A stretch of DNA of 64,000 nucleotides. It comes from Takakia lepidozioides. Taxonomy: Eukaryota > Plantae > Bryophyta. The notes beneath the pieces are model-generated. The model searched no databases. It was not told the DNA's origin and saw only the letters and a program-made list of their open reading frames with translations. The translations under genes were made by a program, and so were the position numbers. Numbering within the stretch: the first letter of the stretch is position 1; every line of letters begins with the position of its first letter. The stretch lies in NCBI GenBank assembly GCA_030704615.1, contig CM060734.1:42408001-42472000 (forward strand), in the 5' to 3' direction. This document shows, one piece after another, positions 1 to 64,000 of the stretch.

Positions 1-132
1 TTTTGGATTAGACTTTGAGTATAAATAGGGAGAGCTCGGAGGGTGGACACAGCTTGTTGTGGTCCTATGGTGGGTGGAGAGTTCTCAGTAATCAGTTCAT
101 CTTTTATCTCTATTCTCTGTCGAATTCCAACA
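1..132 (+). repeat. Copia 5' LTR (3' part only)
   Basis: Ends ...TTCCAACA; 2 substitutions and a 1-nt indel versus 2648-2780; contains TATAAATA. Confidence 0.93.
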
Positions 133-145
133 TGGTATCAGAGCC
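133..145 (+). promoter_or_regulatory. Primer binding site complementary to tRNA-iMet 3' end
   Basis: TGGTATCAGAGCC directly after the LTR-terminal CA. Confidence 0.95.
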
Positions 146-193
146 ATTCTTCTCTAGGTGAGAGTTGGTAGTTGAGATTGAGAGAACTTGATT

Positions 194-1253
194 ATGGCTG
201 GAGCATCGTCTTCTAGCAATCCTCCTTCTATGTCTATGACGAGTGCATTAGATGTGAGAGTGGAAGATCGATTCAATGGAGCTAACTATCAAACCTAGGA
301 AGTTCCTAGGATGGAGATGGTCCTTCTAGACAAAGATTTATGGGGAGTGGTTGATGGATCAGTCCCAAGACCTAACACTATTGTTGGCCAAGCCATATGG
401 GATAGGAAAGATCAGAAAGCAAGAGCTAGCATCATCACAAGTTTGAGAGACAAACAGTTGCATCTCATTATAAGTGCTAAGAATGCTAAGGATGTTTGGG
501 ACAAGCTAGCAAGCATATATAAGACGAAGGATGTCACATCGCAAGTGTATGCGACGCAAAAGTTCTATGGTCTGAAGATGACCGAGTCAGACTCAGTTGA
601 ACAACACTTGAATTTGTTTTGTGTGTTGCGAGATCAACTAGTCTCTGTGGGAACTAATGTGACTGATGAACACGCCGCAGTGGTGTTATTGGCAACCTTA
701 CCTGAATCCTATGATGGTTTTGTGGTGTCTCTAGCAGGACAAACCAACTTAATTATTGATGTTGTCATAGGACTTCTCCTCAAGGAGGAAACAAGAAGAA
801 AATGTCAAGGTACGTCTACAGAAGTAGACAGAGCTTTGTTCACAGGCAAGACTGGAGTAGTCTTGAATAGAAGACTCCCTTTACATATGTCTTAGAAGTC
901 CCAGAGGTTTCAGAAACCTCAATCTAGCTCAAAGATAAAAAAAAAGCCAAAGTAAGGTGCTTTTTATTGCAAGAAACTTGGTCACATGATCAAGGATTGT
1001 AGAAAGCGCATTGCAGATGAGCGCAACAGAGAGAGTCAAGGGAACATAGCTACTCATCAGAGGAATGCTATTCTATTTGTTGTGTCTATCTCAGCCACTA
1101 CTAGACAGAAGCATGTGTGGTATGTTGATTCAGGAGCATCTCAACATATGAGTTCAAAGATAGAGCATTTCTTATCCTATAGATCTTTTTCACCTACACA
1201 ATATGTTCTTTTGGGAGATGATAGCAAGCATGTCATTGGTGGGGTGAGAGAGG
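194..1253 (+). pseudogene. Copia gag-protease, broken by stops and frameshifts
   Basis: ORFs 311-895 and 986-1261; gag, CCHC knuckle, DSGAS protease motif. Confidence 0.9.
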
Positions 1254-1440
1254 CAAAGTGATATTTCAAAGAGGTTTGAGATGGTGGATCTGAAAGAGAT
1301 CCTATGATCATGTGTTAATGATCAGTTTTTGTTGAAAAGACAAAGTGATATCTCAAAGAGGTTTGAGATGGTGGATCTTAAAGAGATCATGTGATCATGT
1401 GTTGATCAGGCTTTGTTGAAAAAGACAAAGCGATATATCA

Positions 1441-2397
1441 ATGAAGTTTGAGATGGTGGATCTGAAAGAGATCCAGTACTGCTTGGGGGTATCGGTAACT
1501 CATGTTCGACAAGACCAAGCAATTTACCTAAACCAGCGTAAGTATCTTGAAGATATCTTAAGGCACTTTGGTATGGCTGAAATTATGCCGGTAAATACCC
1601 CGTTTGTCCCAAATTGCAAACTCTCAACAGAGATGAGTCCTAAGAGTGCTGCAGACTTGGAGACAATGAGAGATGTTCCCTATCAGAGTGTTGTGGGAAG
1701 TCTCATGTATGCAAAGGTCTGTACTAGGCCAGATATTGCACAAGCAGTGGGGGTTGTAAGCCAATTTGTGGCTAACCCTGGGCAACTCCATTGGGTTGCA
1801 GTAAAGCGGATTTTCCGTTATCTAAGAGGCACACTGGACTATGGTTTGTGCTTGAGAAAGAACAATGATAATGTTCAGTTGGATTATGGTTTCTCAGATA
1901 GTGCTTGCAAAAGCACAGAGCTATACGGCTATTGTGATGCAGATTGAGCTGGTAATGTTGATGACCGCCACTCTACATCTGGTTATGTTTTTATGCTAGC
2001 AAATGGAGCTCTAAGCCGGAGCAGCAAGAAGCAATCTACAATTGCTATGTCCTCGACTGAGGCAAAATATATGGCTGCATCTCAAGCTATAAGGCAAGCA
2101 TTATTGTTATCATCATTTCTATCTAGTATTGGTCATCCACAGAGGGATACCATGGTCATATATGATGACATCCAAGGGTGTATTGCTCTCTCAAAGAATC
2201 CAATGTTTCATGCTCACACAAAGCATATTGAGATTCATCATCATTTGGTACGAGAGAAGACTGAAGCTGGAGTTGTCAAGCTTGTATATTGCAACACCAA
2301 CAACATGGTTGCAGACATATTGACAAAAAGGCTTAGTGTTGAAAAGCTTGAACGCTTTCGAGGCTTGATGGGAGTAGTTAAGTGCTTAACTTGGTAA
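1441..2397 (+). pseudogene. Copia RT C-terminal part and RNase H
   Basis: ORFs 1441-1947 and 1993-2397 share a frame, separated by TGA where W is expected (GYCDAD*AG). Confidence 0.92.
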
Positions 2398-2412
2398 CTC
2401 GTTGAGTGGGGG

Positions 2413-2780
2413 TATCGGAAATCAGCTCCTAACCAAGTTACTACTACCTAGAGTTACTGTGATGACAAGTCAGGATCCATGATAGGAGTTCTAACAAGTC
2501 ACAGTTAACAATAGAGATAAGCCTCGGTTAACTAAAAGATAGCTAAAGTCAGCTTCAGTTATTAGTGACTCAAGTCATTGTACTAGAATAGCAGGTGGAG
2601 ATAACTTAAGTAAAAGCATTGAGTTATGCTATAGTTATCTGAGCTATTTCTGGATTAGACTTTGAGTATAAATAGGGAGAGCTCGGAGGGTGGACACAGC
2701 TTGTTGTGGTTCTATGGTTGGGTGGAGAGTTCTCAGTAATCAGTTCATCTTTTATCTCTATTCTCTGTCGAATTCCAACA
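2413..2780 (+). repeat. Copia 3' LTR (about 368 bp), preceded by PPT GAGTGGGGG (2404-2412)
   Basis: Starts TATCGGAA (degenerate TGTTGGAA), ends TTCCAACA; matches 1-132. Confidence 0.88.
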
Positions 2781-4470
2781 ATCACTTCCTCCCTCTCCTC
2801 TGTCGTTTGCTGACATTAGCCTCTAGCCCCCAAAGATCAAAGTATCTCTTCGCGCAATCAATCAACTCCTGGAGATTGGTTGGAGTCTCCCCTATGCCTG
2901 CGAAGTCATCCGCAAACATAAGGGCTGGTATGGTGGTATCACCCACCCTTAACCCAAATCCCTCACTTTCCACATCCTCGAGGAGTTGATTGATGAAAAC
3001 ATTGAAGAGCAGAGGGGAGAGAGTACATCCTTGAGCTACACCTTGGTCTATGTCAAAGAAGTTGGACTTCTGTCCATTAACAGTGACACAGCTTTTGGTG
3101 TGAGCATACAAGTTGTGGACAACTCTCCACATCTTTCCCTTGATCCCACAAGACCAGAGGCGGAACCATAGGCCATCTCTCCACACAGTGTCATAAGCCT
3201 TTTTGACATCCAGGAAAAAAACATAAGTGGGTTTCCCTTCTTTTTTCCTTCCCTGGATAATCTGGCTTAGAGTGAAGATATGATCCACACAGCCCCTGTT
3301 TCGCCGAAAGCCAGCTTGGCCTTCGTGGAAACAACCTCCAGACTCCAGATCAACCTCGAGACGAGTACTTATAACTCTGCAGAATGTCTTGCCAACAACA
3401 TTGAGGAGCGTGATGCCACAGTAGTTCCCCGGTTCTTCTCTGTCACCCTTCTTGTATAGATTGACAATGACCCCCTGTCGCCAGCGAAAGGGGATCATTT
3501 CAGTCTTCCAGATAAGGTTAAAGAGGAGAACTAGGGCCTATCATGGGATCACCACCGTGCTTGATAAGCTCGTTGACAATACCATCAGGTCCACCAGCTT
3601 TATATCCATTTAAATGTTCAATTGCTTCCACAATCTCAGAAGAACTAATGGGAGCATTATAAGCCATTGAAATATACTCCAGTTCATCAGGACTGTTTTG
3701 AATCATAGGAACAGTTTTTCCAACTGTGTCCCTCCATTCAGCATAAGACCCCTCACTGTTAGACCTAGAAGTTCTGCCAAGGATACTGTAGTGAGTTTCA
3801 AAGGTTTTGACAATGTCAACCGATGAAGTCACCACTGCATCTTTAGTAGTCTTCAGCGCTTGTACTTGCTGACCGTTTTTAGGCTTGTACAAACGTTGAC
3901 GGGCCAACCAGAATTTCTTGTCATTACCACCCTGGTGGTTTGAGTTTATTTCACTGTATAACTTGTCCCAGTATATTTTCTTCTGAGACCTAACAAGCTG
4001 ATTGATATCTTTACGGAGCTGGTAGTACCTCGCCCACAATTCTCTGTTGGTTTCCAAATTGCCGCACTCTTTATAGAGGGCTCGTCTCTCAGCTATCTTG
4101 AGTTTAATCTCATTGGTCCACCAATTAACTGCTCTACCGCAGACAATTAGTTTCCTCCCAATGATCTTGTCAGCCACGGAGGAAACGAAACTCTCCCAAG
4201 AGTCCACTGCACTTTCGACTTCATTTCTTGCGTTAACAGAGCGTGACTGAAGTTCTTGGAGCGATTGGACAAAATGAGGGAGAGCCTCTTGCAAGGCCTG
4301 GACGTACTCAGCCTTGACCTCCTCATTGTGGAATTTTTCTATGCGCCACTTCCGAATCGAACGTTTCACATATCTCTTGGTGGTGGGAAAACACCTTTTG
4401 ATCTCAGTCCAAACCAGGAAGTGGTCAGAGGTACCAATATCAGTTCTGTCGATCAACACATTGGCACACT
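2781..4470 (-). mobile_element. 5'-truncated LINE (copy A of the CT-associated family), ORF2 with end of APE endonuclease and RT; interrupted by the Copia element
   Basis: ORFs 3518-4537 and 2782-3498: GTSDH, KAGGPDGI, QAGFR, FLDVKKAYDTV, GVAQGCTLSP, ALMFADD; (GA)n tract at 4475-4498 abuts its 5' end. Confidence 0.92.
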
Positions 4471-5349
4471 GGGGGAGAGAGAGAGAGAGAGAGAGAGAAG
4501 ACTCCAGCCAAAGCTGGCGATTTAATTCTGCATACATATGAAGTGAGCAGCCACACCGGCCACAACTTGATGCAAAAAATTTACAATCATGTATCGACGC
4601 AAGCAGATTTCCATCCCTGATGCATCATATCCTCTGTACATATGGAAACACCGGTAGTGGTCCAGCATTGGATACAAGCGGATGAGAGAAGCACAGATTA
4701 ACAACAGTAAAGGCATTATGTAAACTGAATTTTCGTTTGTAAGTAGTCATCACTTTCCTGCACCAAGAATATTGACACAGAAGTGGCAGCTCTCCCCCCC
4801 CACTGCATTCAACTTCAGGACCACCGCTCCCACCGAAAACTGTACCTAAGGTGACATGTAGCAACGCCCGCCTAGTACTGGCTAGTAATGTACAATTACT
4901 CTGTGAGTAGACTTGCCTCACTAGTCGGCTGCAGGGAATTATCTCGGAGATCTACCTCAAGTTGGTCTCTTCAGTATAAATAAATGTCATATCATGTGTA
5001 CGTCCCTCCTGTCTTTCTGGGGAAGTTTGGTGAGCATTTTCCCGGGTAAGCATCTTAGCTGTCCTCCACTATGTAACTGGTGTTGGACTTGCTGGATCCA
5101 CTGAAGAAGCCCAGGTGCCTCCTCTCCCATCTGTTCCAACAGCGACAAAGACTACAGCACCATTGTTTGATAATAGCTAATGACACACACACAAAAGGGT
5201 GTCACCCTCTCAGCAGTTTGAGCCTTCTTTAAAGTCTAGTTGAACCCAGGCTCTGCAACGAGAAGCAACCTCCAATAGGCATGGCACAATTGATTCATAA
5301 TTTCCTTTCTCTTGGGGACTTGCCACACAATGAGTGCTTGGGGTCTGGG

Positions 5350-8300
5350 CTATTTTACAAGGATTTCCACGACGTCTCTTTTCTCTTCTTTCCTGTTCTT
5401 GCCATCCTTCCCGACCTTGCCCTCCCTGTTTTTGGGGTTGGCTTCCAATAGCATCTGTACAACCTCACGCATTGATGGCCGATTCATTGGCAGCATGCTG
5501 GTGCATAGAAGCCCCAACCTCAAGACCAGAATCATGTCATCACGAGCTTCTGTCCCCATCCGCGGGTCCAAGACGTCATACACTCTTTCTTTGGTCTGTA
5601 TTTTATTGCTTACCCAAGAGACCAGGTCCACAGAGTTACCAGACAACACCTCTACTGGAAGCTTTCCGGTCACAAGTTCCAGGAGTACAACACCAAAGCT
5701 GTAGATGTCACTTTTCACCCCAACTTTCAAGGTGTAGGCATACTCTGCATACAGGGCAGAAAGGGACTTAAAACATATGATTCGTAAACTTACATGTGCC
5801 CCCCCCCCCAGCCTCTACCTCCACATCGTGGATTTTTAATCTCCATTTCAACAAACAAACTGCACAAATGTTTTGCTCTGGAGTGACCACAATGGTGACT
5901 CGAGGCTTGAACTACAACAAGGGCCAAGATCATGAGGTAAGTGTCCATCAGTCAAGACAAGTAGGGCAATTGCTAACTCGCTAAAATGAAGACAAACAAA
6001 AATGAAACAAATTCCAATGACTTCGTGTAGGCGTAGGTGTACTCAGGCTACATAGCAGAAAGGGAACGGTTCTAAAAATAACATATGCCCCCCCACTTCT
6101 CCCTCCACACATGGATTTTTACTATGTAGCTCCATTCAACACACAAACTGCACCAAATATTTTTTGCTCTGGAGTGACCACATTATTGCCTCGAGGCTTG
6201 AGCTACAACAAGGGCCAAGATCATGAGGTAAGAGTCCATCAGTCAAGACAAGTAGGGCAACTGCTAACTCGCTAAAATGAAGACAAACAAAAAAGAAACA
6301 AATTCCAATGACTTCGTCACTTATTGCCCTGGATAGTCAGAATGAAAGAAGCAGAACCACGACGCTTAGACAAGATGCAGTGCACAAAGCAGTTGAACAA
6401 AAGATGCATTAACATATACCTGGAGCGATGTAGCCATAGGACCCTGCAATTGCAGACATGGAGTCACCCTTCCCTGTGGTTACTTCCAAGACCTTGGCCA
6501 GGCCAAAGTCCGCCACATGCGCCTCGTAGTCCGAGTCCAGCAAAATGTTATTGGACTTGACATCACGATGCACAATTTGGGGTATGCAATCATGGTGCAA
6601 ATATTCCAGCCCCTGCACAACCATGATCAACTGCACGGTCACAATTGGAGGAAAATAGAGGACAAAAACAAATGAAATGAAATGAAATGGTTTTTTATAA
6701 CGTCCATGGAAAGCTCAAAGAGCTTATGGGACAAAAGGGAAAGACAAGAAAGAAGAGAAAACCACAGCCAAAAGCAGCCCAAAAGCAACTACTGGAAACC
6801 TTCAGTGAGAGATTGGGTTCCATGGAATAGACAGTTGAATCTCCCACGGATCTCATAGTATAGAGGGCAATGAAAAAAGTGTTCTTCAGTTTTGGTTTCC
6901 TGGTTGTGCCCGGTGCATGCTGGGCATAGGCGATCCCCCCGTTGCAGGTTTTCCCATCAACTAGTCTCAATCCGTAGTTTGTGGGAGCCCAACCCTGAAC
7001 CGCCCCAATGCCCTCAGAAGTACAAACAGTTTATGGGGGTTGGTACCTGTGCTGCCCCCAAGGCTATTTTGTAGCGCATGCCCCAATCCAGAGTGCCCCC
7101 TTTGGTGCCATGCAAGATATCCCCCAGGCTGCCATTAGGCATATACTCATAAACCAGCAGATTGGAGTACTTGTTGGAACAGCAGCACAGCAGCTTCACT
7201 ATGTTCCGATGTCGAATGTTCCCAAGTGTCTCCACCTAAACAACACAACAACAGATCTTCAACAAAAGGCAGAACAGATGTACTCTTGAAATATTTTGTG
7301 GTGTTGATTAAGGGAATCCTGTAGTGGAACATATCAGAGATAGGCGCACAATGTAAGGGACTTGAGGTTTTCTCTTGCTCTGCGGACTTTGAACCCCTTT
7401 CACAAACTTCACGTCCCAATCACCTATCACTTGAAGAATAATCTACAGCAGATCACAAACCTACGAGCCATTAGCTCTGGAAGTATGCTGATGTGGCATA
7501 CAGATTAGTCCCAATAACCAACTCCTCCTAGGAAATGAAATCCTCCAGGCAACATTGAGGCAACATGAGCAGCGTTCAGCAGTGGTCTTTCCACACCATT
7601 TCCGCATTCAGCACAACTTGACGATAATAAGAAAAGTAGAGTAGAGAATTTAACAATCCTTGTTTACCTCAGCCTTGAACCCATGATCATGTAGGGTATC
7701 ACCCTTGCACTGGCCCCAGAGCTTCTTCACAGCCACGGAATGTCCATTATTCAATGTTGCCTTGTACACTTTGCCTGATGCACCGCTACCAATCACATTG
7801 TCCTCATCTAATTCCGTGACCTCATAGTCTTGGAAGGCCATCTTTTGGAATGAAGTGAGGCTCCAGGAATCAGAACCTATTTTGTCGTCACGTCTTGCAT
7901 CACTGAAGTGTCTGTATCTCCTGTAGAAACAGCATAAGCCAATGACAAGAATTGAAGTTGCCGAAGCAAAGGCTACTCCCACCACCCACACTCGTAGCCC
8001 GGGTCTCTTATTTTTGGAGCCATTTTGCCCTTGGGAGCAATTATTGCCCTCGCACAAGTTCGGGTTCCCCTCAATGTCTGCAACCGTTATGAGACTTGCT
8101 GGCACATCACCTGAAAGGTTATTATTTGAGACATCCAAGGTTACAAGAGTCAAATTACCAAGGGAAGCTGGAAAATCCCCACTCAGCTGATTTCCTGATA
8201 GATCCAGAACGTTGAGGCCTTCAAGTTGGCCGAGTTGGCTGGGGATGGGGCCCGTGAGCTGGTTGGTGGAGAGGTTCAGTTGGGCAAGTGCACTGCAGTT

Positions 8301-11300
8301 GCCAATCTCAGGTGGAATTTCCCCAGTGAAAGAATTTCGGGCCAGATTGAGATTGTTTAGGCCAGACAGATGGCTCATTTGTGGAGGAATATAGCCCTCC
8401 AGATTGTTGCCAGAGACATCAAGCTTATTGAGCTTTGTCACCTGCCCAATCTCCACAGGAAGGGGACCAGAGAACTGATTGTCTGACAAAGTCAGGGTTC
8501 CCAAGGTCGCCGCCTGGCCAATTGTTGAAGAAATGCTTCCGTTGAGCATGTTGTTCTCCATGCTGAGAATCTCCATAAATGGTGCACCCCATAACCCACT
8601 GGGAATAGGCCCGGAGAGCTGGTTATCCTCGAACCTCACTCGCTTCAGACTTGAGCAGTTCCCATAATTCTCCGAAAGACCCCCTGTAAAACCATTCTTG
8701 AAGAAGATCAACTGTTGCAACGTATTTCCCTTGCAAAGATTTGATGGGACGGATCCGTGCAACAAATTGGTGGAGACATCAAACCTGACTAGGTTGGACT
8801 TCTCGGCAAAATTATCGGGGATGGTTCCCGTCAAGCTATTTTCGAAGACAACCAAGTGTTGCAAATTCTCCAGCGAGGCCATCCCAATGGGAATTTCGCC
8901 ATAAAAGTTATTTTGGTAAATGTGGAAGTTAATGAGGTTTTTCATGTCTGCAGTTGAAGATGGAATAATGCCGGTCACATTGTTTTGGGAGATATCAAAA
9001 TCAGTGAGACTCTGGAGGTTTCCAAAATCTGTAGGAATGGTACCATTAAGATGGTTGGAGAACAGTTCAATCACTCTCAGCTTTGGTAACTGCATCAGCC
9101 CAGAAGGAATACTACCCAACAGATTATTTTGAGATAGATCCAAACTCTCCAAGCTCGTCAGGTTTGAGAAGATGTCTGGAAGCACTCCATCTATCGAGTT
9201 CAAATTCAGCCAGAGAATTTGAAGTTGTGTCAGATTTCCCAGGAAGTCCGGAATGGGTCCTGTTATATTGCAGGATGCAAGACTGAGTGTCCGCAAATTT
9301 GTCATGCCTTGTACCCACTGAGGGAAAGGCCCCTCAGTAAAATTGCAGCAACTCAAGTCAAGGACTTCCATCTTTGTGAAGTTTGCAAACCATGACGGAA
9401 TAGCTGCTGGTGTGAAGTCGGCAGAACCCAGGTGTATCTCAGTCAAGTTAAGAAGATTACCAAGGCTGGAGGGAATTACGCCCGTGAAATTGGCATTCTG
9501 CAGATTCAAGTGCTGAAGCGCAGGCAAATCACCCAGGCTCTCTGGGATTGATCCGCTGAAACTTGAGCAACATACATCCAGACTTTGCAATAATTTCAGT
9601 TTTGAAATTCCACTGGGGACCAGACCTTCAATGAATGTCCAGCTCATGTTGACAGTCACCAGGTTTGTGCAGCTGAGAACATCAGAAGGGAAAAAGCCTT
9701 GCAAATTGGTGTTGCTCAAATCCAGAACCTCGAGATGGGTAAGTTGGCCTGCAAACCCAAAGCACATGTGGACCCCATGCATGTTAATCAAGTGATCATA
9801 TAGTCATCAACTGCCGTTGCAATACCAAAGGGCAAATTCTGGACATTCTGGCAGATTCTTGAACAATCTTGAAATGTTACTATACGCAGTCAACTTCCAA
9901 TTCAACTTACAGACACAAAAATTAAAGCAGACACAAAGAATTCAACTGCCGGTACACTATCCTCATATCCACTACACCCTAAGTGAGTGGAATGCATGTC
10001 AGTGATCCATCTAATCCATAGGGAACGATCCAGCTCGAGACAGCCTTTCCCGTCAGTCAGTAACATGGACTCATACATAAGCTCATAATATAGGAGAAGA
10101 CAACATCCAGAAGAGTCAAAAAAGGAGCAATGAAAAAAATGCTTTCATTGCATTGCCATATGATGGCCATTCCAGATAGACTGTAAAAGTGAGAGAAACC
10201 ATTGCCAGCCCACATGTGTGAAAGATAGGAAAGGGAACGGAAGGAAAGGAACTTTTCACGTCCTCAGGAAGCTCAAGAACAAGTGAAGAAAGACACCTAT
10301 GGTGGAGGGCTGAGAAGGATATAAGGGGGAGAGAGATATGAGCTTGGCAGGTGTGTCACACCCCTTTATCTCAAGCTGCAGCAATGGCTGGATCATAAGC
10401 TCTCAGCTGTCAGTCACTTGACTCTGACATGAACAACAGAAATGTTGAAGCTACAGTGACATAGCTGAGATAGAGATGCATTTTCCTCAGATACAGAATG
10501 TGCTCATGAGACAGTGTTTGCTGTAGCCTTGTGGCCATAGACCCCGCGCCCAATTTGGGCGGATTCCTGAGATAAAGTGAAAGGGAGATGTTACTCTTGC
10601 TTGTGTCCCGGAACACATCAACTGAGGTTGCATGGCACCCTGAACCCCTTGGACAGGGCAGGAAAATCTGCTGGAAAGCTTGAGCTGGCTTGGCTCTCTG
10701 TAAGAATCCTCTGGGATAAAGCACAGACTATTTTGTGGCAATCAGTAAGTGAAAATATTCCAATTTGACAGAATCAACAGAAACTGGGACAGGCTGTTCA
10801 GCATATTGCAGGGAATGGGAGATGACGTCCAGAAGGGTATCTAAACGATGGGAACAGTATTCAAGCCATTGTCTCTCTGACAGAAGCTGACAAAATAATC
10901 TGAGGAGGGGTATCTCTACAACAAGATGGAAAGTGCAAAAGCCAACCAGCCATTTCCCAAGGCAGAACTTGAAGCTCTGGAAAGAACACCGTAATAAGGA
11001 TTCGTCACCTCCAACCCACTTAACCTCAGTTATCTGTGAGTGGGTATGCATTTGGGTTTGGCAAATAACCTGTGGGTCAATTTGAAAAGTGGACTGCTGA
11101 CTGATTTTGGAGTAGTTGCACTGCGCCAAGGTTCCCTCTCTAAAACATACGATTTCCAGCTAGATTATGGAATGGAACAGGTAACGCCCAAACTCCTGGT
11201 GACTTCCTCTGCAAATTGGAGAGGCTGAGCTCTGAATTAAACACACTTAGCCATCTAAAAGACCATCTAGTGCTCATCAAGGCCTGCGAAGATAACCCAC

Positions 11301-12127
11301 TTTCCGTGGCCAATAGCCAGCAAAGTACTGCGTCGAAGATACCTTCCTATGCACATGGTTGGGCAATGGGCATTATGGACTCACTATTGATGTGTTATAA
11401 CGTTGGAATGTGTATAACTGCACATCCAGCCACAGTGGTTCGCACATTTTGTATCAAAGAGGGGAGCCTACCCTCTGAGATAACAGTCGGCTTTTTTCAC
11501 CTTGCCTAGTCTCACCTACTTGAGATACTGATAGTGAGGACAGCATGAGGTAGAGAAATTTAATGACACAGTCCCATCAGAGACATGAGTAGTGAATTGT
11601 ACTAAGTCACCATCTGCACCAAGGTATTTGAAAGCTATCCTGTTCTCCATGGTTTAACAAGAAAACGTCCAAACTCAGGACCCCCTCCTTTACGTTGTGA
11701 AGCTCCTTTCCTTTCGAATGGTCTCTACTGCTCTTCCAACTCCAATTCGAAAGCCACTCAACTTCAATTTTTGGGAATTGAGGAGCTTACTATCCCACCC
11801 GTAAGAACTGTCAAGGAGGTGACAATTATGTGCAAACTCACCGAACAGCCCTGCAGGCACAGCCCCCGAAAGATTGAAATCTCTGACGTTGAGCCCGGTG
11901 ACTGAATCGGCAGCATTGCAAGTGATCCCAGTCCAATTGCAAGGCAGAGCGTCGGACTGTTGCCAGTTTGCCAGCTGGCTATTCCCATCCGTTACGTTCT
12001 CCTTGAATTGAAAAAGAACCTGGCCTTCTGCAGAGAGTGCCTCCACACCACCGCCGACATAACAACCCAGCACCGCTAGAATTCCCAGCACGTTCACCAT
12101 CCATAGCAGCTCCCACCTCCTCGCCAT
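5350..12127 (-). CDS. LRR receptor-like kinase, subfamily XI, HAESA/HSL1-like, about 1047 aa; exons 12127-11842, 9748-7668, 7235-7047, 6612-6420, 5744-5350
   Basis: Signal peptide, LRRNT ([14 protein letters not shown]), about 20+ plant LRRs, GNPNLC, TM helix, kinase motifs [47 protein letters not shown]; all four introns are GT-AG with consistent phases (3144 nt total). Confidence 0.95.
5733..6317. repeat. About 290-bp tandem duplication in the last RLK intron
   Basis: 5733-6026 versus 6027-6317 share long near-identical runs (e.g. AAGGGCCAAGATCATGAGGTAAG..TTCCAATGACTTCGT). Confidence 0.9.
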
Positions 12128-12270
12128 CTCTGAACAGCTCTTTCCTGTCACTCCCGCAAGATTAATTCTTTCAGCTTACCCTCTTCTCCCAACAACCAAA
12201 TGACTCGAGCAAGCCATGGTGGCGAACTCAGCAGGAAAGACAAGACCTTCAGACGGCTTCCCCACCATAG

Positions 12271-12276
<6 letters not shown>

Positions 12277-12308
<32 letters not shown>
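12277..12308. repeat. (CT)16 microsatellite in RLK 5' leader/promoter
   Basis: Directly visible. Confidence 0.95.
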
Positions 12309-12310
<2 letters not shown>

Positions 12311-12988
12311 AGCACGTGCTACCAAGTTACCTCTATATACGCCTAACCGTGGTCGGGTACATGGGGGCATACTGCTACATGGCTCCTCAGAGTCCTCACT
12401 GGCCATGTACCTGAACTATCACGGAACGTTCGAAGCAACAACGGAAATGGCGGGTACATCAATCAGATAAGCTCACATGTTTTTTTTTTTGTTTTTTCTG
12501 CATTTACAAAATAACTAATAATAATTGTACAACAGAATCGTGAGATAGGAGCGGGGAGGATCGCTCCACGATCCAAGGGTCGGAAGGGCGGAAGGGCCCG
12601 CCCGACACAGCCTCGGGCGGAACCGGCGCCGCCCCCCGCGGCCCGCGCGGCCCGTTCAAGGCCAGCGCCGGGTGCCCAGATGAAATGACCGGCCGTTCTT
12701 ATTTGTAGTATGTTATGTACATGCCGCCGCGGCTACATAATTCGAAAAATCAGGCAGGTATACTAAATACATAAATATAATTATTATCTGAGTATGAGTA
12801 TCTTCTTGTTGACTGAGAAAAGCAGTCGTATAGTGAAAGAGTGGAATTGACTGCACAGGTGGCAGTTTTGCAATGGCTCTTGAAGAACACATCCATCAGC
12901 GAAAAAGATACCGCTGGATTTTACATCCATTTCTGGATGGAACATCCACTCCCAGAAGGCCAGTCAACCGATCGCATTGATTCTAGTC

Positions 12989-13019
<31 letters not shown>

Positions 13020-15267
13020 TGAGGAGTGGGCCCAAGACGAGACTGACGATCATGAAGGTAGTGCTGTCGAGTTGTTGTAGCCCACGAGGGCTATCGCATC
13101 GCAGGGTCCATGGATTGTTCGAAGCATAAATTTTTTTCAAAATGGTACATAGACTAGAATTCGAGAAGCCGGCCTGCACAGGCTCAACGTGTTGTATAAA
13201 GGATTGGTGACGAGGAGCCTGCGCAGGGCCCACTTTTATGTTGTGTGCTCGCCTACGTCTTTTATGGCTATCACCATACAAGCTCTCTGTCTCTGAACAT
13301 CTCATATTAAATGCCTGCATCTGAGAAGAACCAATGCAGCAAGCGTTTATTAGTGCAAAAGTCTAGCTGCAATAGTAGCAGATTTGGGCGGTAAAAGTGG
13401 GAGTCCATGGGTGGAAAGTTCATTATTTAGAGTCAGATTCCCTATCATACATAAATATCTAGAACTGCATACATTAAACGTATGATATGAAATGTAGCAA
13501 CTGTAAAGGCGAGGAGGTTGATGAGGAGTCAGGACGGTCACTTTTCTTTGGAGGCCTCACTGTCCGACAGATTAGTTCGGATTTCGAGGAGCTTCTCGGA
13601 AAGTCGTGGATGGCAGTCTAGGAAGTACATATAGGTATCATGGCAGGTGGATCGATAGTCAACAGTTGCAGAGTAGGTAGTCGCTTTAGAAGCATCTGGA
13701 AGGTGTAGCAACGACTTTGAATTGACCACGTGCGAGTGGTGATTATCTAAATTCTCACGGAAGTTCGAGTAGTTTATATTTTAATTTGGATGTGCTTGAT
13801 TTGAGGATGAGTACGTCCGCTTGCTGGCGGCTGATTTCACTGTAGCAAGTGGTCTGCATGCAATCTCATCAGCGGTTGCGTAGCGGAGAAAATTGGACTC
13901 CTGAAACATTCTCTTCAATGCAAGAAGATGAGTAAATAAGCATGTCGTCGAGTTGAGTTGCGCCTCGTGTACACTTTGGTTTTGGTCGGTCCGAGAACTT
14001 TGTATAGGATCCGACAATATACCCTAACGTAACATTCATGACCCAAGGACACAAGCTTTTTGGCCATGTCTCTGCAAATTGCTTTCTATCTACAAAATTG
14101 AACCATTCAAATATGTTCCTTCCTACATCTTCAGTATCCCAGATCTCTTGGGAAGGTCAAAGAAATCCCGAGGGTGGGAGCAATCAATGGTTCAAGGAGG
14201 GGGTGCTATGGTGAGGGTGCAATTTGCGAGGGAGGTGTCCAGCTTCCAGAAACAGCTGCCGCCAACCTGTGGGGTCCACCGGCAGCATATGATGCATCGA
14301 CGGGGCCCATAATGCAATGGGTTGATTTGATCTCTTTTTCTTTGCACAAAATCACATTTCTATTGAGCAGTCTAAGCTTGTTTGATTTGGTTGAGGTATT
14401 GCTTGGTTGCGATTTTCAGTGAGTAATATCACCATGGGTGCATCTCAGGATATAGATACGCAAGCGGGTTAGAGATTCAGGAGGGGTTTCGGTAGAGTTC
14501 CCTGACATTTCTGACCCACATGGGGCCCCACAACAAAAGCAAACTGTTCGTGCACCGTGACACTATTATTTTTCATTGGCACTTGTTTTATAAAATTCCT
14601 CTGTTTCATTTGCATCTTTCGCTGTCTCCACATAAAATGTCATACAGTTCCAGCATATGGAATGCAAGACCACCTTCATGATGTAGTACTCCTATCCCTA
14701 AATTTTCAGACTTTTTGGGCAAGTTCTTGGGGTACCTACCTCCTTTGTACTGATCTGCAAATTTCATAGATTTTGGGCATGTAGATTTTGTGCATGCATT
14801 CATTGGCTTATGTATCCTAGATGCGTCACAAAACGCTGCGCTCCCAAAGGTTGTCCGACCAGTTGGGAACTTTGTCTGGAACCCTTCTCTCAAGGGCCCA
14901 AGGCGAACCCACCATTGTACCGTCCCTCGCATGCAGCATTGATGGGAGGTTGTTATCATCAACGTCAAGGCTCGTCACATTCTGCACAGCAAATGACAGC
15001 ATATAATGTACGTGGAGCCATAAAGCTCGCTTCTCTACAGCTTTGATGAACCTCAGTGGGCACAGTACGCTGCGTGATACCCTTCCATCATGCATCACTC
15101 CACCACTCTTACCTGCTCCAAAATGTGCATCTAACTCAAAACCCAAGAATTGTTTTCGCTTGTTCACGTGTTCCTGCAGCGCTCTCGACTCTCCATCCCC
15201 ACATTTCAGAAATGCAGACTCATGTCGGCCGCCAACCAAGTCAAGTTTGTTTACCCCTAAAGGACGT

Positions 15268-15335
15268 CGGGTGGTGGAGCACTTGGATGCGGTAGAGTTC
15301 TGTTATAATAACACAAAACACTCCGCAACGGGAGT
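15268..15335 (+). pseudogene. Small Ty3/Gypsy integrase fragment
   Basis: EHLDAVEFCYNNTKHSATG resembles the Gypsy AEF.YN...H.STG motif. Confidence 0.6.
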
Positions 15336-17086
15336 TGGGTCAGATTACTTGCCACGCTCCTACTCCCATGGATGATAGTGGATGAAAGTGAACCTTGAAG
15401 ATGAATGGTAGATGTGAGAGGAGCACATGTGGGAATTTACAGCGCCAAAAAATCATAAAAGCTCTGCTCCCTAGAATTTTGCAAAGTGTCAGGGCTTCAT
15501 GAAATCCAGTGTTAGAGCACCATTGACCTGCCTACGTGGCAATCAAATGGGCAATGTTCAAGATAACATCTAGGGCTGAAAATTTATCATAATGCCAAAA
15601 AATTTGGACAAAGCACCGTGAGATATTACTGTGCATTTATTTACTAGAGGAATTGGAAAACAAATGTCACCTCGTGGGTGTACTTGGGAAAGAAGCCAAA
15701 ACAAGATAATTTACCCCCAGATTTCACATACAAATAGCCCCCCATAAATTTGGTATTTTGGTTTGAGATTCTGGGAGATGACTTGTTCATTGCCCCCTAT
15801 CCGGATTATGGAGGCCATTTCTCCAAGAAAAAATATAAAATCACCAAACTTGCATGGTCAAAGCAATTTTTCCTTTTTTTTTTTTTGTTGATGGTGTCAA
15901 CTTGGCCAATTTTCTTTTGTTATAATCTACTAAATGAAACGGTCAAAGGTGCTACAATTTTTCGAGGACCTTCATGTAGTAGGTAGGGATGAAATGGAAC
16001 GGTCCATCCAGCTGGATGTAAGGGGGTAGGAACTTACATCTCAGGAATGGAGGGTATGGCCCACTTTTTGGGAAAACTCCCAAAAGTAAGCTCCTCCTTT
16101 AGGGTTTAAGAACACGGAGCTCGTGTGTGAAGCTGTAGTACGCATTTAAAGAGATGTGGATGACTAGATGCTTACATGAATCATAAATCAACTATTCATT
16201 AATACGTAATAAATTTATATGCAAGTTTTCTGTAAAAAATACTAATACATCATCTTGTAGTATGTTAGAAACAAATGAATTAGTCTCAATGATACTAGTA
16301 TATGGATGAATAATTTTCTTGATGTTGGTTTTGATGCATAACTTATAAGCAGCTCATATTTTATGTTTTAATGAAACACATTTAGTCCTAAAACTTCTAA
16401 TACGATGAAACAATGTCGTTAACATCATATGAAATATTTTCATCTTCTAGTGTTGAATATACAATGGCCATACTATCCATATTATTGTCATTTACAAACC
16501 TCCATCACTTCCAATATCCATATTTTTATCTTATGTACAAATAGTTGTTGGTAAAATACCAGGTTTTTATCCTACCATTATCATGGGTGATTAAATAATA
16601 TTAATATACTATAAAATAATTCGTCAATGTCAAAACAATTGTTATATTTTATTAGGACGATTAACATGATACTTCAATTTATGCAAGTGACTACAATATA
16701 TGGTTGACAATTGATCACATTTGGATAAATACACCAAACCAACACTGCATATTTGAAGTTTATATAAACATATTACAGATCACAAACCTATATACATAAC
16801 TTTCAAATTGCCGAATGATGTTGTTAAATACCAGCATTCACATTAATGGTGTCTTGTATATTCTATATTGGAGGGTGGAGCCATTATGCTCCAGCCGCTT
16901 GTTACGACTAGAGACCGGACAGCCCCCCCAAAACTATCATAAGCACAGAAGATGACTAATCGAGCGGTGAACGAAGGATATGACATGCCGAATCCTCAAA
17001 GTTTACACTAGGCAATCAAAGCTAGCCTTCAGTCGTCATAAAATGAAAACAGTTCCACACCAAAGGCAAGGCCGAATTAGAAGACT

Positions 17087-18180
17087 TTAATGCCCGGGTT
17101 TGGAAACAATATGATGATTACATTGGACTTCACCGTTTTGCTTCTCAATAGCCCTCCTCCACATGTCTTTTATGCTAGTCCACGGAGCGGTGAACACTCC
17201 TATAATTGAAAAAATATGCTCCGTCTCAATCTGGCTTCCAGGGATGCCAAAGATTTGTCTTGCAAGAAGACCCACCGTAGAAAACTTGGCCTCGTGCATC
17301 GGCCTCCACGCCAATGGATCCTTGCATTTTTCAACATCAACTGAAAAACGCCTATATAGGGTCAATTCTCTACTCACAACCTCCTTAGTGGCTTCAACAC
17401 TTGTCTCACAAGTCTGAAATAAATCAATAGTGTTAGCTTGAACTGGACTAGAGTTACTCTCAACAGCAATAGTTGGCATAAGATCATAATAACACACAAG
17501 AAGCATATTGATTAAGGATTTAAAATTATAGTCCATGACAATGCGCATGGCATCAACCGGCCCGCATAACCGGAGACCAAACCGAGGCCTTTGAATCTGG
17601 GGTCTAACATCAAGACAAGCATAAAGGGTGCCAGGACATTGATAATTTCTTGTTTCATGCGAGCTAACATTTCGGCCAATTCTCCATCAAAATCATGGAG
17701 TTGAAAGTTTGCAACCTTGGTTGTTGGGTCTGTAAGCTATTTCTTGCTGCAACTGTATGGTCATGGTAATTGCAACATTCAGATAATAACCAGTGGCCAT
17801 GGCTTTGATTCAGCATACACGCCGTGACGACATGTGACATCATTTTCACGATGGTCTTTGCTACAGCCCATGTCTTGGCAGTAGGAATTCGAGCCGCTAA
17901 GACAAGTGTTTGTCGACCATAACACAAGTGAATTGGAGCCCTAAACCATATGACATCTTGAAACATCATAACTCGAGATGCAAATCTGCGCCCACAATTG
18001 ATAGAGAAATATAAATTATTGTGTAATCACTAATAACCATAATTACAAAAATTATTCAATGATGGATCAGAAAGCATTGTACCTTGTCTTACAAGAGTAT
18101 TTAATTTGCGAGATTGTATGCCTGAACCAAGTCCCACTCCTGTCCTCCCTTCCCAGATTTTTTCGGCCACGTAACCTAAA
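17087..18180 (-). mobile_element. Decayed hAT transposase (including C-terminal dimerisation domain) in AT-rich context
   Basis: DPLAW..HEAKFSTVGLLARQIFGIPGSQIETEHIFS; LDPRF upstream; AACCG-type short repeats at about 18590-18795. Confidence 0.85.
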
Positions 18181-19429
18181 AAGACTCAGTCGCTCTGCCG
18201 TTCTTGGTTGCAAACTAAAAAGACAAGATGATTTTTGTCTTAAAAAATTGGCCAGATGGTCCTAGATTGGGTTGTCTCCAAAGACATTTAGCAATCTCAA
18301 TAAAACAGAGGAGAATTTGGTAAACAAGCTTGAAGAGGAATTTGAGGACGAGGTAGAGAGAGAAGAATTTCCCGAGGTTGATGATTGCATGATTGTATAT
18401 GAGAGAATATAACGGCGATGAACACCTCAAATATGTTCAACCGTGATATAATTTAGGTCAGATTATGGTTCAGCTCCTAATGGAACTCTCTGATACAAAT
18501 AACTGTTATTATTTTTCGATAGTATTTTTATATTAGATTTTAATTTTTGGTTTATTTTACATCATTAAAATAAACCATGACTTGTTTGATAACCGGATAC
18601 TGAACCGCCGGATGTCATCTAGAGAGAAAGTTCATTTTGTCCATAACCGCATAGGTTTAAATTTTATATTTATTGTTAATCGACAAGATATCAAAAATAA
18701 GAAAGCTCCAAAACTCTAGAACCGGAGGATGTGAATACAAAGTTAAAGTGAAACATCCGTAACCGCCTGATAAAAAAAAAATCAAATAACCGCACAAAAT
18801 ATTTATCTGTATAACTCAATAATAAATAAGTTAAATGACTCCGATTCAACCAATTACAAAAGAAATGAAAAAAATGAAAAAAAAATCCAAATACGATAAA
18901 ATACATCACATATAATTACGAAAACGTAATTTCTTATTCAATTAAACATGGCTTAAGTTATACTACTTTGTCTCGAATATGTTAAAAAAAATTCTATCTC
19001 TTAGTAAATCTACAATTATCAAATTTTCATGTTGATAATGGCGTTGTAGAAGAAATGCAAAGATTGAAAACAACAACAAAATAGGAGTTGATCATTCCAA
19101 CTTTGATCATATATACATAATCACATGTTTTTATACAACATTTAAATACTAGATCATTGTTATTACATAAATAAGATGTGTTTGTGCAAACCATAACTTA
19201 CAGCTTATATTTTATGTTTTAATGAAACACATTTTAATCCTACCAAGACTTCTCACATAAACTTATTCATAGATACCACAAAATATCGCATGTGGCTGTT
19301 CATGGTAGCCATGGTACAATGCTACTATATGATAAAACAATATCGTTAACATCATTCTGGTGTTGAATATATAATGGCCATACTATGCATATTATTGTCA
19401 TTTTCAGACCTCAATCACTTTCAATAGCC

Positions 19430-20336
19430 TCTCACCACCACTGATTGGGCTCCATTTGAACGCTAGGTGGCTCAAAGCTTCAATCACAAATCTGCAGGTT
19501 CTCCTTTATGGAACTCAATCTGGAAGGCGTGGAAAAGAGTTTGTCCCTTCCTGAGCAAGCAAGAACCCTCCACCTTCCATGAGACCTTGCGTCAGCACCT
19601 CTTCTTCAATTCCAACAACCCCCCCCCCCATCTGAAAGGTCACATGCTCGGAGATGGGCTGCCTGGGAATTGTGTGGGTATGTGCAGTCAAGCATCTCTG
19701 GTTCAGCAACCCCACATCCCTTCTGGAGGACCTCGGTCAACGCAGACTCTCTTCAGGGCTGCCTCTCATCCTTCTGTCTATCCCTGACCCATGGAGAACC
19801 TCGCTAAGAGATGGGCCGGGCTGCCTAGCCCCGCATCAATGGGTCCAAACATCCTGTCCTTCAAACATGGTGGTATACACTACTTAAATCATCGGCTCCT
19901 TGGTTTCTGGCTATGGCTTCCAGGAAGACAAGTTTTCAGAGGCCCTCTCCCTTCTCTCAAAATCAGTTCTCCAGCATCCGCAGTTGAACTTGTCAGAACC
20001 TGTCTTTGGTCAGCTAAATCCAAGTGCCTCAACCCCAATACCCCACCATTGAAACCTATCCTACCTTGGCTTCGGAGAGGCACCTTTGCTAAGATTGGTG
20101 GGGGAAACATCCTCTCTCTGCAGTTTGACCCCAAAGACCGGTGCTGGAAATTCGGCAACCGGCCAGTCCCCTTCTTTGCTTACTCGGCAAAGAAAGCTTA
20201 CAGAGCCATGATGGATGCCACCCCACTTATGAAAAAGTGGAATGATAGATGGGGTCATTGGGGTTTCCAAGAGGAGAACTGGAAAAGTATTTGGGCGGTT
20301 GTTTGGGAAAAATGCAAGCCAGCCAAAATTAGTGCA
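19430..20336 (+). mobile_element. L1-type LINE ORF2 C-terminal fragment (zf-RVT region), cut off by Gypsy-DNMT copy 1
   Basis: GSPLWNSIWKAW, YSAKKAYRAM, WKSIWAVVW..PAKISA. Confidence 0.8.
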
Positions 20337-21742
20337 CCCTCTAAGTCCAGGTAGCCACAAGATGTGATAGTTACCGTAGCCTCACTAAGTCCTCCACCAC
20401 TGTCCCTACTACACTCAAACTCGATAGATCAAGAGGCCGGGTGCAAGAGTTGCCCCATTGTTAGTCGCCATCTTGCAACTTGTGAACTTGAGCCTGGGAT
20501 CTCGTGTATTGACTCCTATGAGCTTGGCCTCATGACTCTCTTGAACAACTTTGTCCACTGGTCACATGCTCGTCTCCACATATCCGGATCATCAAGGTCA
20601 AGGACTACTGCAGCCTCCCTGCGAATAGATGCAGGCAAATCTGGCTCTCGACCGAAGAAAAGAAAGTAAGGTGAGAACGAGGCAAGTGATGTTTGCTTGC
20701 TAAACCTGTAGCCCATGGCCAACCAAGGTAGCTGAAAGTCCTAATCCCCTAAGTGTCCCTTCTGCAAGCCATACTTGCGCAAGTCTCTCTTGACTGCCTC
20801 GGGATGATCCCGAGAAGTAGTGCGGTGATCTATCAAGGCTTGTTTACACAAAAGCCTGAAACCAAGAACTTTCTCCCCTGGTCCATGAGTACGTCGGCTG
20901 GAGCACCAAATTGGCTAAGCACTCGATCTAAAAATGCATACGCCGCCCTCTCACTTGCCTTGTCAGGCAATGACACCAACTCAATCCATTTGGAGATATC
21001 CTTCTTATAAGCTCGCATCACCATTGCCGATGCATACTCCCCGCCTGACAACTTCACCAATCCAACTTCGAACAATTTCATAGTCCGTGACTGGATCGAA
21101 GACCTCTCTATGTCATTATACCTGTAGGGCCTTTGAAAAATTGGCTTATCACTTGCCAAATCAATACGAATCTCTTGGCCCTTCAAACTCCCCAAATCCT
21201 TCAAACCAAAGGCAAAGCAATTTTTATAAGCCCTGAGAAATTGTTGGATCCTCCGTCTCTCTCCTCCGGTGACTGTAGGTCCAACATCTAGTTCCCAATT
21301 GTCCTCAGTGACTGCAACCTTGGGTACACCAGGCTTGGAGGTAGGAGACGCATCCTTTGGTTGCTAGATAACAACCTCTTGGGCCTTGTCCGCCCACCCT
21401 GACTGTGGCGTAGCCTCCACTTGCTCCGCCATAGCCACCTTGAGAACATCCTCCGCAAAAGAAACATCCTCAACCTCTTCAAGAGCCTTGGCTACCTTGG
21501 CCTCCAACTGATCCTCCGTGTATGGCTCTCCCCACTCCTCATATTGCTCCTTGAGAGATCCAATGACTCTCTCTTTCCACATCTCATCCCACACCTGCCA
21601 TGGGTGTTTGCACTCCATGATCTTGTGCTTGGCCCCACTCACTGCCTCCACCGTCCCGGTTGGCAGATAGGGTGCAATATCCAATGGAAGTGTAGAAATA
21701 GCCACCAATGCTTGCAATCTCCGTTGCTCAGCCATGCACAAG

Positions 21743-22683
21743 CCAATGACCCATGTCAAGCAATTGAGCTCAATTGTCTGACCCAACACCTGGCGTCGTG
21801 ATGCCTTTGAGAGAGCTGGCACAGCTATAGTGCCCATGGCAAACCCCATTGCCCGCTCTCGCTCATCTGCACTAGGCTCCATCAATTGATGTAGCGCATT
21901 GTCTCAAATCAACTCTGGACCATTGTCTCGAAAAGCATGAGACGAGGGAAAACTCATGAGTGTGTAAGGCCGCACGTGGTTGCCCCACTCGATTGACCAC
22001 CGCCAAATGTGGACGGTCATCATGTCGCACTCTCTGTGGTTGCCTGCCTTGGTCCAAAATGCCCTCAACCGTGAGGTTGGGTGGCCATTGAATGGAATCA
22101 TAGGCTATCTTGAGCAACTCTAGTGGTGCAAGATTGGTCCACCACAACCTAGGCTTATGTGCCCGTGAACCCACTGCAGCTGCATCCATAATACAGCTGG
22201 TCCAATCCAAGACCGCACCTGATGCACACTAGCCATAACCCTGGCCCGAGAATCCCCCATGAGAGGAACATTCTCTAGGATATAAGCTGGAGGTTGCACT
22301 TGTCTCACGTGCAAGTCACGCAACACTCGTAACATCTCCCAAAACAAATGCAACCTTGCATCATGTAAGCCATTCCCATGACCTGCGGGAGAGTGTCCTT
22401 AGCAAGACCATCCAGCTATCACAAAGTCAATTGCACCATGCCAGCCCAAATCATCCGCCCCCAGCAAAGTAATGTCTGCTGGCAAGGCCTTTTGGTACCC
22501 TTGAATTGTTGAGAAAGACAACAACTCAGAATACTGGTGTGTGAGCAAGGCAACGTGGCGCATAGAAATACGCCGAGCTATCTCATCCTTCTCCACATAC
22601 AAGTACTTTCATACTTTAATCCCAGCTTGCAACGCTCCTGCAAGCCAAGTGCTCATGCCTCCAAACAGGTCTAGCAAACAAAT
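21743..22683 (-). pseudogene. DNMT3-like C5 cytosine methyltransferase domain in Gypsy pol, copy 1 (catalytic PCQ mutated to SC*, frameshifted)
   Basis: LDLFGGMST, YVEKD, DFVIAGWSC*GHS, YILENVP, AHKPRLWWTNL, ERERAMGF, RRQVLGQ. Confidence 0.9.
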
Positions 22684-25360
22684 CCCTGAGTCAAGTGGTT
22701 GCTAGGTAATGGGCACTGTGTCCAAAAGAGCTAACTGAGGAGATCCAGGTGATGTCACTGAACTCCCCTCACTCATCAATGGAAAGGCCTCCTGCCATGC
22801 TTGGTGCACACTCTCGTCTGCTACTCGCTGCAATTCCCAACCGTACCCCACAGTGGAATATGCACAGGCACATGAGGAAGCAACTCAGTCTTGTATGCCA
22901 GTTGCTTGTCCTCATCAGATGGTGGCCTATCATCTGCATGGCTATTGCCCTCCAAGAGCTCACCACCCCAAGCCATCATCCCTGAGAATGCAACCAATGT
23001 GGGCATCATGTTTCTACCGTCCGTAGGATGATCCGGCTGTAATCGAATGAAGAGCTCATGGCGTGTAATCCCTCGCGTCTTCTCTGAACTACCCAAAGAT
23101 GTTTGAATTTGGAAAGGGCAAGGCTCCAAATCCGCCTCTATAAGGCCCAAGCCTGCAATTGCTGCTCTCCCCAACATCAAAGGTTGTGCTCCTGAGTCCA
23201 ACAAGACCCGCAGTGGCCTATATCTCCTCCCAGTTGGACCACCCAACTAAAACACTTCATCCTGATTGTCCACCAGGACTACTCCAGGAGTCACCATGTT
23301 GCGATCAATGGCTGGCCTAGCTGACAACTCCTGTAATCTTGCAGTTGTCGCTTGCCATGGCGCAGCTGTGGCTGACTTCACCCTTGAATCCAAAGCATCC
23401 ATAGACTGCACCTTATCTGCTATCTCCACAGATAGTGCCGATGCGTTACCTCTCTCACAAAGTCTAGCTGCTAGTCTGAACACAGCAGCTGGCCAAATCC
23501 CTGGCATTGCAATGGTCATTGCAGAAATAATAGAGCTTGGCAAACCACCGTAGCCGCCCCCAACAATGTACTGGCTACACCTTGCTTTGCAGCACCACCC
23601 ACTGGCATTTTCCGAGCCACACCAACTCTTCCCAATGACACTCGTGGCTCTACCTTTGACACACTTGGGCGAGCGGGTGTCATTGATGGCGTAGGTGGCA
23701 CTGTCTCAGCCAATGTAAAGGACTATGGAAGCCTTGTCTGACAACTTGTTTCCCCCCTTTGTGGATCAAAATCCACATCCGCTCCTCTTGGCTCAGGAGC
23801 ACGCGTTGCTGCTCGAGTGACAGCAGCAGCAGAGTCCAATACATGCAATGGCCTTGCAAGTGCGGCTCCACACATGAAGCCCATACCAATCTCGTCTTCC
23901 CTAGGCATAGGAGGTTGTGCAGATGGGGTTTGAACCTCAGGCCTTGGAGCTGGCGCAACATGAGTAGTGGCCATGGCAGCAAGACGTTGCTCTAGCTGGG
24001 CAAGTCTATCCACCATGCCTTGGTCATGACCTTGACCCTGACCATGTGCTCCTTGGTTTTGGTTACGACCTCCACCCCGACCTCTACCTCCTCTGCCTCT
24101 CTGGACTACATTGTATCGTCCTCGGCCACCATTGTTTCTTTGGAACTGGCCTGGCCGTAGCTCATAATGGGCCTCTTCATGCCCATACTTTCCACAATGC
24201 CCACAGTGTGGTTGTGTAGGCTGTGCCTGTGCCGGCCCCTTGCCTCTCTCCGGGCAATCCTTCTTGACATGGGATCCTCCACAATCCCAACATGACACAC
24301 TCGTCTGTTGCTGGCCCGAGAATGAAAGGAGAGACCTCTGAATCTGAGATATCCTCTATGGCCTTCCTTAGGCTTCATCTGAGCCCCCTTGTTGCCTTGA
24401 GCACGTTGGGGAGTTGGTTGTTGTTGGCTAGGAACTCCACTTCGTTGTATCTTCTTGCCAAATCCCACCATAACCACCCGTTCCTCCACCATATTGAGTT
24501 TTATCCGCTCTGCCAACAAAAACACATTTGCTAAGGTGGGTTGGGCTACTTGTAGGAAAGTTGCATCCCGCATCCTTCTCCTCAGCTCCTTGTCCAGGAT
24601 CCCATACCAGAACTGGACTGCCTGAGTTTTTATAACCCCTTGGGTTACGTTTATTAAGTGCCTCATGCGAGAATCCTCGGCGAGAATCCTCCTGACTCTG
24701 AGTCTGAACCTTCCTTAGAAGAAACTGAAGGTGAAGGTGGCCTAAACCGCACACCTCGTCTTGTGTACCCACTAGTACTGGTGGTCTTGCTGGTCATCAC
24801 TCCAGCCTCACCACCGACAGCATACTCTAGGATTGGCCGGTGATCAAATCCGGACCAACCTCCTATGAAAACAAGCGCCCACACAAAGCTAACATAACGC
24901 ATATCAAGCATGCAGGTGTGGAGGAGATCCAAACACAAGAAAATCAAGACAGCAAATCCCACACCAAAAACACTCCACAGTGTTGCTCCTACAAGGACAC
25001 CCCAGCCCAAACCCGGACTGATTCTTGCCTCCACCTACGGAAAGGTTTTGGCCTACAGAGAGGGTGAAAGACTATGGGGAAGAGAAACTAAAGCAATTCC
25101 TACCCCAGAATGCTCTCATCCCACCACTCTCCCTCCTGTCTCTATCCACTCGCTTGTATGGCCGTGGCAAGTATCCTTCAAATATCCCTCAATCAATTCT
25201 TCAAGAGCTCTTCAACATTAATGTCCACCAGAGCTCCTCGAAGGGTCCTCCAATACTCCTCCAAATACCCCAAAGATCCTCCAAACACTCCTCCAATGGC
25301 CCTCAAATATCTTCCAAACAATCCTCCAAAGGCCCTTAAATTTCACACTGTCCTTTCAAT

Positions 25361-25668
25361 GTTGATACCTTAACAAAGGTATAGTCTGAGGTTGCTAGGG
25401 TCCCTTATGTTGATGATACCTTTACAGAGGTATAGTCTGAAAATGAGGGTTCTGTTTGGTATACTAACAGAGGTATAGTCTGAGTTGATTAGGGTCCACA
25501 TATGTGGATACCTCAATAGAGGTATAATAAAAAGGACAAGCTCATGTTTGGTATACTAACAGAGGTATAGTCTGAGTTGATTAGGGTTCACATATGGTGA
25601 TACATCAATAGAGGTGTAGTAAAATGGACAAGCTCATGTTTGGTATACTAACAGAGGTATAGTCTGAG
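25361..25668. repeat. Array of seven AGAGGTATAG-type motifs with alternating about 49/43-bp spacing in the 5' noncoding region of Gypsy-DNMT copy 1
   Basis: Motifs at about 25376, 25426, 25469, 25518, 25561, 25609, 25652. Confidence 0.88.
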
Positions 25669-28600
25669 CATACACTACTAGGGTTTGTAATGAAGAGCTA
25701 GAATGCAAGTCCTTGACTTCTATGCTTCTACTCAAGCAAAAATATGGTCTTTAGGTGGTCATAAGAGGCATCTTCTTGCTCTCTTCTACCCCAATGTGCA
25801 ACCAAGAGTGGTTCAACTCAACTTGCAAGTCATTGTCCACCAAATCAATCCCCCTTCTAGTCCTTAGGATTTGATTGCAAACTACCATATCTCCATTGCC
25901 GAGCAATCATGCATTTGTCTCCTCCTCACTTGACAATTGCTCCAAATCAACACAAATTATCTCAATGTGTAGGAGCAATGCTTGTCACTTACAATAATGC
26001 TCCCAAGCAATCCGCCTTAGATCCCACTCTCACGCCATATGCCTCATTTGGGGTCTTCCACCAATCCATCATCCATGTGCTCCCCTTGGTCATTTGAATG
26101 CATGTTCCATGACCTCTTGGCCTATGTGTTGATCTCCTTCATCATAACATGAATCAACACCTCTCCACTTCACATATAAATGGATCTCAAGGCCTTCATC
26201 TCTTGCTAGTTCAAGAGCTCCCCTTCTCAAACTTGAACTTACAAACTCAAGAGAGCATGCTCCACACATGCACCACTTGCTTGGTCAACTATCCACCACA
26301 AAGCTCGCACTACCAAGCGCATAAATAGCCAAGTATTGCCTCCCCCTCTTGTCACATTACATAGTTAGGGTGAAGCTATGCATACATTGAATGATAATTT
26401 CCCTTCAAGGATTTCCCACTATATGTTCTCCAAGCCTTCCAATGGCGCCCTAAGCTTGGCTCTACAACACCATGATTGGAAGAGTTCTTCACATGCTCCC
26501 TTTCAAAACCTCTTGAGCTTCTCAGTGCTCTCCAAGTGCTTGCCCTTGTTGTCTTCAAGCCCAAGCCTATATAGCTTCTTGGCTTCTCTTCCACAACATC
26601 CACACTTTGAACTTGCTAATACCTAGCTTGATAGTTAAATGAGCACTAACAAACCTTTAGTCACTCTCCACAAGCCATGACACAGACCATTGACTCCATA
26701 ATGCATACAAAGGATTCTCAAACCCTAGAGTCCATGCTTCCACACACACACAAGACTTCCTTCTTGCAATCTTTGCAAAATCTTGTGACTCAAGAGCTTT
26801 CTTCTCAAGCTCTCCAACTCCTAGGTGCATCCAACACCCGAGCACCTTTCTTTGCAACCCCTTGCAAGCCTTGTGATACAAGAGCTAAATTCTCCTAGCT
26901 CTCAACATCTTTAACATACAAGTGCAAAACTAATCATTACATTCCGCACTCACAAGCATAAGATGATCTTCTTGTTGATAAGAGATGAAAAATGAGAAAA
27001 GTGGAAGATAATGAAAACTCTCAAAGCATGAAGCAATCACACTAAGAACAAGCCTTAGTCCTTCCAAGTGAAATCCACTCTATCACAGAAACTAAGTCAA
27101 GCCAAAGACACATTTGCTAAAGAAATCCACCCTACGAAGCCCTCAACATACTCCCTTTCAATACCTAGAGCTATGAAGGTGAGAGAGGCTCAACTACAAG
27201 AAGATGAGCATTCCTCAACCCTCACAAGGGGAAAACCATACCCATGTCCCAAGTGAGGCTTGATACCTCACTTGGCATATGAGATCAAATGAAGTCCCAA
27301 CACATAAAATATAAATATAAATATCTAAAAATGTCCTAGTTAACTAAAAGTAGGTAATTCTAATTAACCATGACTAAAACCATGACAAACAAGGTGGGGA
27401 GATGGACCCATAAGAAAAAGAGGCACATATATTGCTTCAATTGGTTTTGTCCACTAGAAGAAGATTTGGGGCATGCTAGGCTGCTACTACCATGCCCCCA
27501 AATTTGTTATGCTTTGTCCGCTGATATAGAGCGATGAGAGGGCATGTTGGGGCGTTGGACAAAGCCATGTCTGAAAGGGTGTAGTGGACAAGACCCGCTT
27601 TTCAATCAGACAGCTTAAGTAGTCGTTTGTCCAGTCGCTAGTCTTGTACATGTTTACAGAGTGTATGACAAGCCTGCAAGCCCCGGTCGTGGAGGCTTCC
27701 GGGTAGTGTAAACAGCAGCCTCATTGATGTTGCAGCGATCAGATCAAGTAATAAGAACGTCTCAAAATAAACGTTGAGCCAAAGTTGAGCTCTCTGCAGG
27801 ACATCCAGGCACTTTGGTAAACACAGATGCAGATTTATAAGAGTAACTCAACTAAGGATGAGGAGACAAAGGAAGCCCATACTGTCACATGCATTAGAGT
27901 AGTAGAGGCTAAGGCAGGCATAACGGATGCTGATATGAGATCAGAGAATATCATAATATGTATACACCAGCAAGACGCGCACTGCCCAAGAGTCAGAGTA
28001 AGGCTAAGCGCGTTACTGTGCATCTATGGCCCATCTATGGTAACAGGTCGCCACCAAGAAGCATATAACTAACATCACTGATTACAGCATTCCTGGCAGA
28101 GCAGCCCTTGAGCTGGACAATCTGTGGATTCAAACGTCTATCCGGGTTGATAATGTCGCTTCCTGCAATGAAATGCTGCGTTGTAATCACTGATTTGTGG
28201 AAATGCCATCCAAACTTTCCTTGTCCGCATTCTTCGTCACATGTGTCTAGATCTGTGGGGGAATCTGTGTGCAAGACTGTTGGAGACAAGTACAGTTTAC
28301 AAACAATTTAAGGGACTAAAAATTGTCCCGTATCATGCATTTGCCCAATGCCCAGGTTCTCCACATTTGAACAGGTGCCATTTCCAAGGGGCTCTCGGAC
28401 TGTTGCACTTACCAAGTTACTTCTCTCAGAGTCTGGGCAGCGGTGTACTTCCTCTGCCACCGGAGGTTGCTTCCCCCACCTAACTGGGTCCTGCCGATCT
28501 CCAAATCCACCTCCTTGAGCAAGTTTTGCTCTCCAACTAAGGGAGATGATAAATGTACAGTCAGTCTTAATTATGCAAATAATTCAAAAAGTTTGAACCC

Positions 28601-29555
28601 ATTTCACTGTTGCTCAAGATCACAATTGAGGTATGGGGCACAAAGAGCGACCTTTCAAAGAAAATCCCCACAGCCTCCAGCTGCTTACAACTCCTTTACT
28701 GTTTACCTGCCAGACAGTTGATGGAATACCAGCCTTTGTATCAAGTTCTCTGATTACTGAGATCTGTACAGCATGACAATCACTGCTTCTGCATGGGAAG
28801 CCCCAAGAAATCCCACTTTGACCCCTTTGTATTCATTGTGCAGAAAGGGCAACATTTCTGCCTTTTTATGGGCGAGGGAAGTCGGGGAATACTAAGCATC
28901 CAGTTTCCTACAGATTGGAAATTGCTTTCTTCCTCTTTGAGCTTCTCGCGGACGTTACAAAGTTCCATTTCATTTCATTTCCTCCCAAGGTTCCTATACC
29001 ATCGGACAGTTTTGACTATCCATGAGCCTGCCCGCCACCAAGTTTGTCATGCACACGGAACTCATACAAGCTCGAGAAACCCAGCTACCATCCGACCTCT
29101 CTCTCTCTCATAAGAGAATCAAGGACCCATTAAGCAGTTACGGAAGAGTTCAAGGTCCATGAGAGCGATGTGGATGACTAGATGCGGACAGTTGAGCACA
29201 CAAATGCACAGGATTGCAAGCCTGGATGAAATCCCTTGACACCCATCCTGCCACGCATCAAAGCTTCGCGCGATCTGTCGGTTATGGTCTAGTGCACTGC
29301 ATCCCAGCGCTTCCCGCCATCATCTCTTTGCCTCACGAGCTCTCTCTCTCATCCCATCTCCCTCTCTGTTAATGTGTAGAACCTGGGTCATGTCCTTCTG
29401 TATCAGGGGTTTTGCCGCTGCTCTTCCCCATCTCCTTTTGACCCTGCGTGTGATTGCTCCCATTAAACACCCTTGATGCCCTCTATGTTTGTGTGGCTCC
29501 ATTGTCTCAGAGGGGGTAAAGAACTAGTCTACTCTAGCTGTAAGGGGTGAGAAAA

Positions 29556-31818
29556 ATGCAACACCCGGAGTCAAGAAAGACAATGTGGTTCCAGGATCTA
29601 TTTGCGCGCTACAGAGACATGGGAGCCATGAACTCCCTTCAAAATCAGACCATTGAAGACTACTTGTACCTTCGCTACCGCGAAATGGTTGCAAACTCAG
29701 CCCCGATTCATGACTATCTCACGGCCCCCTCGAACACGGTCTGAGCTGAAGTCAATCTTTCTCTTCTTCTCTCTTCTCTCTTTGATGTCTACATATTCAT
29801 GTCCATCGTGACCATGTAGGTCTCGTCTGTAATCCACAGATTAGAGAGTAAAGGGTGAGGGACAGAGGCGCAAGACGTTGCATATTCCTGCAAACGGGAT
29901 GGTGTTGCATAGAACAAAATTAGAGGTGATATTGTGACTACGATGGCTGTAGAATTTTCCTAGATTTCCCCACACACCACGACAATGCATCGATCGTCCC
30001 GCGTGGAATGTTTACTGATGTATGCATTTGAGTGACTTCCTGCAGTTTTAGCGTTTTTGGCATGTTTGTCAGCTGTATAATGACTGAGCGTTAGATTCAC
30101 GTTGGTATCGATTGTACATAACAAGATAGATAAAGACAGATCAGAACTGATATATACCAATACAGCGTTTGACTTGTTTTCAGGGGGATGAATTCAGGAA
30201 CCATCTCCCTCACACAACAGGGTGTTCAAGCTTCCAACCCCACGCGACTGGCCCCCCTTCCTTCACAACATGAATGCTGACCGCGATAAGTTGTTGGCTT
30301 GCGAAAAGGAGGCAGAGAATCCACCACTGCCAGTTGTTTCGAATCCTCTCTTCCTTAGAAACAATAGCCCATCCAAAGACCACTACCGATTCACGTCTCA
30401 TATGATGAGAGCTCTGTTTCCGAACATCAAGGACACCACTGTCTGTCCGGAGAGCGAGCTCTCCTTGAGACCAAAATTGAAAGGTAGTGTCTTTTGTAAT
30501 CCAATTCAACCCTTTAGGCAATCTAATTGAACTTCCTAAAGAACTTGAAAAAGGAAAATATCAGAATCTATACTGATGGATCGGTGTTTCCAGGGCCACA
30601 AGTACAATCCCAAACAAACTTTGGACCTCCAAAATCCTCGCAACCCCCAGAGGAGCTCATGAAAGTTTTGTACAAAACAGTTGAAGCTATGCCCCGTAAT
30701 CAGAGCACTAGTCATGAGCTTGCCAAGGGCTGGGGGCCTCCCAAGACGTCAAGCTATCCAGAGATACGGGCATGGTTCTGGCGCTTACTCCAACCAGCTG
30801 GTGGCCTACGATTGGATGAGTATATGTGCCAACCCGAGTCAGAAATACAACAAAACCTCAAAGATGCTAAGGTTCCAAGTGAGGAGAGTGCAAGTCATTC
30901 AGGGTCCAGTCAACCCACCGATCTGGGTGATATGAGGGAGACAGTCAACTATGAGCCAGAACCTGAAGAGACGGGGGAGGAATACGACCAGAGCACTATA
31001 TTGGAGGATGACATGACTGAGAGGCTAGCCAACATTCAAGGGCTTGAGAGAATTCTGGAAAGTTTGACTCTGAGTGCCAATGCTGCATTGAATGGGACAG
31101 GCAGGCATTCTGATAAGAGGTGTTCTAGAACTGCAGGTAAGGATGTCTCTCTTTGAGTATTGGAGATGGACTGGCATGCTTAGTTGTTAATTCACACATT
31201 GTATGACAAGTTGGCAGGTCATCAAAATAGTTTCTTCCCCAATCCAGAGTGTACTTGGAAAGAGGCAAGCATAGATTCTGCTAATCAACTGTAGAGTTCA
31301 TAATGGTGTCTTGTGCATTACAAAAGCTCTGGGCTCCATTTTGAAGCTTGAGCTTGGAAATAGAGTCACTTGCAGCAGGAACACCAGGAAGCATACAAAG
31401 GCCCAGACTCATGGAGATGTCACTACCTGCAAAAAATAAACCTTCACGCAAGTTGCTTGAGCCCCCAAACAAATTAGCTGGATCAGGTTGCAACTGGACT
31501 GATCGAGTAACAAGTAAAGAATCAGAACCTGCGGTTGAAGCAGAAGTGGAGGAAGCTCAAGCAAGGGACAATGAGAACCCAACAGACTGCAAGGAGATGG
31601 ATGCACTGAGCTTAGTTGCAGGCTACAGTGGAGAATGTTGTAAAGAGCAACAGGAGACGAACTTGGGCTCAGGCTATGATGTCATTCCATCATTTACTGG
31701 TGCAATCAGTGGAATTGCAGGCCACGGATTCAAAGAGACAGTGTGCAAACATGGAGGTAATATTCTGCATGACATAGAATCTCCCTTGAATGTCGTGCAA
31801 ATGGTAGGATGTTATTAG
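29556..31818 (+). pseudogene. Possible multi-exon orphan gene or pseudogene of unknown function
   Basis: Consecutive + ORFs (29547-29744, 30222-30530, 30527-31156, 31348-31818) with plausible GT/AG sites, but frame breaks near 30528 and 31292; no domain recognised. Confidence 0.3.
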
Positions 31819-33175
31819 CACTTGTCTTGGAACAGCACTACTACAAGCGGTTTAGTTTGTCTTGGTACAACTGCGGGCCACAGCCAGAGATGGACATTAA
31901 AAATTCAGCAGATGTATTGGATCAAACAGATTGACAGATGAGATGCTCACAAATTCTTTGCATTACTCGTTAGAAGACTAGTGGCCTCCTGGAACATTAG
32001 AGTGCATAATGATATCCTGCAATTGAAATGTTCCCAGGGATAGAAGCTGAAACAAGGAGAGTGCGATTTGAGGACACAAGCCACAAAAGGAGAGAAGAGG
32101 ACACTATTGTACTTGGCTTTGTCAGGTCTGATCTTGGCTATGTAAAGCCTCCAACAGATTGTGAGCCAGAGGAGAAATTACAAAACCCAGTGACACAACA
32201 CCTGAGAAATGAAGGATTAAGGAGAGAAGCTCCAAGACTCAAATATAAAATCCAACAGAATACGCAAGAGGAGAGGGAGAGAGTATCTGTACCCTCCCTT
32301 GGCAGAAGCTGGTGTATTGTTGGGGGATATACCATGCGTCATAAAGGCAGTCTATATGGACCCCAGACATCAGAGGTTTTCAGACATGAGAAACAATCGG
32401 GCACCAACCGGATGCAGGTTAAAGCATGATTTCTTTGGAAGAGAGAATCATTGAGAAAATGTCACGTAGTTGTGGGAACATTCTGTGCCTGTGGGATTCT
32501 ACTCTCCCTAATGGACCTCAGATGTTAGTACAGAGTAGAAAACAGAGAAACTCTGATATTGCTCCAGCTCCACAATGATGAAAGGTGTTGGATGACAGCC
32601 TGAACATCATCTAGTGTGCTAGTTACATCTCAAGACTACTATAAACTTATGTTCACACTTGGCTTAGAAGGTTTTGGGTATTCTTCAAGCATGCCTTGTG
32701 CCTCCTAGTATCACTTTAGGTGGACAAGATAAACCATATGGAAACCGTCGTGACAGCATTAGAGAAGTGGTGGACTACAGTTTTTCATGCGCATGCGAGT
32801 TGTCATATCAATAGGGGCAAGATAAATAACTACTTGGAATCCGTTATGCATATTTACGCTAATTCACTTCATCTTCACTACTACATCATTCAACTTTCGC
32901 AAGTTACATTAAAGGATGATCTTTCAGTGAGAGATTTGCTTCGAGAAGGTCGTCACTTTTTAATGTACAGACCTGTTGATTCTAATCTGGAGCCCTCTAC
33001 TTATAAACAACTCTGTGAAGGGAAAGAAGTGATCGACACACCACAAATGCTAGGATCAACAATATTGCGGGCCTCCCTGCTTCTCACACAGCTGTGATCT
33101 TAGTATTGGAACTCAGAATGGAGAGACCTATACAGTATTTGAATCTTATTCATTGAGCAGGGGTGATCAATCTAT

Positions 33176-36100
33176 TCAGTGTCTCAGCCCGTGCCCCATT
33201 GCCAGTTGGGTCCTGCAAGAACTTCGACTCAGTATTGAAGGCTCGCCTCTTCTATGTGAAGTTTGACGGTTACTGTGATCATCCTGCCTACACGCTTCAA
33301 GATCATACCTCCATGGAAACTTCACCTTCAGAAAGGCCTCCACATCAAACTCCTCTCCTACCTGGAGGTCTTTGCCCATTCGATATGCCAATGCTGTCCC
33401 TACCTCAGAGTCTGCTGAGACAGCTTGGACTACTTTGTTCTTTGACCATGGAAACTGATGCTCAAGTTTGAAAAAACCTTTAATGCGATTAATGGCTGGA
33501 GCCAGCGTACCAGAAAGATTCACATCCCAAGTGACTTCATCCACCACTTCCATCCTCTGCACATTTTACAAGCCCCACACGCTTTAATATGCCAGAACTT
33601 GCCACAGCTGCAAGCAACAAGTAAAATGAGCCCAGCTGATGTGAAACTCCAACCAACAGCAATTTGATGGATTCCCTAGATACAATGCTGCCAAGGTCAA
33701 ATGCAAGACTCATGCTAAGCCTGAGGAAATAAATGGAACCATCGTAGTCGACCTACTGCTGGACCGGTTCAACTTTATACATGCTGTCAACCTCAGCAGG
33801 TGGAGTGAGAAGCAGGTTATCATGTAACAAATCTGCCACACCTGCTGAAGGCAGAGATTACGGAGCTCATCAGCACGCACAGCATTGCCTTGGCGCTCTT
33901 CCATGGCAGCCCAGGACATCCAGGTGGGCACATTCTGTGAGTCCACTTTCAACGCACATTTGAACAACACTCGAGCCACTCCGACATTCCCCTGTCGGTC
34001 TTCCAAATTTCCCCAGGCCTGCCAACCAATCTCTCAACTTGCTTAGGCCTCTTGGCTGCATGTCATTCCCATGAGCTCAGTAAGCTCTGCTATTTTCTAC
34101 CCAGGCCTTCAACTGTATAGTGATTTGAAGTTGAAATGCACTATTGTTATAGTAGACCATCCTACAATTTCTTTTTCCAAAGAGGAACCCAATTATAAAG
34201 CCACTAAACAACCCAACATACCTGGAAGGCACGAACCGCATCCATACTTTTAGGGTTGACAGAGACAGCCCTTTGAAAAAGCTCTCGAGCAGTGGTCAGA
34301 TTGTCTTCTTTCCATTCCATCCAACCCCAGGCCTGGACAAAATCTTGTGTATAAGCCCCAGGTCCTCTGTAACTCCTCAATCTTTATCTCGCTCATTTTC
34401 GCAGAAGTCTAATACTCTTCAATTGATATGACCCCAGACAAAAAGAAAAGGCAGGAAGGATTGCAATAACTTAGAAGACTTCGTTGAAGAAGGGCTGAGG
34501 GAAACATACAATCCAAACAGGCTGATGCTTGGGATCCAAAGCAAGAGCACGCTTGAAGAGCTCACGAGCAATGCCAGGATGGCAACAATCATACTCAAAC
34601 AGCCCTAATGCTTGTAAGAGCACTGGATCTTTTGGATTGAGTTCTTGCCCTCGTTGGAAAAGCTGTCGGGCACGCTCCTTGTTACCCTGCTTGGCCTCAA
34701 ACAAGGCCCATGCCTGCCAGATATACCGATTCTTGGGACTCCCTTCAACCCCTCTCTGTCCCTTCCACCACTTGTCACTTGTAAGAGCCAACTCGAATTA
34801 CCTACAAAGGGGAAGTAGATTCAGTAGAAATAGAAGGGATGGAATCAGCTAGGATGGAAAATGTTTTAGCTCTATGGACAACAACACAGTGAGAACAGAA
34901 TTAGAGCATGAAGACCTGAAATAGGTGACGGGCAGTGGCAAAGCAGTCTTGCTCTGACTCCATGAGTGCCCATGCCTGTCACAAAAACGCAGCAGTCAAA
35001 GGATGGAATCGCATCATTAAATTGCAAGATTCTGTATGTCTTTCTTTTGGTGTCTCATTTAGGTGGGACATACTCATTAGACATCTTAGCCTCGGCCTTA
35101 AATATCCTACAGCCTGCACCTGGATTGTTGTAGTGTATAAAGGATGACCAGAACAAGTGAAATCCGAATTAGGGTCCCTAGTCCCTACCATCGTAGAAGG
35201 ATCCCACTGGTATAGACCCTGCTTCTGGTCTCTCGTGTCCTGGTGATCCTTTGCACTCCAAAAAGGTGCAGGTTCTACGGTATTTATGGCCAAGGCTAAA
35301 TGTCAATGAGTACGTCCCACCTACCTCCCTCCGTCTGGTAGTGGGACTTCCCCTGCAAAGGAATTTGATTCCGTCATCCAGTTTTTCTAACAAAGATTTT
35401 TTCCCCATACTATCAATCACATGTGAGTATTCAGAATTCAGACACCAGCAGGGTCAGAGCTACTGGCATGTCTTGAGGTCTGGAACTAGCAAGAAGAGTT
35501 GCAGAGACTTTCCTTTTCATGGTTTCCAAAAGGGCAACATGTTCAGAAGAATATCTGTGACATGAGCCAGAAAATGCGCTCTCTTTGCTGCCATCATCCC
35601 TACAGATAGGGTACATGGGTTAGCTTTTCCCTGCTGAGGTAACTTACTGTACGGAGGCAAGTAGTCTCCTAGTTTAACCTTTAGCCTAGTGCCCAGGGTG
35701 GATGATCCATTAGGTGGTCTTCGAGTCCCCCTCTGCAGGGGAGAAACTTGAACAGGAGGAATGGCTTTCTCCTCCATTTTGACGAGACACCTAGCTACAA
35801 TCCTGGTGGAATGTCAGTCCTCCAAACAAGGTTGAACCAGAAATCTTATTCACGATAGCGTACCAACCAGCTAGCTGCACTCTTGGAGTTTGTTTGTGTG
35901 GCCTTGCCAAACAGGGACCTTGCATGTTCATGTCTGCCTGCTTTCACTTCAATCAAGGCAAGTGTCTGCAAGATGTACTCATTCGGCCCACAGAATTTCA
36001 GCCCTTTTCCCAGCAGCTGTCTGGCCCTCATTGAGTTGCCCTCCCGAAGCTCCAACACAGCCCAGCCATGCCAGGCTGCAGCATGCTTCTTGTCAGCGAC

Positions 36101-38281
36101 TGTGGCGGCATCAAAAAGCTTTTTTGCTTTGCTGCTATTGCCACAACCTTCCTCCAGCACTGCCCATGCCTATGGACCACCCACCGAAGTAGCATCACGA
36201 TGCAATCATCGAACCATACAGGCGAAAAACTGGATGAGAGTAGGGAAACCATAAACATCAAAGAAGGCTGACAACTTTCTGACTAGAGTGCTCTAGAGCA
36301 CCGAGGGGAGAAATGGACTGACCTGCCAAATGTAGGCATTCTCACCACGTACTGCCTGGCAACCATCTTCAAGCACCTTCCTGGCTTTTTGCACCTTATG
36401 CAGCGTTTTGTACAAATTTCCCAATGCCACATATGGCCGGCCATTGTCAGGCCAGTCTTTGATGCACTGGAACCACCAATGTATGCTAAGCAAGTAAGGC
36501 CCTAGTTTTGCACCATGAATTGTGGCAACAATTATAAATCTAGTAATTGTCCTTCGCCTACCTCCCAATAAGAGTTGCATTTTGGAAGGGAAAAAATGTA
36601 ATGAAGGGTTTCGTAGCAATTGGTGTAGGCAACTGCAACAAATGGCAATGATTCTAATTGCAAGACCTTTCCACCCAATGCACAAGGCCAGTCAGGGCAG
36701 ATGCAAACAGTAATAGATATGTGAACAATAAGATTCTCCTTACCGACTTAAGTATCCAGGAAGGTGGGAATCAAACAGCAACAGCCATCAGCCCATGGAG
36801 ACTGGATCAAACCAGCTGCTAATAATCAATCAAAAATTGTGGTCCAAGTGGAACATCAATCCCACAGATCGAACTTGTGAGCAAGCATACAACACAGGCC
36901 CATAAGTTTAGACGGAGCTTTGGATTGATAGCTTTGTTATCCAAATTGGAATGCTAGACTTCAACTGTGAAGGTCCCACAAGACTTTCTCAAGAGGGTTG
37001 AAACAGCATAAAAGCATATAAGCTGGGTGGCCCCAATAAATGTGTAGAACAGGCCAGACAGGTCACCAGTCATATGAATTATCGCTATAGTGGCCACAGA
37101 ACCTGTCGTAGGGTCTTCCAAAAACCAGCAGGTAAACGTCCAGTTCCAGTTCCAGCATGACAGACTTGCAGAATATTACGTGCATTTATCCCACCTCCTG
37201 CTGAATATTGCTCACTGAGATGGCCAAGAGAAATTCATGCCCTCACCTACAAAGTAACTTCAGGTCTACTTAATGATAGGACTGATGATGTTACCTCACA
37301 CTCAGATGGCTGGCAATCCATTAATCAGCGTTGCAGTGTTCCAGCCGGGACCCATGAATATACCTGTTTCAAAAGAGCTACAGCCTGATCAACCAACCCC
37401 TTCTGCCGCAAGCAGCGGGCCCGATACAGCTGCAGATCCAAGTTGATGGTGAGGCGCTGATGCGGCTTGACAGGCTCCCCTACCATTGACACAGCAGAGA
37501 CTTTGGGAGACAGAGCCCCTTCCCCAGCCACCACCCTGTTAGGAGTCTTGGGCACCGTTACCATTGGTTCTCCCGCTACCACGAAATTAAACTTTTCACA
37601 ACTATTTGTATTTGGAAAAGAGGACACCCAGCTGTGTAGGAGTGGTTTGTCTTTGTCACTCTGCTCCTCAAAAATCTTCCCAGCTGAACCAGGAATGACA
37701 CTGAGAGGCGTACCAATTTGCTCAACTGTCGATTCCACCCCTGCCCCCAAAGCTCTCCACCCCTCAACCTTCATCTCCTCCCTCCCTCCTCCCACCTCGG
37801 CGTCAACCCTTCTAGACAGCTCCTCCCTTCTGTTTCTTTCCATTTCCAATAGTTGGTCTGTTTGTCCTACCCCATCTAGAGCCCTCTGCAGGTCCCTGGG
37901 TTGGCTTACAACTACGGAATCGGGTGGGTCTGATTTATATAGAACAGATGGTTCCTGCATCCCCCAATTTTCAAGGCGTTTGCTGGGACTCTCTGTGCCT
38001 GGAATGAGCACTCCCTTCTTACTGCCTTCTGACAACATTCCCTCTACCTCCTCCCCAGAATCCACCCGCATTCGCGCCCCGCTTACATTATGTCGATTAA
38101 CCCGTAGTTGCCTACGGGGCCACTCACTGAGACCACAGCTTTTCTGAATTACGCAAAACTGGTGCAGATGAAGGGAATTTGCTGGATATTGTGGAACACT
38201 TCCCTGAAGAGAACAAGATTCCTCCAAATTGCAAACTCGAAAATTGGAATGCAGCAGGGACGCAAAACAAGTTCCTGACAT
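33176..38281 (-). CDS. HCF107: HIGH CHLOROPHYLL FLUORESCENCE 107 (HAT/R-TPR chloroplast psbH RNA-binding protein), about 780 aa; exons 38281-37364, 36466-36323, 36169-35864, 34975-34916, 34755-34510, 34332-34222, 34018-33842, 33556-33176
   Basis: INLDLQLYRA, WPDNGRPYVALG, GENAYIWQ, LFDAATVADKKHAAAWHGWA, NRYIWQAW, QQRMEVVD match HCF107/Mbb1; all introns are GT-AG, phase 0; Ser-rich transit-peptide-like N-terminus. Confidence 0.93.
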
Positions 38282-39170
38282 TCTTCCCGAAACCCGCTTT
38301 ATTCACGGTAGCGATGCGCGCAACAGCAAACCCACCTGCATTTTATGCTCCCTCTCATGAGATCAGCAGCCCTCAATCATCATTCAAAGAGGGTGCTGCG
38401 TTTCAATCGATGGGCTCCGCAAAGTAAACCTATGTAAAGGTAAGCAACCCACATTTCTTACTTTCGAAGGGAACGTGATCTTCGAGATCAAAACTCAAAA
38501 GGAATTTCACCGCCAAAAATTTCGTGGATGAGTGGAATGGATGACCACAAATCAGCACTGCTTCCAAGAAGATACTGAAATGTAGAAGAATATGCTTGTT
38601 CCGGTCATGCACAGGCCCAACAGAACGCTCATTCTTGAAGCATGCCACTCTTGGACATTCACAGGACCCATCAAATGCAGTGCGGTTGCAGTTGCGTGTT
38701 CTCGGATGTTGCTTTGGTCGGTTTGCTACAGTCATGACCCTCGCGCGGTGGATGGGTTGCTTATTTTTGCGATGGGTTCCTCCTGCCTCGGAAGATCCAC
38801 CTGGGAAGTTACGACACCGATCGACACAGCGGAATAGAGACAGAGAATAAAATGCAACGATTGGAGAGGGAAGCCGAGAGAATCGAGTTGTGATCAGTGA
38901 GTGTTACTGGAAGGCAGAGATTATTATCAACCAAAGAAACACAGGAGAATTGCAGAAAGAGGATGATGCTCCAGCCAAAGCAAGGGTAGTGAAGTTTCTG
39001 TGTGTGCGCGTGTGAGACACACAGAGGACAAGGGGGAGGTCTATGACATATCCTTAAGCGGGCAGACGAATGGAAGATGAACGCTTCTAGGCGGGGAAGG
39101 GAAAAGTATCGAGAAATTTGGGCACCTAGAGTGAGAGAAAGGAGTGAAAGGAGTTGACAGGTACGCAGGC

Positions 39171-42100
39171 ATGGGCAGCACAAGCAAGCCGAAGCTCACA
39201 AAACGCCAGCCTTCTCTCTCCTCTCCTCCAAACCCAGCCTCTGACACCATAGATTCGGGGAAGAAGATAGGAGGGCAGGGAGAGGGGGCGCGCACAGTCA
39301 TAGCGGGCGATGCCAGCGCCAGTTGCAGTGAGACAGACGCTCGCCGATTTGCCAGTGATGAAGGCTCTGACTACGATTCTGAGTCTCCCGACATCGTCGT
39401 TGAAGGTATGTCTTCATTTGAGTTTTTGTACACATGAACCTTTCTTTTGCTTTTGGCTCTAAGAACCTTGAGTTAGTATTACATTGCGTTGCAAATTATT
39501 GATCTGAATGCAGAATCTTATCTGTGGCTTGATTCTTATAGCTTGTACAGTTTGCATGAGCTTTTTCCGATGTTCGTAAGACTAGAGAGCAAACGATACC
39601 CTGTGGTCACCAACTTGTTTGCATTATCTTGCTCCTCAGTATTTGCATGACTGAAGACTCAGTTCTTGGTTCTTTTTTTTCCTTCACACATACTTGGAGT
39701 CAGTACCTCTGGATATGCTTGAGTATGTCAGAGGTTAAAGCCAGATAGAAGCTTTGCCTTGAATTCCATCGTCTTGGAGAGAGTCTTCTTGGGAGAATCT
39801 GTCTGCTGCATGTTATGAGTTTTATAACGTAGCTTTGTCTATATGTAGGTGTTTTAGTAGGTTATAGCTGTTGTGCATGTGTGTCTAATCCTCAGAAACT
39901 TTAGGTAATGACAACTCCCATTGCATCTTTGGTAGCTTTGCCCTGGGAGGCAGTTATAATCTTGCATATGGTGAAACTTGTTCTATCATTGACAGTTAAT
40001 TTTAAATGTCCAGTATCTTGTTCACTTGAAGCGGCACTACTGACAGATCTTTGAACACCTCCCAGATGAATTCACAGCAGGTGCTAAAGAAGACGAAATT
40101 CTGAAAAAGGCGGATGCATTAACTCTGGAGGTAGTAGTACGAAGGCGGGCACGCCGAGTCCGGCAGCTGATGAAGCTCTATAAAGCTCAATATTGGGGCC
40201 TTCTAGAAGAGATGAGGTCCAAGTACCGTCGGTTTTACCTCCGGCATGGCAAGAGCGGATGGCGTGATGATATTGAGGGTGGGGAAAAACTGAGAGGGGA
40301 TGATGGTGAGCCTGTAGGGAGGGAGAGAGAGGGGGCAGCTCCAGCTACTGCAGAGGGAGGGATGAAGGAGCCACATGCCCCAGAGAAGGCAGGAACTGAG
40401 AGTTTACGTTGTGGGGCTCAGGGCTGCTCAGCGAAGCCCTTGCCTTTGAGTGTGTTCTGCTTCGCACACATTCTGCTGGAGCCCCGGCAGCGGCTGTACA
40501 GACCTTGCTCCTATGTCATTCGCAGGTTCTCTCTCTCTTTGTCTTTCTTTCTCTTTCATATCCCTGCCCTCTAGGAAGCCTATCGCCATTGGGTGGACTT
40601 GATATGGGAGTAGATAAAGGTCTCTGTGACTAAATGCCGGACTTGGGACCTCGTGTCTTTTTTTGTTTTGACCTGAAGTATTCTGCTTCGGGTGAGGTAG
40701 TACGTTGGATTCAGTTGGAGAGTTTGGGGCCTCTCCCTCTTTAGAATTTCTCTACTCGGGCCATTCCCTGCAGCTCCTTTGGAGTGGTGATCTCTGAATA
40801 GGAACAAGCAGATCCCTACTGCTTGGGGGCAGGCCCTCCGCCCAAAATGGGCAGTTGCATACTCTGTCTAGCATGCTCGGCATTTGGGCTAGTTGTGCTT
40901 AAACTTATAGCCTGCGAGACCTATCAATTACACATGTCACACTGACAACATCACTCCTCAGGGTGATTCCTGGGAAATGGTTACTTATGCCAAATCTAGG
41001 GCTTCGTGTGCAGTTTTTGGGGTGAATCCCAGGATGGACGATGTGTCCTTTAAAACTACCTGCTCCAGCTTAGGCTTGGATTATGTGGCCAATGGCTCCA
41101 TCTTGAGACTTGATAACAGAGGTACTCTGAAGGTTTCAATGTCTAAAAACACTACAAATATAGTCTCACATCAAATCAATTTAGAGGTTCGTCCCTTGAC
41201 AGGCTGGAGAGCGGTCTTAGACAGGATTGCTCCTGGACGACCAACCGATCTGCAAAGGGGGGTCAATTCCTCCGTGTGTAGATTTTGTGTTAACTTTGAG
41301 GATTGGCAAACCATTCAGTTTACAATATCCTTCAGTCACACAACGCTCAGACTCCGCAATATATGGTCAGCTAGCCTGTCTGGCTGCTTGGTATCAACCT
41401 CATCCAGGGCTTCAAACCTGTTAGAAACTTTCAAGTTGAAGTCCCCACCCTTGGCTGTCTTCCTAGAGTGCACAGCAAACAATCCTGAAGCAAAAGTCTG
41501 GCTTGCAGCTGGGCTCTTTCAACTTCTCGGGGCTGACCAACCAAAGGAAACAATTTGAAGTGGGACAAGTTCTTCAGGCAAATGGTATTCATATCTGTGC
41601 AGGGCAAGAGACGTGGGAAACTTCGGACAAACCGCTGGAGGTGTCAATGGTTCCCCTTCCGCTAGCAAAAGGGGGGTCATTCTCAATCTACACAAGAAAG
41701 GTGACAGAGAAGAGCCCGGGAACTAACTATCGAGGCATCGCGCTTCTCAATGCAGTTGGCAAGAGATTTTGCAGAGTTATAAGTACTTGTCTCGAGGTTG
41801 TTGAGTCTAGAGGTTGTTTCCATGAAGGCCAAGCTGGCTTTCTGCAAAACAGGGGCTGCGTGGATCATATCTTCACTCTAAGCCAGATTATCCAGGGAAG
41901 AAGCAGGGAGACCCACCCCTTGGACAAAAAGGCTAATGACACAGTGTGGAGAGATGGTCTATGGCTCCGACTGTGGTCATCTGGGACCAATGGAAAGATG
42001 TGGAGAGTGGTCCATAACTTGCATGCTCACACCACTTTGTCACTGTTAATGGACAGAAGTCTAACTTCTTTGACATAGACCAAGGTGTAGCTCAAGGATG

Positions 42101-44259
42101 TACCCTCTCCCCTCTGCTCTTCAAAGTTTTCATCAATCAACTTCTCAAGGATGTGGAAAGTGAGCGCAGGCATATGGGAGACTCCATCCAATCTTCAGGA
42201 ATTGATTGATTGCATGAAGAGATACTTACCTTTGGGGGCTAGAGGCTAACGTCAGTAAATGTGCAGTGGTGGCATTCAACTGGCAGTGGGGAAGCCAAGA
42301 GATTCATGTCCTCCCTTTTAACACATACCTTGGCGTTGAGTTTTCCTCCAACTGTAATTGGGAAGCACAGCTACGAAAAGTGATGCAATCTGGCAAGTGC
42401 AAAGCGTTGGGTCTCACGAAACTTTTCCACTGCAGAGGGATCAACTCTGAAGTAAAAAAACCCATGCTTTGCCGCATTATTAGGCCTACCTTGGAGTACG
42501 CATCTGCTGTGTGGGTCGATAACTCCAACCCGGCTAAGTCTCTAGAATCCATTCAAGTGGGGTGCTCAAGGAGTGCATGTCAGCATGCTCGAAAACAGCT
42601 AATGTGGCTGTTTGGGGTGAGTTTGGCATTCCTCCCTTAAGCTCCCGACGTGGGATGAATCCAAGGTCAGATGGTGGGGTCAGCTGCAACCCATGACTAA
42701 TATCAGATATCATAAGTTAATCAACTCTATATCTTGGAATCAGGAGTGCCCTATCAAACAGGCTAAGTCCTAGCGGAAGAGGGTAGAAGGGATTTTCAAG
42801 GATCTCAATCTAAGTCCGCAAGCCATGACCCTGCTGGATAAACTTGACTTAGAGACTGAAGTTTCCAAAGCCATGTCTGTTGCCAGGAAATTATCTGATG
42901 AAAATGAAGGTAGGCAGAAAACTGCCCTGAAACTGTTTCCAGTCTGACATAGGTGACGCCATCATGGATGACCTCAAGGGTTTACCCACTCTCGGCACTT
43001 AGACTGAATTCAAATTCAGGGCGGGCAGCCTACCTTTGAACAGCAAACAGATGCAGAGAGGAATGGGGGATTGTAAGTGCCCGTTGTGTGGGCAACCTGA
43101 AGACAATATCCACTTCCTGATTCATTGTCCTGGGTACTCTCACCAGAGAGACACCCTCTTCAATTCCATCAAGGGAATTGTTCGCGTACCTCTAGTTACC
43201 AACTTTGGAAAGGTCGTGGCTGAGCCAAAAGCCCAGGCCCTTTTGGGGTCAAATATTGGGCAAATCACACACAGCAGATTGATGTTTGTCTGAAGGGATT
43301 TCTAGAGTATATCTGGAAAACTCGGATCAATTGCTTGTCTCAATGTAAGTCATACTACTGACATCAGCCCCTGACAGAGGTAGCTTCTGCCCCTTTGTGT
43401 TCCGCTCAAACTAGGCACAGGGTCAACGGCCACAAGGCTACGGCAAACAGCCTCTTATGAGTACATTCTTTCTCTTTCTCTCCCACTAAAACTCTTAAGT
43501 ATTAAGTATTAAAACAGCATACGAAATCCGCCAGAGCCAGTTGTGGGATTCCTGCCCACACGGGTAAGAAACTCAGCCTAAGATTTACAGAGCACTTTTG
43601 CACAGCCAATGACAGTATAGTCACAGGAAAGTGAGTTTTGATGTATGGGCTTGTTGGGCACCATGCTAGAACATGCAGTGTTTGATTCCAACAGTGTGTT
43701 CGAGCCTCAATTCCCAACATTCTAGCTTTGGACCTACACAAATGTCTGTATAAGATTCCAGTGCGGAGGTTCTATAAAGTTTGTCTCTGGTGGTAAATGC
43801 AGTGGGCAGAATGGAACAGTCACATGTTCAAAGCCAGTACTTCGGGCAGTTGTACCGTCTTTATGTGCAGTCCATTTCCAACAGGCCCAGAAACAGGCGG
43901 CACGTTCATTGCGGAAGGCTGGCCTGGTCTTACCTCCAGGCTCAGCATCCAAACCAACGGCACAGCTGCATTACTACATTGCTGAATACATCCGGATCAT
44001 TCAAAGCAAGCGTCATGCCCTTCGTTTTGCAGCTTTACGAGCCGCAGCATCTGGACCCTCCAGCACAGTGGGTGGAGGGCAGGCAAAAGCTACCAATGGG
44101 TCTGCAGTCATTGTTCCAAAACCTCCTCCAAAGCTGGGCCCTAACACACATCTAAAAAATTCTGGTCTCAAAAGGGAGGGTGTTGGGCATCCTAGCAAGC
44201 CACCTGGGTCCATTGGAGCTGCAGCCACGGCATCTACCGAGATGGTCTCCCGGCCCTAG
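39171..44259 (+). CDS. INO80 complex subunit D / KANSL2-like zf-C3Hc3H protein, about 383 aa; exons 39171-39405, 40066 (or 40078/40081)-40525, 43803-44259
   Basis: RRRARRVRQLMKLYKAQYWGLLEE, CGAQGCSAKPLPLSVFCFAHIL..QRLYRPCSYV, TCSKPVL..PSLCAVH, LHYYIAEYIRIIQSKR; intron phases consistent. Confidence 0.88.
40558..43465 (+). mobile_element. Near full-span LINE (copy B of the CT-associated family) in intron 2 of the INO80D-like gene, with internal deletions
   Basis: 13-bp TSD TTCTTTCTCTTTC (40545-40557 and 43466-43478); APE start (GSFNFSGL..AGQETW), RT close to copy A, YLGV, RPTLEYAS, C-terminal CPLC..HFLIHC; no poly(A). Confidence 0.92.
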
Positions 44260-44672
44260 GCGGCACTTCCCATGCTTTGGATGTAAGTGGCTCATTTCAG
44301 TTTCTTCCAGTGTTAGAAATTTGCTGGGTGTTATCGCAAACAGGGTCAGGCGCGGGTCAATGGGATTCTCCCAAGTAGTGTTGATATTGGTGTCTGTGCA
44401 ATTTCCATAACCCCGTAAAAGTCTGCTATATCTGCCCTAGGCACATCTGGCACCAGACTGTTATGAGTGGGGCACATAGTTGAGCTTGTATTAGACGAAG
44501 TTAGACTCTGGTTCTTTTCACTTACAACCCTGGTGCTCTATTGGGGTGTGGTATCTTACAAAGTGGTGTTGACGTAGGCAGGTCACTGGCAGGCATGGTG
44601 CTGAGGGCGCTCAACTGATTATGCTTTTGTTTTAATCTCCAAGCTCAATTCAGGTTTGGTTGTTTATGGAAT

Positions 44673-44704
<32 letters not shown>

Positions 44705-44707
<3 letters not shown>

Positions 44708-44820
44708 ATACTACTGCTGTCAGCCCCTGACGAAGGTAGTTTCTGTCCCTTAGTGTTCCGCTCAAACTGAGCGCAGGGTCAATGTCCACAAGGCTACGGC
44801 AAACATGTCTTATGAGTATA
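44705..44820 (+). mobile_element. About 116-bp 3'-end fragment of the same LINE family (copy C) inside a (CT)n tract
   Basis: Aligns to 43349-43465; (TC)15 on the left and TTCTCTGTCTCTCTCTC on the right. Confidence 0.9.
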
Positions 44821-45499
44821 TTCTCTGTCTCTCTCTCTTGTGGCTAAGTTTGTGGTAACACCACTCAAGCCTGATCCCATTATTCTGTTGGGATTTTTTC
44901 ACCCAGAACAGAACGGTAAGATGGGAAACAGGGTGACTTTCCCCTAGGTCCTTACCTACAGCAGCTGCCCTATATGGTTAGAAGCCCTGGCCACTCTTCT
45001 TAAATGCGAGCAGGCAAGAGCTGAAGGAGCAGTCACCTTACCACCGAACCATGTGCAAGGTACTCACCCAGGCTCTTTAAACACTCTGAAGTACTGCTTA
45101 GTATGGCAACACACAGAGTGGACACTATGAAGAGCTTACATGGACTTGATGAGCTCTACACTGAATCCATGAATAATTGTGCAAACCAATGGCCTTGTAT
45201 ATGTGCCATTGTTTGAGTATTTGGCTCTAGTAACACGTTCCTTTGGGGAATGAGTGCTTACGGTTGTGAGACCACCACTCCCCCCCCCTGTGGAGCATGG
45301 GCTGAAATAGGCTCTTGCTGTTAGCTGAGTTGTTTACCTACTGCTGGCTGAAATTGCTGAAAGGACCTCCCCTTACCTCTCCTCTATTTGCTAGTATGAC
45401 CTGCTGCAGGAATGACATCAATAACAAGTGTAGAGTGTTTTAAGCCTGGGGTTCCACAGGGATCACTAACCTGGTGGCTTGTTGGTTGGCTGTGATGGA

Positions 45500-45947
45500 T
45501 CCAGGTGAGGCCAATTCACCTTCTTTGTTGCAGCTACTAAGCCCAGAGACTAAGGGAGCGAGGCTTTGACCTCTCTCAAACCTCAAATCTATTTGTATAT
45601 GTTGTTTTTGTACACATTCTGAATGGGTTTGAAGGATCTATGAGCTGGTACCTACCTGGAATGGAGTTGCCTTCATGGAGACACCAGTGCACTTCCTACT
45701 TCTGCCAGGATATGAAAGTGAGGAGGAAAATCTATTTGTGAGAAGCGCCTATCTAGTGTGCATCTGATTGCCACTAAGAACACCAAAAAACTGGTTTTCC
45801 AGTAAGATATGTAAAGGTATGGAGGCAGATCTGGCCAGAGGCAGTTTGATGGTGCCTAAATTAGGCTCTTTGACATACTATGTGGCACAGTCTGGCCCTA
45901 TGGTATATGGTCACAAGGCTAAGGCAATCTATGTCGTATGAGTACAT
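45500..45947 (+). mobile_element. Older related LINE 3' end (copy D); 5' limit uncertain
   Basis: ETPVHFLL..PGY zinc-knuckle remnant near 45680; terminal CACAAGGCTAAGGCAA..TATGAGTACATT followed by CTCTCCCTCC. Confidence 0.7.
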
Positions 45948-46089
45948 TCTCTCCCTCCTTCCTGTATGGCGAAGAGTCTAATGAGCATACGGCTTTCTTA
46001 TAAAGGTTGTTTGAGACATTATGCAATGACAACTTTGAAAGGAGGATGGGATGTTGTTTGTAGCAACTATCATTCTTTGAAGTCAGGAC

Positions 46090-46590
46090 CAACTTGTGAT
46101 TCGTAACTTGTAAGGAACGTCTGGGGAAGGTTAAAGCCCCTGGCCCTGAGGGACTCCCTGTCGATTTTTTTGGTTCCCTTTGGAAAACAATCAGTGATGA
46201 CTTTCGCTTTCTGGCTAATGGAATCATGCCTCCACAGATTCAGATTACCCTCATCCATAAAAAGGGTAATCTTCAACTACCGGCCGTTCGCGCTTTTGCT
46301 ACAAAATCATTGCTAAGGCTCTCGCCATGTGTTTACAAGGTTTGCTACCATACCTCGTAAGGCCAAAGCAAACTGGTTTTATTAAAGGTTGAATGATTCT
46401 CAACAACTTGGTTTTATTTAATGAATCTCTTAGAGTGCTTGAGGCCTCTGTTCACCCTCTGGCTCTGCTAATGCTGGACTTTGAAAAGACCTTTGACAAA
46501 ATCCAGTGGTCTATATTCTTTTACATTCTAGCCAAATTGAATCGTTTATTTCGTGGGTCAGGATATTCTTAACATCTGCCTCCAGCAGGG
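46090..46590 (+). mobile_element. L1-type RT fragment
   Basis: KAPGPEGLPVDFF, ITLIHKKG, YKIIAKAL, QTGFIKG, LDFEKTFDKI. Confidence 0.85.
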
Positions 46591-48302
46591 TTGGTAGGAA
46601 CAGATTTGATAGGGACATAATAAAAAAAAATGCATCTAAAGAAATTATCAAATTCCATTTGGAAATTCTCTGCTAAAAAACCAGCATTGTTTGGATGAAT
46701 TGAGATCTAATGGTCCAATGCCGTTTTCGTTAAATTGTAGGAAGTTAGGCCTGGTCCCAGACGGAGGCAGTAAACCTGTCGTGCACCTAAGCATCGTGCC
46801 ACAACATACATCGCTATCCACCATACATTCTAAGCACACAATCCTAGAAAGTTATGCCACAATGTAATAATGAAAGTGAACACAGGGGAAACACTTCACT
46901 CATGAATCCACTCAATCACATAAACTAAGTCAAGCCAAGGGCACCCTTGCTAAGGGAATCCACCCTACAAAGCCCTCAACACACTGCCTCTTAATACCTA
47001 GAGCATAATGGCGAGATTGAGAAGTTTGAAGCAGCTCATTCGAGTGTCACAGGCAGTGAGGGAAGCTTTGCAGATACTGTGGTTCAATCCATTTGGAGAA
47101 GTGTTCCACCATCACCAGCACATACTTGTTATGGCGAATCGTCAGTGGCAATGGGCCTGCGAAGTCAAGACTCCAACGATAGCCCAAACCCATAATGGGT
47201 AAAGGATGCAATTGTGGAGTAGGGGCGTTGAAAGAAGCCCGCACTCTATCACACACCATGCACCTTCTGAAACTCTGCAGGAGCATTCTTCAGCCCAAAC
47301 GGTAAGAACCGCCATAATTGGTACAAGCAATCATTCCCATGTTGGTCAATCCCCCAGAATGTCGTCTTTTGCTTGTCAACCTCTTTGATTGGCAACTGGT
47401 GGTAACCAGATCGCAAGTCCAATGTATTAAACACCTTTGCATGCCCAATGGCATCAAAGATCTCCTCTGGAGTTAGCATGGCATATCTATCGGACTTAGT
47501 CTAACGGTTCACAGGACGATAGTCCGCACACATCCTTCTTTCTGTCCAATTGCCATAGATATCCTTCTTAGTTGGCATCACCGTTGCCGAGGCATACTCC
47601 CCGCCTGACAACTCCACCAATCCAGCTTCGAACAACTCCATAGTCCGTGACTGGATCAATGACCTCTTCATATCACTATACCGGTAGGGCCTTCGAAAGA
47701 TTGGCGTGTCACTTGCCAAATCAATACGAATCTCCTGACCCTTCAAACTCCCCAAATCCCTCAAACCGAAGGCAAAGCAATTTCTATAAGCCCTTAGAAA
47801 TCGCTGGATCCTCCGTCTCTCTCCTCCGGTGATTGTAGGTCCAACATTTGGTTCCCAATTGTTCTCAATGACTACAACCTTGGGTACACCAGGCTTGGAG
47901 ATAGGAGACGAATCCTTTGGTTGCTAGATAGCAACCTCTTGGACCTTGTCCACCCAATCTGACTGTGGCGTAGCCTCCACTTGCTCCGCCATAGCCACCT
48001 TGAGAACATCCTCAGAGCAAGAAACATTCTCAACCTCTTCAAAAACATTGGCTACTTTGGCCTCAAATTGATCCTCAGTCCATGGCTCTCCCCACTCCTC
48101 ATACTAAAGCTTGAGAGATCCAATGACTCTCTCTTTGCGCATCTCATCCCACATTTGCCATGGGTGTTTACAACCCACGATCATGTGCTCGCCCCCACTC
48201 ACTGCCTCAACCGTCCCAGTTGGCAGGGAGGATGCACCATCCGATGGGAGTGTAGAAGTAGCCATCAATGCTTGCAATCTCCATTGCTCAGCCATGCACA
48301 AG

Positions 48303-49231
48303 CCAATTATCAATGTCAAGCAATTTAGATCCATTGCTTGACCCAACACTTGGCGACGTGATACCTCTGACAGAGCTGGCACATCTGTAGTGCCCGTGGT
48401 AAAACCCATTGCCCGTTCTCGCTCATCCGCATTGGGCTGTAGCACGCTGTCCCAAATCAACCTAGGACCATTGTCTCGAAAAGCATGAGACGAGGGAAAG
48501 CTCATTAACGTAGGCAAGGCTGTACGTGGCTGCCCCACTCGATTGACCACTGCTAGAGGTGGACGGCCATCATGTCACACCCTCTATGGTTGCCTCCCTT
48601 GGTCCAAAATGCCCTCAACCGTGAGATTGGGTGGCCGTTGAATGGAATCATATGCTCTCTTGAGCAGCTCTGGTGGTGCAAGATTGGTCCACCACAATCG
48701 AGGTCGATGCGCGCATAATCCCACCGCTGCTGCATCCAATAGCACCGCCGATCCAATCCAAGACCGCACCTGATGCACACTGGCCATTACCCTGGCCCGA
48801 GAATCCCTCATAAGAGGAATATTCTCCAAGATATAGGCTAGAGGTTGCACTTGCCTCGTCTGCAAGTCCCGTAACACACGCAACATCTCCCAAAACAAAT
48901 GCAATCGTGCATCATGCAAGCCATTCCCATGATGCGGAGAATGTCCTTGGCAAGGCCATCCAGCTATCACCAAGTCAATAGAATCATGCCGGTCCAAATC
49001 ATCCGCCCCCAGCAAGGTAATGTCTGCTGGCCAGGCCTTTTGATACCCTTGAATTGCTAAGAGAGGCAACAACTCAGGATACCGATGTGTGAGCAAAGCG
49101 ATGTGGCGCATAGAAATACGCCGAGCTATCTCATCCTTCTCCACATACAAGTATTTGCGTACTTTAATCCTTGCTTGCAACACTCCTGCAAGCCCAGTGC
49201 TCATGCCTCCAAACAGGTCTAGCAAACAAAT
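48303..49231 (-). pseudogene. DNMT3-like C5 cytosine methyltransferase domain in Gypsy pol, copy 2; all motifs present, two in-frame stops
   Basis: Motif I LDLFGGMSTG, II YVEKD, IV DLVIAGWPCQGHS (PC at 48950-48955), VI ILENIP, VIII AHRPRLWWTNL, IX ERERAMGF..GTTDV, X RRQVLGQAM; same ORF as the protease C-terminal half (48584-49864). Confidence 0.93.
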
Positions 49232-52200
49232 CCCTGAGTCAGGTGGTTGCCAGGTAATGGGCACTGTATCTAAATGAGCTAACTGAGGAGGTCCATGTGA
49301 TGTCACTGAACTCCCCTCACTCATCATATAGGCCTCCTGCCATGCTTGGTGCACACACTCGCCTGCTACTCGATGCAAATTCCCAACTGTACTCCACAGT
49401 GGAATATGAACAGGCACATGAGGAAGCAAATCAGCTTTGTATGCCAATTGTTTGTCCTCATCAGGTGGTGACCTATCATCTGCATGGCTATTGCCCTCCA
49501 AGAGCTCATCACCCCAAGCCACCACCCCTAAGAATGCAGCCAATGTGGGCATCATGTTCTTATGATCCACCGTTACATTCCTAATAAACCGCATTGGGAG
49601 CAGTGCAGATCGAGCATCCCCTGACTGCCATTCCGGCCTGTAGGATGTCGTTTCCTCCCAAAAGTCCAAAGTAAAGCCCATCGTGTATAACATAGCCCCA
49701 CCAACAAGTACATCATAAGACATCGCGTCTGTAACAATGGCTTTAGCTCTCATGACAGAGCCATATGTAGGATGATCTGGCTGCAATCGAATGAAGAGCT
49801 CATGGCGTGTAATCCCTCGTGCCTTCTCTAAACCGCCAAAGATGTTTGAATTTGGAAAGGGCAAGGCTCCAAATCCGCCTCTGTAAGGCCCAAGCCTGCA
49901 ATTGCTGCTCTCCCCAACATCAATGGCTGTGCTCCTGAGTCCAACAAGACCCGCAGTGGCCTATACCTCCTCGTGGCTGGGCCACCCAACTGAAACACAC
50001 CATCTTGATTGTCCACCAGGACTACTCCACCATACTACGCTCAATGGCTAGTCTAGCTGGCAACTCTTGCAATCTTTCAGCTGCCGCTTGCCATGGCGCA
50101 GCTGTGGCTGTCTTCACCCTTGAATCTAGGGCATCCATGCACTACACCTGATCCGCTATCCCCGCAGATAGTGTCGATGCATCACCACTCTCACAGAGTG
50201 CAGCTGTCAGTCTAAAAACTACAGCTGGCCGCATCCCCGGCATTGCAATTGTCGTGGCAGAAAACAATGGAGCTTGGCAAATTGCCGTAGCCACCCCCAA
50301 CAATGTACTGGCTACACCTTGCTTTGCAGTACCAACCACTGGCATTTTCCGAGCCACACCAACTCTTCCCAATGACACTCATGGCTCTACCTCTGACACA
50401 CTTAGACGAGCGGATGTCATCGATGGCATAGTTGGCACTGTCTCAGCCAATGTAAAAGACTGTGGAAGCCTTGTCTGCCAGCTTGTTTCCCCTCTTTGTG
50501 GATCAAAATCCACATCCGCTCCTCTTGGCTCAGGAGCACGCGTTGCTACTTGAGTGACAGCAGCTGCAGAGTCCACATGCAATGGTCATGCAAGTGCGGC
50601 TCCACACATGAAGCCCATACCAATCTGGTCTTCCCTAGGCATAGGAGGTTGTGCAGGTGGGGCTTGAACCTCAGGCCTTGGAGCTGGCGCAACATGAGTA
50701 GTGGCCATGGTAGCAAGACGTTGCTCTAGCTGTGGGCAAGCCTATCTACCATGCCTTGGTCATGACCTTGACCGTGACCCTGTGCTCCTTGGTTTTGGTT
50801 ACGACCTCCACCACGACCTCTGCCTCATCTACCTCTCTAGACTACATTGCCTCGTCCTCGGCCACCATTGTTCCCTTGGAACTGGCCTGGCCGTAGCTCA
50901 GGATGCAAGTCATAATAATGGGTCTCTTCATGCCCATACTTGCCACAATGCCTACACTGTAGTTGTGTAGGCTGTGTCTGTCCCGGCCCTTTGCGTCTCT
51001 CTGGGCAATCTCTCTTAACATGGGGTCCTCCACAATCCCAACATGTCACTCCCGACTGTTGTTGGCCTGAGAATGAAGGAAGTGACCTCTGCAATTGAGA
51101 TCCTCTTTGTCCTTCTCTGGGCTTCGCCTGAGCCCTTTTGTTGCCTTGAGCACGTTGGGGTAGTGGTTGTTGTTGGCTAGGAGCCCCACTTCGTTGTGTC
51201 TCCTTACCAACCCCACCATGACCACTCGCTCTCCACCATATTGAGCTCTATCCGCTCTTCCAGCAAAAACACGTTTGCTAAGGTGGGTTGGGCTACTTGT
51301 AGGAGAGTTGCATCCCGCACCCTTCTCCTCAGCTCCTTGTCCAATATCCCATACCAGAATTGGACTGCTTGAGCTTCTATAACCCCTTGGGTTACATTTA
51401 TCAAGCGCCTCATGCGCATGTAAGCCTCCCTTAAACTCTCGGCAGGCTTTCGTTGGAACTCTTGCAAACTCCGCAATTTCTCCGTCCTTATCCCCTGGTA
51501 GTTTCTCCTTAACTCCTCGAAGAACTCCACAACTGGGTTAAAGGCAGGCACGGGTGTTGGTGCTGCAGCAGGAGCTTGGGTGGACTTCCCAGCTCCTGTT
51601 CACTTGACGTCCCACTGCTGCTGCTTGCAGAAGCTGCCGGTATAGCTGCCGGTGTCACCACTGCCCTTGTGCCTCTAGTGATGGAGACATAGTCAAGTGA
51701 CCAATACACCCACCATTCCTCAATCTCCACCTCATGTCCCCGCCTAAACTCATGGTAGTCATCCATGGGCGGCCCCTCAAGGTGCTGAAACAGCCCCTTC
51801 CACGCCATAAAAGGCGTAAACAGTTGTGGATTGCGCATCTGCTGCAAATCACACCAACTATCAAACTCTTGTATGAAGTCATCAAGCTCGATGGTGCCCA
51901 CAGCTCCAGAGTACCTACGTGGCCCCTTGGTAGCTCCATACATCTCCTCCATCGTGTCCCACAACAATGGCACGGAAATGACTTGCACCCTCGGCGAGAA
52001 TCCTCCTACTCCAAGTCTGAACCTTCCTCAGAAGACACTGAAGGTGAAGGTGGCCTAAACCGCACAGCTCGTCTTGTATACCCACTAGTATCGTTGGTGC
52101 TCGTACCGGCACTCTCCTCAGCAACTGGTGGCACCTCCGTGATGAAACTCACAACCACACCTGTTGTAAACCTGTCTCTAATCCCCCTTTCCACAAGGTA

Positions 52201-52859
52201 ACCGGGTAGAGAACTTGTTGCAGCTTATGGCTTAGACTACTAGGTTTGTAACATAAACCTGCACCTGCATCCACCGCAAGTACTCTTATGGTCTGCTGGT
52301 CATCAACCCAGCCTCACCATAAGAGAAACAATGATGGTTTGACTGGTCATCACCCCAACCTCACCACCGACAGCACACTCTAGGATTGACCGGTGATCAA
52401 ATCCGGACCAACCTCCTATGAAAACAAGCGCCCACACAAAGCGCTAACATGGCGCACAGTCAAGCATGCAGGTGTGGAGGGGATCCAAACACAAGAAAAT
52501 CAAGACAACAACTCCCCTTCACCAAAAACACTCCACAGTGTCGCTCCTGCAATGACACCCCAGCCCAAACCCGGACTGACTCTTGCCTCCACCTACGGAA
52601 AGGTTTTGGCCTACAGAGAGGGTGAAAGACTACAAGGAAGAGAGACTAAAGCAATTCCTAATCCCAGCATGCCCTCATCCCACTACCCTATCTCCACACT
52701 CTCTTGCTTGAACAATAGACAAGACTACCTTTCAAGGGTCTCTCAAATAACTCTCCAGGAGCCCTCAAGAATATGTTTCTCAAACAATCTCACTAAGGCT
52801 CCCAATCCTTGCACAATGGGACTCCAAAACAGTACACCACGGCCCCAAGAGCCTGCCAA

Positions 52860-53365
52860 AACTTAGCCCTCGAGGACCCCAAATAGTCCCTCATACAAGT
52901 CGCCAAAGACTCCTCAAGCTCGCCAAATATTGGCCTCCAAGGACCCCAAACAGTCCTCCAAAGAACTCCAAAGAACTCCAAATGGTCCTCTAAATGGTCC
53001 TCCAAGGACCCCAAACAGTCCTTCAAGGACTCCCAATGGTCCTCCAAACAGTCCTCCAAGGACTCCCAATGGTCCTCCAAATGGTCCTCCAAGGACCCCA
53101 AACAATCCTCCAAAGACTCTTCCTATATTGCCATGTTCCCAATGCGTTCCCAATGTGTTCCCAAGTTCCCAATGGGTTCCCAATAAGTTCCCAAAGTTCC
53201 CTAGGCATATTCCTGAGAATATGCCATAGTATTCCCCCAGTATTCCCCTGGGCCTATATGTATTCCCCTTGTATTCCCCTTAGGAATAGCCATTCCCCCC
53301 TCATAGAATAGTTCATTTCCCCCCAGGGTTTAGCCATTTCCCCCTAGGCTTTAGCCACTTCCCCC
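52860..53365. repeat. Nested short tandem repeats (GGACYCCMAAY..TCCTCCAA, GTTCCCAAT, ATTCCCC units) in the 5' noncoding region of copy 2
   Basis: Directly visible; produces the low-complexity ORFs at 52793-53311. Confidence 0.88.
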
Positions 53366-55001
53366 TCTATTTCCTTGAGGTTTAGCCTTACCAAGCTAGG
53401 GTTTGTGCTCCTTGGGGCTCTATGCTTAATCCCCTCAAGCATCCATGAATTCTATGGGGTACCAAAGCAAATTCCCTTGATCTTATTCACCTTAAGCTAC
53501 TCAAGTTTGTCTCCAACTCAACTAGCAATGCATTGGCCACACAACAAGCTCAATTTCTCATTGGAACTCCAAATCAAGCTTGTACCTCCTTTGGCAAGCC
53601 ACCAAGCCTTGTCTCCTCTCAAGCCTTGGTCATTCAAGCTCCATTCACTTGCTAGCTCAAGAGCCACTCCTCTCAAGCTTGAAATTGCAAAGCTCAAGCC
53701 AAAAGCATGCTCCACACATGCATCACCTCATACACAAAGGAATCAACTTGCTCCCTTTACCTTCTAGCTCTCCTCAAGCGTGAAATTGGAAGCCACACTT
53801 GGGAAGCATGCTCCACATAAGCATCACTTGCTTGATCAACCATCCACCACAAAACTTAAGCCAAAAGGGAATGAATACATGAGCTTCACCTTCTCCTTCC
53901 TTGTCTTGTCACATGCTAGCTATGGTTGAAGTTGATATGCATGCCTTGAGCCACAAATCTCTTTTCTTCATGAAGACCACCTCCAATGATCTCCCACATG
54001 TGCTCCAAGCTCTTCAATGCTCTAGGCTTGGTTTCACATCATCATGGATAGAATTTTCACCCATATGCTTCCCTTCAAACCTCTTGAGCTTCCTAATGCT
54101 CTCCAAGTGCTTGCCCTTGTTGTCTTCAAGCCCAAGCCTATGTAGCTCCTTGGCTTCTCTTCCACAACATCCACACTTGAGCTTGCTTAACCCTAGATTG
54201 ATAGTGAAATGAGTACTAACAATTATTTAGTTGCTCTCCACAAGCCATGGCACACACCATTGACTCCATAATGCATTGAAAAGATTCTCAAACCCTATAA
54301 TCCATGCTTCCACACACACAAGACTTCCCTCTTGCAATCCTTGCAAATCTTGTGGCAAACAAGCTCCTTCTTGAGCTCTCCAACACCTTGGTGTAACACC
54401 ACAAGTACTTTTCTTTGCAAAGGCTTGTGATCTACAAGAGCTCCATCTTTGAGCTCTCCACCTCCTTAGGGCAAAGCAATATCTCTCAAAGCCCTAACAC
54501 CACAAGGATTTTCCTTTACAATGTATGCAACACCTTGCAACACAAAAGCTATCTTCCCAAGCTCTTCAACACACAAGTGCTAAACTAACCCTTACACTCC
54601 GCACTCACTAGCATAAGGTCATCTTCTTGTAGTGACGATAATGAAAGTGAACACAAGGGAAACACTCCACTCATGAATCCACTCAATCACATAAACTAAG
54701 TCAAGCCAACGGCACCCTTGCTAAGGGAATCCACCCTACAAAGCCCTCAACACACTCCCTCTCAATACCTAGAGCTATGGACGTGAGAGAGACTCAGGGA
54801 GGCTCAACTACAAGAAGATGAGCCATCCTCAACGCTCACAAGGGGAAAACCCATCCCCATGTCCCAAGTGAGGTTTGACACCTCACTTGGCATGTGAGAC
54901 CAAATGAAGGCCCAACACACAAAATACAAATATGAATATCCAAAATATCCTAGTTAACTAGAAGTAGGTAATTCTAGTTAACCATGACTAAAACCATGAC
55001 A

Positions 55002-55500
55002 AACCAGGTGGAGGCGAGCAGAATTTGGTTAGCCGTGAGCGCCTTGCCAGTTATAGAGGGTCTAGTGGAGCTCCAAAATCTGAACTTAGCTTTAAGCTTT
55101 GCAATAACTAGGAGAAAACGTTGCTGCGTTGAGAAACTACCAATTTGGTTTTCCAACAGGGTGTATGCCTCACCATCTCTAAGCTATCAGATGCCCAACT
55201 ATGGGCCCCATTGTGGGTTATGTGGGGAGGATCGCAAGTTGACTTGGGAAAGGAGACCAATTGTCTTGCCCCAGTTGACCGAGAAACCAGAAGCAGAGCA
55301 AAACTCTCCAAGACATTTGAGGGCTGCATGTATAGGGGCCATAGAGTCATTTTGGAGGAATAAAACCGAGTTGTCTGCGTAGTTTGAGGTTCCCAGCTAG
55401 GCCAAGACGATGCCATTGATCAGTGGGTTGTTGTCCAGATAATAACCCAAGCTCAGCCGCAATTACAAAAGGAATTGGAGACAAGGACAAACCTATCTCA
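55002..55500 (-). mobile_element. L1-type RT C-terminal fragment, the insertion target of Gypsy-DNMT copy 2
   Basis: YADN, FCSASGFSVNWGKT, LSITGK-like SITGKALTANQILLASTW. Confidence 0.82.
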
Positions 55501-55689
55501 CAGATCTTATAGAGGGGAAAGCCTCAGAAAGAACCCAAGTATCTTTGGTAGACTCTCAATTGAAGTACACCCCAAAAGCTCCAGTGTAGTCAAATTTTGT
55601 GACTTTCGGCCTATGGAGTCTAGTATAGTCACATCACATCCCCAAGACTCTCTAGTGCCTCTCCATTGAAGCACACAACATGAGATCTT

Positions 55690-56850
55690 TTCTTTTTTTT
55701 TTTTTTTCTTAAGGGAACAGGGGATGGAGGCCCTGAGATTTATTATAGAAAGAAAGGGGGGTACAAGTGGAAAAATATACACCGGGGCTGTAGATTAGGC
55801 ATAAATCGCATTGGGAACCTCCCTAACCTAAGAGATAAGAGGGAGAAAAAATGGAGATGTAAACCGAGGGAGAAGTTGGCGTAATGAGGGGCACCAGGTA
55901 GAGCTAAATGCCACTACCAAAGTCTAAATGAGCCTTGAAGCGGGGAAGACGGAGCTTGCGGTGTCACCAGTTGATGTCAATCTCGTCTCCATCAGCATGC
56001 GACTTTCCAGGAATGGGGTTGGGGATGATGTCATTCTAAGTGACTCTCGAGGCCAAAACGCGGGAGCAGATGCGACCATTCTTGCCCTAGGACTCATCGA
56101 AAGCCGTGAGAGTTGCACTCTCCTCCTTTTTCCACCTTCAGATAACACTACAAGCAAAGAAATCCAAGTTTTTCGCCCCTCAGTCATCAGGTCCGAGAAA
56201 ATCCTTGCGAGGATCTTCCTGATGCTGGTGGCAGTGCCAGAATACACAAACTCACACCTCGATTTCCATATGTGCCAGAGGGTGTGGGCTCTCAGACAAG
56301 CCCACACCGGACAGCGAAACAGGGGAGAGCACAAGGGGAGATTTAGAAGAAGAAGAGAGGGGTTGGAGATATCAATGTACTCCCAATTGGAATTAAAAAA
56401 AACAACCTTGGGCCAAGTAATGGCAGGGAAATGACAAGAGAGAAGGCAATGCTCTATGGTCTCCGGGCTTTGGTGTTGGCACATAGTGCAGAGCCCGTCA
56501 GAAGTTGTGGGGTGATGTCCCAGGCAGAATCCGATTTTACAATTTTCCAAAGGAAGATACTGACTTTGGCTGCACGATCCTTGCATAAGATATATTGCAA
56601 GATAGGTCCCCAATCAGACAAGGTGGAAAAATGGGACCATTTTTTGTTCCATTTGGAAGAGAAAGAAATAGAACCAAGCATAAGTCTGTAACCAATTTTG
56701 ACTGTGTAACCAAAGAAGGGAGACTTTGTGGAGTTCATCTAGAACCACTCGTTCGGGTCGAATTGCAGCCCGTGCGAGGGAGACCGAGATACTAGCGTAG
56801 CTATGGCGTGAGCCCAGTGCCGTGAGCCTGGGAGCTGAGCTCACGCTTTA
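55690..56850 (-). mobile_element. L1-type 3' end with zf-RVT, 3' UTR and poly(A) tail
   Basis: KVSIFLWKI, CTMC..PETIEHCLLSC, LWHIWKSRC; T-run at about 55693-55707 on +. Confidence 0.82.
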
Positions 56851-57229
56851 GCCAAGAAGCGTGAGCACAGAGAAAAGAGAAGTAGGCCCTATAGGCGAGG
56901 ATGGGACAAAGAGGGCCTATTACCTTGGAAAAACACGGTTACGAGCTCAATCCACCACACCAGAGTCATATGCTAGTGGCTGTAGAAATTAAAGATGAGA
57001 GACAAGCATGACAGATTTGAAATGTAGAATGAAAGAATGTCTTCACTTGAATTCATATAAGAAAGCATGCAATCAATCGCACCCACAAATGCCCGGTGAG
57101 GCACATACTGAAATATTCCAATGTGGCCTACTTGTACTAAACATCCGTGGGAAATAGCAAGACTGCCAACCTAAGTGGACTTGATCTCGAAGAGTACAAT
57201 GACAAGCCTCTCAAGCATTTCGTGAGGTG

Positions 57230-58700
57230 TCCCGCTGCAGAAGAGTATCTGCATTGAAACCTAGTGTCGCCTGGTGAATGAACTGGTCTCTCTTAGGGAT
57301 GCAGTACATCCTCTGCATTATAAATGCTTGCAGGGGACCCACTTCCCTCTCTTCCCGAGACTGCCCTCACGCATGGTTGCAAAATCAGGACAAGTGTAAT
57401 CTGGAAAATTCCCCACTATAACCTGATACGCTTTGTCATGAACAACAGTGACCAATGTGTAAACCCGACCATAGCCTGGGGCCGGGACTTCCATGATACG
57501 AGTCACCCGAGCCTGCATAATTTGGGCTGACTCCATCTTGCAGTCGTGATCACTTGAAGGGACACAACGCACTTTTCCCATTTTTTTTTGGTTGGGTAGG
57601 AATCAGCAGCGGCAGGAGGCATTCGAGGAACAGAGGGCACATTCATGCTAGGGGTGCATGTAGGCACCACCACAGACCGTGCAAGACGGAACCCAGCGTC
57701 CTCCAACATGCTAATATTTGTTGTTGATGAGAATGAGGTTCCAAGCCTGACTGGCCAAATTTCGGGCGCGGGGCTTCATTATGACAGAGGCACGGACCGT
57801 TTCCTTCACGCATTGTGCCACACCGTCTGGGTAGAACCAATACTTGTGGTCTTTGGACTCCCCAGTTCCATACGGTCGAAATAACCCTGTGTTGGAGCAG
57901 GAGTCCCCTAGAGCCTTTTGCTATTTATTGCATTTCTCAAAAGTAGTAGCGCGAATTGCAGTGCATCACATGACTCTAGATCCCACTACAGTGTGCTTTA
58001 TATGTCACTCAGAGTCACTGCATTGAGACTCCAGCACCGGGAACACCGCCTCATCCACAGAGCCTGGCGCTGCAGTGCTTGGATGGTTTGTAGTTGGTGT
58101 ACTGGAAGAGGATCCACTTGTGAAGGTGGTAGCACATGACTTTCCGTGTAGTGGAGAGACCATGGGGATAGAGAAGTTGACTTTGTCGGGGTCCATCCGA
58201 ACTCGGAGGAGTGTTGAGTTTCCTTTTGCAAGATCCAACTCTCTCCTCACCTTCCAGATAGAGAACCCTCAGTGCACCTGTTGAGAGCCTTGACCATCTT
58301 TGCAAGGTCTCCGGACATGGTCGCAGCCCTTAGCATCATTTCCGTGGTATCATGGCCCTTGCCTCCACATTGTCCCCTCAGGAAATTTCGGTATGTGGTT
58401 TGCTGTGAAAGTGCTCGCACCATGTCATCTGTAGTGTCAACATACAAGTCACGTCCAGGTTGCTGGATTGTTGCATGCATTATGAACAGTTTTTGCCAAA
58501 TTGCCTGAAGACATGTCCACCATGTCTTCCAACAACATGTCCTGGAGGAGGCCAAGCACCCAAAGGTTAGCACGAACCTGCAAACGACAAGGCAATGACT
58601 ACAAAAGAATTCGAAGCGAAATGTGACTGAGTGACAATAGTATTTGTGTGGTTGCAGAGGGCTTACTGCCGTCATGAAAACTCCCCACTGCCTGTACCAC
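57230..58700 (-). mobile_element. Decayed SWIM zinc-finger gene, probably a MULE-type DNA transposon remnant
   Basis: YQVIVGNFPDYTCPDF..KWVPCKHL is a SWIM-like CxC..CxH; fragmented upstream ORFs. Confidence 0.65.
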
Positions 58701-61320
58701 TACAACAGATTGCGGCTTTTATGACTCCCATGGGTGCGTAGTCATGACAGATTTGTGGCAGAAATGCCATTTGCAGTCGTAAAATGCTTTTGAAGTCATA
58801 ATGGAAGTCTGGGGAAGGCGTGTATGCGACTGCATGGCTCCGGACTCTGCGCAACACAGGTCAAATATGTTTGACCACGAATATTGGAATGGCAGATATG
58901 ACTACTAGTCACGGTCATGGCTACACTGGAATGACGTGTACATATTGCTAGACAGACATATGACTTTATGACTCTCACTCTAATGCATTCTGCCAGATCA
59001 TCATATAGATGAATCACTACATGACTGCACGTGTCAACACCTTCTCTGGTTATATATATAATATATGAGTATTTATATTTTGAAAAAACGGAGACTTTGA
59101 CCACTAGAATGAATTAAAAAAAACAAAAAAGAACAAAGTGCAAAAAGATTTAAAGAAAAACACATCGGCTGGTAAGTGGCACAGTGTGTCGCCCCGGTGG
59201 TTTGGGATTCAAACCCGCTGCCCTTATCCTGTATGTGGGATTGTTCGTGACGGTATGTCTAGGCGTTGATCGTCCTGTAGGTCTTATGGCCCATAAATGA
59301 AGGCGGGTGAAATTTTCCCCCTCCTCAAGGGCTGGTTGTTTCCAAGAAAGAAAAAAAAAAGAAAAAAAATCAAAAAGGGGCTTTTAGGGTTTACAAAAAG
59401 GTTAAAAAACTTAAAAAGTTGCCCGTCACGGTCGCGTGAACAGACTTAGAGCAAGTGGGAGGGAGAGAGAGAGAGAGAGCGCTGGGACTTAGAGTGAGCG
59501 AGCGGGAGTGAGGGCAAACATGCATGGGAGGCCCGCAGTTGGAGCAACCTTCGCATCTAAGGCTCTACGTCTGCTTCTCCATGCTAGAAAGCAATTATCT
59601 CCTCTCCTTGATCCTGCAGCTTGTCGGGGCTCTACTATGGTGGGTTTCATTCAGGTCCCGGATGACTGCAGAGGAGGAATGTTAATTCGTGAGCCCGCTC
59701 ATGGAAACCATGACTTAAATCGAGCAGCAGGTCTGCCAACCAGTGCCCAAAAATAGTTGAATCAGTACAAATGTGATAACATCCGTGAAGCAGATGCAGT
59801 GATGGACTGGTCTGATCTTAATCTTGCCGGTCACTTGCCCTGCAGCATGACCACGCACAAGCTCACTACCGCCCGAAGCCCCACAACCCCCTGCTCGGAC
59901 CACATCATCCGTCCTCATGAAGAGGCCCAGGTGTACTTGTCTCTCTATGTTAGTCTCCATTTCAACATTACGCATATCGCTGCTCCACCCTGGTGGCCCA
60001 CAGGCGCGTTTTCCACGACACCCACCTACCTTTGGCATCAGCGCACCTTCTCTCATTCCCACAGGACCTGGTCCTGGCGTGTTAGTAGCATGGCTTATCA
60101 TAATCGACCATGGCGGCCCTGTCTATCTTCCTGGCATTTTCCAGTTCAATGACTGGAGCGAAGCCCCCCTCTTGCGGCGCACCATGCTGGCTGGCACTCT
60201 TCCGAACCAGCTGCTGGTCAATTTGCTATCTCTACCCCGACTCAATCTCAACCTCAATAGCACCCAAGTTCTGGAAAGGGGCAAAGAGGTCCATGACACT
60301 ATCATCAAAGCTGGACTTTTACCAGATATCATTTCAGAGTCGACCACTGTCAAAGGTCAGGCCATTCTTCTTCTTCCAGATGTTTTCGATCCCGTGTTTT
60401 TGGTTAATGGTGGCTACAACCTCTTATGGAGGGATCTTAGGACCGGCTCCAGCATAGAATCAAAATGACAGAGCAAGCATCCACGATTATGGAAGATGTC
60501 AACCCTGAGTTAGCAGTATTACATCAGTTAGCGCCTCCTACCCACAGAGAATGGCTGAAAAAAAGTTGCCGGATCATGTTCTATGGTTTTGAGTTGCCAT
60601 TTTGTTGAGCTTGTTGCATTGCACTGCTTCTTGGAAATGTCTGGCCGTGAACCTTTGTGGGCACTTTTCGTGCGAGGTCAGAGGGCAAGCCCTTCTGAAT
60701 CTCTTGAAGCGCAGTGGTCGGTCAGATTGAGGCAAACGATGGCAGGTTTAAAGTGTTGTGTGGCCTGAAACCCTAACTCTAAACCGTCATTTTGGTAGTT
60801 CACTCGTGAGTGATTGCCGTCCTTGCATCCACTTCTATTTTTATTGTGAGGGAGAGGGAGTCTTCCTTTGTGTCTTTGGAGCTCTCTTGGAAATTTTGCA
60901 TCCATAACCATAACTGTAACAGTTTTGGACGGGCTCAATGGCATCCCAAGAGTATGTACAGGGTTAGGGTTTCAAATCTTCATCTGATTTTTGTTACGGC
61001 TCTTGCTTCTTGGTTGAACGGTGATGTGTCTGTCTTCGCAGCCTACTTTCTTTGTGGGATTGTTGGTTATGGAAACCATGGTTGATAGTTCAGGGTGTCA
61101 GATAGTGTGTCACACACAAGAGGTCCTCTTGGGTTCATGGTCAGCCAAATCCTCCATGGGTCATGACACAAGGTCGAGGACAATGTGGTGAGGGCACCTT
61201 CTTCTTCGACCTATTTCAGCCTGTTTTGCCCTCTCATCAGACTCGGCCCTGAGATGCATATTGAATTTTGTAAGTTAGCTCATTGCTCGTTGATAAGTAG
61301 GGTTGGGGGTGTTTGCTGGA

Positions 61321-62960
61321 ACAATTCTAGGCTGTCATTGTTAGCTGCTAGCATGAAGGCAAGGATGTATGCATGATTTTGTGCAGAGGCATAGATAGCT
61401 GAAAGAGCAGGGATAGAATGTGGGCCCAGATTCGTCCAAGAGGGCTGGATTTCAAGCTCCATTATTTCAGTGTCATCCATTCAGCCAGGGATTTCCTGGT
61501 GACATTGCCAATGCTTTACTTGCAACACGATGCTTGTAAAGCTTCCTTAGCTTGAATGCTGATTATGCTTGAATTATTAGGTTGGTAAAGCCAGTTTTGA
61601 AATTTTCATGGTAATCAACGTAGGTTGCAAGCCATTTACATCAGACCTGGTGGACTGGAAGACAGCCATTGAAAGTCCCAGTGCAGTTAATACCAGTGGA
61701 GAGCAGTGTAAGCTTCATATGCCCTTCCAAGTCAGGAGGCGAATGCCTGTCAAATTACCACATGTCCTTCTAAACACTGCCCTGCCCTGGTGGACATGTA
61801 TGCCAAATGTGGGTGCATCGAGGATGCCAAGGGAGTGTTCAACACTGTGGCTGAACGAGATGTGGTGTCGTGGAGTGCGATGCTTGCAGGGTATGCACAG
61901 CTGGGGTGCGGGATGGAGGCTCCAACCTTTGCGCAAATGATGGGGGGAAGGGGTGAAGGCCGCTGACATAACGTTTGTGTGAATTTACAATGCGTCTGGC
62001 AGCCCTGGTAAAGGGCAAAGAGATCCCTGGTAACATCATCAAATCTGCAATTGTACCAGATGTCATCCTGAACATTGCTCTGGTGGCCATGTATGCTAAA
62101 TGTGGGAGCGTTGAGGATGCTAAGGGAGTGTTCAACACTGGGCTGAACCAGATGTGGTGTCGTGGAATGCGATGCTTGCAGGGTGTACAGAGCAAGCGCG
62201 AGATGGGGCTTTGGACACCTGAAAGCAAATGATGGGGGGGAAAGGGTGAAGGTACCTTCTTCAACATATTTCACCTTGTTTTCCCTGCTAGTGTTTGCTT
62301 TGACAATTCTAGGCTGTCATTGTTAGCTGCTAGCAGCAAGGTGAGGATATATGCATGATTTGTGCAGAGGCATGGATAGCTGAAGGAGTAGGGATTTTGT
62401 GTGGGTCCAAGAGGGTCAGATTTCAAGCACAAGATTACTTGTGATTCCCTGTGGATCAATAGCTACAAGAAACCTGCATGGGTAGATGGTCAACTAGCAG
62501 CAACAGCACAAGTGATAAAATCAGGCACTGCTAATGGCATCTTCTTCAACACATTTCACCCTGTTTTTCCCTCTTTATCAGAATCGGCCCTAAATTTACA
62601 TGTTCAATTCTGCAAGTTAGCTGGTTGAGTGAATCTAGTTTGGAGTGACTTTGACATGATACTGCCAATGTGACAACAGGAAAGTGTCAAAAAACAGGTA
62701 ACAGAGATGAGGAGAAGTTGTGGAATGAATACTTATCTGAGCCCAGTCATTGATGGGTCCACTGGGGCAGAAAGGTGAATGCCTGCTACATTTCAAAGAG
62801 TAGCAGACGCGATTTAGCATAGGAACTAGTGTGTTACGCTGAGTTGGGTGTTTCCTAGAACAAATGTAGGCTGTCATTGTCAGTTGCTAGGAGCAAGGCA
62901 AGGTTGAATGCTTGATTTTGTGCAGAGGCATGGATAGCTGAAGGAGTAGAGATAGAGTGT
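61321..62960 (+). repeat. Three dispersed copies of an about 95-bp unit (TAGGCTGTCATTGT..GCAGAGGCATGGATAGCTGAAGG)
   Basis: Copies at about 61321-61420, 62303-62400, 62867-62960. Confidence 0.8.
61740..62255 (+). pseudogene. PLS-class PPR gene fragments (frameshifted)
   Basis: DMYAKCGCIEDAKGVF..RDVVSWSAMLAGYAQ; LAALVKGKEI..ALVAMYAKCGSVEDAKGVF. Confidence 0.85.
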
Positions 62961-64000
62961 GGGTGACGCAGGGTGTTGGGCAATGGGCAAGACGTCTTTG
63001 TATAAACGTGAGTGACCTTCCTATCATCCTGGCTCTCATTTTTAGTGCATTTTCTTTGTGAAGTATCTGACGACTTCGCCAACACACACCAACCTTTTTG
63101 CTTTGGTTTGTTTACGAGTCCATGGGATAGAAGTTACCATAACAACACTGGCATTGGTTTTTCATATATGGTATTAGACAATTCTCTTAATTATTTCCGC
63201 CTTGGCAGGTTGCTCAATGACCTTCCCTGGACGCTTTGGAGTATTGCGAGTGAGTGTCTCACAATGCAATGTTGGTTGGTGCATCTTATGCAAGAACTTG
63301 GAAAACAAATAGATGTCATTGCTGTAGTAATTCTTAAAGCCATGCAAGCTTTAGTTTTTGATAGGTTGCAGATTGATGGAATAGCATGAGTAGTTAGAAG
63401 ATTGGGTGAACACTTTTCAAAGTGTTATAGTTAGACAATATAATTCACATGAGAACATGTGATTATTTTATGTATTTTTAGATCACGACAAAAATGATAA
63501 TGATAAATAGATTGGTAAATAGAGATGGTATACAATCTCTTGGTTTTGCTCAGCTTGATGCGGTTATGTCTTGCTGCCTTGTTCTCTTTGTATTATATAT
63601 TATGTTTCATTGTTGTAATAGACATGTACATGACTATTATCATAGTCATAATAATGACTACATATATTTTCACTCTCCAATAGTACCACACCATGTGGCA
63701 GAAATACAAATATGTAAAAAAAATAGCAATACACCCAAAAAATACCCATCATGACGCATGTCAATCTGCCGAGGGACCACGTGTAAAAACTACAACGTGC
63801 CACGTGTTGCAACCGGATTAGCACACCCGTAGTCATAGTTCGCAGTCATGGAGAGCGAACATTTCTGCCACGTGTCATTTCATGTATCGAGCACGTGCCA
63901 CTCTTGCACAGCCGCTGACATGGACTACACTGTCCGTTCGGTCATTCAGTAAAGCCAGCGTGTATGACTACCCCCACAGCTGCTCAGGCGCCACGTCACA

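Follow-up and report, generated by a model that had tools for sequence, protein, structure and literature searches.

Why retrotransposons carry cytosine methyltransferases has been an open question from 2018 onwards, in large part owing to the experimental difficulty of the hosts known so far. The window analysed here, a 64-kb stretch of DNA, raises this question in a land plant: on its minus strand lies an element (46863-55001; copy 2) with gag, a protease (PR) and a DNMT3-like domain (DNMT), followed by a half-deleted reverse transcriptase (RT) and a scrap of integrase, and a second copy of the same element (copy 1, about 20500-27386, minus strand) is 88% identical to it. Both this second copy and the land-plant host, claimed in a preliminary description of the DNA, are upheld: a flanking LRR receptor kinase is closest to a Ceratodon purpureus protein (52% identity, 750 bits), other named proteins reaching no more than 42% among the 120 listed of 901 matches; a moss is the probable host. 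We show that the two copies belong to a bryophyte family of Ty3/Gypsy retrotransposons, found in mosses and liverworts, with its own DNMT3-type methyltransferase.

The two copies and their family

The Gypsy identity is borne out by the Ty3/Gypsy domain order gag-PR-RT-RNase H-integrase, observed at the family level in the loci L008, L016, L038 and L047 and in the protein P0350, with RNase H lost from copy 2 through deletion (Table 1). The gag described upstream was recovered by tblastn with Marchantia P0001, its N-terminal part being 75-77% identical to that protein; matches of copy 2 gag to the Retrotrans_gag and zf-CCHC profiles are weak and below cut-off. Asp_protease_2 is detected in the relatives P0048 (E 1e-6) and P0350 (E 3e-4). 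An RT and a DDE-type integrase had also been described: the start of the RT is present, but it is cut after its first half, before YxDD and RNase H, and the integrase piece is likewise present but spans only about 65 codons, the first catalytic Asp being the sole one left. Copy 1 has lost the catalytic motif (PC) of the methyltransferase, and a search for its 3' LTR found none. Copy 2 is dead, being unable to transpose or to yield active enzyme, and all 80 family loci collected are decayed, many of them being one insertion assembled twice. Host DNA is rich in the family: 13,435 contigs of run X1 align on 3.7 kb of the element, a figure that is not a copy number. These contigs also display a near-fixed difference from copy 2 at position 47943.

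Table 1. Features of copy 2, in order of transcription, and extent of copy 1
Feature	Position	Strand	Remarks
5' LTR, 374 bp, TG...CA	54628..55001	-	ends read off the sequence
Predicted self-primer, transcript 5' end	54807..54821	-	arm of a 15-bp inverted repeat without mismatches
Putative primer-binding site at LTR end	54619..54633	-	6 nt inside the LTR and 9 nt past it
Long 5' leader	52028..54627	-	tandem repeats 52934-53119, 53131-53201, 53314-53365
gag, ATG at 51952	50028..51952	-	two zinc knuckles (about 51046-50906); stops and frameshifts break the frame
Aspartic protease	49580..50028	-	active-site DSGA 49941-49930; frameshift near 49836
DNMT3-like C5 cytosine methyltransferase, motifs I-X unpermuted	48290..49240	-	motifs VIII and IX separated by two decay stops
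Motif I	49222	-	
Motif IV, GWPCQ	48961-48947	-	
Motif VI, ENI	48826-48818	-	
Motif VIII	48712-48680	-	
Motifs IX-X	48424-48338	-	
In-frame stop and context, TAG CAA CCA	47918..47926	-	fits UAG-CAR-YYA; end of the Gag-PR-DNMT frame
RT, N-terminal half	47261..47923	-	YxDD, RNase H and integrase zinc finger deleted
Integrase fragment, about 65 codons	47065..47262	-	first catalytic Asp only; remainder and PHD finger deleted
3' LTR remnant, last 142 nt	46863..47004	-	match to 5' LTR
Second decayed copy (copy 1)	20520..27386, 3' end approximate	-	5' LTR, gag, PR, DNMT, RT start fused to an integrase piece

Paired TG...CA LTRs are represented in copy 2 by the full 5' LTR and the 142-nt remnant, which match at 96% over 138 nt, and by a complete pair (86%) in L008; the 5' LTRs of copies 1 and 2 match at 87%. 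The flanks of copy 2 (CACAA and AACCA) hold no target-site duplication, for which decay or recombination might account, and none was recognised in L008. DIRS-like A-B-A-B repeats were found neither in the window nor in self-comparisons of 17 long loci, and no tRNA gene was found in the 64-kb window.

A tRNA-type primer site typically starts with TGG, which that of copy 2 does not. Complementarity between an LTR-internal segment and the LTR end, by contrast, recurs through the family: in 15 of 24 5' LTRs the pairing involves at least 11 of the 12 bases (control windows, 0 of 792), and the window and L002-type elements have unlike sequences and yet the same pairing. In the L002-type loci at least 10 complementary bp lie 0-5 bp beyond the 5' LTR, as is required of Tcn1-type elements, whereas the 15-bp helix of copy 2 has just 9 bp beyond the LTR end. 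Given this pairing, the family quite likely primes its own reverse transcription in the manner of Tf1. Self-priming without a tRNA primer is also predicted for the Tcn1 and Tf1/Sushi chromoviruses, which likewise occur in mosses and carry chromodomains (Neumann et al. 2019, PMC6317226), as opposed to the terminal PHD finger of the bryophyte family; the main text of that study mentions neither methyltransferase, methylase and PHD nor Marchantia.

The methyltransferase domain and its relatives

The domain of copy 2 matches the C5-methyltransferase profile PF00145 above its curated cut-off (37.1 bits against 22; E 3e-9), and the open frame reported to lead from the protease's C-terminal half through motifs I, II, IV, VI and VIII is confirmed, extending from stop to stop over 48584-49960, with the stops of copy 2 ahead of motifs IX-X. 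Motif positions were counted by hand from the translated frame and agree with two further analyses. The motif order is unpermuted, unlike that of DRM, and the catalytic PC, ENV and RxR are present at the family level, the catalytic Cys being found in 63 of 64 mapped copies and ENV and the SAM-binding motifs being kept as well. Sequence and structure matches corroborate the DNMT3-like identity proposed earlier: DNMT3A/B/C make up the best 25 of 27 sequence matches in the PDB, and a structure predicted for the close relative P0309 with a 59-row alignment, rather than for copy 2 itself (pLDDT 92.8), has listed Foldseek matches that are all DNMT3 (top E 1.7e-18). The moss PpDNMT3b (PMC6453930) and mammalian DNMT3A/B share the fold and motif order; the element domain differs from the host enzymes in being about 22% identical to DNMT3A (structural alignments), in having GWPCQ rather than GSPC as motif IV, and in being embedded in a retroelement without the host N-terminal domains. 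The enzyme specified by intact copies is quite likely active as a DNA methyltransferase.

The relatives are from Marchantia, Calypogeia and Sphagnum and, among algae, from Closterium and Klebsormidium. In Marchantia polymorpha, five or more Gag-PR-DNMT ORFs are full-length (Mp4g09160, Mp5g06330, Mp5g06860, MpVg00370 and MpVg00540), annotated as hypothetical proteins; the five protein sequences, of 1278-1281 aa, end 63 residues past the domain, and a Calypogeia protein model ends 65 residues past it. To the 15 and 40 matches of word-limited searches, which are weak for absence, hornworts, lycophytes, ferns and seed plants contributed no named relative, and the 15 pattern matches in viral contigs gave no confirmed relative. 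The DNMT tree, confined to retrieved element proteins (host DNMT3, DRM and DNMT1 being absent) and rooted at its midpoint, groups the elements as does the RT tree, which is without the K. nitens RT.

Elements of this kind have already been published in algae. One is the Klebsormidium nitens element KnitGypsy-Dnmt3 (de Mendoza et al. 2018, PMC5890265), likewise of Gypsy type; its DNMT3-like domain has no introns, is unpermuted and evolves under purifying selection. In the K. nitens protein KFL_013780020 (P0152), zinc knuckle, protease and DNMT follow one another as they do in the bryophyte family, and the two share one large DNMT clade (support 0.975, midpoint root only). KnitGypsy-Dnmt3 differs in its algal host, in DIRS-like A-coding-B-A-B repeats (according to the figure legend) as against ordinary paired LTRs, and in having the DNMT in one ORF with RT, according to the authors in the peer-review file, where the bryophyte family has a conserved stop. 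P0152 extends no more than 12 residues past the domain match, and this last difference may therefore be smaller than it appears. The text of that study leaves unmentioned a PHD finger and self-priming, the former found and the latter predicted in the bryophyte family. SymbioDIRS-Dnmt3 of Symbiodinium is also a retroelement bearing a DNMT3-type domain; it has the DIRS order and a tyrosine recombinase, and its authors regard it as an independent capture. The EpiLTRs of Cymbomonas and Euglena (bioRxiv 10.64898/2026.05.21.726589) similarly combine an LTR retrotransposon with a DNMT and a chromatin-reading domain, but in them a DNMT4-sister enzyme closes pol on its 3' side, accompanied by DAM and a chromodomain, as opposed to a DNMT3-like domain before RT and a PHD finger. 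In the literature searched, to which subscription papers did not belong, we found no land-plant description, which agrees with the preliminary description; two later papers citing the 2018 study speak of 'streptophytes', and their supplementary trees might include bryophyte copies.

The stop between methyltransferase and reverse transcriptase

The methyltransferase had been described as lying inside pol, in a frame continuing to RT, with a PR-DNMT-RT polyprotein as the product. Motifs IX-X and the start of RT are indeed in frame, but four stops are crossed in copy 2 (48586-84, 48577-75, 48106-04 and 47926-24). At the first three of these, which represent decay, copy 1 has sense codons; the fourth is common to copy 1, which has the identical nine bases at 21366-21358, and to the family. 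The domain belongs to the Gag-PR frame and could be joined to RT through readthrough alone, and a single PR-DNMT-RT polyprotein is unsupported as the default product because this conserved stop lies between DNMT and RT.

The stop is present in 35 of 39 distinct junctions; other stops amount on average to 1.4-2.3% of codons per domain and occur in no more than 35% of copies at any other codon. CAA directly follows it in 33 of the 39, across all three sequence groups, in which synonymous sites are near saturation and the peptides flanking the stop differ. It is in frame with RT in 19 of 22 testable L002-type junctions, and in the other groups the majority length is 411. The stop is very probably a programmed feature and not decay.

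In tobacco mosaic virus (TMV), CAR YYA after UAG constitutes the readthrough signal, and UAA also works (PMC2754532). The in-frame UAG followed by CAA CCA is shared with the window copies, in both of which the stop and CAR-YYA are in frame with both ORFs; here, however, it stands between Gag-PR-DNMT and RT, as a predicted site of readthrough. The full CAR-YYA occurs in just 10 of the 39 junctions, CAA CCC in 22, and no RNA structure is conserved 3' of the stop (z -2.5 to +1.1 in 7 copies). Stop suppression has been described in SIRE1 (PMC2194720). On the RT side, the junction set displays the order RT-RNase H-integrase-PHD, the frame ending in the PHD finger (42.1 bits in relatives, cut-off 24) and then a stop. 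The same domain order is found within one ORF in P0350 and P0355, which shows a Gag-PR-DNMT-Pol fusion to be viable. The stop is probably bypassed by ribosomal readthrough; given its TMV-type context in the window, synthesis of the enzyme would likely equal that of Gag, with Pol arising from readthrough.

Alternatively, the enzyme might be made at the Gag level as above, with RT-integrase produced apart by reinitiation at a near AUG, from an internal promoter, or through Ogre-like splicing. An in-frame ATG 3-5 codons past the stop, which would allow reinitiation, is present in 24 of 25 L002-type and 8 of 11 L053/L065-type junctions, and a G-run shifts the DNMT out of the frame of the stop in most L053/L065-type copies (in frame in 2 of 11); further, Ogre splices out the spacer between gag-PR and RT (PMC6317226), and in Tca2 the stop is passed although no TMV-type signal is present (PMC2194720). 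Against this, the window copies have no in-frame ATG within 30 codons of the stop, the first Met of copy 2 being codon 85, inside RT; the CAA is retained in all three groups and the stop is in frame with RT; and the Marchantia models P0002, P0007 and P0013 join DNMT to RT each at a different place, which argues against one conserved intron. We consider separate production of Pol unlikely, if still a serious contender.

The role of the enzyme

With readthrough as the preferred route, we propose the following scheme. The first frame comprises Gag, protease and the DNMT3-like methyltransferase and is closed by the conserved stop, whose occasional readthrough would likely add the RT-RNase H-integrase-PHD part. 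Each particle would hold many copies of the methyltransferase, which likely methylate newly made cDNA. The sequences incline us, on balance, to this scheme as a whole. The conserved stop implies that there is probably one enzyme per Gag and not per Pol, a ratio suggestive of a function within the particle, and the somewhat likelier selected target seems to be cDNA of the element itself, either in that particle or in the pre-integration complex. The CpG observed/expected ratios of the copies (0.47 and 0.42) are no lower than that of the window (0.42), so there is no footprint of self-methylation. The PHD finger might steer integration through histone reading, a suggestion for which we see an even balance.

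The selected job of the enzyme could instead be nuclear: methylation of the integrated copy, of the DNA beside it or of other host sequences would damp expression of the family or shape the host methylome. Synthesis at Gag levels would far exceed the need of one cDNA, and the host contains the family in abundance; copy 2 also has T/A where others have C/G at 126 of the 235 places listed from X1, the reverse holding at 28, as expected of a methylated, decaying copy. However, mosses possess DNMT3b, CMT and MET1 of their own, by which transposons are already methylated (PMC6453930), and this explains the decay pattern without the enzyme of the element. In a mobile family, cis effects are what selection favours, and a Gag-fused domain is packaged by default. 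A nuclear job appears rather improbable.

Less probable still, and by a clear step, is that the domain is retained for nucleic-acid binding or RNA methylation and not for DNA methylation. It does lie in the Gag frame, where RNA-binding functions reside, and KnitGypsy-Dnmt3, the nearest relative assayed, showed no methylation in yeast, a result termed inconclusive there, where human DNMT3B failed too (PMC5890265); yet the catalytic Cys, ENV and SAM-binding motifs are preserved, the nearest structures to the P0309 model are DNA-acting DNMT3s, and SymbioDIRS-Dnmt3 carried out de novo CG methylation in yeast (PMC5890265).

Purifying selection acts on the DNMT domain. Over 308 codons, copies 1 and 2 differ at 51 of 702 nonsynonymous and 61 of 222 synonymous sites (dN/dS 0.22, a nucleotide-level count), as against 0.78 in the adjacent linker; for the window element and L002, dN is 0.28 and dS 2.4. 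The median dN/dS is 0.25 in 129 distant pairs and 0.95 in 34 very close ones (dS below 0.1), these pairs being non-independent and their dN possibly inflated by reading across frameshifts. A multi-copy family under purifying selection is thereby supported. That a host DNMT3 fragment was captured once and carried neutrally, as the two broken window copies and the close-pair ratio near 1 might suggest, is refuted by the selection between the window copies and among distant pairs, by the same position of the domain in mosses, liverworts and two algal genera, and by the agreement of the DNMT and RT trees in grouping.

The full-length ORFs of Marchantia polymorpha render the question of why retrotransposons carry such enzymes testable in a genetic model. 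The family's elements may also inflate DNMT gene counts in bryophyte genomes. We infer self-methylation of the cDNA and effects on the host methylome, and tentatively picture an ancient streptophyte lineage, live in liverworts and mosses, that would combine a Gag-level DNMT3, a leaky stop, self-priming and PHD-guided targeting, arrive pre-methylated, and act as a mobile source of de novo methylation when derepressed. If this is true, the derepressed family would constitute such a source in a model land plant.

A DNMT3-like methyltransferase under selection

The preliminary description had placed C5-methyltransferase motifs I, II, IV, VI and VIII of copy 2, the main Gypsy element, in a single open frame, and these indeed lie in one of 458 residues (48584-49960), which matches the C5-methyltransferase profile PF00145 with 37.1 bits against a cut-off of 22. 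Motifs IX-X and the reverse transcriptase (RT) had been assigned to the same open frame; the frame stands, its openness does not, as four stops are crossed, and the reported downstream integrase is present, in copy 2 merely as a short piece. A search of PDB sequences with the Marchantia relative P0001 found 27, of which the best 25 are DNMT3A, 3B or 3C, with M.HaeIII and one other methyltransferase ranking last. For the relative P0309, whose predicted model (59-row alignment) has a pLDDT of 92.8, every match listed by Foldseek is a DNMT3 structure (top E 1.7e-18, 22% identity).

Of 64 mapped copies, 63 retain the catalytic cysteine, 57 the motif VI Glu and 61 the motif VI Asn. Comparison of the two window copies gives a dN/dS of 0.22 for the methyltransferase domain (308 codons); the RT start reaches 0.50 (121 codons) and the linker 0.78 (103 codons). 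Across the loci, whose pairs are not independent, the median for the domain falls from 0.95 in 34 near-identical pairs to 0.25 in 129 distant ones, the latter also giving 0.34 for protease and 0.18 for gag, RT and RNase H. The ratio is not near 1 across distant copies, and this fall reflects neutral decay after insertion superimposed on long purifying selection. The DNMT3-like domain is real and under selection, within a bryophyte-wide retrotransposon family.

Both window copies are themselves dead, because stops precede motifs IX-X in copy 2 and the catalytic motif is lost from copy 1. Relative to a single-ORF relative, copy 2 lacks about 430 codons (the rest of RT, RNase H and the integrase start) and, beyond the short piece that is left, the remainder of integrase; its flanks show no target-site duplication. 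A 92-nt tandem array in the copy 1 leader (25415-25690) is absent from copy 2, whose leader has different short arrays (53131-53365); the coding part thus evolves far more slowly than the leaders. Elsewhere in the window, an LRR receptor kinase is best matched, over 7650-9803, by a Ceratodon purpureus protein (52%, 750 bits), the other named matches among the best 120 of 901 reaching at most 42%. On the strength of this one gene the host is a land plant, most probably a moss that is not closely related to Ceratodon. The other mobile remains were assigned by eye from translations.

Features of the window (window positions)
Feature	Position	Strand	Remarks
5' LTR, copy 2	55001-54628	-	374 bp
Leader, copy 2	after 5' LTR, 2.6 kb	-	tandem repeats
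gag, copy 2	ATG 51952	-	then protease
Methyltransferase domain, copy 2	49240-48290	-	between protease and RT
TAG CAA CCA, copy 2	47926-47918	-	directly 5' of RT
RT, copy 2	3' of methyltransferase domain	-	first half only, then short integrase piece
3' LTR, copy 2	47004-46863	-	last 142 nt only
Copy 1	about 20520-27386	-	88% identical to copy 2
TAG CAA CCA, copy 1	21366-21358	-	directly 5' of RT
LRR receptor kinase	5350-12175	-	intron-containing; HSL1 among its named relatives; closest to Ceratodon
Copia-type piece	299-1947	+	
LINE-type RT pieces	2782-4624; 41467-42227	-; +	two form long-range inverted pair
Non-LTR fragments	19467-20354; 55924-56613	+; -	beside both Gypsy copies
hAT-like transposase end	17087-17686	-	

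Distribution and descent of the family

Named relatives at 52-68% identity occur in Marchantia polymorpha, which supplies 14 of the 15 long matches and five full-length ORFs (1278-1281 aa), Calypogeia fissa and Sphagnum troendelagicum; the match in Sphagnum tenellum is shorter. From metagenomes, 160 stretches were confirmed and 80 loci obtained, and in none of these loci is a long frame intact. More distant relatives from Closterium and Klebsormidium nitens likewise show the knuckle-protease-DNMT order. A midpoint-rooted DNMT tree was built from 123 sequences, without a host outgroup, window copy 1 and 18 near-duplicates. In it, one clade (0.969) unites the window sequence with those of Marchantia, Calypogeia, Sphagnum and the loci, and this clade is nested in a larger one with Closterium and Klebsormidium (0.975). 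The RT-RNase H tree (47 sequences) sets the DNMT-before-RT group (1.0) apart from elements with DNMT after RNase H. Both trees show the same group and would fit a single old capture followed by joint descent of DNMT and RT.

The RT tree places P0350 and P0355 as sisters of the bryophyte clade; these represent intact single-ORF gag-PR-DNMT-RT-RH-INT elements without the stop. A large second Gypsy group (P0043, P0051, P0052, P0055, P0104, P0128 and others; 27 rows of the RT tree) has a related DNMT placed behind RNase H and ahead of integrase, in the order RT-RH-DNMT-INT-PHD. It is set apart in both trees; therefore, the domain moved position or was captured twice.

A conserved stop before the reverse transcriptase

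The junction between DNMT and RT is spanned by 47 of the 80 loci, which together with the window copies give 39 distinct junctions. A stop occupies 35 of these (19 TAA, 15 TAG, 1 TGA), the others having TAC (2), AAA (1) or a deletion (1). In the coding domains, by comparison, 1.4-2.3% of codons are stops, and no other single position exceeds 35%. CAA follows the junction codon in 33 of 39, with the full CAR-YYA in 10, and stop plus CAA is common to three groups with unlike flanking peptides. In Marchantia and Calypogeia, gene models terminate at a matching distance from the DNMT domain. PMC2754532 describes CAR YYA as the signal for TMV readthrough in plants, which works after UAA too and leads to insertion of Tyr. 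Against readthrough count an in-frame ATG 3-5 codons 3' of the stop in 24 of 25 L002-type and 8 of 11 L053/L065-type junctions (two of the sequence groups), found within that distance in neither window copy, and a G-run that breaks the shared reading frame of DNMT and the stop in most L053/L065-type copies. With or without readthrough, the methyltransferase ends the Gag-protease frame and therefore would be produced at Gag levels.

Two loci that are 94.8% alike (L022, L040) have TAC where the stop is expected, encoding Tyr, the residue inserted on TMV-type readthrough; this is one shared event and may represent a fused variant or chance. The G-run lies 3' of DNMT motif X and before the stop (L053, L056, L062, L074, L077, L078), and most copies of that group are one base off frame there, yet the peptide beyond it is conserved, which possibly points to a master copy that was non-autonomous, or to a frameshift site. 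The K. nitens protein P0152 (KFL_013780020) and P0169 end 12-13 residues past the DNMT match and share similar final residues, a hint that the published algal family may likewise have a stop after DNMT.

Predicted priming and targeting, and a proposed mechanism

The 5' LTR of copy 2 holds a perfect 15-bp inverted repeat (54807-54821) with the LTR's own end (54619-54633), which also pairs in the predicted fold of a segment chosen around both arms. Of 24 5' LTRs, 15 have an end complementary at 11 or 12 of 12 bases to a site inside the LTR, versus 0 of 792 control windows; this internal site follows a TATA-like box by ~30 nt in most L002-type loci and there has a sequence unlike the window's. 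The complementarity resembles the arrangement from which PMC6317226 predicts self-priming of Tcn1/Tf1-type elements. A PHD-finger pattern is present in 18 of 80 loci (42.1 bits by Pfam in L038) and closes the integrase frame in the translated loci among them.

We posit that the LTR transcript would most likely be translated into Gag-PR-DNMT, and that most likely a minority of ribosomes would pass the stop, adding RT-RNase H-integrase-PHD. The particle would thus be loaded with many putatively active methyltransferases, the element RNA would self-prime reverse transcription, and the cDNA, their presumed target, would be methylated before or during integration, with the PHD finger aiding choice of the integration site. 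In this scheme the layout, selection, stop and complementarity are observed, and readthrough, enzyme activity and its target are inferred. The two window copies carry no CpG footprint of self-methylation, and PMC5890265 reports the Klebsormidium enzyme as inactive in yeast, a result its authors call inconclusive.

Gypsy elements with DNMT3 were already described in K. nitens in PMC5890265, whose species table includes Physcomitrella, with no match for Marchantia or Sphagnum. According to the preliminary description no land-plant case is known to have been reported, and the portions of the literature searched likewise gave none. The expression layout, with a stop between Gag-PR-DNMT and RT, is apparently undescribed, and the family is a land-plant variant of the published algal Gypsy-DNMT3 kind.
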